Source of the DNA: Candidatus Bathyarchaeota archaeon
Lineage (GTDB): Archaea > Thermoproteota > Bathyarchaeia > TCS64
Reading direction: 5' to 3'
NCBI GenBank assembly: GCA_018396865.1
Contig: JAGTRB010000001.1
Span: forward strand, 133,970 to 197,969
Length of the DNA stretch: 64,000 bases
The translations under genes and the position numbers were made by a program. The notes under the pieces are model-generated. The model saw nothing but the letters and a program-made list of their open reading frames with translations, ran no database searches and had not been told where the DNA came from. Positions 1 through 64,000 of this stretch are shown here, piece by piece (position 1 is the first letter of the stretch; every line of letters starts with the position of its first letter).

Positions 1-370
1 CTCGAAGATCCTCAAAAGGCAGAATCCTAATGGCCACTGGGAATCGGAAGTCCGGCCCTATCATCCAAAGTATAAGAGCACATAACTGGCAGATAATGAT
101 CCTCAGCCAGCTTGGCTTAGATGGTGAGGATGATAGGGTTAAAAAGGGCATGCGAATGGATCTATCGCTTCTAGCATGAGGAAGGCGGATTCAACACCCG
201 CGGTAGGGAGGTGGCGGAGGAGGAGTATGAGCTGGAGAGGGGGCGGACCATAAGGAAGGGCAGAGAGCCCTCCATAGTTTGAGCCAGTTTATCGATCATT
301 CCTCAGTTGACTCTGAGTAATCTTGAAGCTACTAGAGTTGTTATAATTAAAAAAATTTATAAGGAATTCT

Positions 371-1219
371 TTGAATGACTATCTAGTCATGATTGAGTGG
401 CCTAATGGTTCTAGATGTGCTGTTTGCTTCACCTTTGATGTAGACGCCGAAATCTCATGGAGAGGGGTCTTAAGAAGAAATAACATCTATAGAGATGACC
501 CAGTGGTTCTCTCCCTCGGAACATACTGCATAAAGAGAGGCCTCCCAAGAATTTTAGATATTTTGAGAAAAAATGATATTAAAGCTACCTTTTTCGTTCC
601 AGGTAGAATTGCAGAAATTCATCGAGAACAAGTTAAATCTATCATAGAAGATGGACATGAAATAGCTCATCACGGATATAATCATATTGTTCCTACCAGG
701 CTAAGTCCAGTTGAGGAAGAAGAAGATTTTAGAAAGGGATTCGAATTACTAAGAGACCTGTGTGGAGTAACCCCGTCAGGTTACAGATCTCCCGGTGAAG
801 GTTTAAGCGATCATACCTTAAAAATAATCACTAAATATGGGTTACTATACGAAAGTAGTATGATGGATGATGATGTTCCATACGTCGTAGATATTGATGG
901 TAAAAAACTTGTTGAACTTCCATGGAGATGGATACTTGACGATTGGGTTTATTTCGGATTCAACTATTTCCCACCATTAGAATACAGGAAGGCCCATCCT
1001 GAAAGCCCTAGAAAGGTGCTTGAAATATGGAAAGATGAATTTGACGCCATATATGATGAAAATTTATATTTCATGATAATAATGCATCCCCAGATAATGG
1101 GCCAGCCTTCTAGAGCAAGAGTCCTTAATGAGCTGATAAATTATATAAAATCTAAAGAGAAAGTTTGGATCACAACTGCAAGAGAGCTAGCATTATACTG
1201 CGCCTCCACTCTCAAATAG
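371..1219 (+). CDS. Polysaccharide deacetylase (CE4/NodB family)
   Basis: TFDVDAE Asp-Asp motif and HHGYNH His motif typical of CE4 deacetylases; AT-rich gene. Confidence 0.6.
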   Translation: MNDYLVMIEWPNGSRCAVCFTFDVDAEISWRGVLRRNNIYRDDPVVLSLGTYCIKRGLPRILDILRKNDIKATFFVPGRIAEIHREQVKSIIEDGHEIAHHGYNHIVPTRLSPVEEEEDFRKGFELLRDLCGVTPSGYRSPGEGLSDHTLKIITKYGLLYESSMMDDDVPYVVDIDGKKLVELPWRWILDDWVYFGFNYFPPLEYRKAHPESPRKVLEIWKDEFDAIYDENLYFMIIMHPQIMGQPSRARVLNELINYIKSKEKVWITTARELALYCASTLK

Positions 1220-1451
1220 AAGGAGCTTAAATCCAATTGCGCCATGCCCACTACTTCCTTTTTACTGGTTGCCGCAGCATTGTCTTCATTTTTCTCCAGG
1301 CACTCTCCTTGATGAGAAAGATAGAAAACCTAATCTCCGATTCATCCCGGAAGAACACTGTGGATCTTCTCTCTCCCGTAACCTTCTAACAGCTCTGCTC
1401 TTCTCCTCAAAGCTTAAGTTTTGTTAATAATATTGCTGAAGATGAATAGTC

Positions 1452-1838
1452 TTGGGCGTATTCAGCGTTAAGGCAGTTATATGGAACCCACTGAACCCAT
1501 CAAGGAAGTCTGAATTAGAGCTACTGGTCGATACGGGATCAACATACACCGTGCTTCCGACAGGGCTGCTGAGGAGGCTGGGGGTTGACAGCATGAGGGT
1601 TGTCAGGCTTAGATTAGCTGACGGCAGGGTCACTGAGAGGCCCCTGGGAGAGGTCGGAATAGAGATAGAGGGTATAAAAGCTACTGCTACACCCGCCGTC
1701 TTCGGAGAGGGGGACACCTCCCTACTGGGGTCTGTCACCATGGAACAACTAGGCCTAGCCCCAGATCCGATCGAGAAACGCTTAAAGACGGTTGAAGCAT
1801 TACTCATGACGGTAAGGACCAAAGAACAGCTTTTGTGA
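1452..1838 (+). CDS. Retropepsin-like aspartic protease (clan AA), TTG start
   Basis: LLVDTGSTYTVLP motif (DTG active site), ~128 aa, size/fold typical of single-domain retropepsin-like proteins. Confidence 0.6.
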   Translation: MGVFSVKAVIWNPLNPSRKSELELLVDTGSTYTVLPTGLLRRLGVDSMRVVRLRLADGRVTERPLGEVGIEIEGIKATATPAVFGEGDTSLLGSVTMEQLGLAPDPIEKRLKTVEALLMTVRTKEQLL

Positions 1839-2195
1839 AACGTACACTATAGATACCGGTTTAATTTTAGATAGATATCTAAATGAGGCGGCGGAGGCCG
1901 TTTCACAAAAGCGCACGCCGATTAACGAGTTTATTAAGGATTTCGCCATCTTTTTTATGGTTGTTTCATACTTTTTGGTTTAGCGGGTAAACGGTAAAGG
2001 CTAAGGTTGATGTAAGGGAAGATGTTTATAAGGTTTAACAGAAAAACATCAATAAGTCTTATGGTTTAGACAACCATTGAGATAGACGATGATCTCTGGA
2101 GGCGCTTCAGCATCCTCGTCCTCCGTGAAAGGGGTGAGCGGAAGAAGAACGAAGTAATAAGTGAGCTGATCAAAGATTATGTTGAGCGCAGCGGC

Positions 2196-2477
2196 TTGAC
2201 GGAGGGTCCTCAGCAACTAAAATACATCCTACAAGTCGAGGAGGAGAGGGAGAAGTTCCTCAAGATCCGAAACAAACTGGTTCAAGAGCCTAGCTATAGA
2301 GGAAAATACGTTGCAATCTTTCAGGGCAAAATTGTAGGATGCGACGACCACAAGGGGAAGCTCGCTAAAGCCGTTTACGAGAGGTATGGCTACGTTCCAA
2401 TATATATCGATATGGTGGCTATCGGTGAAAGACGTGTAGAAGTTCCCTCGCCTGAGTTGACCCGCCATGAAGTATAG
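2196..2477 (+). CDS. Small conserved archaeal protein (DUF5678-like), overlaps start of downstream retropepsin-like gene
   Basis: 93 aa ORF, motif KYVAIFQGKIVG; 11-nt overlap with 2467 ORF suggests operon. Confidence 0.4.
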   Translation: MTEGPQQLKYILQVEEEREKFLKIRNKLVQEPSYRGKYVAIFQGKIVGCDDHKGKLAKAVYERYGYVPIYIDMVAIGERRVEVPSPELTRHEV

Positions 2478-2839
2478 CCTTGACTACAACCCTCCAGCCC
2501 CTTCTTTAAAGGTTAGAATCAGCAGTCCAACATCAACTCATTCGATAGAGATTGAGGCAAAAATAGACACAGGCGCAGATATACCGGTGCTCCCACAACA
2601 CTTGAATAAACGAGCTTAGACTCATTCCCGCAAGTCGCGTATCCGTCTCATCCTTTAACGGGCGAGAAGAACCCAAATACACATACTTTGTAAATCTACA
2701 CTTTAACAACTTCAAATTCCCAATGGTTGAAGCCATTGGTGCCAAACGCCATAATGCCCTTCTCGGTCGAGACGTCCTCAACATGCTTAAGACCACGCTT
2801 GACGGCAAAACTCTGAGCTTCGAACTCTCTGACCCTTAA
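2467..2839 (+). pseudogene. Retropepsin-like aspartic protease, disrupted by a +1 frameshift near 2606-2619
   Basis: N-part (frame 1) has IDTGADIPVLP and stops at TAG 2617-2619. C-part (frame 2) continues LRLIPASR...ALLGRDVLNMLK...SFELSDP to TAA 2837-2839; parts align with intact paralog at 1452. Confidence 0.5.
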
Positions 2840-4005
2840 ACCGCGCAAACATCGCAAAAGCCGCAAAGCTAAAGACACCAGCCAAATTCACCATCGAAGC
2901 CTTTCAGGCAATATTCACCGCTTTAAGGGTTGACCCTTTCAGGATCCCCAAGTGAAAGAAATCAGCTACGAGCTGAGAAAGACGATCCTAGACTACGTTA
3001 TAGTAGCCACAGCCCCTGCGCTGAAAAACAAGACGTTTACGCACGCGATAAATCATTTGCCATATTGGGAGAGAGAAGAGAGTCTTTAAGCCAGAAGATT
3101 CTCCTTAGGAATACATGATCTTCTTAGAAAGCTCACTTAGATAATTTTTAATTAGGTGAAATTTAGAGCCTTGTCAGCTGCTCGATGATGCTGACCCCCT
3201 TCCTATCGACGACCATCCTCTGCGAGGCTAGTAGGACAGCGGCGAAGAGGAAGCTGATGGTTATCCCTAGGAAGGGCTTCCTGCCCTCGAGGTAGTCCCT
3301 AGCCTCTACAAACCTCTCTTGCATCCCAGAGAGATAGGGGTCAAGATGCCTCCTGAAAGGAGCCATACAACAGGTTTTAATATCCGGATAGAGTTAAAAA
3401 TATCGATTCAGAACCCCCTCCTTCCAGGACCAGGGATGGAACCGCAGCAAGCCTTAACCCTCTCCTGAGATATAAGCAGCTATTTTCACATTAGGTGGAG
3501 ATGTAGCTCCTCAACGGGTCCCAGCTGTTGGGAGGTTGAAAAGGGTTTGATTCTCAGCCTGTTTCTTGAAATAAGCTTGTTTTCTTAGGCTGATCAGTCC
3601 TCCCAACCGCTGGGTATTACAGAAAATTTTCTTCCCGATAGAGTTTGGGGTTGAATCTGAGGATTCTGAGGTATCAGATAGGGGTGGGGAGGGGGTTGGA
3701 CTAGGGTTCCATGTGGATATTCGGGCCCCTCATCATATCTATTCTGAGGAGGGCGTCTAAGCCAGGTCCGTAGATGACGTAGACGAAAGTATCAGATATC
3801 AAACATATGATGGCATATAGCATCTAAACCTCTATGGTGGAACATATACAGCTTTCCCTCTCCTCTATCCTCCACCCCTTCTTGCCCTTAGGGCTTGTAG
3901 AACTTAATGCTTAGGGATAACCTAGTGTTGCTGAAGTAGACATCGAAGAGCCTCCTCAGCTGGAGGACCGGAGCCACAATCTAGTTTTTATTTCACTGGT
4001 GGGTC

Positions 4006-4422
4006 CTATGCCCTTCTTCTTTTGATGATGAAGACCGTGAGTGCCATGACTGCAATAGATAATCCTATCCAAGGGGTCAGTAGTTCCTCTATTCCCATCG
4101 AGATCAAGGCGCCTCCGACCGGAGGAGAAGGTGGAAGTTGTGGAGGAGAAGGTGCAGGCTGAAAAGCTAGCCCACCTATTGGACCAAGAGCACTCGGAAT
4201 TAAAGTCGTTAAAACATTACCATTCAAATCCAACTTGTACAAACTACCATACGTAGAAGAAGACTGATAAGCCCAAAGATAACCTTCTTCTGCTCCAACC
4301 AGCATTGGAGATTTTGTCGTAGCAACTATCATTGCTATCAACACGACTGAGAAGAGGAAGCTCCCATTTGACAACCTTGTTTTTATATTCTGAAGCACCT
4401 CCTCATCTTTCCTCAACTTCAT
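4006..4422 (-). CDS. Small secreted/anchored protein: N-terminal signal anchor, Pro-rich linker, C-terminal TM plus RRRA tail
   Basis: N-term hydrophobic FLFSVVLIAMIVATT; linker PAPSPPQLPPSPP; C-term IGLSIAVMALTVFIIKRRRA resembles tripartite C-terminal sorting signal. Confidence 0.5.
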   Translation of the reverse strand: MKLRKDEEVLQNIKTRLSNGSFLFSVVLIAMIVATTKSPMLVGAEEGYLWAYQSSSTYGSLYKLDLNGNVLTTLIPSALGPIGGLAFQPAPSPPQLPPSPPVGGALISMGIEELLTPWIGLSIAVMALTVFIIKRRRA

Positions 4423-4703
4423 GAAAATCTCATTTTTGAATTTATTATTAATTATTTAAATATTTGCATTATGGGTGGTGATGTCAAGTTAAGGTCTTTC
4501 TTCTAGTAGAGGCTAAGCATCCCTAGCGGCTCGGGCTTCGGGGAAGAGCTGCATGCTGGTTGTACGGGGAAGGTGTCTCCTGACCCGGTTGCGGTAGATC
4601 TGCCAAGCCTTTAGCAAGAGTCTGGCTCCCTTGAGGATGCGGCCTACTTTTTGAAGCTGAACGCCAAATCCTAAAAATTTCAGGAGAAGAGGAGGCCCCT
4701 AAA

Positions 4704-5798
4704 TTGAGGTTTCTGCATTTACCGGACTTCGACCTGGTTATAGAGCTCCAGCTCAAGGAGTGGGAGGAGCTGGCCCCGAGGCCCAACGCAGACCTGCTGC
4801 CCCCCGACCCATCCCTAGAGGGAACTGGAAGAAGCTACGTCGCCCGCCTGGATGAAGCTTATCCTATTTCTCGTGAAGTGGGATGGAGAGCCAGAGCCAG
4901 GGAGGAAGAGAAGAAGGATCTCGAAGCCAAACTCGTCGAGTACCTCTGGTGGATGAGGAGGCAGGGATACGCCGATGAGACGATCAGGGGTTACGTGCTG
5001 GCCCTTAAGGTCCTAGCCGCAAGGGGTGCAGACCTCAACTCCCCAGAGTCGGTGAAGGAGGTTATAGCTAGACAAAAATGGTCCGGGAACAGGAGGAGGA
5101 ACGTGATAAACGCCTATTCGCTATTCTTGAGGATGGTTGGAGGCCGCTGGGAGAAGCCAAAGTGCGAGGTTGAGCAGAAGATCCCCTTCATACCAACCGA
5201 ACAGGAGATAGACGCCCTCATAGCAGGATCGAACAGGAGGCTCTCAACGTTTCTACAGCTACTTAAGGAGACGGCGATGAGGGCCGGTGAGGCCATTAGG
5301 CTGGAGTGGACGGATATAGATTTCGAGAGGCGCCTCATAACCCTGAATAAACCAGAGAAAAGAAGCAGCCCAAGGGTCTGGAGGGTGAGCAACGAGCTCC
5401 TGGCGAGGCTAATGACCCTTCCAAGAGAGGGGAAGAGGATCTTCCCAACATATAACAACATGAAGGGAGTATTCCTAAAAACAAGGAAGAGGTTAGCAAA
5501 CAAACTCCAGAATCCAAGAATAGAAAGAATAACCTTCCATACATTTAGACACTGGAAAGCCACAATGCTATACCACCAAACAAGAGACCCATACTACGTA
5601 AAACAGTTCTTGGGACATAAAGCCCTAAACAACACAGAGATCTACATAACAATAGAGAAAACAATATTCGGAGAGTACAACGACGAGTTTATAGTAAAGG
5701 TAGCGAGCAGGCCCGAGGAGATAAAAACCCTCCTAGAGACGGGATTCGAGTACATATGCGAGAAGGACGGCCTGATGTTCTTCAGGAAGCGCGCATAA
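4704..5798 (+). mobile_element. int: Tyrosine recombinase / phage-type integrase
   Basis: SAM-like N-domain; catalytic signature R...HTFRHWKAT...LGHKAL...TEIYI (R, H-x-x-R, H, Y); 56 nt upstream of tRNA. Confidence 0.85.
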
Positions 5799-5823
5799 AA
5801 GCTCAACAGCCAACCCCTAAACC

Positions 5824-5832
5824 TTAAAAAGT
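5824..5832 (+). promoter_or_regulatory. Putative TATA-like box for tRNA (CTTAAAAAG) ~26 nt upstream of tRNA 5-prime end
   Basis: A/T-rich box at appropriate archaeal promoter spacing; a second A/T box TTATAAAAAA lies at 5841-5850. Confidence 0.3.
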
Positions 5833-5853
5833 TACCGGGGTTATAAAAAATAG

Positions 5854-5960
5854 GCCGGGGTTGCATAGCCTGGCTAATGCGCTGGACTCATGATCCAGAG
5901 GGCTGTGGCACCAGCGCCCAGGCCGGATAGAGATCATGGGTTCAAATCCCATCCCCGGCA
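5854..5960 (+). tRNA. tRNA-Met (anticodon CAT at 5889-5891; elongator-type G1:C72, could be Ile2-CAU) with ~32-nt intron at a non-canonical position (between anticodon stem and T-stem, 5899-5935)
   Basis: Acceptor GCCGGGG/CCCCGGC, D-stem GCAT/ATGC, anticodon stem CTGGA/TCCAG with loop CTCATGA, T-arm ATGGG-TTCAAAT-CCCAT, discriminator A, then T-run CTTTTT; 37 nt where 4-5 nt variable loop expected. Confidence 0.75.
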
Positions 5961-5966
5961 CTTTTT
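5961..5966 (+). terminator. T-rich archaeal termination signal after tRNA
   Basis: CTTTTT immediately after discriminator base. Confidence 0.4.
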
Positions 5967-5967
5967 A

Positions 5968-6738
5968 ATGAATCCTCCTCACTTTTTCTGGGGTTTACTT
6001 CCTCTTCCTGAAGATCTTCGCGCCCTCCATCTAGCAGACATATTCGAACCCGGATTCCACGAGTTCGCAGGCCTCTTGGTTTTTGCGACCATAGCCACAA
6101 TAGTCGCGGATGATGATGCATTACTAGTTCTGGAGGCGCTTGTCAACAATTACTATATCCCAAGGGAGTATATTCTGCTGCACATTTCAGATGAGGAGTC
6201 TTCAGGTGTTCATAACGCCACATTGGCTGGGATAATTGAGAGCATAAACTGGGTGAATGAAACTTCAACTGGAGATGATGATGTTATAATTTATTTCTCG
6301 GGTCACGGTACGGGGAGGGGTAAGAGGGCTGGGATGGTCGCGCAGGATGGAGGGGTCCTGTGGGATCATCAGCTTGCAGCCAATCTCACCGAGATACTGG
6401 GCCATGCTAGGAGGGTTGCGGTGATATTCGACAGCTGCTTCTCAGGAGGCTTCCTAGACGACCTGGAACCCATACCCAACCTGTTAGCCATAATGGCCGG
6501 TAGAGCCATCTCATTCGAGGCCGCCTATGGGCATGGGGTCTTCACATACTGGCTCGTATGTCAGGGAATCATCAATGGCTATGCTGATGATCCAGAGCTC
6601 AACCCACACGCAAAAAAGGATGGCGTGATACCCCTTGAGGAGGCTTATGACTACACATACCATAATTTACTAGGGCAGAGCAAGCCCAAGATACTGGATA
6701 ATTACGAAGGGGACTTCCTTCCCTTGAAAGATAATTGA
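5968..6738 (+). CDS. Clan CD cysteine peptidase, caspase/metacaspase(C14)- or legumain(C13)-like; N-terminal hydrophobic anchor
   Basis: His-Gly dyad in VIIYFSGHGTG and catalytic Cys in VAVIFDSCFSGGF (DxCxSG) with correct spacing; ATG at 5968 in frame. The listed ORF start 5890 is not real: it lies inside the tRNA. Confidence 0.6.
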   Translation: MNPPHFFWGLLPLPEDLRALHLADIFEPGFHEFAGLLVFATIATIVADDDALLVLEALVNNYYIPREYILLHISDEESSGVHNATLAGIIESINWVNETSTGDDDVIIYFSGHGTGRGKRAGMVAQDGGVLWDHQLAANLTEILGHARRVAVIFDSCFSGGFLDDLEPIPNLLAIMAGRAISFEAAYGHGVFTYWLVCQGIINGYADDPELNPHAKKDGVIPLEEAYDYTYHNLLGQSKPKILDNYEGDFLPLKDN

Positions 6739-7045
6739 TTAGGCTAGAGATTATGTACTGCCCTTTTCTCCTTTATTTTTAATTTAATTCTTCTATGGGT
6801 AAAGTCACTCCGGTATTTAGGATTGCTATCGGCCTGTCATCTATCGGTCTAAATGCTTAGAGCCTTTAAAATTGATGATGCTGGGGCCAGAGTGCTAGTC
6901 AGATTAGTTTTTTACCGTGGAGTAGGATGTTGAAAGAGACCGTGAACTTCTATGGGGCTTATCTCCCTAAAAGTTTCTAATGATCTATAAATTCTGATAA
7001 TCATAATTAAGTGAGAGAGGTCTAATTCCATTAATTCTATTAGGA

Positions 7046-8242
7046 TTATAGGTTTGTTAGCTTGGGTTCGCTGAGGGCTACAGGCCTTCCTCTTTCGTAG
7101 TATACCCTTGGTGTTAGGGGGTTTAGCCCCACGCATAGGGTGTAGGTCATTACTCCTGCTTGTCTGGCTAGGTTGCTGATGGTGTTCTCCCCCTCCCTAC
7201 CTATGAGTTCGACTGTATCTCCCTCCTTGGCCTCGACCCCCTCGAGGTCGATTATGTGGTGGTTGACGGAGACGGATCCAAGCACCCTGCACATCTTGCC
7301 CCCGACCCTGACTAGCCCCTTGCTTGAGAGGCCTCTAGGATATCCATCGGAGTATCCTGCATGGATGGTTCCCACCTTCATCCTCTCCGGGGCGATGAAC
7401 CTCCGATTGTAGGTTAGGGGGTCTCCCGCCTCTATCCACTTCACAAGCTCGATCCTGGCCTTGAAGGATAATGCCTGCCTCAGGTCTAGGCCCGCCTCCC
7501 TGTCCTCCTCCTCCGGGTATACCCCGTAGATTGTCAGTCCCGGCCTTACGGCGTCGAGATATGACTCGGGCATGTGGAGGATGGCGTTGCTGCTCGCTAT
7601 GCTCCTCGTGCCTGGGTCTATCCCCCTCCTCCTCAGCTCCCCCTCCACGGCCAGCATCCTCTCAAGCTGGATCCTGTCGTAGGCCCTATCCTCCGTGAAG
7701 GTGGAGAAGATCCCCTCAAGCCTTAGGCCTGGAAGGGAGGAGATATATTCTATGAAGTCGGCGGCCTCCCCATACCTCACTCCAACCCTTCCAAGCCCCG
7801 TATCCACCTTTACGAAGACACCCGCCTCCAAACCTAGGCGGAGTGCCGTCTTGCTTAGCCTATCCGCCACCTCCCTTGTGAAGACCGCTTGGGTGACCCC
7901 TTCCTCGATCACATAATCATACTGCTCATTGGAGAAGATGGGGTCTATGTTGATGATCCCGCAGTCGAGGCCCGCCCCCCTCAGCTGCTTGGCCTCCCAG
8001 AGCTTCGCGACTAGAACCCTCCTTACCCCCCTCCTCATAAGGTGGGCCACTATTGGAACTAGGCCGTGGCCGTAGGCGTTGGCCTTCACGCACGGGATGA
8101 CCTCCACCCCCACCCGCCTCCTGATCTCCTCGAGGTTATGGGTCACGCAGTCGAGGTCTACCTCAAGCCATGTAGGGTATCCCTCCAATCTCTCCTCTAT
8201 CTCTTTGAGGGTGGGCTGAGCTCTGAAGAATGGCTCCGCCAT
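7046..8242 (-). CDS. alr: Alanine racemase (PLP-dependent, fold type III)
   Basis: VKANAYGHG PLP-lysine motif near N-terminus, ~398 aa. Confidence 0.8.
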   Translation of the reverse strand: MAEPFFRAQPTLKEIEERLEGYPTWLEVDLDCVTHNLEEIRRRVGVEVIPCVKANAYGHGLVPIVAHLMRRGVRRVLVAKLWEAKQLRGAGLDCGIINIDPIFSNEQYDYVIEEGVTQAVFTREVADRLSKTALRLGLEAGVFVKVDTGLGRVGVRYGEAADFIEYISSLPGLRLEGIFSTFTEDRAYDRIQLERMLAVEGELRRRGIDPGTRSIASSNAILHMPESYLDAVRPGLTIYGVYPEEEDREAGLDLRQALSFKARIELVKWIEAGDPLTYNRRFIAPERMKVGTIHAGYSDGYPRGLSSKGLVRVGGKMCRVLGSVSVNHHIIDLEGVEAKEGDTVELIGREGENTISNLARQAGVMTYTLCVGLNPLTPRVYYERGRPVALSEPKLTNL

Positions 8243-8414
8243 AGAGCATCAAATAGGAGCTACCTGAGGATGAATAAAAGGGGCTTGCCTCTTCAGAAGG
8301 CTGATCAACGAGGTTCATGGCGGGTCTCCATCTCGGTCGATTTAATCCCAGTCCTCTATATTCGCCCACATGGTAACAGATACAATTAATTAACTCTCTA
8401 AATTGATATAGAAT

Positions 8415-10316
8415 GTGGTGGATAAGTTGCCGTTTGGATATAACGGAAAGGCCCTATGGGTGGATCTCGAGAGCGGGGGGATGAGGGTTGAGGAGCCTTC
8501 AGAGAGCTGGTACAGGATGTATCTTGGGGGTATGGGGGCCGTGGCCTACCACCTCCTCAGAGAGCTGGAGGTAGGAGTGGATCCCCTAGGCCCAGATAAC
8601 ATCTTGGTGATGGCGACGGGAGTAATAACCGGCGCTCCATTCTCAGGGAGCGGGCGAAACGCCGTGGGCGGAAAATCCCCACTAACCGGAGGCTTCGGGG
8701 AGTCTGATGTTGGAGGCTACTGGGGGGCTGAGCTGAAGCACGCCGGCTTCGACGCCATAATCTTCAAAGGGGCCTCGGAGGAGCCCGTCTGGCTCTGGGT
8801 TGAGGATGGGAAGGCCGAGCTGAGGGACGCCTCAAGCCTCTGGGGCCTCGAGGTTGGGGATTGCCAGGATAGGATGAGGGAGGAGGTGGGTGAGCCCCAG
8901 GCCAAGACGGCCCTCATAGGACCTGGAGGGGAGAGGATGGTCAGGTTCGCCTCCGTCATCAACGATCTCAACCATGTAGCTGGAAGAGGCGGAATGGGCG
9001 CTGTTATGGGGTCCAAGAAGCTGAAGGGGGTGGCTGTGAGGGGCCACAACCCTCCGAAGGTTGCGGATCCAGAGAGGGTTAGGGAGCTGGCCAGGCTCGT
9101 CAACTCTAGGATACCGACCGAGTCTCGGAGCCTCCACGAGTACGGGACCGGAGCGGCGATGGACGCCTACGCTGAGACGGGGAACCTCCCGACGAGAAAC
9201 TTCAGGGATGGAGGCTTCAAGGAGGTCACTGAGATAGACGCGATAACCCTCAAAAAGAGGTTCATCGTTAGGATGGAGACCTGCTACGCTTGTGGGGTGC
9301 GCTGCAAAAAGGTTGTTGAGCTTAAGGAGCCCTACATCGTTGAGGCGAGGTATGGGGGACCGGAATATGAAACCCTAGCAGCCCTCGGCTCAGACTGCGG
9401 TGTCTCAGACCTAGCCGCCATATGCAAGGCCAACGAGCTATGCCAGAGGTATGGACTTGATACGATAAGCACCGGGGCCACAATAGCCTTCGCCATGGAG
9501 TGCTACGAGAACAAGATAATCACTAAGGAGGATACCGGCGGGATCGACCTGAGATTCGGGAACGCTGAGGCCATGGTCAGGATGGTTGAGATGATCGGGA
9601 GGAGGGAGGGGCTAGGAGACCTGTTGGCCGAGGGGGTGAAGAGGGCCTCGGAGAGGCTTGGAGGGGGAGCGGAGGCCTACGCCATCCACGTGAAGGGTTT
9701 GGAGGTCCCGATGCATGAGCCGAGGTTGAAGAAGGGGCTCGGCCTAGGCTACGCCGTCTGCCCCATGGGCGCGGATCACTGCGCCAACTTCCACGACACC
9801 TTCATGACGCCCGAGAACTACTTGAGGGTAAGGCCCCTCGGGATCCTCGAGGAGGTCCCGGTCGACAGCCTGGGAGGGGATAAGGTGAGGCTGTATAAGA
9901 GGTGGACGGAGATGAGGGTGGTCGCCAACAGCCTATCCATCTGCCAGTTCCCACCTTGGAGGTTCACGGAGTATGTGGACCTGGTTCAGGCTGTCACTGG
10001 ATGGGACATATCGATACTGGAGCTCGCTGAGGCCGCTGAGAGGATCATCACCCTGGCCAGGTTATTCAACGTGAGGGAGGGCCTAACATCAGCTGACGAC
10101 TGGCTCCCTGGGAGGTTCTTCCAGCCTCAGACCTCGGGCCCCCTATCCAAGAGGGCGATGGATCCCCAGGAGCTCAGGAGGGCTATAGACCTCTACTACG
10201 AGATGATGGGCTGGGACAGGGATGGGATACCCTTACAAGGGACCCTCGAGAAGCTCGGGATCGGGTGGGCTGAGGAGCATCTCCCCTTCAAAGGGACTGA
10301 GAGGCTGATAGTCTGA
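8415..10316 (+). CDS. aor: Aldehyde:ferredoxin oxidoreductase family (tungstopterin enzyme)
   Basis: N-term FGYNGKALWVDLESG...YLGGMG, 633 aa, AOR_N plus AOR catalytic domains; GTG start. Confidence 0.85.
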   Translation: MVDKLPFGYNGKALWVDLESGGMRVEEPSESWYRMYLGGMGAVAYHLLRELEVGVDPLGPDNILVMATGVITGAPFSGSGRNAVGGKSPLTGGFGESDVGGYWGAELKHAGFDAIIFKGASEEPVWLWVEDGKAELRDASSLWGLEVGDCQDRMREEVGEPQAKTALIGPGGERMVRFASVINDLNHVAGRGGMGAVMGSKKLKGVAVRGHNPPKVADPERVRELARLVNSRIPTESRSLHEYGTGAAMDAYAETGNLPTRNFRDGGFKEVTEIDAITLKKRFIVRMETCYACGVRCKKVVELKEPYIVEARYGGPEYETLAALGSDCGVSDLAAICKANELCQRYGLDTISTGATIAFAMECYENKIITKEDTGGIDLRFGNAEAMVRMVEMIGRREGLGDLLAEGVKRASERLGGGAEAYAIHVKGLEVPMHEPRLKKGLGLGYAVCPMGADHCANFHDTFMTPENYLRVRPLGILEEVPVDSLGGDKVRLYKRWTEMRVVANSLSICQFPPWRFTEYVDLVQAVTGWDISILELAEAAERIITLARLFNVREGLTSADDWLPGRFFQPQTSGPLSKRAMDPQELRRAIDLYYEMMGWDRDGIPLQGTLEKLGIGWAEEHLPFKGTERLIV

Positions 10317-10626
10317 AGGGTTCAGCCCTAAAAACTCTATACGAGCTTTTCCAAAATACCCACTCCCGCTATGAGGCCCTTCAGCTCTCTACTTTCAAGT
10401 TCTTTTACAAAATAAATATTGTCGGCTCTGTGTTCGATAAGCTGGGCGTCATAACCTGAGCATCCTCAAGCTCCTGCGGATATCAAACCTCCTTCTTATT
10501 TCAGGTCATGGTAAAGTATCTTTTACAGCCTTCCCCTCTTTCACCATTTCTATAAACAGGCTGAAAAGGATAACAGAACTTACTTCATTCCATATTTATG
10601 AAGGGGCTTAAACCCGCGCCTCATAG

Positions 10627-11028
10627 CTAAATGAACAGAGCCCTCACTCCAAAATCTCCGGCTACCTTAACTTGTTTATCATCCCTCGATATCAATTCAA
10701 CTTTACGCCTCCTCGCCAATTCTATGTATAACGCGTCATATATCGATACATCGCCTTTAAACGCTATGTTAAACGCTTCTTCTAGTAGGGCCTCTTGACT
10801 CTCAATTTTAATGTTAATATTTAATAGATATTTTAGGGCCTCAAATGCCTTTCCGACTTCTTCAAGCTTTAACCTGTTCCTCCTATAAGCTAGTAAAATG
10901 GCGTTGGCGACTTCCTTCAATACTAAATCTAAACTAATGGTACCCTCTAATATAAATTTCCTAATCTCTTCAAATCCTTCCTCCCTTAAGAGATATGCTG
11001 AAAGTGCTGAAGCATCAATGACCTTCAC
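10627..11028 (-). CDS. vapC: PIN-domain ribonuclease toxin (VapC-like)
   Basis: VIDASA..., DALYIELA, ISRDD acidic residues of PIN fold; 133 aa. Confidence 0.7.
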   Translation of the reverse strand: MKVIDASALSAYLLREEGFEEIRKFILEGTISLDLVLKEVANAILLAYRRNRLKLEEVGKAFEALKYLLNINIKIESQEALLEEAFNIAFKGDVSIYDALYIELARRRKVELISRDDKQVKVAGDFGVRALFI

Positions 11029-11260
11029 GATCCTCCCTCACCAACCGCGAAATAGATCCTTTAGGCTGCTTTGGCATATCCTTAAGAATGTTCTCGACCA
11101 CCTCAACATTTCTTATCCTCTCAAACTCCTCAATCTTCATAACTATGAACTCCCTAATCTCCTTGGGCCAATCAACCACGTTTTTAAGACTATCCATCTT
11201 TACTTTAACCTCCCTTGGAACCTTAACGCTCACAACGCTCACGGCGGATCGGTATACCAA
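11015..11260 (-). CDS. vapB: Putative RHH/CopG-like antitoxin (VapB-like), 14-nt overlap with PIN gene
   Basis: 81 aa, SVKVPREVKVKMD ribbon-helix-helix-like N-terminus, overlaps downstream toxin. Confidence 0.45.
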   Translation of the reverse strand: MVYRSAVSVVSVKVPREVKVKMDSLKNVVDWPKEIREFIVMKIEEFERIRNVEVVENILKDMPKQPKGSISRLVREDREGH

Positions 11261-11462
11261 TAGGTAAACCTATATATAAGAACCCCGTCTACCAAAAAGA
11301 GGGGGTAAGCCATTATCTCCGATTTCGGTCTCTCGGTTGTAGCTTGCTTCTCCAAACCCTTGCTTATTTATGTCTTATTGTTCAACTCTATCCATTTTCC
11401 TAAGCGAGAAATCTGCATGAAAATGGGGAATGGTGGAGAGTTGTAGCTTAGAGGTATTGACC

Positions 11463-12857
11463 TCAAGCTCTCTTTGGAAGGTCGAACCTCTTCGCAGTCT
11501 CCCCTATAACCTCCTCTAGGAGGTTGAGGCCCTCCTCCACCTGCTCCTCTGTTATGGTTAGGCAGGGCATCATCCTTATTATGCCTGTCCCCGGGCTGGT
11601 TCCGACTATGAGGCCCTTCTCCTTGGCCTTATCTGTGAGGTAGACCATTGGGTTGTGACTTGGGTCAAGCCTCTGCTCGGGGGTCAGGCTCTTCGGGACT
11701 ATGTCATCTCTGGTCTCGGGGTTTGCCACGAGCTCGACACCCATGAAGAGGCCTAGGCCCCTTATGTCTCCGATTATGGGCTGCCTCTCCTGCATTCCCC
11801 TCAACTCATCCATCATATACGCCCCCATCTTGGCAGCCCTCTCCGCCAGCCTCTCCTTATAATAGTAGTCTATCACCGCGAGAGCGGTGGCGCAGGCCAG
11901 AGCGTGGCCGCTGTAAGTATAGCTGTGGGGAAAGCCCTTCTCGTCGAAGTAGTCGGCGATCTTCTTGTTGACGATGGTGGCCCCCAATGGGACGTAGCCT
12001 GAGGTTATCCCCTTCGCGTAGGTCTCGATGTCTGGAAGCACGTTCCAGTGCTCGCAGGCGAACATCCTCCCAGTCCTCGCGAAGCCGGTCATAACCTCGT
12101 CGAAGATTAGGAGGATCCCCTTCTCGTCGCAGATCCTCCTCAACCTGGGCCAGTAATCTGGGGGTGGGACCACCTGCCCAGCCCAGCTGCATATAGGCTC
12201 CGCCATGAAGGCGGCTATGAACTTCTCCCCCTCCTTCTCCATCGTGTAGCGGATGAAATCAGCGCAGAGGAGGTCGCAGTCAGGATAGGTCTTCTTGAAT
12301 GGGCACCTGTAGCAGTATGGGGCGGGTACATGCTTGAACTCCTCGAAGATGCTGAGGCCTGGGAGCTGCCTATTACGGGCGCTCCCTCCCACGCTCATAG
12401 AGGCATAGGTGGAGCCATGATAGGCATCCCAGAAACTTATGATCTTGGGGGCTCCCCTATAGAGCTGAGCGAGCTTTATCGCAGCCTCATTCGCCTCCGT
12501 CCCGCTATTGCTGAAGAATGATTTGCACAGGTCGCCTGGGGTTATCTGGGCGAGCCTCTTGGCCAGCTGTATCTGGGGAACGTTGAAGTAGCTGGGGGAA
12601 GAATAGGCGAGCTCCTCGAGCTGCCTCTTAGCGGCCTCGATGATCTCCCTGTTCCCCAGCCCGATATGGACATTATAAAGTTGAGAGATGAGATCTATGT
12701 ATCTCTTTCCTCTGGCATCATAGAAGTACGCACCCTCACCCCAAACGACGATGGGCTCCTCAACCCCTGGACGGGGCTCCCACCTCTGGATCAGGTAGGT
12801 CTTCCCCTCATCGTAGAGGCGCTTAACCTCATCCTCACTGAAAGGCTTACAACTCAT
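11463..12857 (-). CDS. Class III PLP-dependent aminotransferase (acetylornithine/GABA aminotransferase family)
   Basis: 464 aa, class-III AT architecture, [17 protein letters not shown] region. Confidence 0.8.
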
Positions 12858-12921
12858 AAAGGATCCCGGATACTCATGAAACCTAAGGGTTCTTAACCGT
12901 TATCCCCATGTTTGTTAATAA

Positions 12922-13374
12922 TTAGGGGATATCCTCCGGAACTCTTCTTTTAACCCACCCCACTGAGTCAAAATCGTCATCATATGAAACTATCGTTTCC
13001 ATGGAAAGCTCTTTCAGAGCTTGAACCGCGAGGGCATCGTCGAAATCCAAGCCATAATCCTTCATCATGAAGGTAGCCCTTATCCGGCCCCTTAACCCCA
13101 TAGGATAGATCTGGAGCCCCCTATAGCGGAGGAGGGAGGACAGGAACAATGCCAGCTCCTCCCAGGTTTTACCGTAATTCTCCATGACAACTAAGATAGA
13201 GTCCACGTGGAAGTCCGTTATCGCCGACCTGATGGAGCCCTCCCTCACCCTCCTCAAGAATCTTTTACAAGCCTCTGCATGCTGCTCCGCCAATGCCACC
13301 TCTAGGAATATGTTCGAGTCAATTAACACAGCGGTATCCAAGGGCCTTCCCAGCCCTGATTCTCCGAGCCTCAT
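12922..13374 (-). CDS. vapC: PIN-domain toxin (VapC-like); start uncertain
   Basis: AVLIDSNIF N-terminal strand, DDALAVQALKELSMETIVSYDDDFD; upstream overlapping RHH gene. Confidence 0.65.
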   Translation of the reverse strand: MRLGESGLGRPLDTAVLIDSNIFLEVALAEQHAEACKRFLRRVREGSIRSAITDFHVDSILVVMENYGKTWEELALFLSSLLRYRGLQIYPMGLRGRIRATFMMKDYGLDFDDALAVQALKELSMETIVSYDDDFDSVGWVKRRVPEDIP

Positions 13375-13609
13375 GCTGAAGCTCCACCCCAGACCTCTCA
13401 ACGTGGGAGAGCATGCCATAAATAGCCTCCACCGGATCCTCTACGGATTCTGCGACCTCGAGGACCTCCGAGACCTGAGATAGCCAAGCGCTGAAGGCCT
13501 TCTCGGAGGCGACGCTCAGCGACCCCCGGCCATAGCCGTAAAGCCTCATCGCGGCCTCCCTGAACCTCCGCTCCAGCTCGTCGGGTATATAAACCTTGAT
13601 TCCACCCAT
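13319..13609 (-). CDS. vapB: RHH (CopG/Arc-type) antitoxin
   Basis: MGGIKVYIPDELERRFREAAMRLYGYGRGSLS typical RHH; overlaps PIN gene. Confidence 0.55.
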   Translation of the reverse strand: MGGIKVYIPDELERRFREAAMRLYGYGRGSLSVASEKAFSAWLSQVSEVLEVAESVEDPVEAIYGMLSHVERSGVELQHEARRIRAGKALGYRCVN

Positions 13610-13848
13610 CTTAATTCCTAAATTACTAAAGGAATAAAGACCTTTATATCTTTTGGCCCATAGATCTCCCACTGCCCTAGACCCCAGAGGAATGGATGTG
13701 CCTTGTATATGAAAATTGAAAAAGATGCCCGAGAAACAAATTCAGGATCGAGAAGGATTGGAAAGCATGGTCTATATCCCAAGGAGGTATCAATTCCTGT
13801 ATATAGAAAGTTGATTATATTGATTTTGTTGATTTAATCTTAAGTTTT

Positions 13849-14433
13849 TTAAATATTGATATCTCTATAATATCTTGTGCTTGGACAACCTAAACATTTG
13901 TTTTCATTATATCTAAGACATTTTCCGCAATTTATGCCACACGGTGCATCTTCTTCAGATTTATCGGTGAAGAGTCTTATTGGTATGAATTTAGGTAATT
14001 CTGGTGTTTCACCTATTATCACCTCGGAGCGTCTGATTCCCTTATGAACCCTTATGGAGCAAACCTCAACCATAGAATTCAGAGTATCCATGTCTTCAGC
14101 GATCATGATAGTCATCAAATTATATTCTCCAGTGGTTCTCGTTATGAAAATGGCTCTAGGACATTTAGAAAATATTTTCATCAATTCTCTCTGAAGCTCG
14201 TGAGTTTCAGCCTCACAATTTACTATCACAATTCTAAATCCTAGTTTATCTATGTTCATTCCAGCATAGATATTTACGAGATTTTCTTCACATAGATTCT
14301 TCAATCTGTTCCCTACCGCTACATGAGATAGCCCGAGCATCCTGCCCATCGAGCTGAGAGAGGCTCTTCCATCCCTGAGGAGTATTGAATAGATCCTCTT
14401 ATCCAGCTCATCCATCATTACAAAATGTAACAA
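13849..14433 (-). CDS. Lrp/AsnC-family transcription regulator fused to C-terminal Cys-rich (CX3CX2C...CX2C) metal-binding tail
   Basis: N-term HTH (LSSMGRMLGLSHVAVGNRLKNL) plus RAM-like domain; tail CGINCGKCLRYNENKCLGCP; divergent from molybdoenzyme operon; AT-rich. Confidence 0.7.
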   Translation of the reverse strand: MLHFVMMDELDKRIYSILLRDGRASLSSMGRMLGLSHVAVGNRLKNLCEENLVNIYAGMNIDKLGFRIVIVNCEAETHELQRELMKIFSKCPRAIFITRTTGEYNLMTIMIAEDMDTLNSMVEVCSIRVHKGIRRSEVIIGETPELPKFIPIRLFTDKSEEDAPCGINCGKCLRYNENKCLGCPSTRYYRDINI

Positions 14434-14446
14434 AAGAGATATATTT

Positions 14447-17149
14447 ATGTTTCTAATTTATAAACTGGCTGTGATGAAAGATACAAGTCTTATTTTGTCA
14501 GCTTCTTCGGAAAGCGATGAAGATATAGAACTGAAGTACGGATATTGCAGAAATAACTGCATGCTTCATTGCGGAAGGATAGCCGTTGTGAAGAATGGAA
14601 GGGTTGTTGAAATTCGCGGTTGGAAAGGCCATCCCATAAGCGACGGGAAACTCTGCGCTAAGGGATTGGCTGCGATCGATGACACGTACAGTGAAAACAG
14701 GATTCTTTACCCGATGAAGAGGGTTGGAGAAGAATTTGAAAGAATTGGCTGGGAACAGGCACTGAACGAAATTGCTGAAAGGCTCCGAGAAATACGTAAG
14801 GAATGGGATGGAAAGCCTCTTCATGATATGACTGCCGAGGAGCTTAGAAGGGTCGCTCGGTATGCTACTCCAAGAAACTCATGTGGAGAGGCAGAATTTT
14901 TAATTTATATGAGGTTCGGTAGGGCATTCAAATCAGCCCCCCACTATTCTGGATGCATAGCTTGCAACGGCAACTGGTGGAGAGCGCGACTCGCCGTTAC
15001 AGGACACGAGCACCCAGTCAATCCTATAGACACTATCATTGACTCTAAACTCATCTTAGACTTTGGTTATAACATAGCCGAAACAGCTGTTGTAGCCTTT
15101 AAGTGGATAAGAAAAGCGAGGGATAATGGAGTAGAGTTCATCTACATCGACCCTAGGTATACAAAAACAGCTGCTGGAGCAAGCGAATATATACCCATTA
15201 GACCAGGAACTGATGGCGCATTAATCCTAGGAATAATGTATGTCCTCATAGAAAACAATTGGACCTATCCGTACCTGCAATATTATGTTGACGAGAAAGA
15301 GTATGAAGACTTCGTTGAGAAGGTTGTTAAGAAATATCCTCCGGAGAAAGTTGAGAAGATCACATGGGTTCCATCAGCTAAGATAAGAGAGTTAGCACAG
15401 AAAATCCATGAAGCTGGACGTAAAGTTGCTATAATCTCCGGCTCGCGCACGAGCACACAGACAAATGGATTCGATACCGGAAGATTATTTGCTATATTAA
15501 ATTTGATGATTGGCTGTTATGGGGTATCTGGAGGCGGAGACTACAACCCTAAACCGGGAGTCGTCCCCTCCCACTATATTCCATGGGCTGCAGCGGCTCC
15601 ACATAAATATCCAGAATTCATGTACCCCGATGATCCACACCACTGGGGTAAGGGCTGGATTCCCGAGGCCGCCTGGCCTCAGGTAAAAGAACAAATGAAA
15701 GCATATATCGGTTTAGGTGGAAACCCGATTGTCCGGGCAGCAGGAGATCAGCGAGGGGTCTTTGAACACTTGAAGAAGAACGGGTTGGTGGTAGTTGGCA
15801 CAGCTGAATGGAACGAAATGTGCGATTATGCCCATTACATACTTCCATTGACAACCGATCTCGAGTCATCGGGTTCAACAATTTTATGTTCAACCAATCG
15901 TGCCGTGCAATGGAAGGATGCAGCAGTTCCCCCGCTTGGAGAGGCTAAACCCGACTGGTGGATCATGAATGAACTAGCCCATAGAATATTCGGGGATGAA
16001 ACCATGTTCAGGGAATGCCCAGACTGCGAAAGGAGGGTAAAGGAGATTCTAAGACAAGGAGGCATATTAGACGAGGCTTGGGAAGAACTTATAGGGCAAT
16101 ATCTCGATGAAATCCACACACGCCTATCAAAGGGAGAGAATATAGACGATATCGCCGCTGACCTTGCCAAAAGAATCGGTCATGATCCAAGTAATCACAA
16201 ATATGTCATAAGAAACATTGAATTACGCTACCGTTTAGAATTTAAAAAGTTGGGTGAAAAGGTCGGATTTGACCTTGACAACCATGGCCTATTATGGCCC
16301 TACAACATATTCAAGCAGGGACCAGAAGCAATATACTGGTACTGGTGGAAATTCAACATGATTTTATGGCCAGTACCACCAGGATCCCCTGCAGAGAAAG
16401 AACCAGAAAAATATCATCCATTCTCAGGGCTTAGGCTAGATATCGTGAAACAGAGGGGCGTCGTCTACTTCCCAGCCCCACTGTTTCTGATGGAGGAAGA
16501 CCCCAACTACCGCGGGGAGAAAGTTGAATTCGAGAGATGTCCAGGGTGCTGGAAAAAGAGCACAGAGATGGGGTTACCCGATATACCCCTACTTTGGACC
16601 CCATCTGAAAGGTGGAATGGCAAGACGGGGGGCTTCTATCCATGGAAGGCTGGGAAGGCTTACATTGACCTGAAAGGGGAAACATGGAATGGCGCAGGCC
16701 TTCCAGAGTGGAAAGAACCGGCGGAATCTCCTAAAGACACAAGTGAAAAGATCGATTGGAAAGAAGAATATCCTTTGGTAATGACCACTGGCAAGCTTAC
16801 ACATCTGATGACTGGCCACAGCCAAAACATTAACGAACTTCTTTTAAGGATTGATGAAAAGCCTTCTGTTTGGATCCATCCATCCACCGCTGAATACTTA
16901 GGAATCAAGGATGGAGATATCGTCAAGATAATAACTCCTAGGTCGCCCAAAAACGGCCTGAAAATGAGGGTTAAACTGACTGCGCGTATTCATCCAAAGA
17001 TAGTATTCGTACCAACCCACACGGGTCCGAAGGCGATAAGTGAAGATTTCCGAAATGAGGGTGTAATGCTTGTAACATCAACGGGTGAGGATCCATACAC
17101 AAGAATGGTTGGATATAGCACAAATGCTTGCAGAGTTGAGAAGGTGTAG
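14447..17149 (+). CDS. Molybdopterin (Mo/W-bisPGD) oxidoreductase catalytic subunit, DMSO-reductase/formate-dehydrogenase superfamily, no Tat signal
   Basis: N-terminal FeS motif C-x3-C-x3-C-x27-C (YCRNNCMLHCG...KLCAKG), ~890 aa, molydopterin-binding regions, no RR motif; start may be ATG 14474. Confidence 0.8.
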   Translation: MFLIYKLAVMKDTSLILSASSESDEDIELKYGYCRNNCMLHCGRIAVVKNGRVVEIRGWKGHPISDGKLCAKGLAAIDDTYSENRILYPMKRVGEEFERIGWEQALNEIAERLREIRKEWDGKPLHDMTAEELRRVARYATPRNSCGEAEFLIYMRFGRAFKSAPHYSGCIACNGNWWRARLAVTGHEHPVNPIDTIIDSKLILDFGYNIAETAVVAFKWIRKARDNGVEFIYIDPRYTKTAAGASEYIPIRPGTDGALILGIMYVLIENNWTYPYLQYYVDEKEYEDFVEKVVKKYPPEKVEKITWVPSAKIRELAQKIHEAGRKVAIISGSRTSTQTNGFDTGRLFAILNLMIGCYGVSGGGDYNPKPGVVPSHYIPWAAAAPHKYPEFMYPDDPHHWGKGWIPEAAWPQVKEQMKAYIGLGGNPIVRAAGDQRGVFEHLKKNGLVVVGTAEWNEMCDYAHYILPLTTDLESSGSTILCSTNRAVQWKDAAVPPLGEAKPDWWIMNELAHRIFGDETMFRECPDCERRVKEILRQGGILDEAWEELIGQYLDEIHTRLSKGENIDDIAADLAKRIGHDPSNHKYVIRNIELRYRLEFKKLGEKVGFDLDNHGLLWPYNIFKQGPEAIYWYWWKFNMILWPVPPGSPAEKEPEKYHPFSGLRLDIVKQRGVVYFPAPLFLMEEDPNYRGEKVEFERCPGCWKKSTEMGLPDIPLLWTPSERWNGKTGGFYPWKAGKAYIDLKGETWNGAGLPEWKEPAESPKDTSEKIDWKEEYPLVMTTGKLTHLMTGHSQNINELLLRIDEKPSVWIHPSTAEYLGIKDGDIVKIITPRSPKNGLKMRVKLTARIHPKIVFVPTHTGPKAISEDFRNEGVMLVTSTGEDPYTRMVGYSTNACRVEKV

Positions 17150-17152
17150 GAG

Positions 17153-17731
17153 GTGGGGGAAAAAATGTATGGAATACTCGTTGATGTAGACGAATGTATA
17201 GGATGCCATGCCTGCGAAGTCGCATGCAAAAACTCGCATGAGTTTCCAAAAGAGATCATGGTGCAACGGGTTATTTCAGTTGAGGAAGGCGAATTCCCCT
17301 CGGTCAAAATTCTTCAATCACCTGTTGAGAGGTGCATGCACTGTCTAGAACCAGCATGCGTTTCAGCATGCCCATTCGGCGCAATAACAAAGACCGAGCG
17401 GGGACCAGTAATTATAGATCACGAGAAATGCACCGGATGCCAGCTATGCGTAAAAGCATGCCCATGGAAAATTCCGAAGTTCAACTTAGAAACAAGGAAG
17501 GTTTACAAATGCGACCTATGCTACAATAGACTCCAGGAGGGCCTACATCCAGCATGTGTTGAAGTCTGCCCGGTTGGAGCATTAAAATTTGGAGATCGTG
17601 AGGAACTCCTCAAAGAAGCCAAATCCAGGAAGAGGTATGTTTACGGCGAGGTTGAGGCTGGCGGTACATCGCTCATTTACGCCTCGAATGAGCCTTTAAC
17701 AAAGATAGGCTTACCAAAACTGATTCCATAA
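17153..17731 (+). CDS. Four-cluster [4Fe-4S] ferredoxin-type electron-transfer subunit (FdhB/PsrB/DmsB-like)
   Basis: Four Cys clusters: CIGCHACEVAC, CMHCLEPACVSACP, CTGCQLCVKACP, CDLCYNR...CVEVCP. Confidence 0.8.
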   Translation: MGEKMYGILVDVDECIGCHACEVACKNSHEFPKEIMVQRVISVEEGEFPSVKILQSPVERCMHCLEPACVSACPFGAITKTERGPVIIDHEKCTGCQLCVKACPWKIPKFNLETRKVYKCDLCYNRLQEGLHPACVEVCPVGALKFGDREELLKEAKSRKRYVYGEVEAGGTSLIYASNEPLTKIGLPKLIP

Positions 17732-17734
17732 GAA

Positions 17735-18025
17735 TTGGAGATTTTAGCCCTTAACCCAGATGCGCAGAGGGCATTTGCCGAATTTCGTTTAGCAATTCTA
17801 AAAGGCGATAAAATATTGTCGCAAAGGGTCAAACGGCTTCTCGCGATTGTTGCATATGCGGTGGCTGGATGTGAGGAGTGCGTAGAAGAATGCACAAAGG
17901 AAGCACTTTCAGAAGGAATAAAAGGAGATGAAATACTTTATGCTCTTACGGTAGCATGTCTCGTTAATGGAGGCTCAGCCCTTAATACCTGTAAAAGGGC
18001 ATTCAAAATTCTCAGAGAAAAATGA
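17735..18025 (+). CDS. AhpD-like / carboxymuconolactone decarboxylase family core-domain protein
   Basis: AVAGCEECVEECTKEA (CxxC-x3-C in place of CxxCxxxH), 96 aa; TTG start. Confidence 0.55.
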   Translation: MEILALNPDAQRAFAEFRLAILKGDKILSQRVKRLLAIVAYAVAGCEECVEECTKEALSEGIKGDEILYALTVACLVNGGSALNTCKRAFKILREK

Positions 18026-18037
18026 AGATATTTAAAG

Positions 18038-18406
18038 GTGAAAAATAAAGTGAAGGAAGAAGTTTCAAAGAAAATTGAAACATTTAAAGAGGAATTCGGC
18101 AAGATATTAGATCCAGTAGCCTTTATAAAAGAAAAAGATGAAGAACTATGCAAGGCCTTCCTGGAGCTTCATGAACTTACAGTGAATAAGGGAGTTATAT
18201 CCAAAAAGCTGAAATTTTTGATGCATGCCGCCATAACAGCTTCATTACACGATGTTGAAGCGACCGCGATGCACCTTACAGGCGCACTAAAGGGGGGCGC
18301 CACCGACGATGAGATACTTGAAACAGCCTTCACGATAATACCTGTAGCAGGAATGCCAGCCTTCTCGATTTTCCTTAATGCCATTAGAAGAGTAAAACCA
18401 TTATAA
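18038..18406 (+). CDS. Carboxymuconolactone decarboxylase (CMD) family protein, Cys-less
   Basis: 122 aa, CMD-like helical pattern HAAITASLHD...; GTG start. Confidence 0.5.
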   Translation: MKNKVKEEVSKKIETFKEEFGKILDPVAFIKEKDEELCKAFLELHELTVNKGVISKKLKFLMHAAITASLHDVEATAMHLTGALKGGATDDEILETAFTIIPVAGMPAFSIFLNAIRRVKPL

Positions 18407-18430
18407 ACACCATGTTGAAGATGAGAACGG

Positions 18431-18754
18431 ATGATTGAAATCAAACCCCTCGAGACGCGGTCCAGAACCGCATTAGGTCTCGAGATAAGAAACCCAGAGG
18501 CGCCTGAAAAGCCAGCCATCATAGTGGTGATAGCGAGGAGGGGCCTATTGGTCTGCGGAAACTTCGATATAGATGAACTTGAAAAGAGGAATGTAACTGC
18601 AGCTAGAATAGTCGGCTTAACAAAAATTGAAGATGTTCTGCAGAGAGATGTTGTTTCTGTAACATCACGAGCTGAGGCGTTGGGCGTTGTTTCTGGAATG
18701 TCTTGGAGCGAAGCTTTCGAAAAAATGAATGTCAAAATCAATGAAAAAAGATGA
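18431..18754 (+). CDS. DUF1805 (YunC-like) family protein
   Basis: LLVCGNFDIDELEKRNVTAARIVGLTKIEDVL...GMSWSEAF resembles DUF1805 consensus. Confidence 0.4.
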   Translation: MIEIKPLETRSRTALGLEIRNPEAPEKPAIIVVIARRGLLVCGNFDIDELEKRNVTAARIVGLTKIEDVLQRDVVSVTSRAEALGVVSGMSWSEAFEKMNVKINEKR

Positions 18755-19300
18755 GTGAAATTCATGATTCAAATCAAAATCACCGATAAAACCCCCTGTC
18801 TCCTTGAACCAAGAAAACTCCAGATAACCGCCCAGGCTAATGAATCCTTAAATGAGATCATCCCCATACTCTATTTGGCTATACCGCAATCGCAGTATTC
18901 GAAGGCTTTCGGCTCCATAACCTTCCTATTGGAGGGAAAGCTTGTAACAGTTTACTCTTCAGGGAGAATCAATCTTGGCTGCGTTTTTAGAGAGGAGATC
19001 GCAGTAAAACTTCTAGAAAAATTAAAAAATTTACTTATCAAAGCTTTAGAGTATTATGAAAAGTATGGTACTCCAGACCTCAAGCTCTTAGATATTAGAA
19101 AAAAGCTTAACCCAATTGAAATATACAGTCATCTACCAAAAACAAACTGCAAAGAATGCGGTGAACAGGGATGCTTCGCCTTTGCTGCAAAACTCGCAAA
19201 CGGAAAAAAAACCTTACAAAATTGCCCCCAAATTCAATTACCCCAATACAGTAAAAACAAGGCATACCTAGAGAAAATGTTGCAACCTATAAAATTATAA
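18755..19300 (+). CDS. Uncharacterized N-domain fused to RnfB/AcsC-type Fe-S cluster domain (PF04060-like)
   Basis: C-terminal LPKTNCKECGEQGCFAFAAKLANGKKTLQNCP (CxxCx4Cx16C); paralog of 23978 gene. Confidence 0.55.
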   Translation: MKFMIQIKITDKTPCLLEPRKLQITAQANESLNEIIPILYLAIPQSQYSKAFGSITFLLEGKLVTVYSSGRINLGCVFREEIAVKLLEKLKNLLIKALEYYEKYGTPDLKLLDIRKKLNPIEIYSHLPKTNCKECGEQGCFAFAAKLANGKKTLQNCPQIQLPQYSKNKAYLEKMLQPIKL

Positions 19301-19352
19301 GATAATTCGTGATAAAGATGCTTGATCTGAGTGGAAAGGGGAAAAAGGTAAA

Positions 19353-19742
19353 ATGATGAGTATGCCAAAAATAGGGATTGTTGCATGCAACAGTGGTGCT
19401 TCAAACACAGGATACCTAACTGGGTTGGCTGCACTTAAAGCTGTTAGGATTTTTGGAAGTGAGAAGGTTGGAATCTGCTCATTGCCTGCATTGGCTAACA
19501 ACACTCCAAGACAAACAATGCTTACTAAAAAAATCGAACATCTTATCGTTATTGATGGTTGCCGCAATGAATGTGCAAGAAGAATATTAGACAGTTTAGG
19601 AATTAAATATGAAAATTACTTAAATCTTGAATATGATCTTCAAATCAAAAAATTGGGACCATTTACAACCATGAATTATTCCATAAAAGATCTTGAAAAA
19701 GTTTCTTCAGCAATTATAAAAAAGATACAAGAGATATATTAG
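19353..19742 (+). CDS. DGC-domain protein (putative zinc-binding)
   Basis: IVACNSGAS...IDGCRNECAR motif, 129 aa. Confidence 0.6.
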   Translation: MMSMPKIGIVACNSGASNTGYLTGLAALKAVRIFGSEKVGICSLPALANNTPRQTMLTKKIEHLIVIDGCRNECARRILDSLGIKYENYLNLEYDLQIKKLGPFTTMNYSIKDLEKVSSAIIKKIQEIY

Positions 19743-19996
19743 CTTGGAATTAAATCTATGAGAAAATGGTATTTGCTAAGTCTTCTCATATTTAAAAAAT
19801 ATAAGAATAATGCCTTTCAACATTAATTAAATAATAAAATTAGCTAACTTACTTACAAAGAACGAAAGTTATGATAAAGATGTGTTAGACTTCGAAGGAT
19901 AAAAAGAAGTTCTTTTTACTTACAATCTGTAATAAAGTTTCAAATTATAACAAAATGTATATAAAAGCCCATTTTTAATTTTTTTGAGGGTTTATT

Positions 19997-21472
19997 TTGT
20001 CTGTTGAAGTCTTTCTTTCCTTTTTAAGGAACCCTCTGATAAGACCTATGATTCGCTCTTCTATATCTCCTAAAAATAGGAGAAACTATTTAGAATCTGC
20101 ATTAAATGGCTTAGTTGGAAACAAGACTTCATATTCTTTGAATGAAATTATTTTCTCAAGAATAATTGGTTTGGTTCTAAATCTTGGATTTTTGGCTTTC
20201 GATATCGATAAAAAAGATGCTATCAACTCCCTTAAAATCCCATACTTTAGAAACGGTCTATTTAATGTTCTAGATAGTATAGGTAAATATGGTGTAAATA
20301 AACCCTTAGTACTTTCAGCACCCTTTCTTGTTGTCTGGAACTATACTAATGCCTGTAATCTTAAGTGTAAGCATTGCTATCAAAGCGCGGATAAGCCTTC
20401 CCCAGACGAGCTAACAACGGAAGAGAGTTTTAGGATCGTTGATCAGTTAAGCGAAAGCAAAGTCTCAGCCATTGCATTCTCCGGAGGAGAGCCTTTAATT
20501 AGGGAAGACCTCTTTAGAGTCGCTAGATATGCCCACGATAGGGGTCTCTACGTCTCAATAGCCACAAATGGAACCTTACTAACTGATAATGTGGTGGAGG
20601 AACTTAAGCAGAGTCGTGTTGACTACATAGAGATAAGCCTAGATTCATCAAGGGAAGAGAACCACGATACATTCAGGGGTGTGAGAGGAGCCTTTAAAAG
20701 AACAATGGAGGGAATAAAAAATGCTGTAGAAAAAGGATTTTATACATGCATAGCCATAACCGCTACAAAAAATAACATTAATGAAATTCCTGATATGATT
20801 GACATCGCTAAAAAAATCGGTATTAAGAGAGTTATAGTTTTCAATTTCATACCCACAGGAAGAGGTAAAGAAATCGAAGATCTTGACCTATCTCCAATAG
20901 AAAGGGAAGATCTTCTTAAATACTTATATATGGAGCTAGTTGAGGGGCGAATAGAGGTCCTATCCACAGCTCCACAATACTCAAGGGTATGTTTGCAGCA
21001 GTCCATCGCAACCAGGAGGGGTTTCCTCGCTCCGACCCATTTCGCGGCTCTCGACCTCCATGGGAGAACAAAGAGGTTAGCAGACTTCATAGGGGGATGC
21101 GGTGCAGGAAGGCTTTACTGCGCAATCCAGCCCAACGGCCAAGTAACTCCCTGCGTCTTCATGCCCATAGTTGTTGGCGATCTCAGGAAGCAAAGCCTAA
21201 GGGAAGTTTGGCTGAACTCAGGGGTTATGAACGACCTAAGAGACAGAAAAAGACTAAAAGGAAGATGTAGAAACTGCAAGTATAGAGATCTCTGCGGTGG
21301 ATGTAGAGCCAGGGCATACGCATATTATGGAGACTATTTAGCACCAGACCCAGGATGTATAAGGGAATTGGAAGAGCCAAGCACCCAGTTTTCAATTATC
21401 TCAGCAAAACCTTCAATAACAGTTTCTTCTTCTAGAAATCCAAATTTAAAAGATAATATTTTCTCGATGTAA
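19997..21472 (+). CDS. Radical SAM enzyme with C-terminal SPASM domain and ~110-aa N-terminal extension
   Basis: CNLKCKHC (CX3CX2C), GGEPL; SPASM clusters CGAGRLYCAIQPNGQVTPC and CRNCKYRDLCGGCRARAY; TTG start, alt ATG 20048. Confidence 0.8.
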   Translation: MSVEVFLSFLRNPLIRPMIRSSISPKNRRNYLESALNGLVGNKTSYSLNEIIFSRIIGLVLNLGFLAFDIDKKDAINSLKIPYFRNGLFNVLDSIGKYGVNKPLVLSAPFLVVWNYTNACNLKCKHCYQSADKPSPDELTTEESFRIVDQLSESKVSAIAFSGGEPLIREDLFRVARYAHDRGLYVSIATNGTLLTDNVVEELKQSRVDYIEISLDSSREENHDTFRGVRGAFKRTMEGIKNAVEKGFYTCIAITATKNNINEIPDMIDIAKKIGIKRVIVFNFIPTGRGKEIEDLDLSPIEREDLLKYLYMELVEGRIEVLSTAPQYSRVCLQQSIATRRGFLAPTHFAALDLHGRTKRLADFIGGCGAGRLYCAIQPNGQVTPCVFMPIVVGDLRKQSLREVWLNSGVMNDLRDRKRLKGRCRNCKYRDLCGGCRARAYAYYGDYLAPDPGCIRELEEPSTQFSIISAKPSITVSSSRNPNLKDNIFSM

Positions 21473-21546
21473 TAGAAATGAGTATTGAAAGCTTCAAATC
21501 AATTATACCTCTTATTTATGAAATCTCTTTTCAGGAGTTTATCTCT

Positions 21547-21948
21547 CTATATAATTTTTATGAGTAGCTGAATATTTTTCATCACTTCAGACCTTGAAAC
21601 ACTATAGAAGGTCCATTTTCCCTTTCTCCTTTTCTCGATCAAACCAGCATTTTCAAGTATATTTAAATGATGAGAAATATTAGACTGTGAAATATTTAAT
21701 ATCATCACGATCTCACAGACACACAAATCATATATATTTAAAAGACTTAAAATTTTTATCCTTGTAGGATGTGATAATGCCTTAAAAACTCTACTAACGT
21801 TCCTTACCTTCTCTTTAATACTAAAAACGTCATCTTTAAGTTCTCTCAATCTTTCTTTATATTCATCTAAGTCCTTAATATCGAGTAAACCGGACTCAAC
21901 CAATCTTTTTAATTGTTCATCTATAGCAAAATCTTTCAACAATTTCAA
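21547..21948 (-). CDS. arsR: ArsR/SmtB-family metalloregulator
   Basis: ALSHPTRIKILSLL...CVCEIVMILNISQSNISHHLNILENAGLI winged HTH with CVC metal site. Confidence 0.75.
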   Translation of the reverse strand: MKLLKDFAIDEQLKRLVESGLLDIKDLDEYKERLRELKDDVFSIKEKVRNVSRVFKALSHPTRIKILSLLNIYDLCVCEIVMILNISQSNISHHLNILENAGLIEKRRKGKWTFYSVSRSEVMKNIQLLIKII

Positions 21949-22213
21949 GAGTTCCCCCTATCATGGTCAACCACCTCCAGCTAATAAATAAATGAATTTA
22001 AATATTTTGATTTAATGGAGTGGAGTTTCAAAGGGATCCTTTCTTTCCCATACCTCTTAACTGCTAATAATCCTTGAGTTATGAGGGCTTCCCCGCTCGA
22101 ATGGAAGACATGAATCAAAAAATTTAAATATTTCGATTTGAGCTTGAAGCGAAGGATGTCAAATAAAAGAGAAAGACGCGAAGATTATGTCTTTAAGGAT
22201 GGAGGTGTCGTTG

Positions 22214-22573
22214 ATGGAAAGGGTTAGGGTTGAAATTTATGAGGGGGATCCCTTCGTGGGCTGCTGCGGGCCTAGAATAGCCTCTAAGGAGGATGTTGAT
22301 AGGCTGAGAAATATGCTTACTGAGAGAAACCACATAATAAAAGCCTTGAAAGAAGAATTTAAGGACAAGATAGAGATTGAGAGGGATATAATAAGCACTC
22401 GAAGGCGGCTTGAAACATATCCAAGGCACATCTATAAGCTTCTAGTAGCTGGCATAAAGGTGCCATTCGTCGTTATAGAAGGCCAGCTCGCCCTAGAGGG
22501 GGAATTCCCCAACCTCGAGGAATTCAGGAGCCTCATAAAAGAGCATATTGATAAGCGTCATAAAAGCCCCTAA
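22214..22573 (+). CDS. ArsD-like arsenical metallochaperone/repressor family protein
   Basis: VEIYEGDPFVGCCGP vicinal Cys near N-terminus like ArsD Cys12-Cys13; ~120 aa thioredoxin-like fold pattern. Confidence 0.5.
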   Translation: MERVRVEIYEGDPFVGCCGPRIASKEDVDRLRNMLTERNHIIKALKEEFKDKIEIERDIISTRRRLETYPRHIYKLLVAGIKVPFVVIEGQLALEGEFPNLEEFRSLIKEHIDKRHKSP

Positions 22574-22594
22574 ATTTAAAACGCTGGTGGTATT

Positions 22595-22876
22595 ATGAAG
22601 AAGGTTGTCGCTGAGGTGCTTGGTCCAAACCCACCATGTTATAGATGCATGGAGCTTAAGAAAAACGTCGAGGCTGCTGCTAAGAGGCTTGTAGCTGAGG
22701 GGATAGAGGTCGAGGTGAAGAGGCTCGACATAATTTCGAGGGAGGCCATCAGGAGGTATGGCCTGCTTCTCTCCCCAGCGTTAACGGTTAACGGGGTTGT
22801 CGTGACCATGGGCTGGATACCAGACGAGGAGGTCGTCGAGGAGATCCTGAGGGAGGCTGCAGATAAGCGATCATGA
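22595..22876 (+). CDS. Thioredoxin-like redox-active disulfide protein (Thioredoxin_3 type)
   Basis: 93 aa, CxxC as PPCYRC, LTVNGVVV pattern. Confidence 0.65.
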   Translation: MKKVVAEVLGPNPPCYRCMELKKNVEAAAKRLVAEGIEVEVKRLDIISREAIRRYGLLLSPALTVNGVVVTMGWIPDEEVVEEILREAADKRS

Positions 22877-22885
22877 GGTGAGAGT

Positions 22886-23917
22886 TTGAATAGTATTCGA
22901 CTCCTCCGAACCGGTCTTCTGCTGGGCTTTGTATTGGCTGTCTTCGGAGCCCTGATCTATTCTAGGATTATGGCATACTCCCTAGCGCCAACCATGAAGC
23001 CAGCCCACTTCCAGGGGCTGAGCCCCTGGGAAATACCCTTGGCATACATCATAGATTATCTAAGCCATGGTTGGCTCTGCCTGCTCTTCGCCTTCGTTGC
23101 CGCGGGCCTCGTCTACGAGTTTATGCCAAAGGAGGTGATCACCAAGTATATGGGCAGCAGCAAAGCCATGGGATACGCTTTAGGTGCGGGTATCGCGCCC
23201 TTCTTCACGGTCTGTTCATGCACCATGGTACCGCTATTCGCAGGCATACTTTACACCGGCTCAGGGATCGGTCCAGCCATAACCTTCCTCTTGACGGCTC
23301 CAGCAGCTAACATATTAACAATCCTACTTACAGGAGAAATCCTATCATGGGAGTTGGCCATCGTCCGAGTGATAGCATCCCTTACAACCGCTGTCGCAGC
23401 TGGTCTAATAATCTCGAAAACACCCTGGGGAAAGACCGTCGAGGAGGAGCATCAACTCACCAGCCAAAATCCTCAATATAATGTTCAGATCGTAAAGCCG
23501 CTTTTAGATGAGAGATTATTGGCAGCATTAAAGTTTAGCAGCTACCTTGCGAAGAGGATCCTACCCTACTTTTTCCTAGGCCTTGTGGTGGTCAGCTATG
23601 TTGAGGCTTACATGGCTGAAGAGGTTGTAGCCACATACCTTACTGGGATCAGCGGAATACTCCTTGCCTCCGTCATAGGTGGACCACTATATACGCCCAC
23701 CCTTGTTGAGATAGTCCTAGGAAGGGGCCTGATGGACCTAGGGATGTCAAAGGCAGCGATGCTCTCTTGGCTGATGGGCCAACCATACGATATCCCCAAC
23801 ATGATCGCAACCTCCAGGATAGTGCGTTGGAAGGTCGTTCTGACCTACGCAGTAATAGCGTGGATCTTCAGCGTCACATTCGGCTTAACTTACGGCCTTC
23901 TCTCGAGATCCTTATAA
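22886..23917 (+). CDS. Predicted permease of the DUF318/ArsP-like family
   Basis: Multi-TM 343 aa with conserved TVCSCTMVP Cys motif; TTG start. Confidence 0.65.
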   Translation: MNSIRLLRTGLLLGFVLAVFGALIYSRIMAYSLAPTMKPAHFQGLSPWEIPLAYIIDYLSHGWLCLLFAFVAAGLVYEFMPKEVITKYMGSSKAMGYALGAGIAPFFTVCSCTMVPLFAGILYTGSGIGPAITFLLTAPAANILTILLTGEILSWELAIVRVIASLTTAVAAGLIISKTPWGKTVEEEHQLTSQNPQYNVQIVKPLLDERLLAALKFSSYLAKRILPYFFLGLVVVSYVEAYMAEEVVATYLTGISGILLASVIGGPLYTPTLVEIVLGRGLMDLGMSKAAMLSWLMGQPYDIPNMIATSRIVRWKVVLTYAVIAWIFSVTFGLTYGLLSRSL

Positions 23918-23977
23918 AAAATCATATATAAATGAAAGAGGAAATAAATATTAAAAGAGATATGGTTTGATAAAGGA

Positions 23978-24613
23978 ATGAGTGAGATAGATATTTTCAA
24001 GAAGATGCTGGAGGCAGAGGAGAGGAGAAAGAGGAGAGAGAAATCACTAGTCAACGTTATAGAGATAAGGAAGGTCCTCCCCTGCCTTACAACCCCTGGC
24101 TACATCAGGTTCGAAGCCATGGCTGATAGAGAAATTGGGGAGGTCATCCCCCTGATCTTCCTCCAGTTCCCTCCTGGAAGGTCACACTACAACCCGGCCG
24201 AGGGGACGCTGACCCTGAACATCTATAATAGGATGATAACCCTCCACCCGGACGGAAGGGTCGCCGTCACCAATACAAGGGACCTCGAGGAGGCGGGGGA
24301 GGTTCTCGAGAAGATCAAGTCCTTCATTAACAAGGCCTACTCAACATATTTACGAACCGGGCCGCCAGGCGAGGATGCGGTGGAGGCAGCCATGAAGATC
24401 TCATGGATGGACATATACCAACACCTCCCGAAGACCAACTGCGGAGAATGCGGATACCCAACATGCCAAGCCCTGGCTCTCAAGGCTCTGCTAGGTGAGG
24501 CCAAGCTCTCCCAATGTCCAAGGCTGACAGAGGCTAAATATCTCTCCTCTCGGAATGGGCTGAAAAGGGATCTCGGCCCATTCTTAGCCAAAACCTTGGG
24601 ATTGGATATATAA
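23978..24613 (+). CDS. Uncharacterized N-domain fused to RnfB/AcsC-type Fe-S cluster domain (paralog of 18755)
   Basis: LPKTNCGECGYPTCQALALKALLGEAKLSQCP; N-domain aligns with 18755 protein. Confidence 0.55.
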   Translation: MSEIDIFKKMLEAEERRKRREKSLVNVIEIRKVLPCLTTPGYIRFEAMADREIGEVIPLIFLQFPPGRSHYNPAEGTLTLNIYNRMITLHPDGRVAVTNTRDLEEAGEVLEKIKSFINKAYSTYLRTGPPGEDAVEAAMKISWMDIYQHLPKTNCGECGYPTCQALALKALLGEAKLSQCPRLTEAKYLSSRNGLKRDLGPFLAKTLGLDI

Positions 24614-25051
24614 CCATATTGAAATATAGAAGTGAATCATGATTATCTCAATCAATAGAATTCATGATGAATCATGATCATCTTCATCAACTTTTCCATA
24701 CCATCGCTCTAAGAATCTCTCAGTAATCGTGAGGCCCTCCCAGCCCTGCTTAGGGCGTCCTCGGCGTCAGCCTCAGTGAATCTCTCCAATGGAGGGACCC
24801 TCCTCTCCGAGTCTCCATAGGTTACACGGCCGTGCTCTGGGGCGAGGCGCCTTCGTCATTGAGGCAAGCATATCTAGCTCTTCAATGAAATGGATCCCAA
24901 GCCTCTCGACGATGCATTCCCTATTCTCCACGAGCACTTCCCTCACCTCAGAGCTAGGATTATGGCTCCAGCTCCGAATCCCGCACATCAGTTAGTCCTA
25001 TTTTGTAAGAAACTTTATTTATCAGATTAATTTATTTTCTGATGATGCTTC

Positions 25052-25306
25052 ATGGTTGAGAAGATTAGGGTTGGAGTTCGAGGGCAGGTGGTCATCCCTA
25101 GAAGGCTTAGGAAAAAACTGAAGCTTGAACATGGAACCATCCTTATGGTGGAGGAGACCGGGGATGGGCTCCTCTTAAGGCCGTATGAACCTGTGAAGGA
25201 GATGAAAGGGCTGGGGAGGGGAATCTTCGGAGACCCGATTAAATATCAGAGGAGAATCCGAGAAGAGTGGGGTGCAAAAAAGCTTGAGGATCGCGTTGGA
25301 CACTAA
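25052..25306 (+). CDS. vapB: AbrB/MazE-family (SpoVT/AbrB swapped-hairpin) antitoxin
   Basis: KIRVGVRGQVVIPRRLRKKLKLEHGTILMVEE; overlaps downstream PIN gene. Confidence 0.6.
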   Translation: MVEKIRVGVRGQVVIPRRLRKKLKLEHGTILMVEETGDGLLLRPYEPVKEMKGLGRGIFGDPIKYQRRIREEWGAKKLEDRVGH

Positions 25307-25697
25307 CATACTCATATATTTTCTTGAGGGGATAGAGCCCTACTCTAGTAGGGTTGAGAGCCTCATGAACTCCTTCATGAAGGGAGACAACGAGGGGATA
25401 ATCTCAACGATAAATGTCGCAGAGATCTTGACAGGATTCTATACATCAGGGGATGAAGATGGAGCAGCAAAGACGAAGATGCTCCTCACAGACCTCACTC
25501 TAAACAATTTTGAGATAGTCCCAGTCACCTTTGATATCTCCGATCTAGCCGCAAAGCTTAGGGCGAAGAGGGGAGGAAGGCTGCCCGATGCATTGATTGT
25601 AGCCACGGCGATAAACCGAGGAGCTGAGATTTTATTCTCTAATGATGAGGACATCAAAAGGTTCGAAGAGGATATTAAGGTTTCAAAACTCGAATAG
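25272..25697 (+). CDS. vapC: PIN-domain toxin (VapC-like)
   Basis: IALDTNILIYFLEG, VAEILTG, DALIVATA, FSNDED acidic residues. Confidence 0.7.
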   Translation: MQKSLRIALDTNILIYFLEGIEPYSSRVESLMNSFMKGDNEGIISTINVAEILTGFYTSGDEDGAAKTKMLLTDLTLNNFEIVPVTFDISDLAAKLRAKRGGRLPDALIVATAINRGAEILFSNDEDIKRFEEDIKVSKLE

Positions 25698-26060
25698 AGC
25701 TGGATACCTTAAAACTCCATAGCTCCACATATCAAAAGATAATTTATAGATCGTGTAGGGTGAGTAGGTCTATATTACTGTGCAAGTCTGCCCCTACCTA
25801 GCCATGGGTCCAAGAAGACCAAACCCTCAAATTATCCCTTCGATCCCTCCCTAGCTGTGGGGGCTAGATCCCCCTTAGGTTCATCATCCTACCGAGTAGC
25901 AAGCCCGTATTGCCCGGGATTTATATTTAGGAATCTTACTCTTCCGAAGATCAACCACACCTATGATCCCCAGCCGATTAAGGCTCAAACCGCAATGATT
26001 TGTCTTATAGCCCATTAACAAGTTTATGAGAGAGTGGAATTCTCCTTTAATGCCGGAGAC

Positions 26061-26969
26061 ATGAAGGCCCGAATTCATCTACTGGCTTTAATCCCTATCG
26101 TCCTTATAACGGCTCGAATCGTCGTTATTTACCCAGGAAACCTTGCTCATGGAGCTGATTGGGTTGAGATGGAGGTCAGCTCTTCCGTGTATGGTGTCAT
26201 CGATGGTGACACCTTCGACACCTTCCCGGTTGGCCGTGTCAGGTTGGCTGACGTAAACGCCCCGGAGCTGGGGGAACCTGGGGGAGCTGCGGCGAAAGAG
26301 GCCTTGAAGGGGCTTATCCTCAACTCTAGAGTCTATCTAGATGTGGATGATGTGGGGGTGATGGATAGATATAATAGGCTTGTCTGCGTGGTCTACAGGA
26401 GATACAATTCAACCCACCTGTTGAATGTGAACAAGTGGCTTGTGGAAAACCATTACGTCGAGGTCATCGACTACCCGAACGAGTTCAATCCCCACACCTG
26501 GAGCCTCTACATCTATTATCCCGAGACTAAACTTCCAGAGGGTTACGACCAACTCCTCCAGAATTATATGAGTTTGGAGTCGGATTACTTGAACCTGAAT
26601 GCCGAAGCTGAAAAGTTGAATATGGAATTTGAAAAATTAAAAATTGAATATAGTTCTCTCAGAGAAGTATTTGAAAAATTAAACTCGACATATAGTGATT
26701 TGATAGAAAAATATAATGATTTGGTCTTAAAATATGATAAAATTAAAGGTGATTATGATGCTCTTCAATCATCATATAACAGTTTTAAGTTAGATTATAG
26801 TTCATTAAAAAATATGTACGAAAAAACGAGAATAGAAAATGAGAAATTAGCTTCACAACTAAATGTTTATATGATGTTAACATACCTATTTTTAGGTACA
26901 ACGTTAATGTTTGGATTTTCAACGGTCTACCTTCTAAGGAAGAGGTCTAAAAAGGCTCATATGAGATGA
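26061..26969 (+). CDS. Thermonuclease (SNase-like) family protein with N-terminal signal anchor, coiled-coil stalk and C-terminal TM
   Basis: VIDGDTFD...VRLADVNAPE SNase motifs; repeated heptad/11-mer Y/L-rich coiled coil 26560-26880; C-term MMLTYLFLGTTLMFGFSTVYLL TM. Confidence 0.6.
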   Translation: MKARIHLLALIPIVLITARIVVIYPGNLAHGADWVEMEVSSSVYGVIDGDTFDTFPVGRVRLADVNAPELGEPGGAAAKEALKGLILNSRVYLDVDDVGVMDRYNRLVCVVYRRYNSTHLLNVNKWLVENHYVEVIDYPNEFNPHTWSLYIYYPETKLPEGYDQLLQNYMSLESDYLNLNAEAEKLNMEFEKLKIEYSSLREVFEKLNSTYSDLIEKYNDLVLKYDKIKGDYDALQSSYNSFKLDYSSLKNMYEKTRIENEKLASQLNVYMMLTYLFLGTTLMFGFSTVYLLRKRSKKAHMR

Positions 26970-27059
26970 GATCAAAGAAGCTCTACCTTAACCATCTCAA
27001 AGGGATCCCTCCATCCCCCATTAAACCAATCCTTCCAACCTGACTTCAGCCTCCCCCTT

Positions 27060-27144
27060 AAAGTTGATTCTTGAAGGAAGACTCCCCTGCTCTTCCACTT
27101 CACCGGCTAGATGGATCAATAGATAAAAGTTGATTCTTGAAGGA
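27060..27144. repeat. Two identical 19-nt direct repeats AAAGTTGATTCTTGAAGGA (27060-27078 and 27126-27144) in a non-coding region
   Basis: Exact match read directly from sequence; 66-nt spacing. Confidence 0.6.
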
Positions 27145-27688
27145 GTTGACCGTTGTCGGATAGTTAACATTTTATTACTATCCGTTCCACTCACCTTGTA
27201 GGGCTTCATAGGTAGCTTTCGCCGCCAACTGTTAAGGACTGCACATTGGGAGCTTACATGCTATATTCTAGGGGGCTAGCCAGTCCTCTTGGAGGCCGCA
27301 CTTTCTACACTTATAAACATGCCTATTCGGCCTGCTTAGCTCGCCACAATATGGGCATGTCGTGGAGGGTTCTTTGCTCAACGGTTTCTGATTTGAAGCC
27401 TTGCTCCATCTATTTATATATCATATAAATAACAACTACAATTTATTTTTCCTCAATCATCTCAAAATGCTTACTCAAATGATTTCCTATCCTCGTTAAG
27501 TACGCTTGCTACATCCTCTAATGTTGCGATAACCTCATAACATCTTGATTTAGCATCGTCCAGAGGGCCCACCTCCTCTTACAGGCCTCGCTGAGCGTTA
27601 GCAGTCTCTATCATTATAAACAAGTGGTAAGGAGTTTTGTGTAAAGTTAACTGTTAGGGGCTGCTGGTGAACCCTCACCCTGAGCCTC

Positions 27689-28915
27689 TTATCCGAGGCT
27701 GGCCACATAGACATTCATGTGAGCCTCATCCATAGTCGCCTGTATTCCAGCCCTTATCATCTCCTCCATGGAGAGCCTAAGCCAGTCTCCGAATGATCCC
27801 TTCGCCCTGTTATCTGGATCCATGGAGCTCGTATCGCTGAACCCCTTCAGCCTCGCGGCTGGGATGAGAATATGTTTCGCCGCCCAGTAATCTAGGGCCA
27901 CGGGATCCCTACTTGAGGCTATGATGTTCACCCTAGTGGCCGCGTTGTAAGTGGTTCTGGGGCCTCCCAGGGGGTTGGCATTCACCCATATGGCGTCGAG
28001 GATGTTCAGGGTGGGGAACCTCGTCTCGACCATCTGGGTTCCCATCCCCCCTGAGCCGACCGTGCTGTGGGCCCTAACCCCGAGCTGGGCGGTCAGCTTA
28101 TCGGAGGTGACCCCCATGTAGCTCTTGACCGATGCGGTGACGCCGAATATCCTGTGAGACTTCAGGACGGGGATGTTCAGCACCTTCACCCTCTCCCCAT
28201 CATAAACCCCCCTCTCCGGATCCCAGACTCCCAGCTTAAAGCTGACATAGGTTCCATACCTGGTTCTGAACTTTGGATATGAGACCCTTATCCCAGTCCT
28301 GGGGTTCTCCAAGTCTTCGACAACAAACCCGTCCTCAAGGTCGCCCTCCGAATACTCCCTCACCCTCCTCGTCGTGATGTGATCCCAGAGATACGCCGAG
28401 ACCCTGTGAGAGGCTGAATATGAGTCCACAACCCTCTCGATACACTGGGATGGATCCTCGGCGTTATTCCTCTCCCAAGAGAAGCTCCCGCCGTTTCCTT
28501 TTGCTCCGAACTGGGCCTGGCCATTGTCGGCGACAACTATTTCGCCCACGAAGCCATCGGGATGGTTTAAGATCATCCTAATTAAGGCCTTCAAGAGATC
28601 CGAGTTGGTCCCACCCCTCTCATCCCACTGGCTGTTCACCTTTAAAATGACAAGGTCATCCCTAGATAACAGGCCATCAGGCCCCAAGCTCCTTCCAGAC
28701 TCTTCAGACCTGTAAAACCTAAGGCCGTGATCCCCCATCAAGCCTACAAGCTCGACGATCCCTCCGTCTCCACCTGAGGTCCCTGTAACCACAAAGATAT
28801 CGGAGGAGGGCTCAGCCTCAGCTAATAACCCCTGAACTGTGATGGGAACACTATGGCTCCCAGTCTCCTCGATGGCCTCCCTCGGCCTCCTCACAGTAAC
28901 GGAAACCGAAGACAT
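27689..28915 (-). CDS. DUF362-domain protein
   Basis: LVILKVNSQW...GEIVVADNG and NIPVLKSHRIFGVTASVKSYMGVT resemble DUF362 consensus; 408 aa. Confidence 0.55.
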   Translation of the reverse strand: MSSVSVTVRRPREAIEETGSHSVPITVQGLLAEAEPSSDIFVVTGTSGGDGGIVELVGLMGDHGLRFYRSEESGRSLGPDGLLSRDDLVILKVNSQWDERGGTNSDLLKALIRMILNHPDGFVGEIVVADNGQAQFGAKGNGGSFSWERNNAEDPSQCIERVVDSYSASHRVSAYLWDHITTRRVREYSEGDLEDGFVVEDLENPRTGIRVSYPKFRTRYGTYVSFKLGVWDPERGVYDGERVKVLNIPVLKSHRIFGVTASVKSYMGVTSDKLTAQLGVRAHSTVGSGGMGTQMVETRFPTLNILDAIWVNANPLGGPRTTYNAATRVNIIASSRDPVALDYWAAKHILIPAARLKGFSDTSSMDPDNRAKGSFGDWLRLSMEEMIRAGIQATMDEAHMNVYVASLG

Positions 28916-29180
28916 TATGAGTATTATTTACAAAAACGATGATTAAAATATTCTTATAGAGGGCTTGTATCTAACTGTTTAATTATAGTTGAGTTTTATG
29001 ATTGTCCCAGAAGATATCTGGCTTATAAATGGAGGCTAGACCGAGGGAAGCGACGTCGCCTCATCCTTTTGAGGGCTCTTTATTGCTCCTCACACCGATG
29101 CAACCCAAGCCCAAGGGCGTACTAGAAATCCATAAATAACCCTTTATGGCTCTTCCTCCTAAGCTGACGGGGAAGATCCT

Positions 29181-29630
29181 GTGTCCGGTGAGTTCAAGTA
29201 CCTTGTGAGGCTCCATGGGACGACGTTGGATGGGGCTAGAACCATCCCCCACGCCCTGAGGGGGATCAAGGGAGTGGGTATGAGGTTAGCCTACGCGATA
29301 GTCCGCTTGGCAGGGCTTGATCCAACTAGGCGGCTTGGAGACCTCTCTGAGGCTGAGGTCAAGATCCTAGAGGATATATTGAGGAACCCCTCAGGCCTGC
29401 CCTCATGGATGCTTAACAGGAGGAAGGACCCCCAGACTGGGAGAGACCTCCACCTAACGGGCTCCGACCTAGAGTTTAGGGTGAGGGAGGATATAGAGCT
29501 TATGAAGGAGATAAGGAGCTGGAAGGGGGATCGCCATATGAGGGGCTTAAAGGTCAGGGGGCAGAGGACCAAGACCACGGGCAGGAAAGGGAGGGCCGTG
29601 GGGGTCTCTAAGAAGTCCCAGGCCAAGTAG
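29181..29630 (+). CDS. rps13: 30S ribosomal protein S13 (uS13)
   Basis: EFKYLVRLHGTTLDG...GIKGVG; GTG start. Confidence 0.9.
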   Translation: MSGEFKYLVRLHGTTLDGARTIPHALRGIKGVGMRLAYAIVRLAGLDPTRRLGDLSEAEVKILEDILRNPSGLPSWMLNRRKDPQTGRDLHLTGSDLEFRVREDIELMKEIRSWKGDRHMRGLKVRGQRTKTTGRKGRAVGVSKKSQAK

Positions 29631-29645
29631 CTGGAGGGATTCAAC

Positions 29646-30191
29646 TTGGGAGACCCTAAGAAGAAGCATAAGAGGTTCGTCACTCCCGAGCGCCCTTATG
29701 ATCAGGCCGCCCTAATGGACGAGTTGAGACTCATTGGGGCCTATGGATTGAGGAATAAGAGAGAGCTTTGGCGCCACAGGACCCAGCTGAGCAAGATAAG
29801 GAGGATAGCAAGGGAGGCTCAGCCCCTCGACCCAGCTAGAAGGGCTGAGGTCGAGAGGAGGCTGATAAGGAGGCTTCAACACCTAGGCCTCCTCAAGAGG
29901 GAGGCAACCATAGATGATGTACTCAGCCTCAGGATTGAGGACCTCTTGGAGAGGAGGCTTCAGACCATCATCTACAGGAAGGGCTTGGCTAAGAGCCTAT
30001 TCCAGGCTAGGCAGCTCATAGTCCATGGGCATATATCTGTAAGGGGTAGGAGGGTGAGGGTTCCAGGCTACTGGGTTAAGGCCGATGAGGAGGCTGAGGT
30101 AGATTACTTCCCGCTGAGCCCCCTCTCCGTTAAGGATCACCCGTTAAGGGTTGAGGTTGCATCGGCGAGGATGGTGGAGGGTAGGAGATGA
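29646..30191 (+). CDS. rps4: 30S ribosomal protein S4 (uS4)
   Basis: [19 protein letters not shown]..., S4 domain. Confidence 0.9.
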
Positions 30192-30580
30192 GTGAGGGGG
30201 AGAAGTGGGGGATCGTCCACATCTACAGCAGCTTCAACAACACCCTAGTCCACATGACAGACCTCTCGGGAGCTGAGACCATAGCCTCCGCGTCTGGGGG
30301 GATGTTCGTGAAGGCAGATAGGCTCAAGCCATCTCCCTACGCGGCTATGAAGGCCGCCCAACACGTTGTGGACATAGCCAGGGACAAGGGGATCACATCC
30401 ATCCACATAAAGGTGAGGGCCCCCGGAGGCTCGAAGTCCAAGACCCCGGGCCAAGGGGCTCAGGCCGCTATAAGGATACTGGCCAGAAGCGGGCTCAACA
30501 TAGGCCGGATAGAGGAGGTTACGCCTCTCCCACACGATGGAACCCGTAAACCTGGAGGAAGGAGGGGAAGGAGGCCTTAA
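30188..30580 (+). CDS. rps11: 30S ribosomal protein S11 (uS11)
   Basis: [18 protein letters not shown]...IKVRAPGG. Confidence 0.9.
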
Positions 30581-30583
30581 TCT

Positions 30584-31378
30584 TTGGGTGAGAAGCTGAA
30601 GGTTGAGGCCCTCACCCTAAAGGGAGATACATTAAGATTCATACTTATGGGGTGCGACACCGCCTTAGCGAACGCCCTGAGGAGGACGATGATATCTGAG
30701 GTTCCCTGCATGGCAATAGAGGATGTCTTCATCTTCGCGAACACATCCGTCATGCACGACGAGGTCCTGGCACACAGGTTAGGCCTGATCCCACTAAAAA
30801 CCGACTTGGAGAGGTATGTGCTCCCAGAGAGATGCGACTGTGGAAGCGAGCTTGGCTGCAGCAAGTGCAGGGCAGTCCTCACTCTAGATGTATCGGCTGA
30901 GGGTGAGGCTAGGACGGTCTACTCCGGGGACCTCATTTCGGAAGATCCCGTGATAAAGCCGGTGAGCTCCGAGATTCCATTAGTGAAGCTGGCACCTGGA
31001 CAGACGTTGAAGCTTGAGGCCTACGCAAAGCTCGGCTTAGGGAAGGTCCACGCAAAGTGGCAGCCCGTCTCCTGCTGCATTTACCAGCAGGTTGATGAGG
31101 AGCAGCTGGGGGCCCTGGGAATAGGTGGAACGGAGGGTTTTGGAAAGGCCTTCATCTTCACCGTGGAATCCACAGGCTGCCTCCCACCTGACCGTATAGT
31201 AGCTGAAGCTGTAAAGGTCCTAATGGGAAAGCTCGAGGAGTTCTCAGATAAGATCAGGAGAGGTGAATTGATGGAGGAGATAAAGGAGTTCGAGGCCGTG
31301 GAGGAGGCGGGGAGAGGCCTGTACAGGGTGGCTGCGGAGGAGTTTGAAGAAGAGGAAGAGGAGGAAGAGGGGGAGTGA
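30584..31378 (+). CDS. rpoD: DNA-directed RNA polymerase subunit D (Rpo3) with Cys-rich FeS-type insertion and acidic C-tail
   Basis: Position after S11, ALANALRRTMISEVP motif, CDCGSELGCSKC; TTG start. Confidence 0.85.
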   Translation: MGEKLKVEALTLKGDTLRFILMGCDTALANALRRTMISEVPCMAIEDVFIFANTSVMHDEVLAHRLGLIPLKTDLERYVLPERCDCGSELGCSKCRAVLTLDVSAEGEARTVYSGDLISEDPVIKPVSSEIPLVKLAPGQTLKLEAYAKLGLGKVHAKWQPVSCCIYQQVDEEQLGALGIGGTEGFGKAFIFTVESTGCLPPDRIVAEAVKVLMGKLEEFSDKIRRGELMEEIKEFEAVEEAGRGLYRVAAEEFEEEEEEEEGE

Positions 31379-31719
31379 ACAACCCGGAGCTAGTCTCGAC
31401 CATAAGAGCCCTTGAGAAGGCCTCGAGGGGGGGAGCGGCCCTATGGAGGGCGCTTGCCGAGGAGCTGAAAAGGCCCAGGAGGGCAAGGGCTGAGGTGAAC
31501 TTGAGCAGGATAGACCGCCACTCGAAGGAAGGAGACGTAATAGCCGTCCCAGGGAAGGTCCTTGGATCCGGAGCCCTCTCCCACCCCCTAACGGTCGCCG
31601 CCTTCTCCTTCTCAAGGACAGCCAGGCAGAAGATCCACCAGTCGGATGGAAAGGCGATAACCCTTAGAGAACTGCTCTCCTCTAATGTAGAACCATCTAG
31701 GATAAAGATCTTGAAATAG
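31375..31719 (+). CDS. rpl18e: 50S ribosomal protein L18e
   Basis: Position and sequence (NPELVSTIRALEKASRGG...). Confidence 0.8.
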   Translation: MNNPELVSTIRALEKASRGGAALWRALAEELKRPRRARAEVNLSRIDRHSKEGDVIAVPGKVLGSGALSHPLTVAAFSFSRTARQKIHQSDGKAITLRELLSSNVEPSRIKILK

Positions 31720-31750
31720 TATTTTCAAGATAGGAAGATTTATAGAAGAT

Positions 31751-32533
31751 CTAATAATAATATTCTTCACTCATATGAGGTCTTTCCTTGGGTGTGAAGG
31801 TCTTGGCGATAACTAGGCCGAAAATGAAGCCTCCTATATGAGCCCAATACGCCACACCCGTATTTATCGGTAACATCGCTAGGAGGAGCTGGTATAGGAA
31901 CCACATACCTATCCATACATAAGCAGAGACTCTAACAACCTGCCAGAAGAATCCAAACCTTATCAATGTCCTGATCCTCGCCTCTGGAAACAGGACGAAG
32001 TAGGCACCCAAAACGCCAGAGATGGCGCCTGAGGCTCCAACGGCCGGGTATCGATCCCCGAGAGCCGTAAGCATCCAGAAGAGGGAGGCAGCCACTCCCG
32101 AGAAAATGTAAAAAGCTAGATAGCCGAGGTGCCCATAGGCATCCTCGACATTGTCTCCAAAGATATATAGGAAGAGCATATTACCTATCAGGTGCATCCA
32201 TCCCCCATGGAGAAAGATGTTCGTGACGAGGGTGTAGTACCCTCTTCCCGCCTCAACCCTGGCTGGAATCAGACCGTAGTTATAGAGGGTGTAGACGAAG
32301 TGCCTCTCCCCGAAGGACGTCTGCCAGAGGAAAACAAGGATTGAGATGACTATGAGGGACCAGTTCACATATGGGGTGATCCTCCTATGCGCCTCGTCGC
32401 CCAAGGGGAACATGTTAAAAGACCATAAAACACCCTGATCTAAATATCTTTCTGAGAGAACAAAGCCCCTAGGACGGTGAATGACCCCTTTACAGTTAGC
32501 CATATAAAACCGAGAAGCATGTGCTCCACCCAT
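31751..32533 (-). CDS. Rhomboid-family intramembrane serine protease
   Basis: GASGAISGV (GxSG) and downstream AHIGGFIFG His motif, multi-TM. Confidence 0.75.
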   Translation of the reverse strand: MGGAHASRFYMANCKGVIHRPRGFVLSERYLDQGVLWSFNMFPLGDEAHRRITPYVNWSLIVISILVFLWQTSFGERHFVYTLYNYGLIPARVEAGRGYYTLVTNIFLHGGWMHLIGNMLFLYIFGDNVEDAYGHLGYLAFYIFSGVAASLFWMLTALGDRYPAVGASGAISGVLGAYFVLFPEARIRTLIRFGFFWQVVRVSAYVWIGMWFLYQLLLAMLPINTGVAYWAHIGGFIFGLVIAKTFTPKERPHMSEEYYY

Positions 32534-32655
32534 TGCCTTGTAGCTTGAGATTACTTTTGGCTATATTTCTCCTCTAAAATGTGGTTCATCGGTGTTGGAT
32601 CTGGGGGCATACGGTTTAATTAGACGTTCGAGGAGATCGAATCGGGTCTAAGTAG

Positions 32656-32982
32656 ATGTCTGAGGGAGCTGAAAGGGGTTTTAAGGTGATAGTCCAGTTC
32701 TCCACATCTCCGGTGGGTGAGGGTGTGGGGGTCTCAGGCTATGTGGCCGAGGCCTTGAGGGAGGTGAAGAACTCGGGGCTCAGGTTCCAGCTTACCCCCA
32801 TGTCGACAATCTTGGAGGCCGAAAACGTGGAAGATGCTTTGAGGGTAGTTATGAGGGCGCATGAGGCTATCTTCAGGGCCGGGGCTAAGAGGGTTGTCAC
32901 AGATATAAAAATAGATGATAGGAGAGACAAACCCCGCAGAATGGAGGATAAGGTGGAAAAGGTGTTGAGGAACCTAGCTTAA
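32656..32982 (+). CDS. MTH1187/YkoF-family (UPF0045) protein
   Basis: ~108 aa, characteristic split beta-alpha-beta pattern VIVQFSTSPVGEG...LTPMSTILEAE. Confidence 0.65.
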   Translation: MSEGAERGFKVIVQFSTSPVGEGVGVSGYVAEALREVKNSGLRFQLTPMSTILEAENVEDALRVVMRAHEAIFRAGAKRVVTDIKIDDRRDKPRRMEDKVEKVLRNLA

Positions 32983-33056
32983 CGCTAAATTAAATAGAGT
33001 ATAACAACTATATAAAATATTACAATCATATGAATCAAGTTTTGATCCTGCATCGA

Positions 33057-35006
33057 TTAACCTATGCCGAATAAGGACAAGAACCGGAAAACGACCCCCC
33101 CCAGGAAGATGGCTAGTGCCACCTCAGAAAGGCTTATTATAGCGGCCCTCTTATAACCAAACTCCTTCACTAGGACAGCTATCGTGGCTATGCATGGGAT
33201 GTAGACCATAACCACAAAGGAGAAGACGAACATCTGGAGGGGTGTTAGGACCGCTGAGAAGTCGGTAGTTCCAAGCATGGAGGCGAATAATATCAGGGCA
33301 AGCTCCTTCCTTAATATGCCAAAGATCAGGAGCGCTCCCGAGGCCGATGGGAGGCCAAGCCAATATACTGTTATGGGGGTTAAGAGGCTCTGAATAGCGC
33401 TCAGGAACCCCATTCGATCCGCGAAGGTGATCGCGAGGTTTCCAAGGACCATTATCGGAAAGGCAGTATAGGCGAAGTCCTTAAGCTTGAACCAGGCCTT
33501 TTTCGCCGTAACTCCGAGGGTGGGCCACCTATATGGAGGCATCTCCATTATGAGGCCTAAGGGTTCTCCCGGGACAACCTTGAAGGCTATCCTTCCAAGG
33601 GCGAATATGAGGGCAAAGTCCATCAGATATAATGCGACAGCCCACTCGAATCCCAGATAACGGGCCACGAGCCCCATTATCACGACGCTCCTAGCAGCGC
33701 ACGGGATGAGAGTGGCTGTGAAGGCGCAGATGAGCCTCTCCCTCTCGGTCTCCATTATCCTGCATCCAAGGGTCGCTGGCACGTTGCAGCCGAAGCCCAA
33801 GACTAGAGGTATAAACCCCTTCCCATGTAGGCCTATCCTATGCATCGCAGAGTCTGCGAGGTAGGCTATCCTGGCCATGTATCCTGAGTCCTCTAGGATT
33901 GAGAGGGCTATGTAGAAGGGCACGATGTATGGAAGGGCTATAGCCACCCCTGCTGCTAGACCCATTACTATACCATCCCAGAATAGTGATGATAGGGCTC
34001 CCTGGAACAGGGAATCATAAACTGTTTTGAGCATCCCAAAGGCCTCTTCGAGATGAACTGCCATCCACTCCCCAACCCTGAATATGCCGTAGAACACGGC
34101 GAAGATGACCGTGAGCATAAAACCATACCCCGAGATTGGGTGCACCGTGGCCGTCTCAAACCACTCCGTCAAGCTCCTCTTGGGGGTGATCTGGGTTGAG
34201 GCCTCTAAGGCTATCATGCTCGCCAGCGAGTACCTCTCGGAGGCTATGACGCTCGGGGCATCGTGGCCGTGGATCTCCTCTATCTCCCTCCTCCCCCTCT
34301 CCACAAGATCCCTGAGTTGAGGCCTCTTTCCATACACCATCCTCTGAACCTCCTCATCCCCCTCGAGAAGCTTCAACGCGACCCACCTCTTAGGGTAGGG
34401 CGTCTCAACCCCCTCAACAGCCTCTGATATGGCCTCTATCCTTCTCTCCACCTCCTTCCCAAGCCTGAGCGGGCTCGGCGCCCTCCCACCCTCCGCGGCC
34501 TCCAAAACCCTTGCCATGAGTTGATGGAGGCCTACGTTCTTGGTGGCCACCGTTGGTACCACTGGAACCCCTAGTAGCTTCATCAGCCTCTCGACATCTA
34601 TGTGGATCCCCTTCCTCTCAGCCACATCGATCTGGTTCAGGGCCACGACCATCTTAACTCCGAGCTCCATGAGCTGAATGGTGAAGAAGAGGTTCCTCTC
34701 TAGGCTTGAGGCATCCACCACATTCACAACAACATCCGGCCTCTCGACCGCTATGTACTCCCGAGAGATCAGCTCCTCAAGGGAGAAGGTGGATAGGCTG
34801 TAGATCCCGGGGAGATCGATTATATCTATGAGGTATCCCCCGAAGCTGAGGGTCCCTTCAGCCTTCTCAACGGTCTTGCCAGGCCAGTTGCCTATATGCT
34901 GATGGAGCCCGGTGAGCTGATTAAAAATTACACTTTTACCCACATTAGCGTTGCCAGCCAAGGCTATTCTAAGGCGCTTGGCCTCCATCATGTCCAACCC
35001 GTTCAT
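33057..35006 (-). CDS. feoB: Ferrous iron transporter FeoB (start at [12 protein letters not shown]; listed N-terminal extension is not coding)
   Basis: G-domain [22 protein letters not shown]; polytopic C-terminal permease. Confidence 0.85.
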
Positions 35007-35755
35007 CTCTTCTCGTGATGGGGGCCGTGGGGGTGTGGGCGTCTGGTGGGTGAGGGGTCCTCGACCTCGACGAAGATGCGTCCGGCGAGGCCTCTTCCCA
35101 GTGCTATTTTGGTTCCCCTCACCGAGATCTCCATGGGGCCTCTGAATGGGGCTGCATTGATCACCTGGATGCTCGTCCCCGGGGTCAGACCCATGTCGAG
35201 GAGCCTCTGGCAGGCACGGCCTCCGCCTCTTATGAAGGCCACCTTCCCCCTCTCGCCGGGCCTGAGGTTCGAGAGCTGGGTCACGAGCTTTGGGTTCCTT
35301 TCCTCTCTCTTCCTCGCCTCCTCGCATTCGGAGCAGTCTGAAACCGCTAAAGGGCATGGGGGTATCGGCTTCTCGTCGTCGGGGCATCTCTCAGGCTTGT
35401 TAAGGGCCTTGCACAGGGCCAACGCCGCATCGTCGGATAGTCCGTGCTCCATCTTACATGCCTCATTATGGATCCTCTCCTTCCTCAGCCCCAGGATGTC
35501 GTGGAGGAAGCGCTCAAGAAGCCGATGCCTCCTCACCACCCTCTGGGCTAGGGCCATCCCCCTCCCTGTAAGCGTCACCCCCCTGTAGGGCTCGTACTCC
35601 ACCAGCCCCTTCTCGGCCAGCTCCTTCACCATCTGGGTCACGCTGGGTGGGGAGACCTTCAGCCTCTCGGCCAGCTCCTTCGTCCTAGCCGGCTTTCCCC
35701 CCTCGTTGAAGGTGTATATGGCCTCCAGGTACTCCTCTAGGCTCTCGCTGTGCAT
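35003..35755 (-). CDS. DtxR/MntR-family metal-dependent repressor fused to C-terminal FeoA domain, with Cys-rich linker
   Basis: N-term HTH and HRLLERFL; linker CKALNKPERCPDDEKPIPPCPLAVSDCSEC; FeoA-like LRPGERGKV...ISVRGTKIALGRGLA. Confidence 0.8.
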   Translation of the reverse strand: MHSESLEEYLEAIYTFNEGGKPARTKELAERLKVSPPSVTQMVKELAEKGLVEYEPYRGVTLTGRGMALAQRVVRRHRLLERFLHDILGLRKERIHNEACKMEHGLSDDAALALCKALNKPERCPDDEKPIPPCPLAVSDCSECEEARKREERNPKLVTQLSNLRPGERGKVAFIRGGGRACQRLLDMGLTPGTSIQVINAAPFRGPMEISVRGTKIALGRGLAGRIFVEVEDPSPTRRPHPHGPHHEKR

Positions 35756-35803
35756 CTGGATCTGTAGTGAGGGTTGAAATATAAATATTAGGCTGGACTA
35801 AAT

Positions 35804-36850
35804 TTACTTCTCCGCCAGGGAGTAGGTGAGGCGGGGCACCCCCTCCACCCCAGCCTCAAGCCTCCTATCAACCCTGCAATGGACCTTCCCCTCCTCGACG
35901 AGCATCTCAAGGGTTTCAATGTAGGGGTTCACTATGCTTATTCCCCTCCTCCTCAACTCCTCGAACTCGCTCGGGGTTACGCCGAGGGCCCTCGCCCATC
36001 CGTCGGGGACGAGTTGATGCCACAGATCTCTGAAATCAACCTCCCCCCTCCTCTCCAGAACCTCCTGGATGGCTCTTCCCAGCTCGTTCCTTTTCAGCCT
36101 CAGCCTAGGCACCCTTCGATTCGGGTCGAGGGGGGTTATCTCCACCCCTCCGCGGGTCAATCTGATCAGGGAGTTCTTCGGCGGCTCGAATACCCTATCG
36201 AGTTCTTCTCGAACCTCGTTGAGCCCTGCTGGACTGCTGCAGAACATGGCCTCCCCCTCCCCGAGGGCTATGACGCATGGCTGGTGCCAGTTAGCTATCC
36301 ACACGACGTCGGGCTCTTGGAGGCTGATGCAGGCTAGGAGGAATGATCCCTCCAAGTGGCGGGCAACCCTCCTTAACCCCTCCCCTATAACCAGGCCCTT
36401 CTCAGCATACTCCTCAAGCATGTGGACTGCCACCTCACTGTCGGTTATCGAGTGCACCTCGGCCTCGTAGGAGCTGAATTTATGCCTCTCCTCTAGGCTT
36501 TGCCATAGGCTCTTGTAGTTGGAGATGTTGCCGTTGTGCATTAGGCATATCGTCTCACCGCAGTCCAGGAATGGGTGGGCCATCCTCCCCGTGTTATATC
36601 TAGGGTCATAGAACCCGTATCCGAAGCGGCTGTGAGCTATGCCCACCTCCCCCTCCAGCCTCTCTATCCCAGTCGTCCTCCTCACCCTTTCCACAGGGCC
36701 TACATCCTTCTCCACCCTCAACTCCCCTTCCTCTGTTATGACTCCAAGCCCTGTGGCGTGGCCTCCGAAGTACGCCTCCTGGTACTCAAGGCTCCTCAGA
36801 AGGAGGGGGGCTATGGGCCTATCTCCTATGTAGGCTGCGAGTTGGCACAT
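35804..36850 (-). CDS. Class II (Ntn) glutamine amidotransferase domain protein with C-terminal extension
   Basis: N-terminal MC nucleophile, GHATGLG, HSRFGYG pattern. Confidence 0.55.
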   Translation of the reverse strand: MCQLAAYIGDRPIAPLLLRSLEYQEAYFGGHATGLGVITEEGELRVEKDVGPVERVRRTTGIERLEGEVGIAHSRFGYGFYDPRYNTGRMAHPFLDCGETICLMHNGNISNYKSLWQSLEERHKFSSYEAEVHSITDSEVAVHMLEEYAEKGLVIGEGLRRVARHLEGSFLLACISLQEPDVVWIANWHQPCVIALGEGEAMFCSSPAGLNEVREELDRVFEPPKNSLIRLTRGGVEITPLDPNRRVPRLRLKRNELGRAIQEVLERRGEVDFRDLWHQLVPDGWARALGVTPSEFEELRRRGISIVNPYIETLEMLVEEGKVHCRVDRRLEAGVEGVPRLTYSLAEK

Positions 36851-36890
36851 CAGCCCCTTCTAGGCTTAGAGGCTGATAAATCTCTCGGTT

Positions 36891-37883
36891 TTAGGTCTGG
36901 TCTTGGACGCCCGACATCCTCCTTATCTCTCTCCCCACCCTCTCTATCTCCAGGGATTCGCACTCCTCCATTAACCTCTTAAGCTCTTTTAATCCTCCCT
37001 CCGCCTCCTCCACCCACATCCTGGCGAATCTCCCGTTCTGGATATCCCTCAATGCTCTCCTCATGTTCTCCTCGACATGATCGTCCACTATTAATGGTCC
37101 AACCTTCATCCCGCCGTACTTCGCCGTATCCGAAACGGCTCGGTACATTCCGCTTAACCCGGACTTGTAGATGAGGTCCACTATGAGCTTCAGCTCGTTG
37201 AGGACCTCGAAGTAGGCTAGTTCTGGTGTGTAGCCGTTCTCTACGAGGACCTTGAACCCCCTCCTAATGAGCTGGTCTACACCCCCGCATAGAACTGACT
37301 GCTCCCCGAAGAGGTCGCTCTCGGTCTCCTCTTTGAAGGAGGTTAATATGATTCCAGCCCTCCCTGAGCCCAAAGCCTTGGCTATGGCTAGGGCCTTCCT
37401 CAACCCCTCACCGGAGTAATCCCTGTGGACTGCCACGAGGGCTGGGACGCCGAACCCCAGCTCATACTGCCTCCTGAGTTCAGGCCCAGGGGCCTTGGGG
37501 GCTACCATGGTGATGTCAACTCCCTCTGGAGGATCGATCAGTCCGTAATGGATGTTGAATCCGTGGGCGAATTGTAGGGTCTTCCCAGGCTGGAGGTTTG
37601 CCTCCACCTCCTCCCTGTAAACCTTCGGCTGAGCCATATCTGGGATGAGCATAACTATTATATCCGCCTCCTCCGTGGCTCTGGATATCGGGAGGACCTT
37701 GAAACCTTCCCTCTCAGCTCTCTCCCATGATCCCCCCTGCCTCAATCCAACTATGACCTCAACCCCTGAGTCGCGAAGGTTTAGGCTCTGGGCTCTCCCC
37801 TGGCTCCCGTAGCCCAGTACTGCGACTAGCTTATCCTCCAATATCCTCCCGTCGATATCTGAGTCGTGATACACCTTGACCAA
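36891..37883 (-). CDS. ilvC: Ketol-acid reductoisomerase (copy 1)
   Basis: VLGYGSQGRAQSLNLRDSG Rossmann; 330 aa class I KARI. Confidence 0.85.
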   Translation of the reverse strand: MVKVYHDSDIDGRILEDKLVAVLGYGSQGRAQSLNLRDSGVEVIVGLRQGGSWERAEREGFKVLPISRATEEADIIVMLIPDMAQPKVYREEVEANLQPGKTLQFAHGFNIHYGLIDPPEGVDITMVAPKAPGPELRRQYELGFGVPALVAVHRDYSGEGLRKALAIAKALGSGRAGIILTSFKEETESDLFGEQSVLCGGVDQLIRRGFKVLVENGYTPELAYFEVLNELKLIVDLIYKSGLSGMYRAVSDTAKYGGMKVGPLIVDDHVEENMRRALRDIQNGRFARMWVEEAEGGLKELKRLMEECESLEIERVGREIRRMSGVQDQT

Positions 37884-37894
37884 TCCACTGCCTC

Positions 37895-38392
37895 CTATAG
37901 CCTAAGCCTCCCCTTCTCGAGGGCTGTCACACCTGTCCTAGAGAACTCTAGGATGCCGATGGGGCTAACCTTCTTCAGGAATTCTTCTATCGTCTCCGTC
38001 TCCCCCGTGACCTCTGCTATTATGGATTCGGCATCGATGTCTAGGATCAGGCCGTGATAGGAGTTTATATGTTTAAGGGCTTCCTCCCTGGCCATTGGGT
38101 CGGAGGTCTGGAGCTTCACCAGCAGCATCTCCCTCGCCACAGTCCTCATGGGATCGAGCCTCTTAACCCTGATCACATCGACCATCTTATCCAGCTGCTC
38201 GACTATCTGGTTGAGAACCCTGCTATCGGCCTTCAAGGTGATGGTCATCCTAGCCAGCTCTGGGTCGTCCAGTGGACCAACCGATATGCTCTCTATGTTG
38301 AATCCCCTCCTCCTGAAGAGGTTCGTTACATTGAAGAGGACTCCTGGCTTGTTCTCCACCAAGAACGCGACGGTGCTCAGGGAACGGTACAT
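37895..38392 (-). CDS. ilvN: Acetolactate synthase small (regulatory, ACT) subunit
   Basis: ACT domain, position between ilvB and ilvC. Confidence 0.8.
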   Translation of the reverse strand: MYRSLSTVAFLVENKPGVLFNVTNLFRRRGFNIESISVGPLDDPELARMTITLKADSRVLNQIVEQLDKMVDVIRVKRLDPMRTVAREMLLVKLQTSDPMAREEALKHINSYHGLILDIDAESIIAEVTGETETIEEFLKKVSPIGILEFSRTGVTALEKGRLRL

Positions 38393-38394
38393 GG

Positions 38395-40083
38395 TTAAGC
38401 CTCCATTATGAACTCCTTAAGCCCTTTACCCGGGGGGACCATCGGGAAGACGTTCTCCTCAGGGTCTATGGGGACATCTATAACGGTTGTCTGATCTGCC
38501 TCAATCGCCCTCCTAATCTCCCTCTCAAGCTCCTCCAAAGACTCGGGGCGGACTCCTACAGCTCCATAGGCCTCGGCGAGCTTCACGAAATCGGGAGCCT
38601 TCCCAAGCTCCACACCGAAGTACCTCCTACCGTAAAAGAGCCTCTGCCACTGGGCGACCATGCCCAGCATCCTGTTGTTAAGGATCACCACGATAACCGG
38701 GAGTTCCTCCTCAACAGACGTGGCCAGGTTGTTCTCGGTCATGGCGAAGCTTCCGTCCCCCGCTATGTCAACAACAGGGACATCCCTCCTCGCGGCCTTA
38801 GCCCCTATTGCGGCGGGGAATCCCCACCCCATCGTTCCTAACCCACCAGATGTGAGAAAGGTCCTCGGGGCGTAGGAGTCGAAGTAGAGGGAGGCCCACA
38901 TCTGGCACTGCCCAACCTCCGTCGTGATTATCGCATCCCTCGGTAGGCTCCTCCTAAGCGCCCTCATAACCTCCGGCCCCCTCATGTGGGGGTTACCCTT
39001 TGCCTCCGGCATGATGTAGAGCTCTCTCAGCTCATTGATCCTCCTAACCCACTCAGAGTCTCCGGAGGCCTCGAGCCTGATCCTTCGCAGCCTTTCCAGG
39101 AGACCCGTCAGGGCAAGCTTCGCATCTCCGACCACCCTCGTCACGGTCTCGACATTCTTGTCTATCTCACTCCGATCTATGTCCACGTGGATCACCTTCG
39201 CGTTCGGTGAGAACTCCTTCACGAGCCCCGTCGTCCTATCGGAGAGCCTAGCCCCCACGACGAGTAGTACATCAGCCTCCGCTAAGAGGGTGTTAGCTTC
39301 CCCTGTTCCATGCATTCCGCATCCACCGACATATAGTGGGTGGTCGTTTGGCACGGCGCCCTTCCCCATCAGGCTGGTCGCCACAGGGGCCATGAGGGCC
39401 TCTGCTAGGGCTATCAGCTCCCTGGAGGCGTTGGAGGATATGACACCCCCACCCGCAAGTATCATGGGCCTCTTAGCCCGGGAGAGGAGAACAGAGGCCC
39501 AGTCAAGCTCCCTTGGATCAGGCTCCTCCTGGACCCTATAACCCCTGAAGCTGACCTTCTCGGGAAACTCCATATCCTCGACGGATGTCTGGACATCCTT
39601 TGGAATATCCACTAGGACCGCGCCCTTCCTCCCCGTGGAGGCCAGGTAGAAGGCGGCCTTAACAGCCCAAGGTATATCCCTCGCTCCTCTCACCTGTATA
39701 TTGTACTTCGTTACAGAGGCGGACACGCCTATGATGTCAACCTCTTGGAAGGCATCGGTCCCTATCACCGGGATCGGCACTTGGCCCGTGAAGGCCACGA
39801 CGGAAGACGAGTCTATGTTGGCTGTGGCTATCCCTGTGACCAGATTTGTGGCTCCAGGCCCCGACGTAGCCAAGCAGACGCCAACCCTACCGCTCGCCCT
39901 GGCATAGCCGTCCGCCATGTGGGCCGCTCCCTGCTCGTGGCGGGCTAGGATGAACCTTATATCAGAGTCGTATAGGGCATCGCAAATGGGGAGTATTGCG
40001 CCCCCTGGCAGGCCGAAGATGGTCTCGACCCCTTCCCTTTTCAAGGCCTTGACGAAGGCCTCAGCCCCGGACATCCTAGTCAT
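38395..40083 (-). CDS. ilvB: Acetolactate synthase large subunit (ThDP-dependent)
   Basis: 562 aa, ThDP motif GDGSFAMTENNLAT, FAD-binding region. Confidence 0.85.
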   Translation of the reverse strand: MTRMSGAEAFVKALKREGVETIFGLPGGAILPICDALYDSDIRFILARHEQGAAHMADGYARASGRVGVCLATSGPGATNLVTGIATANIDSSSVVAFTGQVPIPVIGTDAFQEVDIIGVSASVTKYNIQVRGARDIPWAVKAAFYLASTGRKGAVLVDIPKDVQTSVEDMEFPEKVSFRGYRVQEEPDPRELDWASVLLSRAKRPMILAGGGVISSNASRELIALAEALMAPVATSLMGKGAVPNDHPLYVGGCGMHGTGEANTLLAEADVLLVVGARLSDRTTGLVKEFSPNAKVIHVDIDRSEIDKNVETVTRVVGDAKLALTGLLERLRRIRLEASGDSEWVRRINELRELYIMPEAKGNPHMRGPEVMRALRRSLPRDAIITTEVGQCQMWASLYFDSYAPRTFLTSGGLGTMGWGFPAAIGAKAARRDVPVVDIAGDGSFAMTENNLATSVEEELPVIVVILNNRMLGMVAQWQRLFYGRRYFGVELGKAPDFVKLAEAYGAVGVRPESLEELEREIRRAIEADQTTVIDVPIDPEENVFPMVPPGKGLKEFIMEA

Positions 40084-40502
40084 ACCCGGCCTCCTCCTCT
40101 ACAGGGGCCTTCCTAAAAGCTTCTGCAAACTCTAAGTTTAGGGGCCTTGAGGCTACGCCTTTCGGATGGGGCTTATTCGGGGAGAATAAAACAATACCCC
40201 ATCTATGTTTCCCCCCTCTCAGGGGTGTGGAGAACTCTATACCCCATTTCTACTCCCTCAAGATATGTGGATACCACCTATTAGAAAGCTGGATAAAAGC
40301 TTTTCTCTCCCCACTCGCTTCATGTAGGAGGTTTTTAGGAGGCAGAGAATTGAAGATCCGGCTCCTACGAAAATCTCCGTTCAGCGGCAAACTTCGATCA
40401 TACTGTTAAGATCGCTTCAGAGCATGCTTCCATTATCTCGATTTTCTTTCCTTCTCACACCTTCTAGAAGTTGCTATTTCTTAATGGTCTTTCAATAATA
40501 TG

Positions 40503-41120
40503 TTATCTGATTTGTTTTGGGTAGGCGAGTCTACTATGTTTGAGGCCCAATTTTACGGCGATCTCCGCCAATTTTATGGATGCCTCGGCCCCATCTATGA
40601 CCGGGAGGTTGAACTCCTCCCTCAGCCTCCTTCCTAGGCCCCAGAGGGCTAGGCAGCCCAAATAAAAGGCGTCCCCCTCCCCCCTCTCAATACTGCCCTT
40701 GATCATCCTCCTTATCATCTCAATCGTCTTTTCGAGATCTCGCCTCATCTCAAGAACCGGGATCTCCGGGGTTATACAGCAGGGCTTGGTTCCAATCATA
40801 GAAGCTAGAATCCTCATTGCCTCCCCTGGACCTATCACCGGTATGTCGACAAGCTCTCTGGCCGCTTTTAGGGCTGGATCCCCGGCGCACCAGATGATGG
40901 CCGCGTCACATCCATCCCTCTCAGCGCCCCTAACCAATCTGAGTATCTCAGGCCCGGCTTCCACTGCGTCCACCTCCGCCTCTATGGCCTGCGGCCCCCT
41001 CTCGGCCACGACGGCGTCTATCTCCGTATCTCTTTCAGCCAGGGTTCTGAGGTACCTCAGCCTCTCCTCGATCTGCCCTTCCGAGAGGCCTAGGATCGGG
41101 ATAATAACCCTTATCTTCAA
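40503..41120 (-). CDS. Asp/Glu/hydantoin racemase superfamily protein
   Basis: ~205 aa two-domain pattern with conserved Cys (GCDAAIIWCAGDP ... GCLALWG). Confidence 0.5.
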   Translation of the reverse strand: MKIRVIIPILGLSEGQIEERLRYLRTLAERDTEIDAVVAERGPQAIEAEVDAVEAGPEILRLVRGAERDGCDAAIIWCAGDPALKAARELVDIPVIGPGEAMRILASMIGTKPCCITPEIPVLEMRRDLEKTIEMIRRMIKGSIERGEGDAFYLGCLALWGLGRRLREEFNLPVIDGAEASIKLAEIAVKLGLKHSRLAYPKQIR

Positions 41121-41179
41121 ACTCTCCCGAGCCCCTGTGAAAATCTCACCAAAACTTGATGATAATCTTATAGGATAAA

Positions 41180-42169
41180 TTAGAGCTCTATTCTAATCAT
41201 CCTTCTTAGCCTCTCCTCGACCTCGTTTATCGGATGTCTGAGGGCCTCTTCCTTGAGTCTTCTGAACATGGGGTAACCTGCCTGCTGCTCCAGCTGCCAC
41301 TCCCTTGCAAATCTCCCTGTCTTAATCTCCCTTATGACCTCCTTAATCATGCCCTTAGCCGAGTCGGGCATAACCCTGGAGCTATAGGTTAGGGTTCCAT
41401 ACTGGCTAGTCGTTGAATGTAGGGACATCTGCTTATAGAGCCCCATCTTGGCGGCGGCCCTGAAGACCTCCGCCAGCTCTCCGGAGGCGTACATCTCCAA
41501 TAGGACGGCCTCCGGCGTGTACCCCTCCTCGACGAGGGCCTCGAACCCTAGCTGTATCGCGCGGAAGATAACTGGGACGGTGTAGTGCTCCGAAAAGTGG
41601 TCGAGTTCGGCCTCCTCCGCAAAGCTCAGCTCCATCACGCCCACCCTCGTCGCTCCGATGGCTTTGGCTAAAGCCAGAACCCTCCTCAACCCCTCGCCCG
41701 AAGCGTCCTGTCCAACCGAGATGAAGGCTGGCGCCCCAGATCCCCTCTGGAAGAGCTCTCTCACATATGTGCCTATCATCCTTGGTGCTAGTAGGAGGAT
41801 ATCCACATCTCTGGGTGGTTTTATGAAGCCGTAATGTATGGTGTAGCCGTGAGCGAAGACTAAGGCTTTTCCCTTGGAGAGATTCTCTTTCACTTCCCTA
41901 TTATAAACCTCTGGCTGCACCTCGTCGGGGAGAAGAAATAGGATAATCTCGGCGAGCTCAGATGCCCTGGAGATGGGATATACCTTGAAACCATCCTCAA
42001 CGGCCCTATCCCAGCTCTCATCCCTTATGCTTCCAACTATCACATTTAGGCCGCTATCTCTCATGTTTAGGGCCTGAGCCCTGCCTTGGTTTCCATAACC
42101 TACAACGGCTATGGTTTTATCGGATATAACCTTGAGATCCGCGTCAGCATCATAATAAACCTTAACCAT
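41180..42169 (-). CDS. ilvC: Ketol-acid reductoisomerase (copy 2, paralog)
   Basis: VVGYGNQGRAQALNMRDSG; 329 aa, clearly paralogous to 36891 gene. Confidence 0.8.
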   Translation of the reverse strand: MVKVYYDADADLKVISDKTIAVVGYGNQGRAQALNMRDSGLNVIVGSIRDESWDRAVEDGFKVYPISRASELAEIILFLLPDEVQPEVYNREVKENLSKGKALVFAHGYTIHYGFIKPPRDVDILLLAPRMIGTYVRELFQRGSGAPAFISVGQDASGEGLRRVLALAKAIGATRVGVMELSFAEEAELDHFSEHYTVPVIFRAIQLGFEALVEEGYTPEAVLLEMYASGELAEVFRAAAKMGLYKQMSLHSTTSQYGTLTYSSRVMPDSAKGMIKEVIREIKTGRFAREWQLEQQAGYPMFRRLKEEALRHPINEVEERLRRMIRIEL

Positions 42170-42250
42170 CTAACTCCTCCTTATCATTCATGATACCATT
42201 TAATTATGAACCCTCTTATATGGAGGCTTAAATCCGTCGGCTCTAGATTT

Positions 42251-42511
42251 TTAGCCTCCTATCCTGTAGATGATATCCCCCTCTCTCACTCTTCCCGAGA
42301 CCTTTAGACCTATAGAAGACCCTGGGCCCGCCTCCTTCACGGGCTTATGTTCGATTTCCATAGACTCCACGACCTGTTCGAAGTTTGTGGTCATGCCTTT
42401 GATGGCGATGTGATCTCCCACCCTGAGGGGGGCGGTGAGTTCAACCACGGCGACCCCTATCCTCCCATAATAATGGGTCACACTACCAACTTTCTCAAGG
42501 GATCTAGACAT
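42251..42511 (-). CDS. Small beta-barrel protein resembling EF-Tu domain 2
   Basis: ~86 aa from MSRSLEKVG...; GRIGVAVVELTAPLRVGDHIAIKG pattern; listed N-terminal extension unlikely. Confidence 0.35.
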   Translation of the reverse strand: MSRSLEKVGSVTHYYGRIGVAVVELTAPLRVGDHIAIKGMTTNFEQVVESMEIEHKPVKEAGPGSSIGLKVSGRVREGDIIYRIGG

Positions 42512-42722
42512 GGTTAAAACTCCTCCATTAAAAATAAAAAGCCTTCCCCACGGGCGCGTGCTAAATGGCTTTATCCTGGGAGGCTCTTCCATCACAGCCG
42601 TCCTAGGAGGATTAGGAACCCTATCAGCCACTTCATAGGGCTCTAGGTTTGGAGACTTGTCCCCTCACTTGCCGCTCAAGGATAAATATGGAATCACCTA
42701 AAATTCACTGGGGCTGATTGGG

Positions 42723-43949
42723 TTGAGCTTCATAACTCACCTGGAATGCTCAAAGTGTGGGAAGGAATTTGATGCCGAGAAGGTTCAGACCGTCTGCGAC
42801 TCGTGTGGAAAGCCACTATTAGCTCGTTACGATATTGAGGCTGCGAGTCAGGCCTTAGATAGAGAAAGCCTAAGAGGGAGAGAGGCCACGATGTGGCGTT
42901 ACTTTGAGCTTCTGCCGGTCAAGGATAAGAGTAACATCGTGAGCCTAGGGGAGGGATGGACCCCCCTCACCCCAGCCCCAAGGCTTGGGAGAATGATCGG
43001 GGTCCCAAAGCTCTGGATCAAGGACGAGGGTGTAATACCAACCGGCTCCTTCAAAGCCCGGGGCCTATCGGCAGCTGTCTCAAAGGCTAAGGAGCTGGGG
43101 ATTAGACGTGTCGCCATGCCCTCAGCTGGAAACGCGGCTGGGGCTCTAGCCGCCTATGGAGCCAGGGCTGGAATGGATGTCTACGTTCTTATGCCTGAGG
43201 ATGCCCCAAGGGTTAACATAGTGGAGTCTCACATCGCGGGGGCGAGGGTCTTCTTGGTTAAGGGGCTGATAACCGACGCTGGGAGGCTGGTCTCAGAGAA
43301 GGAGGCTGAGGCGGGCTGGTTCAACCTCTCGACTCTGAGGGAGCCATATAGGGTTGAGGGTAAGAAGACCATGGGCTTCGAGATAGCCGAGCAGATGGAC
43401 TGGGATCTTCCCGATATAATAGTCTATCCCACCGGAGGGGGGACAGGGATAATAGGTATGTGGAAGGCCTTCCAGGAGCTTGAGAACCTGGGTTGGATTG
43501 GAGATGAGAGGCCGAGGATGATATCCGTCCAGGCTGAGGGATGCGCACCTTTATATAAGGCTTACATGGAGGGCAAATCAGAGTCAGAGTACTGGGAGGG
43601 CGCCAGGACCATAGCCGCAGGCATAAGGGTGCCGAAGGCTCTAGGGGATTTCCTCATCCTTAGGATTATAAGGGAGAGCGGGGGGATGGTCGTAACCGTC
43701 AGCGACGAAGAGATAATAGAGTCTATAGGCCTGATTGCCAAGAAAGAGGGGATATTCCCATGCCCTGAGGGGGCTGCAACCCTAGCAGCCCTAAGGGGCC
43801 TGGTGGAGGAGGGGAAGGTAGACAGGGATGAGAGGGTGGTCATCTTCAACACGGGCTCAGGCCTCAAATACGTAGACCTATTCCCCGTCGAGGCCCCCCT
43901 TATCCATCCTAAGAGAGAAAGGCTTCAAATTTTTAATAATCCTCTGTGA
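42723..43949 (+). CDS. thrC: Threonine synthase with N-terminal zinc ribbon
   Basis: CSKCGKEF...CDSCGKPL then PLP fold GSFKARG lysine motif; TTG start. Confidence 0.8.
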   Translation: MSFITHLECSKCGKEFDAEKVQTVCDSCGKPLLARYDIEAASQALDRESLRGREATMWRYFELLPVKDKSNIVSLGEGWTPLTPAPRLGRMIGVPKLWIKDEGVIPTGSFKARGLSAAVSKAKELGIRRVAMPSAGNAAGALAAYGARAGMDVYVLMPEDAPRVNIVESHIAGARVFLVKGLITDAGRLVSEKEAEAGWFNLSTLREPYRVEGKKTMGFEIAEQMDWDLPDIIVYPTGGGTGIIGMWKAFQELENLGWIGDERPRMISVQAEGCAPLYKAYMEGKSESEYWEGARTIAAGIRVPKALGDFLILRIIRESGGMVVTVSDEEIIESIGLIAKKEGIFPCPEGAATLAALRGLVEEGKVDRDERVVIFNTGSGLKYVDLFPVEAPLIHPKRERLQIFNNPL

Positions 43950-43981
43950 GATGCGCGAACGATAATCCTTTAGAAACTGGT

Positions 43982-44815
43982 TCATAACTCGAAGTTTTTG
44001 AGAATCCCGTCTATAGCTCTTCCAACGTTTTCACCTACGTAGCCCCCCTCGAGAACGAAGAAGGTCGGCTTTCCAAAAGAAGCCAGAATTTTCCCTATCT
44101 TCTCATAGGTTTTTTCACTTAAACCCAAAGACGCCAGGTCTCCAGAGTAAGCGTCAAAACCGGATGAGACGGCTATCACCTCGATCCTTCCCATGTCCAC
44201 CATTTTCAGGGCTTCTTGGAGGGTTTTCAGGTAAACAACCTCTCCGCAGTTCGCTGGCAGTGGGAAGTTCAGGCAGTTTAACTCTGAATAGTAGCCTGTT
44301 CCCGGATAGTGTGGGTGTCTATGCAATGAGACATATACGATCCTTGGATCGCCTAGAAAAATTTCCTGTGTCCCATTACCATGGTGCCCATCGATATCTA
44401 AGATCAGCGTGGGCCTGTCGAGACGTTTCACCGCTACAGCGATGTTGTTTATGTAGCAAAAACCCCTCGTATGGGCGCCTAAAGCAGCTCCAGACCTGCC
44501 TACGTGATGTCCGGGGGGTCTCATTAGAGAGAAACCGTTCATCTCCGCGGCTAGAATCGCCCCTCCAGCTGAGAGCATAGCATATTCGTAAATGTTGTCA
44601 TAGGCGGGTGTGTCAACATCCTCCACATCCCCACCTTTAAGCAGCTGGATGTATTTTGGATCATGAACTCTGAGAAGGTCCTCCTCCCTTGCAGGTTGTG
44701 GTTCTATAAACTCGTATCCCCTTTCCTTCAATATCTCATAAGCCCTCTTCACCCTTTCCGGGCTTTCGATGTGCCAGGACCCATACTCCAAACACCTCTC
44801 AGAATATATAACCAT
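43982..44815 (-). CDS. Histone deacetylase / acetoin utilization (AcuC) family protein
   Basis: RPPGHH, DIDGHHGNGTQ, SSGFDAY motifs of arginase-deacetylase fold. Confidence 0.75.
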   Translation of the reverse strand: MVIYSERCLEYGSWHIESPERVKRAYEILKERGYEFIEPQPAREEDLLRVHDPKYIQLLKGGDVEDVDTPAYDNIYEYAMLSAGGAILAAEMNGFSLMRPPGHHVGRSGAALGAHTRGFCYINNIAVAVKRLDRPTLILDIDGHHGNGTQEIFLGDPRIVYVSLHRHPHYPGTGYYSELNCLNFPLPANCGEVVYLKTLQEALKMVDMGRIEVIAVSSGFDAYSGDLASLGLSEKTYEKIGKILASFGKPTFFVLEGGYVGENVGRAIDGILKNFEL

Positions 44816-44912
44816 CGGCTTCATCGAAACCCATAAACTCCCTCCCCCTTTTAATATATAAAACATCGATGAGATCTGGTGGAATCAAACTATAAAATGG
44901 AGATTAATTATT

Positions 44913-45272
44913 TCAGAGAAACCCCAGTATACCTAATCCGATTAAGCCGAGTATTGCGATTATTACTATGAAAATTATTACTGCAATCAAAGCTATAAGG
45001 AAAGCTTTTAACCATCCGCAGTCGAAGAAGTGTTTAATCAACGCTAACCAAACTATGAGCATGATGATTGCGGCGATTAACCCGCTGAGGAGGGAGTTTA
45101 CTACCGCGCCTAAAAGCTGGCCTATTATGACTATACTTATTGCGTCTGTGAATTTTGCCTTCTCCTTACCTACCAGTGCCCTTCCAGAGAGCCACAGCGC
45201 AGGTGCGACCACTATTATACCAGCTAAAATCTGTATAAGCAACGCCGTTAAATTCATATATCTACTTCCCAC
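44913..45272 (-). CDS. Small polytopic membrane protein
   Basis: Three hydrophobic segments; no recognisable motif. Confidence 0.35.
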   Translation of the reverse strand: MGSRYMNLTALLIQILAGIIVVAPALWLSGRALVGKEKAKFTDAISIVIIGQLLGAVVNSLLSGLIAAIIMLIVWLALIKHFFDCGWLKAFLIALIAVIIFIVIIAILGLIGLGILGFL

Positions 45273-45444
45273 TCCTATTTCTGGAACTATTCCATTTCCC
45301 TTATAAACTTATCTACTAGAATTTCTTGTTTAACATGATCATTAAATATGATCTTGGAAAAATCTCAACCAGAGTTAATCAAAAATTTCATGAAGTCAAA
45401 TCTCTCTTTTTTTGACAATTCCCATCCTTCTCTTTTTCAGAATA

Positions 45445-46416
45445 TTAAGAAGAGCTGTAAGTTAGAGGTGTAGCTAGATCAGCTATGTCTATTATATGCT
45501 TAGCTATCTCCTTCACAAGTTCTGCGAGTGCTGGGAGGCGGCTTCTGGCGTTCACGGTCATGTAGTTGAGATTGCTGAGCAGTTCCTCCTCTCGCCTCTG
45601 AAGCTCCTCTATACTCTCCCTGCTCTTGGAGAGGAAGGCCTCGACGGCTAGGTTCTGCATCTCCTCCAGGTTTTTACCCGCCTCTCCGAGGATCCTCCTC
45701 TCCTCCCCCTCTAGTTTGAGTCCATCTATCCTCATCCCAACGATTCCGACGGATGCGTCCCCTATTCTCTCTAGGAGATGGGATGCAACCCTATAGTCGA
45801 GGAGATCCACGAGGCTGAGTTTAAGTTTTGAGGGGAGAAGGGGAGTGATCATCGCGCTGCGGATAAGCCTCACGATCAGGAAGTAGATCCTGTCGACCTC
45901 TTCATCCCTCTCCACAACCACCCTCGCGAGGTGTTCATCCCCCTCCACGATGGAGTTTATGGCATCTCTGCACATCCCCACAGTCAGGAGATGCATCCTC
46001 CTGAAGAGGCTCTCAAGACTGAGGTTCTCAGTCTGGAGGAGGAACTGGAGGGTTACAGACCTCGCATCCTCCTCCACGATCTCAAGCCCTATCAGCTGTC
46101 TATAAGCCCTCTTTAGAGCCTCTCTATCCTCGAATGAGATCCTAGCCTCTCCCATTATCTTGATGGTGTCAAAGCCTAGGAGGTAGGCCGCCGTTATAGT
46201 GTTTTGGAGGTGAAGTTGGCTGGGTGTTGGATATGGCACCCTGAGCTCCTTAGGGCGCCCCTCCTCGCCCTTGAAGGGGCGTATCATGAGGGATCCGTCC
46301 CCCCTCAGCTCTAAGGCCAAGATGCTCCCCTTCCTTATCCTGGAGCCTTCAGCCCACTGCTTAGGTAGGGATATGAGGAGGGCCCCTCCTATCTCCTGGA
46401 CCTTCCTAAGCTCCAT
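45445..46416 (-). CDS. PhoU-family regulator with N-terminal AbrB/SpoVT-like domain
   Basis: N-term swapped-hairpin-like segment plus two PhoU-like helical repeats. Confidence 0.65.
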   Translation of the reverse strand: MELRKVQEIGGALLISLPKQWAEGSRIRKGSILALELRGDGSLMIRPFKGEEGRPKELRVPYPTPSQLHLQNTITAAYLLGFDTIKIMGEARISFEDREALKRAYRQLIGLEIVEEDARSVTLQFLLQTENLSLESLFRRMHLLTVGMCRDAINSIVEGDEHLARVVVERDEEVDRIYFLIVRLIRSAMITPLLPSKLKLSLVDLLDYRVASHLLERIGDASVGIVGMRIDGLKLEGEERRILGEAGKNLEEMQNLAVEAFLSKSRESIEELQRREEELLSNLNYMTVNARSRLPALAELVKEIAKHIIDIADLATPLTYSSS

Positions 46417-46486
46417 TCCGAAACTATAAGGGTCTTTAAAGTTTTAATAGGTTACCTTAATATTTAACTCCCTGAAACCTAATCGG

Positions 46487-47293
46487 ATGGCCTCAGGGGA
46501 TGATTCTAGGAGATCTTCATCTAGGGCCCAGAGGATTACCCTCATAGCCCTATCCGCTTCCCTGTATGCTGTGGGCTCCTACATAACCTCTTACATCGAG
46601 AGCCCATGGGGCATAGGCCAGTTCAGACCAGCTGTTGTCATTCCCTTCTTCTTCGCTGTTGCATACGGCCCAGCTGTAGGAGGCCTAGGCGCGGCCCTGG
46701 GGACCTTCCTGGCCAGCCTGATCAGGTATGGACAGCCCTTCCTGACCCTGGTATCTGGAACCCCTGGGAACCTAGCTGGATTCTATCTTGTAGGTCTTCT
46801 TCATAAGAGATTCACGTGGCCCAAGTTCTTGGCGGTATCCTTCCTAGGCCTCCTGGTAGGAAATCTAATTGCCGCCTTCGGGGTCTTATTAGCAGCATAC
46901 CTAGGGCTATATCCTCCAATAGCGGGCATGACTGCACAACCCCCTGGGGTTCAGGCCTCCTTCGTTTTGGGATTGACCCTCTTCTGGATGGTTACCATGT
47001 GGCCCTTCATCCTTGTCCTTGTTCCCTTGATGCTAAGGTCCGCGAGCGGCCTTCTACCCGACCACATCAGAACTCATCTCCTAAGGCCCAACGAGGCGAG
47101 GTTCTCCTTTTCACTCTCCTTCTCCACGGTGGGCCTCCTCGCCCTATTGATAGGGGTGATCGCCCTTCAATTTCCAGGAGCCTTCGCCCCGGCTGGAACT
47201 GCTGCCGTCGGAGCCATCTCAACTGTCTTCACCGCAATAGGGGTTCTACTTCTGGGTGCGGGATTGCTCCACGCCCTAAGGGGATCTAAATAG
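46487..47293 (+). CDS. Polytopic membrane protein (ECF transporter S-component-like)
   Basis: ~6 TM segments, Gly/Ala-rich helices. Confidence 0.4.
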   Translation: MASGDDSRRSSSRAQRITLIALSASLYAVGSYITSYIESPWGIGQFRPAVVIPFFFAVAYGPAVGGLGAALGTFLASLIRYGQPFLTLVSGTPGNLAGFYLVGLLHKRFTWPKFLAVSFLGLLVGNLIAAFGVLLAAYLGLYPPIAGMTAQPPGVQASFVLGLTLFWMVTMWPFILVLVPLMLRSASGLLPDHIRTHLLRPNEARFSFSLSFSTVGLLALLIGVIALQFPGAFAPAGTAAVGAISTVFTAIGVLLLGAGLLHALRGSK

Positions 47294-47433
47294 CGGGAGT
47301 TTAATCTAGGCTTAGGCCGACGATGTGAGCTTCCCAAGGGTCGTTTAATTGGAATCTTCAGGGTTTAAATTTCAGGGTTTTTAAGCACCTTTCTGGGCAC
47401 CATTTTTATAAAAGGATCTCATAGTAAGAGGCT

Positions 47434-49440
47434 ATGGGCTTTAAATCGATGGTAGGATGGGGAAGGCTTCATGGGGTCATCGGAAGGGCTCTAGGTCTTC
47501 TAGCCAGATCTAGGCCAAGCTTCAATATGATCAGCCTCCTTGAGGCCTCATCTCTTGGCCTAATTCTCGCTCTAGCCATTATTTTCAGGATTATGCCGAT
47601 AAAGTATGGAGCCTATTTCTCAACAGAGGCCGATACAGTATTCCAGTATAGGGTTGCTGAATACGTCGTGAGGAATGGGTACTCGGCATGGTTCACCTGG
47701 AATGATACCCTTAGCTGGTATCCATATGGGAGGGATATTGCCCACACGTCCTTCCCAGGCCTCCCCTTTTCAGCAGCCATCGTCTACTCTCTCCTAGTAT
47801 CCTTGGGTTTCAACTTCTCCCTTTACGATGTATGCATCTTCTTTCCCATCCTAATGGCCTCCCTCACCTGCTTATGCATCTTTTTCCTTGGGAGGGACCT
47901 TGGTGGCGGAAGCGCAGGCCTTTTGGCCTCCTTCATAATGGCCGTGGGCCCAGCATTCATCCTAAGAACATACCTAGGCTTCTTCGATACCGAGAATATA
48001 GGGATCTTCAGCACGGTGGCTATGTCCCTCTTCTTCCTAAGATCCATCGAAAGGGAGAAACCCCTCCTCAATAGGCTGCTCTACTCAATAGCGGCGGGCC
48101 TCTCCCTCTCCTACTTCCACGCATCCTGGGGTGCATCTAAATACGCTGTTGGTCTCCTAGCCCTCTTCATGGCCTCCACGCTGTTCTTCAACCTCTACGA
48201 GAGGCGACACCTACTCTCATATGGCGTCGTCCTCGGCGTCAGCTCCATAATCGCTATGATGATACCCATCCACGGCATTGGCTTCCTCTACAGCGCCGAG
48301 AATGTAGCCGCCTTCGGCCTCTTCATCCTCCTATTCATATATGAGGCGATCAAGGGCAGGATGAGCAGGTGGAAGGCCATGCTCGCCTCCGGAGTTATGC
48401 TGGCATCTCTCGCCATAGGGGTTCTCATCTTGGAGTCTAGGGGCCTAATACCTCCCCTCGCGCACAAGTTTCTAAGTGTTCTAGACCCTTCTCAGAGGGC
48501 TGCCAGCCCGCTTTTCGAGTCTGTTGCAGAGCATAGGAAGGCCACCTGGACGACTTTCTTCGAGAACTTCGGGATCACCCTCCCTCTCGCCCTCTTCGGA
48601 ACCTATCTAGCCCTGAGAAGGAGGGAGGAGAAGCTGATCTACGGCTCCCTCCTCTTCCTCTCAGCCCTCTACTTCACCGGATCCCTCATAAGGTTAGTCC
48701 TCATCCTCTCCATTCCAGTGAGCCTCATGGGAGCCTATGGCATGAAGGAGCTCCTCTCACCCTTCCTTGTAAAGGGCTCTAGGCAGGTCGAGAGGCGTTT
48801 AAGGAGGAGGAGGCTGGGCGTTAGCAGGGAGATGGGTCTAATATTTGTCGCGGCTATATTTGCATCCATTCTGCCGATGGTCTGGGGGGCAGCCAGCCTC
48901 GCAAACAGCCCGATGAACATAGGCGTGACCGTTCCAGTTAAGATGGGGGGGAGGTACCCCCAAGACTGGCTCCAGGCGCTTGTATGGATGAGGGACAACC
49001 TCCCAGAGGACTCAGTCGTGGTCTCTTGGTGGGACTACGGCTACTGGATCGAGACCTTCTCCAACAAGAGGACCCTCGCCGACGGCTCAACACTAAACGG
49101 TGAGCAGATAGGTAGAATAGGGAGGATAATGATGTTGAACCAGTCGGAGGCCCTCGAGATCCTAAAGGACTACAACGCCACCCACATCATGGTCTATTAC
49201 ACCTTCAATCCGAGTAATCCATCTCAGGAGTGGCCCCTGGGAGACAACGCTAAGTGGTACTGGATGGTTAGGATAGGGGGCCTAAACCTAACAGAGTATG
49301 TCGAGGAGGGCAGATACACCGCGAAGTTCTACGAGTCCACGATATACAACCTGATGAGGAAGAGCGCAGATCCAGAGCACTTCAAGTTGGTATACAAGTC
49401 GGAGAACGGATGGGTTCTAATATACGAGATAAAGTATTAA
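47434..49440 (+). CDS. aglB: Archaeal oligosaccharyltransferase AglB (STT3 homolog)
   Basis: Multi-TM N-domain plus WWDYGYW motif. Confidence 0.8.
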   Translation: MGFKSMVGWGRLHGVIGRALGLLARSRPSFNMISLLEASSLGLILALAIIFRIMPIKYGAYFSTEADTVFQYRVAEYVVRNGYSAWFTWNDTLSWYPYGRDIAHTSFPGLPFSAAIVYSLLVSLGFNFSLYDVCIFFPILMASLTCLCIFFLGRDLGGGSAGLLASFIMAVGPAFILRTYLGFFDTENIGIFSTVAMSLFFLRSIEREKPLLNRLLYSIAAGLSLSYFHASWGASKYAVGLLALFMASTLFFNLYERRHLLSYGVVLGVSSIIAMMIPIHGIGFLYSAENVAAFGLFILLFIYEAIKGRMSRWKAMLASGVMLASLAIGVLILESRGLIPPLAHKFLSVLDPSQRAASPLFESVAEHRKATWTTFFENFGITLPLALFGTYLALRRREEKLIYGSLLFLSALYFTGSLIRLVLILSIPVSLMGAYGMKELLSPFLVKGSRQVERRLRRRRLGVSREMGLIFVAAIFASILPMVWGAASLANSPMNIGVTVPVKMGGRYPQDWLQALVWMRDNLPEDSVVVSWWDYGYWIETFSNKRTLADGSTLNGEQIGRIGRIMMLNQSEALEILKDYNATHIMVYYTFNPSNPSQEWPLGDNAKWYWMVRIGGLNLTEYVEEGRYTAKFYESTIYNLMRKSADPEHFKLVYKSENGWVLIYEIKY

Positions 49441-49558
49441 ACCAGAATATAATACTCGAACAGATCTCTAAAACAACACTTATTTTAATATCTCGGCTGG
49501 ACGCTCTGTAAACACCATCATTAAAGAATATTCATAAAAATCTTAATTAAGAAGCGAA

Positions 49559-50125
49559 TTATAGTTTTAGCCTTACTAGGGGAAAATTATCTTTCTGGCG
49601 TACCACTTCAAATCCATTTTTTAAGTAGAAAGCTAATGGGCCAGATGGGTTGTTTTCGGAGTCTAACCTAGCAAATGTCTCCACAACCCTGTAGTTTCTT
49701 TCGCCAAGCTCTTTTAAGATTTTTTGGAGCATAATTGTTCCATATCCTTTCCTTCTATTCTCTTTATTTATTATGTATAGACAAGCTATAAACACTGCAT
49801 CATCGCTTGGAGGCCCTGAAACATAGTCATCAACCCTTGGAAAATGTTTTACAGAAGCATACTGCATAAAGCCTATCGGGGCATTGTCAAGATAGGCGAT
49901 CTCAACACCCCTTCCAAAAGATCTCTCTAAGAAATCGAGCCACTTCATCTTCCTCTTCTCGATGTCATATTTAGATACATAACGCTGTAATTCACCGCTC
50001 GTATGCCAGTAAAAGCAAAATCTGCATGGCTCGGGGATCATCTGCAAGTTATGGATGCCAACCCTTTCAAAATTTAACAGATTTCCACCACCTTTGTAAC
50101 CTTCACATATAGAGATAATAGACAA
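49559..50125 (-). CDS. GNAT-family N-acetyltransferase
   Basis: Acetyl-CoA binding RRKGYGTIMLQKIL motif; AT-rich. Confidence 0.6.
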   Translation of the reverse strand: MSIISICEGYKGGGNLLNFERVGIHNLQMIPEPCRFCFYWHTSGELQRYVSKYDIEKRKMKWLDFLERSFGRGVEIAYLDNAPIGFMQYASVKHFPRVDDYVSGPPSDDAVFIACLYIINKENRRKGYGTIMLQKILKELGERNYRVVETFARLDSENNPSGPLAFYLKNGFEVVRQKDNFPLVRLKL

Positions 50126-50342
50126 GATATAATATTAATAAGTATCACTCTTTTTGGGAAAAGAAAATTTTATGAAGGGATCTTTTGGCAATCGAACCTA
50201 CCCCGCCGATCTTCATGGACCTCTCCTTTTTTTGGGCCAATCCATAGGGGGATAAACGGGTTGATATGGGTGCTGGGAGAATACTCAAGGGGGATGGTAA
50301 CATTTATCTTCTCTATCTTCAATCTTTCGGGGAGAAGCGTGG

Positions 50343-50750
50343 TTGATAGACTTGTCCTTCAAGATAGGGAGGGTTGGCGAACTGAAGGTGGGCTCCTACG
50401 CAGTCATCGACGGAGAGCCCTGCAGGATCGTCTCAATAGATAAGAGTAAACCGGGTAAGCATGGGAGCGCGAAGTTCCGATGCACGGGTATCAGCCTGCT
50501 CGACGATAGCAAGCGCAGCTTCGTCAGCCCCGTCGACGCCTCCATACAGATCCCGATAATAGACAAGAGGAATGCCCAGATAGTCTCCGTAGGAGAGACC
50601 AGCGTCCAGCTTATGGATCTAGAATCCTATGAGGTCTTCGAGGTCAACCTGCCAAGGGAGGAGGAGATAAGGTCAAGGCTGGAAGCTGGAAAAGAGGTTG
50701 AATACTGGAACATTATGGGCAGGTACAGGATCCAGAGGGTGAAGGGCTGA
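50343..50750 (+). CDS. eif5a: Translation initiation factor 5A (aIF5A)
   Basis: Hypusination loop SKPGKHGSAK; start codon uncertain (TTG). Confidence 0.85.
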   Translation: MIDLSFKIGRVGELKVGSYAVIDGEPCRIVSIDKSKPGKHGSAKFRCTGISLLDDSKRSFVSPVDASIQIPIIDKRNAQIVSVGETSVQLMDLESYEVFEVNLPREEEIRSRLEAGKEVEYWNIMGRYRIQRVKG

Positions 50751-50769
50751 GCCTCAGAAGGCATCTTCG

Positions 50770-51690
50770 ATGAAGCGAGTAGAGCATATGCGGCTTAGGC
50801 CAGGGATGAGTGTCAGGGATCTCGCAGAGGAGATGAGGCAAGCGGGGGTAATAGGGGCTGGGAGGATTGGACGGGCCGCTGAGATCATTTATGAGATGTT
50901 CTTCGACGAGGAGTACACCACCTTCATCACCCTATCTGGCCCCCTCATACCGAGTGGGATGCGCCTCATATTCACCGACCTCATTAGAGAGGGATACATA
51001 GACGCTGTAGTAACCACGGGAGCGAATGTGGTTCACGACCTACTAGAGGCCATGGGGAGAAGACACCTTATAGGAGACGGAGAGGCCGATGACAGGGAAC
51101 TCCAGAGGAGGGGTATAAACAGGATCTACGACATCTATGTTGAGGGGGAGGCCTTCGTGGAGCTAGAGAGGTATATCTGGAGTATACTCGACGAGATACC
51201 TCGAGAAGATAGGGTGGGCATCTCCATCAATAAGCTCCTGAGGGAGGTGGGGCTGAGGGTGAGGGATGGGGAGTCCGTACTCTATAACGCTGCGAAGCAT
51301 GGAGTTCCAGTGTTCAGCCCTTGCCTTTTAGACTCGATGCTCGGGATGCCCCTATGGATGTACTCGAAGCGGGAGCCCCTCCTCCTTAATCCCATCAAGG
51401 ACTTCGATCTATTCGCTGAGATGGTTTACGAGGCCAAGAAGGCTGGCGCAATAATCCTAGGGGGAGGGGTCCCGAAGCATCATGTGTTATACATGAACAC
51501 TCTAAGGGGAGGACTAGACGCCGCGGTACAGATAACCTCCGCGAGGGAGGATGACGGGAGCCTTAGCGGAGCCCCACTGAGGGAGGCCATAAGCTGGGGG
51601 AAGGTGAAGGGGGATAAGATATCCAATATCTATGGAGACGCAACGATCCTCTTCCCTCTATTAGTAGCAGCCGCCCTGAAGACACCTTGA
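50770..51690 (+). CDS. dys: Deoxyhypusine synthase
   Basis: 306 aa, DHS fold, adjacent to aIF5A. Confidence 0.85.
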   Translation: MKRVEHMRLRPGMSVRDLAEEMRQAGVIGAGRIGRAAEIIYEMFFDEEYTTFITLSGPLIPSGMRLIFTDLIREGYIDAVVTTGANVVHDLLEAMGRRHLIGDGEADDRELQRRGINRIYDIYVEGEAFVELERYIWSILDEIPREDRVGISINKLLREVGLRVRDGESVLYNAAKHGVPVFSPCLLDSMLGMPLWMYSKREPLLLNPIKDFDLFAEMVYEAKKAGAIILGGGVPKHHVLYMNTLRGGLDAAVQITSAREDDGSLSGAPLREAISWGKVKGDKISNIYGDATILFPLLVAAALKTP

Positions 51691-51819
51691 TCTTCCCAAA
51701 GATAAAAGGCATCTTTGATGGGGAGAGCAGAACATATCATCCTCAGCCGCTCCTTGGACATCAAAATATAAAAGATATCGTGTCTTATACCTCTCATGCC
51801 CCGGAATAGTGTTGTCTAA

Positions 51820-53145
51820 ATGGTACTAGAGAGGCTTGGGTCATCCCTCTACGAGGCCCTCAGGAAGGTCTTGAGGGCGCAGGCGGTTGATAAAGATTTA
51901 GTCAGGGAACTAGTCAGGGATTTCCAGAGGGCCCTACTCCAGGCGGACGTGAACGTTCAGCTCGTCCTTGAACTCTCGAAGAACATCGAGAAGAGGGCTC
52001 TAGAGGAGAGGCTCCCCCCCGGAATAAGCCGGAGAGAGCATATAGTTAAGGTCGTCTACGACGAGCTCACGAGATTCGTAGGGGAGAGGCAGGAGCCCCT
52101 AGAGATAAAGGCCGGCAGACAGAATATCCTTATGCTCGTCGGGGTCCAGGGCTCTGGGAAGACCACGACGGCGGCGAAGCTGGCTAGGTTCATCCAGAAG
52201 AGGGGATTTAAGGTCGGCCTTATATGCGCTGACACCTTCCGGCCTGGAGCATATGACCAGCTTCGACAGCTGGCCGAATCCGTAAACATCGATTTCTATG
52301 GGGAGCTCGGTGGGAGGGACCCAATAGCCATAGCGAGGAGGGGGTTAGAGAGGTTTAAGAACCACGACGTGGTCATAATCGACACCTCCGGCCGCCATAA
52401 GGAGGAGAAATCCCTCTTGGAGGAGATGAGAGGCCTTGCGGAAGCCATAAACCCCCATGAGGTGATCTTGGTGGTTGATGGAACCATTGGACAGCAGGCA
52501 GCGGCTCAGGCTGAGGCCTTCAATAAGGCCACAAGCATAGGCTCCATAATAATAGCGAAGCTCGACGGCTCTGCGAGAGGTGGGGGGGCCCTCTCATCCG
52601 TGGCTGCGACGGGCGCCAAGATAAAGTTCATCGGGACAGGGGAGAAGATCGAGGACCTGGAGCCCTTCATCCCCGCCCGGTTCATCTCGAGGCTTCTTGG
52701 GATGGGGGATATAGAGGGGCTTGTCAAAAGGGTTGAGGAGGCCGAGGTTAAGGTATCTGAGAGGGATGTCAAGGCTATTCTCTCAGGGAGATTCACCCTC
52801 TCAGACATGTACCAGCAGTTCGAGGAGATGAGGAAGCTTGGCCCTCTAAGGAAGATCCTAACGATGCTTCCTGGGTTGGGGTATCAACTCCAAGATGATC
52901 AGTTCGATGTTGCCGAGGAGAAGTTGAAAAGGTGGAGGGCTATGATCCAGTCAATGACCAAGGAGGAGAGGGAGAACCCGAGGATTCTGGACGCCTCTAG
53001 GATTAGACGTGTGGCCAGGGGGTCTGGAACAGAGGAGAGGGATGTGAGAGAGCTTATAAAACAGTATGAGCTAATGAAGAGGATGCTCAAACAGCTCAGG
53101 GGGAGGCGAGGACTGATGAGGCTTCTCCCCACAAAAATGGGGTGA
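51820..53145 (+). CDS. srp54: Signal recognition particle protein SRP54
   Basis: N domain, GTPase GVQGSGKTTT, M domain. Confidence 0.9.
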   Translation: MVLERLGSSLYEALRKVLRAQAVDKDLVRELVRDFQRALLQADVNVQLVLELSKNIEKRALEERLPPGISRREHIVKVVYDELTRFVGERQEPLEIKAGRQNILMLVGVQGSGKTTTAAKLARFIQKRGFKVGLICADTFRPGAYDQLRQLAESVNIDFYGELGGRDPIAIARRGLERFKNHDVVIIDTSGRHKEEKSLLEEMRGLAEAINPHEVILVVDGTIGQQAAAQAEAFNKATSIGSIIIAKLDGSARGGGALSSVAATGAKIKFIGTGEKIEDLEPFIPARFISRLLGMGDIEGLVKRVEEAEVKVSERDVKAILSGRFTLSDMYQQFEEMRKLGPLRKILTMLPGLGYQLQDDQFDVAEEKLKRWRAMIQSMTKEERENPRILDASRIRRVARGSGTEERDVRELIKQYELMKRMLKQLRGRRGLMRLLPTKMG

Positions 53146-53154
53146 GAGGGAGGA

Positions 53155-53442
53155 TTGGGAAAGTCATCCGGTCCCAGGAGGAAGAGTAGAAGTGCCCTAA
53201 CGAAACCCGTGAGGGAGAAGGGGAAGCTGGGCCTAAGTAGGCTCCTCACAAAATACGAGATCGGGGAGAAGGTCATAATAGACATAGACCCCGCAGTCCA
53301 CAGGGGGATGCCCCACCGCCGCTACCAGGGGAGAACAGGAACCGTTGTCGAGAAGAGGGGTAAGGCATATATTATAGAGATCCCTCAAAGGAAGATCTCC
53401 AAGCTCATCATAGCCTCCCCGGAGCATCTTAGGAGATGTTAG
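53155..53442 (+). CDS. rpl21e: 50S ribosomal protein L21e
   Basis: HRGMPHRRYQGRTGTVV motif; TTG start. Confidence 0.85.
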   Translation: MGKSSGPRRKSRSALTKPVREKGKLGLSRLLTKYEIGEKVIIDIDPAVHRGMPHRRYQGRTGTVVEKRGKAYIIEIPQRKISKLIIASPEHLRRC

Positions 53443-53450
53443 ATTAAGAG

Positions 53451-53768
53451 ATGTTGATCTCTAAGAAGGAGATAACTGTAGCCGAGGCAAAGAGGCTTCT
53501 AGAAGGAGTGGAGGAGCTGGACCCCCTCCAGCGTAGGGTTTTGGACTATGCCTCGAAGTTTTCCAAGCTCCCAGCCGAGAGAGCCGCAGAACTAGTTGAA
53601 ATGCTCATGAATGAGGCTCTACTCGAAAGGAGGACGGCTGTTCAGATAGTCAACTGCCTACCCGAAAGCGTAGAAGAGGTTAGAACCCTGCTCGGGCGTC
53701 AAAGAATAGTCTCGGAGGAGGCCCTTAACAAGATCCTGGAGATACTCAAGAGATACAGCGCAGGCTGA
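53451..53768 (+). CDS. rpoF: RNA polymerase subunit F (Rpo4)
   Basis: Small helical protein following L21e, conserved position. Confidence 0.65.
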   Translation: MLISKKEITVAEAKRLLEGVEELDPLQRRVLDYASKFSKLPAERAAELVEMLMNEALLERRTAVQIVNCLPESVEEVRTLLGRQRIVSEEALNKILEILKRYSAG

Positions 53769-53801
53769 ATCCTAGGGTCTAGTGGTCGATGAGGTGGGAG
53801 C

Positions 53802-54365
53802 GTGGAGCGAGAGGGCAAGAAATACGAGGAGTATGCCTACGTGTTAGACTTCCTCCCGCATGGCAAGCCCGGTGTCCCCCGTCACCCCTATGGAAGGGGC
53901 CTCGTTCAACTGATAGGTGAGGCTTTCTTCACCCTTCTGGAGGCCGTGCCTCATAGGAACGTGGACTTCACGGTTAGAGAGAGGATCTATATAGGGAAGT
54001 TTGGGAGGACAAAGATAGATCACGTCCTTGGGAGGATCTCCTACGACGATCTCACCTCTACGGCCAAGGCTGAACTTCCAGGGGTTATAGAGACCATAGT
54101 TAGGTCCCAGGAGAAGAGGTTCATAGATTTTTTCAACACATCTCAGCCGATAACTCCAAGGATGCACTCAATGGAACTCATCCCGGGAATAGGGAAGAAG
54201 CTTATGTGGCAGATATTGGAGCAAAGGGAGAAAGAGCCGTTCAAGAGCTTTGAAGACCTACAGAAGAGGATAAACCTTCCAGACCCCGCTAGGCTCATCG
54301 CAAGGAGGATTTTAGAAGAGCTCTCGAAAGAGGAGAAATATCTCATATTCACCAGGTCCATGTGA
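53802..54365 (+). CDS. DUF655-family protein
   Basis: YAYVLDFLPHGKPG N-terminus and conserved position after rpoF; GTG start. Confidence 0.6.
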   Translation: MEREGKKYEEYAYVLDFLPHGKPGVPRHPYGRGLVQLIGEAFFTLLEAVPHRNVDFTVRERIYIGKFGRTKIDHVLGRISYDDLTSTAKAELPGVIETIVRSQEKRFIDFFNTSQPITPRMHSMELIPGIGKKLMWQILEQREKEPFKSFEDLQKRINLPDPARLIARRILEELSKEEKYLIFTRSM

Positions 54366-54457
54366 AGAGATCATCAGTTTAAAGGGGCTCTATTCTAAGG
54401 TGTATTTATCTGCGTCACCTTTTTAAGCCTCCTGATGAGAGGAAGAGTGGAAATAGA

Positions 54458-54967
54458 ATGAGGGCCAGAAACTTCAGGGAGATCAAAGGGATGCCCTATA
54501 CTAGACGTGAATTTATGGGGGGCGTCCCAGGGTCAAAGATAACGAAGTTCACGATGGGTGACCCAAAGAAGAGGTTCGAATATACCGTTAAGCTGGTAAA
54601 TCTAGAGAATGCCCAGATAAGGCATAACGCCCTCGAGGCTGCCAGGATAGCGGCAAACAAGTTCCTAGAGAGCCGGCTGGGTAGAGAAGGCTACATGATG
54701 AAGGTAGTCCCATACCCACATAACGTCCTCAGGGAGCATAAGAGGATCAATGTGGCCCAAGCGGACAGGTTCCAGGAGGGGATGAAGAAGGCCTATGGGA
54801 AGCCCGTGGGAACAGCCGCAAGGGTTATGATGGGAGATCCCATAATAATAGCTCAGGTTCCTGCAGGGGGAGTGGAAGTCGCAAAGGAGGCCTTGAGGAG
54901 GGCCTCCGCAAAGTTCCCAACCCCATGCAGAATAGTGGTGGAAGAGAACCTCGAACCCTCCAACTAA
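54458..54967 (+). CDS. rpl10e: 50S ribosomal protein L10e (uL16)
   Basis: GMPYTRREFMGGVPGSKI. Confidence 0.85.
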   Translation: MRARNFREIKGMPYTRREFMGGVPGSKITKFTMGDPKKRFEYTVKLVNLENAQIRHNALEAARIAANKFLESRLGREGYMMKVVPYPHNVLREHKRINVAQADRFQEGMKKAYGKPVGTAARVMMGDPIIIAQVPAGGVEVAKEALRRASAKFPTPCRIVVEENLEPSN

Positions 54968-54978
54968 ATAGGATTGGG

Positions 54979-55995
54979 ATGGGTTGGAAGGGTTTGGATG
55001 AGCCCCCTTATTACGACCTAGAGGAAGAGCGCGTACTAGAGGAGATTAGGAGGCTTAATGCGAGGAGGGTTCTAATACAGCTCCCAGAAGGCCTGAGGCC
55101 ACACGCCTTCAAGCTGACCGAGAGACTTGAGGGAACTGGCGCCGAGATATTTCTCGTCGGAGACTCATGCTACGGGGCTTGCGACCTTGCCATCCGTCAG
55201 GCTGAAAGCTTGGGAGTCAGCCTCCTAATCCATTATGGCCATAGCAGGATGCTCCCCGATACGGAGATCCCGGTGCTCTACATCGAGGCAGTCTCGAAGG
55301 TGGACCTTAAGCCAGCTATTGAGAGGTCTTTGCCCCTGATTGAGGGCTGGGAAAGGATAGGGCTAACAACAACCGTCCAGCACATACATAAGCTGGGAGA
55401 GGTTGCTGAATTGTTGAGAGGTAGGGGGATGGAGCCTCACATCGGGAAGGGAGGATTTGGCCTCCTGAGGCCGGGAATGGTAACCGGCTGTAACTACAGC
55501 TCTGCCACATCCATAGCGGAGATTGTTGATGGCTACCTATTCATAGGAGGGGGGCGTTTCCACCCTGTCGGGCTAGCCCTAGCCACGGGGAAGAGGGTTG
55601 TAGCCGCCGACCCCTACCTCGCCTCGGCTTCGATAATCGAGGAGTCGGAGATCAGGAGAATCATCATGAGGAGGCTGGCAGCAATAGAGGCCGCCAAGTA
55701 TGCCAGGAGGTATTGCATAGTGGTTAGCCTGAAGCCTGGACAACTCCATCTCAAGGAGGCATTAAATATTAAAAGTGCCTTGGAGATGCGTGGTAAGAAG
55801 GCGGTAATCCTATGCCTAGATGAGGTTAGGGCAGAGGCTCTCAATAACTTCATAGAGGCCGAGGCCTTCATAGACACAGCATGTCCAAGGATAGCCCTAG
55901 ACGGGCTAGAGGACCTCCGCAAGCCCTTCCTCACCCTCAGAGAGGCGGAGGCGTTAATAGGTCTGAGGAGCGTAGAGGAGGTCTGGAGGTACTAG
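54979..55995 (+). CDS. dph2: Diphthamide biosynthesis enzyme Dph2
   Basis: Radical-SAM-like diphthamide synthase fold with conserved Cys; start at MGWKGL. Confidence 0.75.
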   Translation: MGWKGLDEPPYYDLEEERVLEEIRRLNARRVLIQLPEGLRPHAFKLTERLEGTGAEIFLVGDSCYGACDLAIRQAESLGVSLLIHYGHSRMLPDTEIPVLYIEAVSKVDLKPAIERSLPLIEGWERIGLTTTVQHIHKLGEVAELLRGRGMEPHIGKGGFGLLRPGMVTGCNYSSATSIAEIVDGYLFIGGGRFHPVGLALATGKRVVAADPYLASASIIEESEIRRIIMRRLAAIEAAKYARRYCIVVSLKPGQLHLKEALNIKSALEMRGKKAVILCLDEVRAEALNNFIEAEAFIDTACPRIALDGLEDLRKPFLTLREAEALIGLRSVEEVWRY

Positions 55996-56131
55996 GGAGA
56001 GGTCTAGGGGTTCCGAGGTTTCCATCAGTAAGTTTACGCTCAATGAAAACCTTATTCACAACCATAGGCGGAGGATTTAATAAAAGGCGCGTGGATCGCC
56101 CTACGCGGCTCATTCGGGATGTGACAAGCTC

Positions 56132-56731
56132 ATGCCAAGAGGATCCGATGGCGGCGAGCATACTCCATATAGGCTTAGGGAGAGATTTGTCTACCCTGGG
56201 GAACGCCTAGCCGTTGAGGAGGAGTTCTTCAGCGGGAGGGGAACCTACATGGATAGGGGTGTAATAAGGTCTGAGGCGCTGGGGAGAGCCCTATACGATA
56301 TGAGGGAGAGGGAGGTGAGGGTCTCGAAGGCTACGAGGGAACCCATAATTCCCATAGAAGGTTTCGAGGTGATAGGAGAGGTGGGTTCAGTTCAGAGGAG
56401 GATGGCCAACGTGGATGTCTTCATAGTCTCGGGCCGAGAGGTCTCCAGGCCATACACAGGGGTTATATATCCTCCCGCAACCAAGAGATCCTCCAGAGGC
56501 CTAGACATGGCGGTGAGGAGCGGGGATATAATAAAGGGAAAGATCATCAATACTAAGAATAGAGTGCTACAGATCTCGATAGACGAAGAGGAATATGGAG
56601 TGATACTCGCCTACTGCTCAAGATGTGGCTCCCCGTTAGAATATAGGAGAACCCGTCTCCACTGTCCGAGGTGCGGGAGGGTTGATAGAAGGAAGATCGC
56701 AAAACAATACGGTTTGGAGGCATTAAATTGA
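56132..56731 (+). CDS. csl4: Exosome complex RNA-binding subunit Csl4
   Basis: S1 domain plus C-terminal zinc ribbon CSRCGSPL...CPRCG. Confidence 0.75.
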   Translation: MPRGSDGGEHTPYRLRERFVYPGERLAVEEEFFSGRGTYMDRGVIRSEALGRALYDMREREVRVSKATREPIIPIEGFEVIGEVGSVQRRMANVDVFIVSGREVSRPYTGVIYPPATKRSSRGLDMAVRSGDIIKGKIINTKNRVLQISIDEEEYGVILAYCSRCGSPLEYRRTRLHCPRCGRVDRRKIAKQYGLEALN

Positions 56732-57009
56732 AGTTGAGGGTCCTCTCCAAGGAAGATAACAGTCTCGAAATAGCCTTCGGAGGGGAGGGGCATACCCTCC
56801 TAAACCTCCTCCAGAGCCTCCTACTCAAACAGAAAGGGGTTAAAATGGCGGGATACTCGAAGCCCCACCCGTTAATGGACCGCTCAGTGCTCTTCGTGAG
56901 CACTGAGGAAGATAAACCCCCAGAAGTGGCTCTAATAGAGGCAGCCGAGGAGGGAAAGAGGCTTCTCAAAGAGTTCCTAGAAGAGTTCGAGGGGCGGCTC
57001 GCCAGATAG
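56728..57009 (+). CDS. rpoL: RNA polymerase subunit L (Rpo11)
   Basis: LEIAFGGEGHTLLNLL motif. Confidence 0.75.
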   Translation: MKLRVLSKEDNSLEIAFGGEGHTLLNLLQSLLLKQKGVKMAGYSKPHPLMDRSVLFVSTEEDKPPEVALIEAAEEGKRLLKEFLEEFEGRLAR

Positions 57010-57021
57010 TGGGAAGGCAGG

Positions 57022-57552
57022 ATGACTGTTGAACCTAGGATAAGGCAGGTCAAGAGGGAGATTAGAACCCTCGGGGTTGTGGCGAAAAGGTACAAGGACG
57101 GAGGAAGCCTGATTATCGGGGTTGTCTTTAGGGGGGGCCTATACCTTGACGGGGTCCTCAAAGCTACAACCCACGATCCCGATATAACCAACACAATGGT
57201 GGAGATGATCAAGTCTTCACCCCACTATCCCCAGATAAGGGTCCTCATCCTTCACGAGGCCCTCATAGACGAGGAGGTAAGGATAGACCCCTCTCAGCTG
57301 TATAATGAGGTCAAGAGGCCTCTAATCCTCCTCTCTGATGGAGACTTCGAGGGTGAGCATAGACCCCCAATAAATGTATTAGAGGTGGAGCTTGGAGGTA
57401 AAACCGTGAAAGTAATACCCCTCGGCTTGAGAGGGAGGGAGGCGGAGAAGATACTCATGGTGACGACCAGGGATGGAGCTCTCCCAGAGCCAATAAGAGT
57501 GGCCGATCTAATCTCCTCGGCACTGATCTGCTTGGATGAACAAAAGATTTAA
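57022..57552 (+). CDS. DUF99 (UPF0215) family protein
   Basis: Conserved archaeal neighbour of rpoL; 176 aa. Confidence 0.55.
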   Translation: MTVEPRIRQVKREIRTLGVVAKRYKDGGSLIIGVVFRGGLYLDGVLKATTHDPDITNTMVEMIKSSPHYPQIRVLILHEALIDEEVRIDPSQLYNEVKRPLILLSDGDFEGEHRPPINVLEVELGGKTVKVIPLGLRGREAEKILMVTTRDGALPEPIRVADLISSALICLDEQKI

Positions 57553-57593
57553 ATGCGATCTCCGAGATCGCAGTCGGAAGAGGTCTAGTTCTG

Positions 57594-57914
57594 ATGAAGT
57601 TCTGCTCAAGATGCGGCACCCTAATGAACCTTGATAGGGAGAGACAGGCATATGTCTGCCCGAAATGCGGTGCCGTGGAGACCCCTGAGAGTAGCATTGT
57701 CTACTCCAAGACTGGAACCCCTAGAGACAAGGTAGTAGTCATAGGGAGGGAGGAGTTAAACCTGAGGACGACGCCCCAGGTGAAGATAAACTGCCCAAAA
57801 TGCGGTAATAGCACTGCCTATTGGTGGATGGTGCAGACTAGAGGTGTAGATGAAAGCATGACTCAGTTTTATCGCTGCACCAAGTGTGGATACACTTGGA
57901 GGGAGTATGGCTGA
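57594..57914 (+). CDS. tfs: Transcription factor S (TFS, TFIIS-like)
   Basis: Two zinc ribbons; C-terminal QFYRCTKCGYTW. Confidence 0.8.
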   Translation: MKFCSRCGTLMNLDRERQAYVCPKCGAVETPESSIVYSKTGTPRDKVVVIGREELNLRTTPQVKINCPKCGNSTAYWWMVQTRGVDESMTQFYRCTKCGYTWREYG

Positions 57915-57971
57915 GGGAGATCTTTTAAGTCATGAGAGGTATAAACATTATATGATATTTGAGGTGTCGAG

Positions 57972-58724
57972 TTGTTTGAGGCTGAGCTCTCGAATGTCGA
58001 GCCCTTCCGCAACCTGATCAAGGCCATCTCAGTGGTGGTTGAAGAGGGAAGCTTCAGGATAGACGAGGAGCAGATGAGGCTACTCGCGATGGATCCCAGC
58101 CACGTAGCCATGATTGACTTCGAGCTACCAAGGGAGTTCTTCGACAGATACTCCGCCGAGGGAGAGGTGAGGCTCTCGATAAATATGAGGGAACTACTCA
58201 AATTTCTTGACCGCGTTGATAGAGGAGAACAGCTGAGGATAAAGCTAGACGAGGAGCAGTCTAGGGTCGTCTTAGAGTGCAGGCGTGGAGGGCACATAAG
58301 GACCTTCACCATTCCCCTGCTCGAGCCCATTGAGGAGGAGGCGCCATCCCCAAAGATATTCTTCAAGGCTTCTGCACGGGCTCTCACCCAGAGCATTAGG
58401 AGGGCCATCAGGGACGCCGCCCTAGTCAGCGAGCATGTCAGGATAGAGATATCAGCGAAGGAGCTGAGGATCCAGGCCTCTGGAGAGGCGGGGAGCGTAT
58501 CGAGCGTCTGGGAGATGGGAGCCGACGACCTACTAGAGATAAAGGCCCAGGAGGACTCGAAGGCCACCTTCACAATAAGCTACCTCCAAGATATGATCAA
58601 CGCCGCAGCCATGTCAAGCGAGGTCACTAACATCGAGCTCTCAACGGATATGCCGATCAAGATGAACTTCGAGCTGCCCCAGGGGAAGCTAGTATACTAC
58701 TTGGCCCCCTGCATCGGCGTCTAG
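57972..58724 (+). CDS. pcna: Proliferating cell nuclear antigen (PCNA)
   Basis: 250 aa, MFEAELSNVEPFRNLIKAI start, two-domain clamp pattern; TTG start. Confidence 0.85.
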   Translation: MFEAELSNVEPFRNLIKAISVVVEEGSFRIDEEQMRLLAMDPSHVAMIDFELPREFFDRYSAEGEVRLSINMRELLKFLDRVDRGEQLRIKLDEEQSRVVLECRRGGHIRTFTIPLLEPIEEEAPSPKIFFKASARALTQSIRRAIRDAALVSEHVRIEISAKELRIQASGEAGSVSSVWEMGADDLLEIKAQEDSKATFTISYLQDMINAAAMSSEVTNIELSTDMPIKMNFELPQGKLVYYLAPCIGV

Positions 58725-58761
58725 TGGAGAAAGGGTAAATATTTCGCCGATCCCCCTCTAA

Positions 58762-59820
58762 ATGCGGCCAGGGATGATATCTGAGAGGGAGGCATCCAAA
58801 TACCCATTCCTTAAGGAGGCGGCCTCCCTCCTAGAGCACCTAGAAATTGATCTGGAGGACCTAACAGAACAGAGGTATGGGCCGATCCTAGATAGGGGTG
58901 AGGAGAGGGTTATACAGGCGATAAGATATGGTGTTGTGGGGGAGGGCCTATCAGATGACCTAGCTGAGCTCCTCTCCTTCCCCATCGCCGTTATGCTCGT
59001 CTCGATGATGAGGGACCCATTCCTTGAGAAGAGATATGCGTTAGCCGAGGCTGTGAGGGCTAGGAGGCTGCTGGAGAGCGAGGATGAGGGGAGAATAGCA
59101 GAGATCGCCATAAGAGAGTTCGGCTGGAGGATCAGGGTACAGCGAAGGGAGATGGATGATACCATCTACTCATTCGAGCTTCACTTTGTCGATTATCTCC
59201 GCAACTCCTCCTCCTTCAGGGAGGATAAGTGGAGGCTCATAAACAGGATCTTAACGGAGGGTTATGTCCTCCTGACTAAGGCTGAGGCCGTCAGGCTCCT
59301 CCAGGTGGAGGCGGAGGAGTTCATAAGTCGGCTCTCATCGAGGCGCGTCGAGTTGAACCTGCCCGAGCCCATAATGAAGAGGCTTGAGAGGATAAAGAGG
59401 ATACTAGACGAGAGCAGATCGAGATTAGGGGAGCTCGCCCTTCCACCTGAAGTCATTCACGAGGCCTTCCCCCCCTGCATAGTGCACTCCTATAGGACCC
59501 TCACAGCCGGCGGGAGGCTCTCACACATTGAGAGGTTCACCCTAGCTTCATTCCTAGTGAACATAGGCATGGAGCCCGAGCGGATAGTTCAGCTCTTCGT
59601 CTCAACCTCGGACTTTAATGAGGGCCTCACGAGGTATCAGATAGAGCATATATCCGGGCTTAGGGGCTCGAGGACAAGGTATACCCCACCAAATTGTATG
59701 ACGATGCGCACCCATGGGATCTGCCACAACCCGGACAACCTCTGTGGAAAGGTTAAACACCCTCTCAGTTATTATAGGAGAAAAGCGTCAGAGTTGAGAA
59801 AGTCTTCGAAGATGAGGTAG
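58762..59820 (+). CDS. priL: DNA primase large subunit PriL
   Basis: FeS domain Cys residues incl. FPPCIVH, conserved position before priS. Confidence 0.75.
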   Translation: MRPGMISEREASKYPFLKEAASLLEHLEIDLEDLTEQRYGPILDRGEERVIQAIRYGVVGEGLSDDLAELLSFPIAVMLVSMMRDPFLEKRYALAEAVRARRLLESEDEGRIAEIAIREFGWRIRVQRREMDDTIYSFELHFVDYLRNSSSFREDKWRLINRILTEGYVLLTKAEAVRLLQVEAEEFISRLSSRRVELNLPEPIMKRLERIKRILDESRSRLGELALPPEVIHEAFPPCIVHSYRTLTAGGRLSHIERFTLASFLVNIGMEPERIVQLFVSTSDFNEGLTRYQIEHISGLRGSRTRYTPPNCMTMRTHGICHNPDNLCGKVKHPLSYYRRKASELRKSSKMR

Positions 59821-59956
59821 ACATCTTAAAGATGATTGGACATGGCCATTAACACTCTTTGAGAGGTGGTCCCTTTCACCTCATCATATTAGGGCGGGCC
59901 ACGTCTTAGAAGAGATCCCTTAAAGGTCTATTTGTTGGAATATAGGTTAGGGTTAA

Positions 59957-61186
59957 ATGGCGGAGTGGGGTAGCGCGTCATTTGTAGAGGAACAGTTCAG
60001 GCGCTACTATAAGGCGAGTGTGGGTAAGGTGGAGCCTCCCCTCGAGATGGAGAGGAGGGAGTTCGGCTTCTTGCCCTTCGATGGAGGGATGATGATACGA
60101 CATACCTCCTTCAGCGATCCGTCTCAGCTCCGCAGCTTCATATTGGAGAAGGCTCCAGCCCATATCTACTACTCCTCGGCCTATTACCGCGAGCCGAGGG
60201 CGGATATGGAGTCCAAGGGATGGATCGGGGCTGATCTAGTATTCGATATAGACGCTGATCATATGGAGACGCCCTGTAGGATGAACCATGACGCCTGGAG
60301 GTGTAACCTATGCGGATTTGAGGGGAAGGGGAGAGCTCCTGAGAGATGTCCTAGATGCAGCGGTACAGACCTTGAGGAGGAGACCTGGGTATGCGACACG
60401 TGCTTAGATAAGGCAAAGGGAGAGGCTCAGAAGCTTCTGGATATCCTAATCCAGGATTTTGGTATACCCTTAGAGTATCTAAAGGTGAATTTCACCGGGA
60501 ACAGGGGATACCACGTTCACATAACAGCTCCTTGGATAAGAGGCTTAGACCAGAGGGCTAGGAGGGAGATAGTGGACTATGTGACGGGCACGGGAATGAG
60601 GGTTGAGCTGCTTGGCTTCAGGCCTAGTGCAAAGGGGTCATCACCCCTCCACGGGCTTGGATGGATGGGAAGAGCCTCCAAAGCCCTATACGACTACCTG
60701 GCTAACCTTCCACCGAGGATTTTGGAAGAGGTGAGGACAGGTAGGAGGGAGAGGGTGAGAAGCCTCATAGATTCTAGAGAGGAGATCCTCAGGGTTTTAA
60801 CAGAGGGGCCCCCCAGCGGCATACTAAAATATCTTAGCCGGGAATCTCTGAACTGGATTATGGAGAAGGCGGTTAGGGAGCAGGCGGCTGCAGTCGATAC
60901 GGTGGTGACTACGGACATTCACCGCCTCATCAGATTGCCCAACACCTTGAATGGGAAGACTGGTTGGATCGCCCAACCAGTCCCTGTGGAGGAGCTGGAG
61001 GATTACGACCCACTAAGCAGCTCCATAGCCTTCAAGGGTGGAGAGGTCTCCATCTATGTGAGGCGGGCCCCCATGTTCAGGCTATGTGGAGAGAAATATG
61101 GCCCCTTCAAGGAGGAGTTGACCAACCTACCCCTCGCCGCGGCGATATTCCTCTTATGCAGGAAGGCTGCGAGGATAGAGAGATGA
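59957..61186 (+). CDS. priS: DNA primase small catalytic subunit PriS
   Basis: DLVFDIDADH catalytic aspartates, zinc knuckle CNLCG...CPRCSG. Confidence 0.8.
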   Translation: MAEWGSASFVEEQFRRYYKASVGKVEPPLEMERREFGFLPFDGGMMIRHTSFSDPSQLRSFILEKAPAHIYYSSAYYREPRADMESKGWIGADLVFDIDADHMETPCRMNHDAWRCNLCGFEGKGRAPERCPRCSGTDLEEETWVCDTCLDKAKGEAQKLLDILIQDFGIPLEYLKVNFTGNRGYHVHITAPWIRGLDQRARREIVDYVTGTGMRVELLGFRPSAKGSSPLHGLGWMGRASKALYDYLANLPPRILEEVRTGRRERVRSLIDSREEILRVLTEGPPSGILKYLSRESLNWIMEKAVREQAAAVDTVVTTDIHRLIRLPNTLNGKTGWIAQPVPVEELEDYDPLSSSIAFKGGEVSIYVRRAPMFRLCGEKYGPFKEELTNLPLAAAIFLLCRKAARIER

Positions 61187-61749
61187 CGGGATATTATGGG
61201 AGGCTTCTTGAGGCCTGGATGAGGGAGCTGGAGACAGAAGGTCTTCAGCAACTGCCTGAGGGCTTCTATAGGGAGATGTCCGAGTACGTCTCTAGGCTAA
61301 GGGAGCAGACGAGGATGCTGGAGCATGGAACCATGAGGAGCAGGATAGCCCTTAAGGAGAAGGAGTATGCTGAGAGGATGCTCAGGGAGCTGTTCAACAC
61401 CAGGCTGAGGAAGATGGTTAATATGGAGTTAGAGGGAGTGCAATTGGAGGCCTCAGCGTTGCTGCCAGAGGAGAAGCTCTTCCACTCCGAGCTGAGGAGG
61501 ATCCTCAACGAGCATGGGGAAAGGCTTAAAAGTATCCTATTAGGTCGTCCTCCCCGCATCGAGGCTAAGCCAACGGGCAGGGGTGCATTCAAGGTGGTAA
61601 GGTTCCTCGAGTCTCTCCCGGCCATAATAGGGGTCGATATGAAGACCTATGGGCCCTTTAAGCCCGAGGACGTGGCCTCGATACCCGTCGAGAACGCTGA
61701 AAGCCTAATAAGGAGAGGTGCAGCTAAGGAGGTGGAGGTCTCGGAATGA
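61183..61749 (+). CDS. Putative GINS subunit (Gins15/Gins51-like), ATGA overlap with priS stop
   Basis: ~188 aa helical A-domain plus small B-domain; priS-gins15 adjacency is conserved in crenarchaea; listed ORF start 60964 overlaps priS and is rejected. Confidence 0.45.
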   Translation: MTGYYGRLLEAWMRELETEGLQQLPEGFYREMSEYVSRLREQTRMLEHGTMRSRIALKEKEYAERMLRELFNTRLRKMVNMELEGVQLEASALLPEEKLFHSELRRILNEHGERLKSILLGRPPRIEAKPTGRGAFKVVRFLESLPAIIGVDMKTYGPFKPEDVASIPVENAESLIRRGAAKEVEVSE

Positions 61750-62021
61750 AGGTGCCGAAGTCCATAAACACCTACTGCCCTAGGTGCAAGGCTCACATGG
61801 AGTTCTCAGTCTCGATCTACAAGGCGGGGAAGAGGAGAGGAGCCAAGTGGGGTGAGAGGAGGCAGGCCGAGAGGAAGAAGGGCTATGGCGGACAGAAGTA
61901 TCCGATACAGCATAATCAGGCAAAGGTGACAAAGAAACAGACCCTGAAGCTTGAGTGTAGGAAATGCGGATACATCACACATAGGGAAGGAGTTAGGCTG
62001 AAGAAGGTGGAGGTCGAATAG
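61746..62021 (+). CDS. rpl44e: 50S ribosomal protein L44e
   Basis: CPRCKAH...CRKCG zinc ribbon, Lys-rich. Confidence 0.85.
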   Translation: MKVPKSINTYCPRCKAHMEFSVSIYKAGKRRGAKWGERRQAERKKGYGGQKYPIQHNQAKVTKKQTLKLECRKCGYITHREGVRLKKVEVE

Positions 62022-62022
62022 G

Positions 62023-62220
62023 ATGTCCGACTGGGAGAGCCTCATACCCCGCCCCTCTTCAAGGTTCCTCAGGGTTAGGTGCGGGAAGTGCGATGGAGAG
62101 CAGATAGTCTTCAGCCATGCAACCCACACAGTCAGATGCAGGACCTGCGGGGAGGTCATAGCTGAACCGACCGGTGGGAAGGCAAGGATAAGGGGCTCGA
62201 TAGTGGCGGTTCTAGGATGA
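62023..62220 (+). CDS. rps27e: 30S ribosomal protein S27e
   Basis: FLRVRCGKCDGEQIVFSHATHTVRCRTCG C4 zinc finger. Confidence 0.85.
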   Translation: MSDWESLIPRPSSRFLRVRCGKCDGEQIVFSHATHTVRCRTCGEVIAEPTGGKARIRGSIVAVLG

Positions 62221-63011
62221 GGGGGAGGACCATGAGGAGGCCTGAGTTTCCCTCCATAGAGGATCTCGTCGTGGCAACCGTCAAGAGGATAGAGCCCTTC
62301 GGGGCCTATGTCTCCCTTGACGAGTATGGGGGAAAGGAGGGTTTCCTGCATATCTCAGAGATCTCCTCAACATGGGTTAAGAATATCAGAAGCCACGTAA
62401 GGGAGGGGCAAAAGGTAGTCCTACAGGTGTTGAGGGTTGACCCGGCGAAGGGGCATATAGATCTCTCCCTAAGGAGGGTCACCAAGGATGAGCGAAGGAA
62501 GAAGATGGAGGAGTGGAAAAAGGCTAGGAAGGCCGAGATGCTGATTAAGAGCGCGGAGGGGATCCTTAAAATCGGTGAGGAGGAGCTAGGAAAGGCCGTC
62601 TCCAAGGTAGTTGAGATATACGGAAGCCTCTACCAAGGGCTGGAGGAGGCCTCGAAGAGGGGGGTCCAAGCCCTCCTCGACGCTGGGGTATCGCCGGATA
62701 TCGCTGAGGTCCTAGCAAAGATAGCCTCGGAGAAGATCCCAGCCAGATACGTCACGATCTCAGGTACATTCGAGATAGTCTCCATGGGGCCGAGGGGAGT
62801 GGAGGAGATAAAGTCTCTATTGCTCGAGGCTGAGAAGATGGCAGGTGAGGATGCGGAGGTTCTAATATATACCCAGGGGGCGCCGAGGTACAAGGTCGAG
62901 GTCAAGGCCGAGGATTATAAGAAGGCTGAGGCCATCCTTGAGAAGATAGTTGATTACGCAACCTCTAACTGGGTCGGAAACGAGAGAAGGATATCCTTCA
63001 CCAGGGGATAG
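62217..63011 (+). CDS. eif2a: Translation initiation factor 2 alpha subunit (aIF2alpha)
   Basis: N-terminal S1 domain, helical and C-terminal alpha-beta domains. Confidence 0.85.
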   Translation: MRGRTMRRPEFPSIEDLVVATVKRIEPFGAYVSLDEYGGKEGFLHISEISSTWVKNIRSHVREGQKVVLQVLRVDPAKGHIDLSLRRVTKDERRKKMEEWKKARKAEMLIKSAEGILKIGEEELGKAVSKVVEIYGSLYQGLEEASKRGVQALLDAGVSPDIAEVLAKIASEKIPARYVTISGTFEIVSMGPRGVEEIKSLLLEAEKMAGEDAEVLIYTQGAPRYKVEVKAEDYKKAEAILEKIVDYATSNWVGNERRISFTRG

Positions 63012-63038
63012 GCAGGAGGGGGTTCCCTGGTCTGGCTC

Positions 63039-63254
63039 TTGAGAAAATGCACACTTTGCAACAGGTACACACTAAATCAAGAAAGATGTCCATCATGCGG
63101 AGGACCATTGAAGATTCCACATCCCGCGAAGTTCTCGATGGATGATCGCTATCAACACTATAGGATGAAGATGCGCAGACTGGCTGAAGTGGAGACGGGA
63201 CCTAGGAAAGCCGGAGAAGATGATAAAAAAGGAGCCTCCCGAATGAGTGGTTGA
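63039..63254 (+). CDS. nop10: H/ACA ribonucleoprotein component Nop10
   Basis: MRKCTLCNRYTL...CPSCGG zinc ribbon. Confidence 0.8.
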   Translation: MRKCTLCNRYTLNQERCPSCGGPLKIPHPAKFSMDDRYQHYRMKMRRLAEVETGPRKAGEDDKKGASRMSG

Positions 63255-63287
63255 GTCTCCTATGAAATCCGTGAAAAGCTTTATTTC

Positions 63288-63677
63288 ATGATGCGCGACA
63301 TTCTAAGTGAAATGTCGAGGAGCTATATCAAGATTTATGGCCCTCCGGTGCTGAGGGCGATAAAGGCCCTGGAGTCCGTTGCTGTGGAGATGTCGAAATC
63401 CATAGAGCTCAAGTTTAGCAATCGATGCATCCCATACCCCGGGCCGAGACATGAGACACTAGAGTGGCAAAGGTATATCGAAGGACTGAAGCAGACCTAT
63501 GTCGAGTGCTACGAGCCGGTGAGGCTCATCAGCGACGCCCATGAAATGCTGGGCGATTACGACTTCTTCTTTGAATGGAGTGATAAGCCTAAGATTGATC
63601 AGCTAATGGACCTTGTAGGGAAGATAGATAATGCTCTAAGAGGTCTAGGATGCCTTTATACTATCACAACAAAATGA
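63288..63677 (+). CDS. Hypothetical protein downstream of nop10
   Basis: 129 aa ORF in coding-like GC context; no motif recognised. Confidence 0.35.
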   Translation: MMRDILSEMSRSYIKIYGPPVLRAIKALESVAVEMSKSIELKFSNRCIPYPGPRHETLEWQRYIEGLKQTYVECYEPVRLISDAHEMLGDYDFFFEWSDKPKIDQLMDLVGKIDNALRGLGCLYTITTK

Positions 63678-63823
63678 ACAATATAAAAAATACCATATTT
63701 CTTTACAAAATTTAAATTATACATAACTAAGAAAAATAAAAAAGATCATCTGTTTTGTATAATAATTTTCTAATTTTTCGATGTACAGAAACTTAAATCG
63801 TAGGTTACTCTAATTGCTGTTTA

Positions 63824-64000
63824 TTAATGGACCATTCCGAGTCTGTGGAGTTCCTCCTTAAATACGGATAGGGTTCTCTTTAGGTTTATTTGTCTCTCTA
63901 CATATTGTTCCCCTGTTAATTCTCCCCTCCGCAATTCATCTTCTAATTCGATAAGTTGTCTCTCAACCTCATTTATCCTCCTCCTCAGCATATCCGCATA
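63824..64000 (-). CDS. C-terminal fragment of a coiled-coil protein (gene continues beyond window)
   Basis: Reverse-strand open frame ...MLRRRINEVERQLIELEDELRRGELTGEQYVERQINLKRTLSVFKEELHRLGMVH-stop. Confidence 0.3.
   Translation of the reverse strand, partial: YADMLRRRINEVERQLIELEDELRRGELTGEQYVERQINLKRTLSVFKEELHRLGMVH

Follow-up and report, generated by a model that had tools for sequence, protein, structure and literature searches.

Two genes of a bathyarchaeal genome, referred to here as A and B, encode proteins that carry the same cysteine motif at the C terminus behind an N-terminal domain that the first-pass annotation considered novel. What is this N-domain, and do the proteins act as sensors, as electron relays, or in some other capacity? 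The question was addressed in the window, which is the whole stretch of 64,000 nucleotides that was analysed (Table 1). Both open reading frames lie where they had been annotated, in agreement with the ORF list, and a local HMM and motif scan of the window found A and B as the only members of their family. Protein A is 100% identical to the NCBI Bathyarchaeia protein P0046 over 98% of its length, and protein B is 100% identical to P0001 of the same group. Because the NCBI entry and the homologues of A begin at Met4, translation of A likely starts at the ATG at 18764, which would yield a protein of 178 aa.

Table 1. Genes, domains and sequence elements around A and B (positions in the window)
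Feature	Position	Strand	Details
Lrp/AsnC regulator with C-terminal Cys-rich tail	13849..14433	-	HTH_AsnC-type, E=5e-11; divergent from the operon ending in A
A-operon upstream genes: Mo-bisPGD oxidoreductase, 4Fe-4S subunit, two CMD/AhpD-like, DUF1805	14447..18754	+	
Paralogue A (TBP-FeS, A-type)	18755..19300	+	ORF; 181 aa counted from GTG 18755
A: single TBP-like domain	18755..19102	+	aa 1-116; Cys15 in 'PC' motif; local family N-domain HMM, E=6.9e-32
A: PF04060 [4Fe-4S] domain, predicted	19133..19228	+	aa 127-158; Cys132, 135, 140, 157; E=1.4e-13
DGC-domain protein and AhbD/NirJ-like radical SAM/SPASM protein, downstream of A	19353..21472	+	
ArsR/SmtB regulator with CVC motif	21547..21948	-	HTH_5, E=1.7e-21; divergent from the B operon
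TATA-centred palindrome, two copies	21984-22013, 22110-22139		between ArsR and the B operon
B-operon upstream genes: 128-aa GCCGP-motif ORF, Thioredoxin_3 (MTH895/ArsE-like), ArsP_1 permease	22187..23917	+	
Paralogue B (TBP-FeS, B-type)	23978..24613	+	ORF; 211 aa; 25-aa charged N-terminal helix
B: single TBP-like domain	24044..24394	+	aa 23-139; Cys36; local HMM, E=5.1e-37
B: PF04060 [4Fe-4S] domain, predicted	24425..24520	+	aa 150-181; Cys155, 158, 163, 180; E=1.9e-13

Alignment of the two proteins by BLASTP extends over 174 aa (33% identity, 56% positives, E=7e-34) and includes all of the conserved positions noted earlier (PCL..P, E.IP, GR, LEK.K, G.P). This similarity is far above chance and marks A and B as true paralogues, as had been proposed. 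The duplication is old: A and B fall into separate orthologue groups, each with orthologues of 55-87% identity in other genomes.

The assignment of the common C terminus (LPKTNC-x-ECG-x3-C-x16-CP) to the Fe-S domain of RnfB and the corrinoid protein CFeSP is well founded. Scores for the Pfam 'FeS' model reach 50.7 bits in A and 50.3 bits in B (gathering cut-off, 23), and the ligand cysteines are spaced C-x2-C-x4-C-x16-C in both proteins. A narrow family profile (A1) matched the N terminus of the CFeSP large subunit (E=2.3e-13) and RnfB (2e-4) among PDB sequences. In Foldseek searches, the model of A aligned with CFeSP 2ycl_A at 47% identity over 57 columns (rmsd 1.3); searches with the two models matched 2ycl_A and 4c1n_G at a probability of 1.0 (rmsd 1.3-2.2), and the matches of the B model include the CFeSP N-domain. 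All four cysteines of the motif are invariant in 52 of 52 family sequences and line up with the [4Fe-4S] sites of RnfB and the large subunit of CFeSP.

The likeness to these proteins is confined to PF04060, which A and B have in common with AcsC/CdhE and RnfB by HMM, profile and structure, including the ligand spacing. For whole-length AcsC/CdhE, the scores with NF003195 are 62 and 55 bits (cut-off, 306), with matches to positions 1-59 of the profile only; for whole-length RnfB, the score with TIGR01944 is 25 bits (cut-off, 68.7). Whereas PF04060 is N-terminal in AcsC/CdhE and RnfB, it is C-terminal in A and B, which lack both the TIM-barrel and corrinoid-binding part of AcsC and the ferredoxin domains and membrane anchor of RnfB, and have a TBP repeat as the partner domain instead.

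The N-domain is a divergent single TBP repeat, as judged by sequence profiles and AlphaFold structures. The description of the domain as unrecognised stands insofar as no Pfam or NCBIfam model covers it in A or B; its fold, by contrast, is a known one. AF2 models of high confidence (A: pLDDT 91.2, pTM 0.80; B: pLDDT 91.4, pTM 0.83) show the beta-alpha-beta4-alpha arrangement of the TBP repeat in both proteins. The top Foldseek match of A is the TBP of P. woesei (1ais_A, probability 1.0), with TBP alignments of about 80-84 aa at an rmsd of 2.7-3.3; TBPs are also the top matches of B, over about 82 aa at an rmsd of 2.3-2.5 (probability 1.0). A broad N-domain profile (A4) matched the TBP of M. 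jannaschii (2z8u_A, E=6.4e-11), followed by those of P. woesei (1pcz, 4.4e-7; 1ais, 1.8e-6) and Sulfolobus (1mp9, 1.4e-5), with alignments to both TBP repeats and zero bias; the narrow profile A1 also matched 2z8u_A (E=1.7e-5). In the reciprocal direction, Pfam TBP matched 16 of 42 family N-domains (E<=0.1; best E=1.7e-5), and no other Pfam family recurred among the 42. Neither A nor B was matched in a search with PF00352, and two relatives with listed bit scores for this model remain below its threshold (19.5 and 19.1 vs 22.9).

Each gene product is a compact two-domain cytoplasmic protein that consists of one TBP-type repeat, beginning at residue 4-7 in A and around residue 26 in B, and a helical PF04060 domain, a structural assignment in which we have high confidence. 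Fold and core motif ('..F/Y.SGK....T....EEA') are the same as in TBP; the family differs from TBP by its single repeat, its fusion to an Fe-S domain, its bacterial members, and an extra strand N-terminal to the repeat that ends in an invariant Pro-Cys, and the window proteins lie below the Pfam threshold for TBP. The cysteine of this motif (Cys15 in A, Cys36 in B) does not vary in any of the 52 sequences compared; together with the four cysteines of the cluster motif, exactly five are invariant across the family.

That the N-domain is truly homologous in sequence to the repeat with which TBP binds DNA raises the prospect that two TBP-FeS proteins form a TBP-like saddle on TATA-like DNA, or compete with TBP/TFB, in a cluster-gated manner. 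A and B contain one repeat each, and the tandem repeats that make up the DNA-binding saddle were not found in either protein. TBP and TFB are absent from Bacteria, where the family also occurs, and family members fused to a winged helix already possess a DNA-binding domain. The net charge of the N-domain, which ranges from -5 to +7 across the family, is neither conserved nor basic and offers no hint that a surface for binding nucleic acids has been conserved; the same variation also speaks against a role in sensing. Moreover, the extra strand comes before the one aligned with S1 of TBP and would therefore probably take up the edge at which the two repeats of TBP join. Precedents exist in the monopartite TBP-domain proteins of archaea, namely halobacterial TbpA and the ~95-aa proteins of Thermococcales (Brindefalk et al. 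2013, PMC3597702), which like A and B have one TBP-type repeat. The intergenic region next to the neighbouring ArsR gene contains TATA-centred palindromes (4 matches vs 0.07 expected by chance), which probably represent the operator of ArsR together with promoters; ArsR operators are the simpler reading of these elements, and direct DNA binding by TBP-FeS proteins is very unlikely.

The combination of a TBP repeat with an Fe-S domain is not unique to the window. The family comprises about 244 clusters at 50% identity from anaerobic archaea and bacteria and is listed as '(Fe-S)-binding protein' by NCBI and as 'ArsR family metal-binding transcriptional regulator' by IMG. COG4871 is described as 'metal-binding transcriptional regulator with putative Fe-S cluster and ArsR DNA-binding domain'. 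The TBP-FeS family is an existing database family, whose role is only predicted; searches of the literature, including those by IMG product name, PF04060 and COG4871, found no work on it. Three multi-stretch matches of the N-domain profile (P0139, P0146, P0190) proved to be repetitive Ig-like/coiled-coil proteins and were discarded as false positives.

IMG applies its name throughout the family. In a class of larger members (265-292 aa), an N-terminal extension precedes the TBP-like domain and PF04060. The profile of this extension matched ArsR-family structures (1y0u, 2.2e-10; HlyU, 2.4e-7), and all six extensions (6/6) matched Pfam HTH_5; the ArsR-type winged helix of these fused relatives is free of cysteines. 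Only about 7 of 147 representative clusters show fusions of this kind, a minority that weighs against a role in sensing, and the IMG name is misleading for the majority of the family, which lacks the winged helix. A search of A and B for a winged helix (HTH_5/HTH_20) gave no HTH match at E<=1. A protein described as an isolated, rare combination of 'winged helix + TBP domain' (Q8TJ64_METAC; PMC3597702) probably belongs to the TBP-FeS family; the window proteins differ from this type by the complete lack of the winged helix.

In a second class of fusions, the N-terminal extension is a DUF3343 'Se/S carrier-like' domain (PF11823, matched by 3 of 8 members; best E=9.9e-16), whose profile had no match among PDB sequences; the 200-aa N-terminal extension of relatives with 340-384 aa had no match in Pfam. 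The DUF3343 fusions are consistent with an accessory protein in the trafficking of sulfur, selenium or metal cofactors, in which a persulfide or metal(loid) on the invariant cysteine would be passed on under the control of the cluster, serving either the maturation of Mo, W, Ni or Fe-S enzymes or the handling of chalcogens and metalloids. The family gene of Natranaerofaba has that of a DUF3343 protein as its upstream neighbour and is followed by CooC, CODH, ACS and AcsC. Other loci have sulfur-related neighbours (DsrE/F/H, rhodanese, and TusA with NifU and cysteine desulfurase) or genes for metal cofactors (XdhC, FmdE, NifX-like, Mrp/ParA, and W-AOR with NifX and ParA). NCBIfam MobB/FeS fusion models match the Fe-S domain, and TBP domains fused to MoeB homologues have been described (PMC3597702). 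Each of these sulfur and metal-cofactor neighbours is infrequent, however (at most 7 of 36 loci), and most are uncharacterised; one cysteine on its own makes a weak signature, and the signal from ArsR, ArsP and Thioredoxin_3 is stronger, which leaves a trafficking role improbable.

The genes preceding A and B in the window are largely those reported in the first-pass annotation: the Mo enzyme, CMD/AhpD-like and DUF1805 genes before A, and the Thioredoxin_3 and ArsP_1 genes before B. The exception is the 'ArsD-like' ORF (22187-22573), which has no match in Pfam (where ArsD is PF06953), in NCBIfam or among PDB sequences, and resembles ArsD solely by a GCCGP motif like the Cys pair of that protein. 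With 53.7 bits against a cut-off of 1600, the Mo enzyme is neither ArrA nor Aio, so its reading as an arsenate respiratory reductase was dropped; from its sequence it classifies as a generic Fdh-alpha/PhsA-like protein. The regulator divergent from the B operon scores 98.9 bits as metalloregulator ArsR/SmtB in NCBIfam (cut-off, 55). With its CVC motif, it has an As(III)-type site of its own and therefore no obvious need for a partner sensor.

A set of 36 related loci, collected with a B-type-only alignment and therefore leaning to archaeal B-type relatives, shows which neighbours recur, in counts without a matched background control: ArsR, ArsP-type permease, Thioredoxin_3, Cys-tailed Lrp/AsnC, DGC, TauE and Acr3. 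ArsR adjoins family genes in 17 of the 36 loci, orthologues of the Cys-tailed Lrp/AsnC regulator lie nearby in 10, often as the divergent partner, and DGC and radical SAM/SPASM proteins are present in 9 and 4, respectively. One or the other regulator occurs in 23 of 35 loci, within 1,013 bp of 14 family genes; the retrieved flanks of the remaining 12 contain none, which is a point against sensing. In five loci (L003, L008, L017, L018, L034), ArsR directly precedes the TBP-FeS gene with a gap of 9-98 bp; in two others (L012, L015), a monocistronic TBP-FeS gene is divergent from the Cys-tailed AsnC gene. The same neighbourhood, an island of the arsenic-detoxification type, was found in Bathyarchaeia, Asgard archaea and bacteria.

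The position at the end of a metal/redox cluster, noted earlier for each gene, is not a conserved trait. The closest relative (L009) has its A-type gene directly beside the Lrp/AsnC-type regulator and lacks the Mo operon; the GCCGP ORF, Thioredoxin_3 and ArsP_1 are in the same order as in the B operon of the window. Elsewhere, TBP-FeS genes are monocistronic, follow ArsR, or lie in mid-operon, and the bacterial genes are located among Trx, DsbD_TM, Acr3 and LMWPc.

This effector-like position in mid-operon is unfavourable to sensing and would suit a ferredoxin-like donor of electrons or thiol-redox equivalents, whose partners may be Thioredoxin_3, Trx/DsbD_TM, the CMD/AhpD-like proteins, DGC or the Mo enzyme, possibly with the cluster paired with the fifth cysteine as in ferredoxin:thioredoxin reductase or Hdr-type chemistry. 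To our knowledge, PF04060 serves electron transfer in every characterised protein (RnfB, CFeSP) and not sensing, and the similarity to both is strong. Furthermore, TBP-FeS directly follows Trx and DsbD_TM in two loci (L036, L037) and DsbD_TM in a third (L003), and ends the operon of Mo enzyme, 4Fe-4S subunit, two CMD proteins and DUF1805 in the window and in L035, the sole recurrence of the Mo operon with an A-type gene, where DGC is interposed. An electron carrier leaves the TBP domain, the invariant non-cluster cysteine and the winged-helix fusions unexplained, however, and in many loci (L012, L015, L017, L018) TBP-FeS stands alone next to a regulator, where a redox partner is not obvious. 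We consider this explanation rather unlikely.

The winged-helix fusions, the regulators at 23 of 35 loci, and the recurrence of the neighbourhood from archaea to bacteria support a sensing module, in keeping with the modular sensor or relay suggested by the first-pass annotation, which seems reasonable. We tentatively favour a switch or co-regulator built on the [4Fe-4S] cluster and the invariant cysteine that works together with winged-helix regulators, a possibility suggested by fusions and gene neighbourhoods that falls somewhat short of an even chance. The states of the fifth cysteine and of the cluster, which may be reduced, oxidised or impaired through As(III), soft metals or oxidants, would report redox stress or stress by thiophilic metalloids or chalcogens. 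In the one-component relatives, the module would control DNA binding of the fused winged helix in cis, whereas the stand-alone proteins A and B would act in trans on the neighbouring ArsR or Cys-tailed Lrp/AsnC regulator, thereby tuning how strongly the permease, thioredoxin, exporter and Mo-enzyme genes around them are expressed. The proposed logic resembles that of FNR, IscR, NsrR, SoxR and WhiB-like proteins, where a labile cluster reports stress to a DNA-binding domain, and that of CopZ-CopY and ArsD-ArsR, where a small partner is encoded beside the repressor; neither sequence nor fold relates the TBP-FeS proteins to any of these systems.

The combination of a TBP repeat with a [4Fe-4S] domain provides a concrete structural identity for a widespread family of anaerobes, and the presence of a monopartite TBP-like family in both Archaea and Bacteria bears on the origin of the TBP fold (PMC3597702). 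It is conceivable, if quite improbable, that the family represents a surviving free-standing lineage of single-repeat TBP-domain proteins, which predates the duplicated TBP of archaea and eukaryotes or is its sister and acts as a cluster-gated switch in the binding of nucleic acids or transcription factors. If true, the TBP fold would have been a redox- or metalloid-responsive regulatory module of Bacteria and Archaea first and a general transcription factor only later. The family recurs as an unexplained part of a network of ArsR, ArsP, thioredoxin, DGC and Acr3 genes that is shared by Bathyarchaeia, Asgard archaea, methanogens and anaerobic bacteria, and insight into its role, be it that of a sensor, an electron relay, or a carrier of sulfur or metalloids, would help to explain how uncultured anaerobes handle arsenic-type stress.

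The two small iron-sulfur proteins of the window, A and B, are paralogs. A BLASTP alignment of the pair extends across 174 residues with 33% identity (E = 7e-34) and contains all conserved positions listed in the first-pass annotation. Judging from its homologs and the gene call at NCBI, A is likely to start at ATG 18764, which shortens the protein to 178 aa; B is 100% identical to a protein from a Bathyarchaeia MAG at NCBI. The C-terminal domain had correctly been assigned to the type found in RnfB and the ACS gamma subunit: both proteins match the Pfam family PF04060 ('FeS') at about 50 bits (cut-off 23). In NCBIfam, both also match the ACS gamma-subunit model and the RnfB model over the first 50–60 positions, with scores far under the whole-protein cut-offs. 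Exactly five Cys residues are invariant, namely the four of the cluster-ligand motif C-x2-C-x4-C-x16-C and one in the N-domain. A local HMM and motif scan found no third family copy within the window.

Features of the window around A and B
Feature	Position	Strand	Remarks
VapBC-like pair	12922-13672	-	
Lrp/AsnC-type regulator	13849-14433	-	C-terminal Cys-rich tail CGINCGKCLRYNENKCLGCP
Mo operon	14447-18754	+	Mo-bisPGD oxidoreductase (900 aa), 4Fe-4S subunit, two CMD/AhpD-like proteins, DUF1805
A	18755-19300		181 aa
Radical SAM/SPASM protein	19997-21472	+	100-aa N-terminal extension; nearest AhbD/NirJ-type heme-modifying enzymes (312 bits, cut-off 500)
ArsR	21547-21948	-	CVC site
Palindrome, copy 1	21984-22013		AATCAAAAAATTTAAAT
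Palindrome, copy 2	22110-22139		ATTTAAATATTTYGATT
128-aa ORF	22187-22573	+	GCCGP motif
B	23978-24613		211 aa
VapBC-like pair	25052-25697	+	

The N-domain (residues 1 to ~125 of both proteins) is covered by neither Pfam nor NCBIfam, and to this extent its description as unrecognised was justified, but it is not a new fold: the shared domain is real and more specific than supposed, namely a TBP repeat that is homologous to the TATA-binding protein. Alignment of 52 relatives was combined with an AlphaFold2 model of B (mean pLDDT 91.4, pTM 0.83), which has a beta-beta-alpha-beta4-alpha topology followed by a helical C-terminal part. In Foldseek searches against the PDB, residues ~28-127 of B match many archaeal and eukaryotic TATA-binding proteins (~82 aligned residues, rmsd 2.3–2.5 Å, probability 1.0), and the C-terminal part resembles the N-terminal cluster domain of the CFeSP large subunit. 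The model of A (pLDDT 91.2) independently gave the same result, with the TBP of P. woesei (1ais_A) as top match and 47% identity to CFeSP (2ycl_A; rmsd 1.3 Å).

Homology beyond a shared fold is indicated by profile matches in both directions. A broad profile of 42 diverse N-domains, run against all PDB sequences, retrieved the TBPs of M. jannaschii (E = 6.4e-11), P. woesei (E = 4e-7 and 2e-6), Sulfolobus (E = 1.4e-5), and eukaryotes (E = 1e-3 to 5e-2), with matches to both repeats of TBP and a composition bias of zero; a narrow profile of the full-length family also retrieved the M. jannaschii TBP (E = 1.7e-5). Reciprocally, the Pfam model for TBP (PF00352) matches 16 of the 42 N-domains (best E = 1.7e-5), among which no other Pfam family recurs, and the TBP signature '...(F/Y).SGK....T....EEA...' and a conserved Tyr are visible in the family alignment. 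Specific to the family is an extra N-terminal strand that ends in an almost invariant Pro-Cys (Cys36 of B, Cys15 of A), a position kept in 40 of the 42 sequences of the broad alignment; B-type proteins (the orthologs of B) add a charged N-terminal helix. The extra strand, the variable charge of the N-domain, and the presence of the family also in bacteria make it very improbable that the proteins act as TBP-like DNA-binding dimers.

An exhaustive search of 1.84 billion representative proteins with a profile of the N-domain alone yielded 244 clusters at E ≤ 1e-3 (67 at E ≤ 1e-10), three of which are false positives (repetitive Ig-like or coiled-coil proteins). The usual member of this family, here called TBP-FeS, has 175–210 aa and consists of the TBP-like domain and PF04060. 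Named members occur in archaea (Bathyarchaeia, Hecatellales, Methanomethylicaceae, Promethearchaeota, Helarchaeota, Methanosarcinales/ANME-2, Methanotrichaceae, and Archaeoglobi) and in bacteria (Natranaerofaba of the Firmicutes, Deferrisomatales, and Anaerolineae). Three longer forms carry, in front of the TBP-like and FeS domains, an ArsR-type winged helix (265–292 aa), a DUF3343 'Se/S-carrier-like' domain (~253–283 aa; PF11823 matches three of eight, best E = 9.9e-16), or an extra domain of 160–200 aa that has no Pfam match (340–384 aa in total); some proteins of ~100 aa have only the TBP-like domain. The profile of the winged-helix extension matches structures of the ArsR family (1y0u, E = 2.2e-10; HlyU, E = 2.4e-7), and Pfam HTH_5 matches all six extensions; those displayed contain no Cys.

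The family is named '(Fe-S)-binding protein' at NCBI, and many members, including those that lack an HTH, are called 'ArsR family metal-binding transcriptional regulator' in IMG. Presumably, COG4871 also describes it as a predicted Fe-S/ArsR regulator. Literature searches on the family found only a trace in Brindefalk et al. 2013 (PMC3597702), who report monopartite TBP-domain proteins in Thermococcales and list Q8TJ64_METAC, which joins a winged helix to a TBP domain, as a rare and isolated case, with no mention of Fe-S.

A and B represent distinct ortholog groups, each with orthologs elsewhere that are 55–87% identical, and differ strongly in G+C (0.375 vs 0.524); the duplication is therefore ancient. 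The region at 13.8–22 kb is generally low in G+C (ArsR 0.289, DGC 0.336, Lrp/AsnC-type regulator 0.374, A 0.375; window 0.499, B 0.52); it might represent an island that is mosaic or was gained by horizontal transfer. VapBC-like toxin-antitoxin pairs, each a MazE/AbrB-type antitoxin or small ORF with a PIN-domain toxin, lie on both sides.

The closest relative (L009; N-domain 86% identical) has the order '<Acr3 <Lrp/AsnC-Cys >A-type >rSAM/SPASM <ArsR >128-aa ORF >Trx3 >ArsP >B-type >SNase', which is the layout of the window minus the Mo-enzyme/4Fe-4S/CMD/CMD/DUF1805 genes and DGC; in the window, the Mo operon thus sits between the Lrp/AsnC-type regulator and A. Another Bathyarchaeia contig (L035) has the order 'ArsR >Mo enzyme >4Fe-4S-CMD >CMD >DUF1805 >DGC >A-type', with the operon (3327-7563) directly behind an ArsR. 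The claim that A terminates a Mo-enzyme cluster therefore fits L035 but not L009: the association recurs without being obligatory. With no obvious Tat signal, the Mo enzyme of the window is a generic Fdh-alpha/PhsA-like bis-PGD enzyme and neither ArrA nor Aio. The radical SAM/SPASM protein recurs beside A-type genes in L009, L012, and L016. The 128-aa ORF, previously called ArsD-like, has no match in Pfam, NCBIfam, or PDB sequences; its conservation is confined to L009 and L010, the two closest relatives.

Among the clustered ORFs of 36 non-redundant loci, the recurrent neighbors are ArsR (17 loci), Thioredoxin_3 (13), ArsP_1 permease (12), ABC ATPase (11), TauE and the Lrp/AsnC regulator with a Cys-rich tail (10 each), DGC and a 116-aa ferredoxin-like protein (9 each), ABC-2 permease (8), Acr3/SBF and Mrp/ParA (7 each), NifX-like (5), LMW phosphatase (ArsC-like), DUF169, and radical SAM/SPASM (4 each), and DsbD_TM (3). 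The Lrp/AsnC orthologs, often divergent partners of the TBP-FeS gene, might represent an Lrp variant that senses metals or redox state. ArsR or this Lrp/AsnC regulator occurs in 23 of 35 TBP-FeS loci, within ~1 kb or less of 14 TBP-FeS genes. Two units recur: '>ArsR >TBP-FeS' with a spacing of 9–98 bp (L003, L008, L017, L018, L034) and '<Lrp/AsnC-Cys >[TauE] >TBP-FeS', convergent with an ABC exporter (L012–L016). A winged-helix-fused member (P0156) sits between ArsR and DsrE/F/H, with Acr3, rhodanese, and an ArsC-like phosphatase nearby. In the window, the divergent intergenic region between ArsR and the B operon contains a TATA-centered palindrome twice, 126 bp apart (18-mer class: four matches in the window, 0.07 expected), probably an ArsR operator that overlaps both promoters.

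We tentatively propose that TBP-FeS is a switch module: the state of its cluster and thiol would register stress of a redox or thiophilic-metalloid kind and pass it on to a DNA-binding domain of the winged-helix type. Fused forms would be coupled in cis to their own winged helix, which lacks the usual sensing Cys, and split forms, A and B among them, would signal in trans to the ArsR or Lrp/AsnC-type regulator encoded next to them. Against this reading, winged-helix fusions are a minority, the ArsR of the window has its own CVC site, and the retrieved flanks of one third of the loci contain no regulator. Moreover, PF04060 is to our knowledge known only for electron transfer.

The ars-type neighborhood is reproduced in bacteria, with the orders ArsR-ArsP-Trx3-Trx-DsbD_TM-TBP-FeS-Acr3-LMWPc (L036), ArsR-ArsP-Trx3-TauE-FmdE-TBP-FeS-DUF169 (L038), and Trx-DsbD_TM-(521 aa)-TBP-FeS-XdhC-FeS (L037, with further Trx3, DGC, rhodanese, FmdE, and DUF169 genes around). 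The mid-operon position of TBP-FeS in these loci also speaks against a switch; it is conceivable, if rather doubtful, that the protein serves Trx, DsbD, CMD, DGC, or Mo-enzyme proteins as their own electron or thiol-redox carrier. An accessory in sulfur, selenium, or metal-cofactor trafficking that works through the invariant Cys is unlikely, although DUF3343 fusions and DsrEFH, TusA, NifU, XdhC, FmdE, NifX, and CooC neighbors favor it. In L037 (7001-8897), the XdhC/CoxI-type Mo-cofactor chaperone gene lies between two PF04060 proteins of one operon (TBP-FeS, 181 aa; the other, 176 aa). In Natranaerofaba carboxydovora (CP054394, 4974-12528), TBP-FeS and a 336-aa DUF3343 protein lie immediately upstream of CooC-CODH-ACS-AcsC, with TBP-FeS between the DUF3343 protein and CooC; this may match an unassigned ORF in the acs clusters of acetogens.

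A and B are members of a known and widespread but uncharacterized family whose database names are wrong or vague; TBP-FeS is annotated and, in that sense, no new kind of system. Apparently undescribed in the literature found are the combination of a TBP repeat with a [4Fe-4S] domain, the bacterial occurrence of this combination, and the fixed position that it takes in islands of the ars type.
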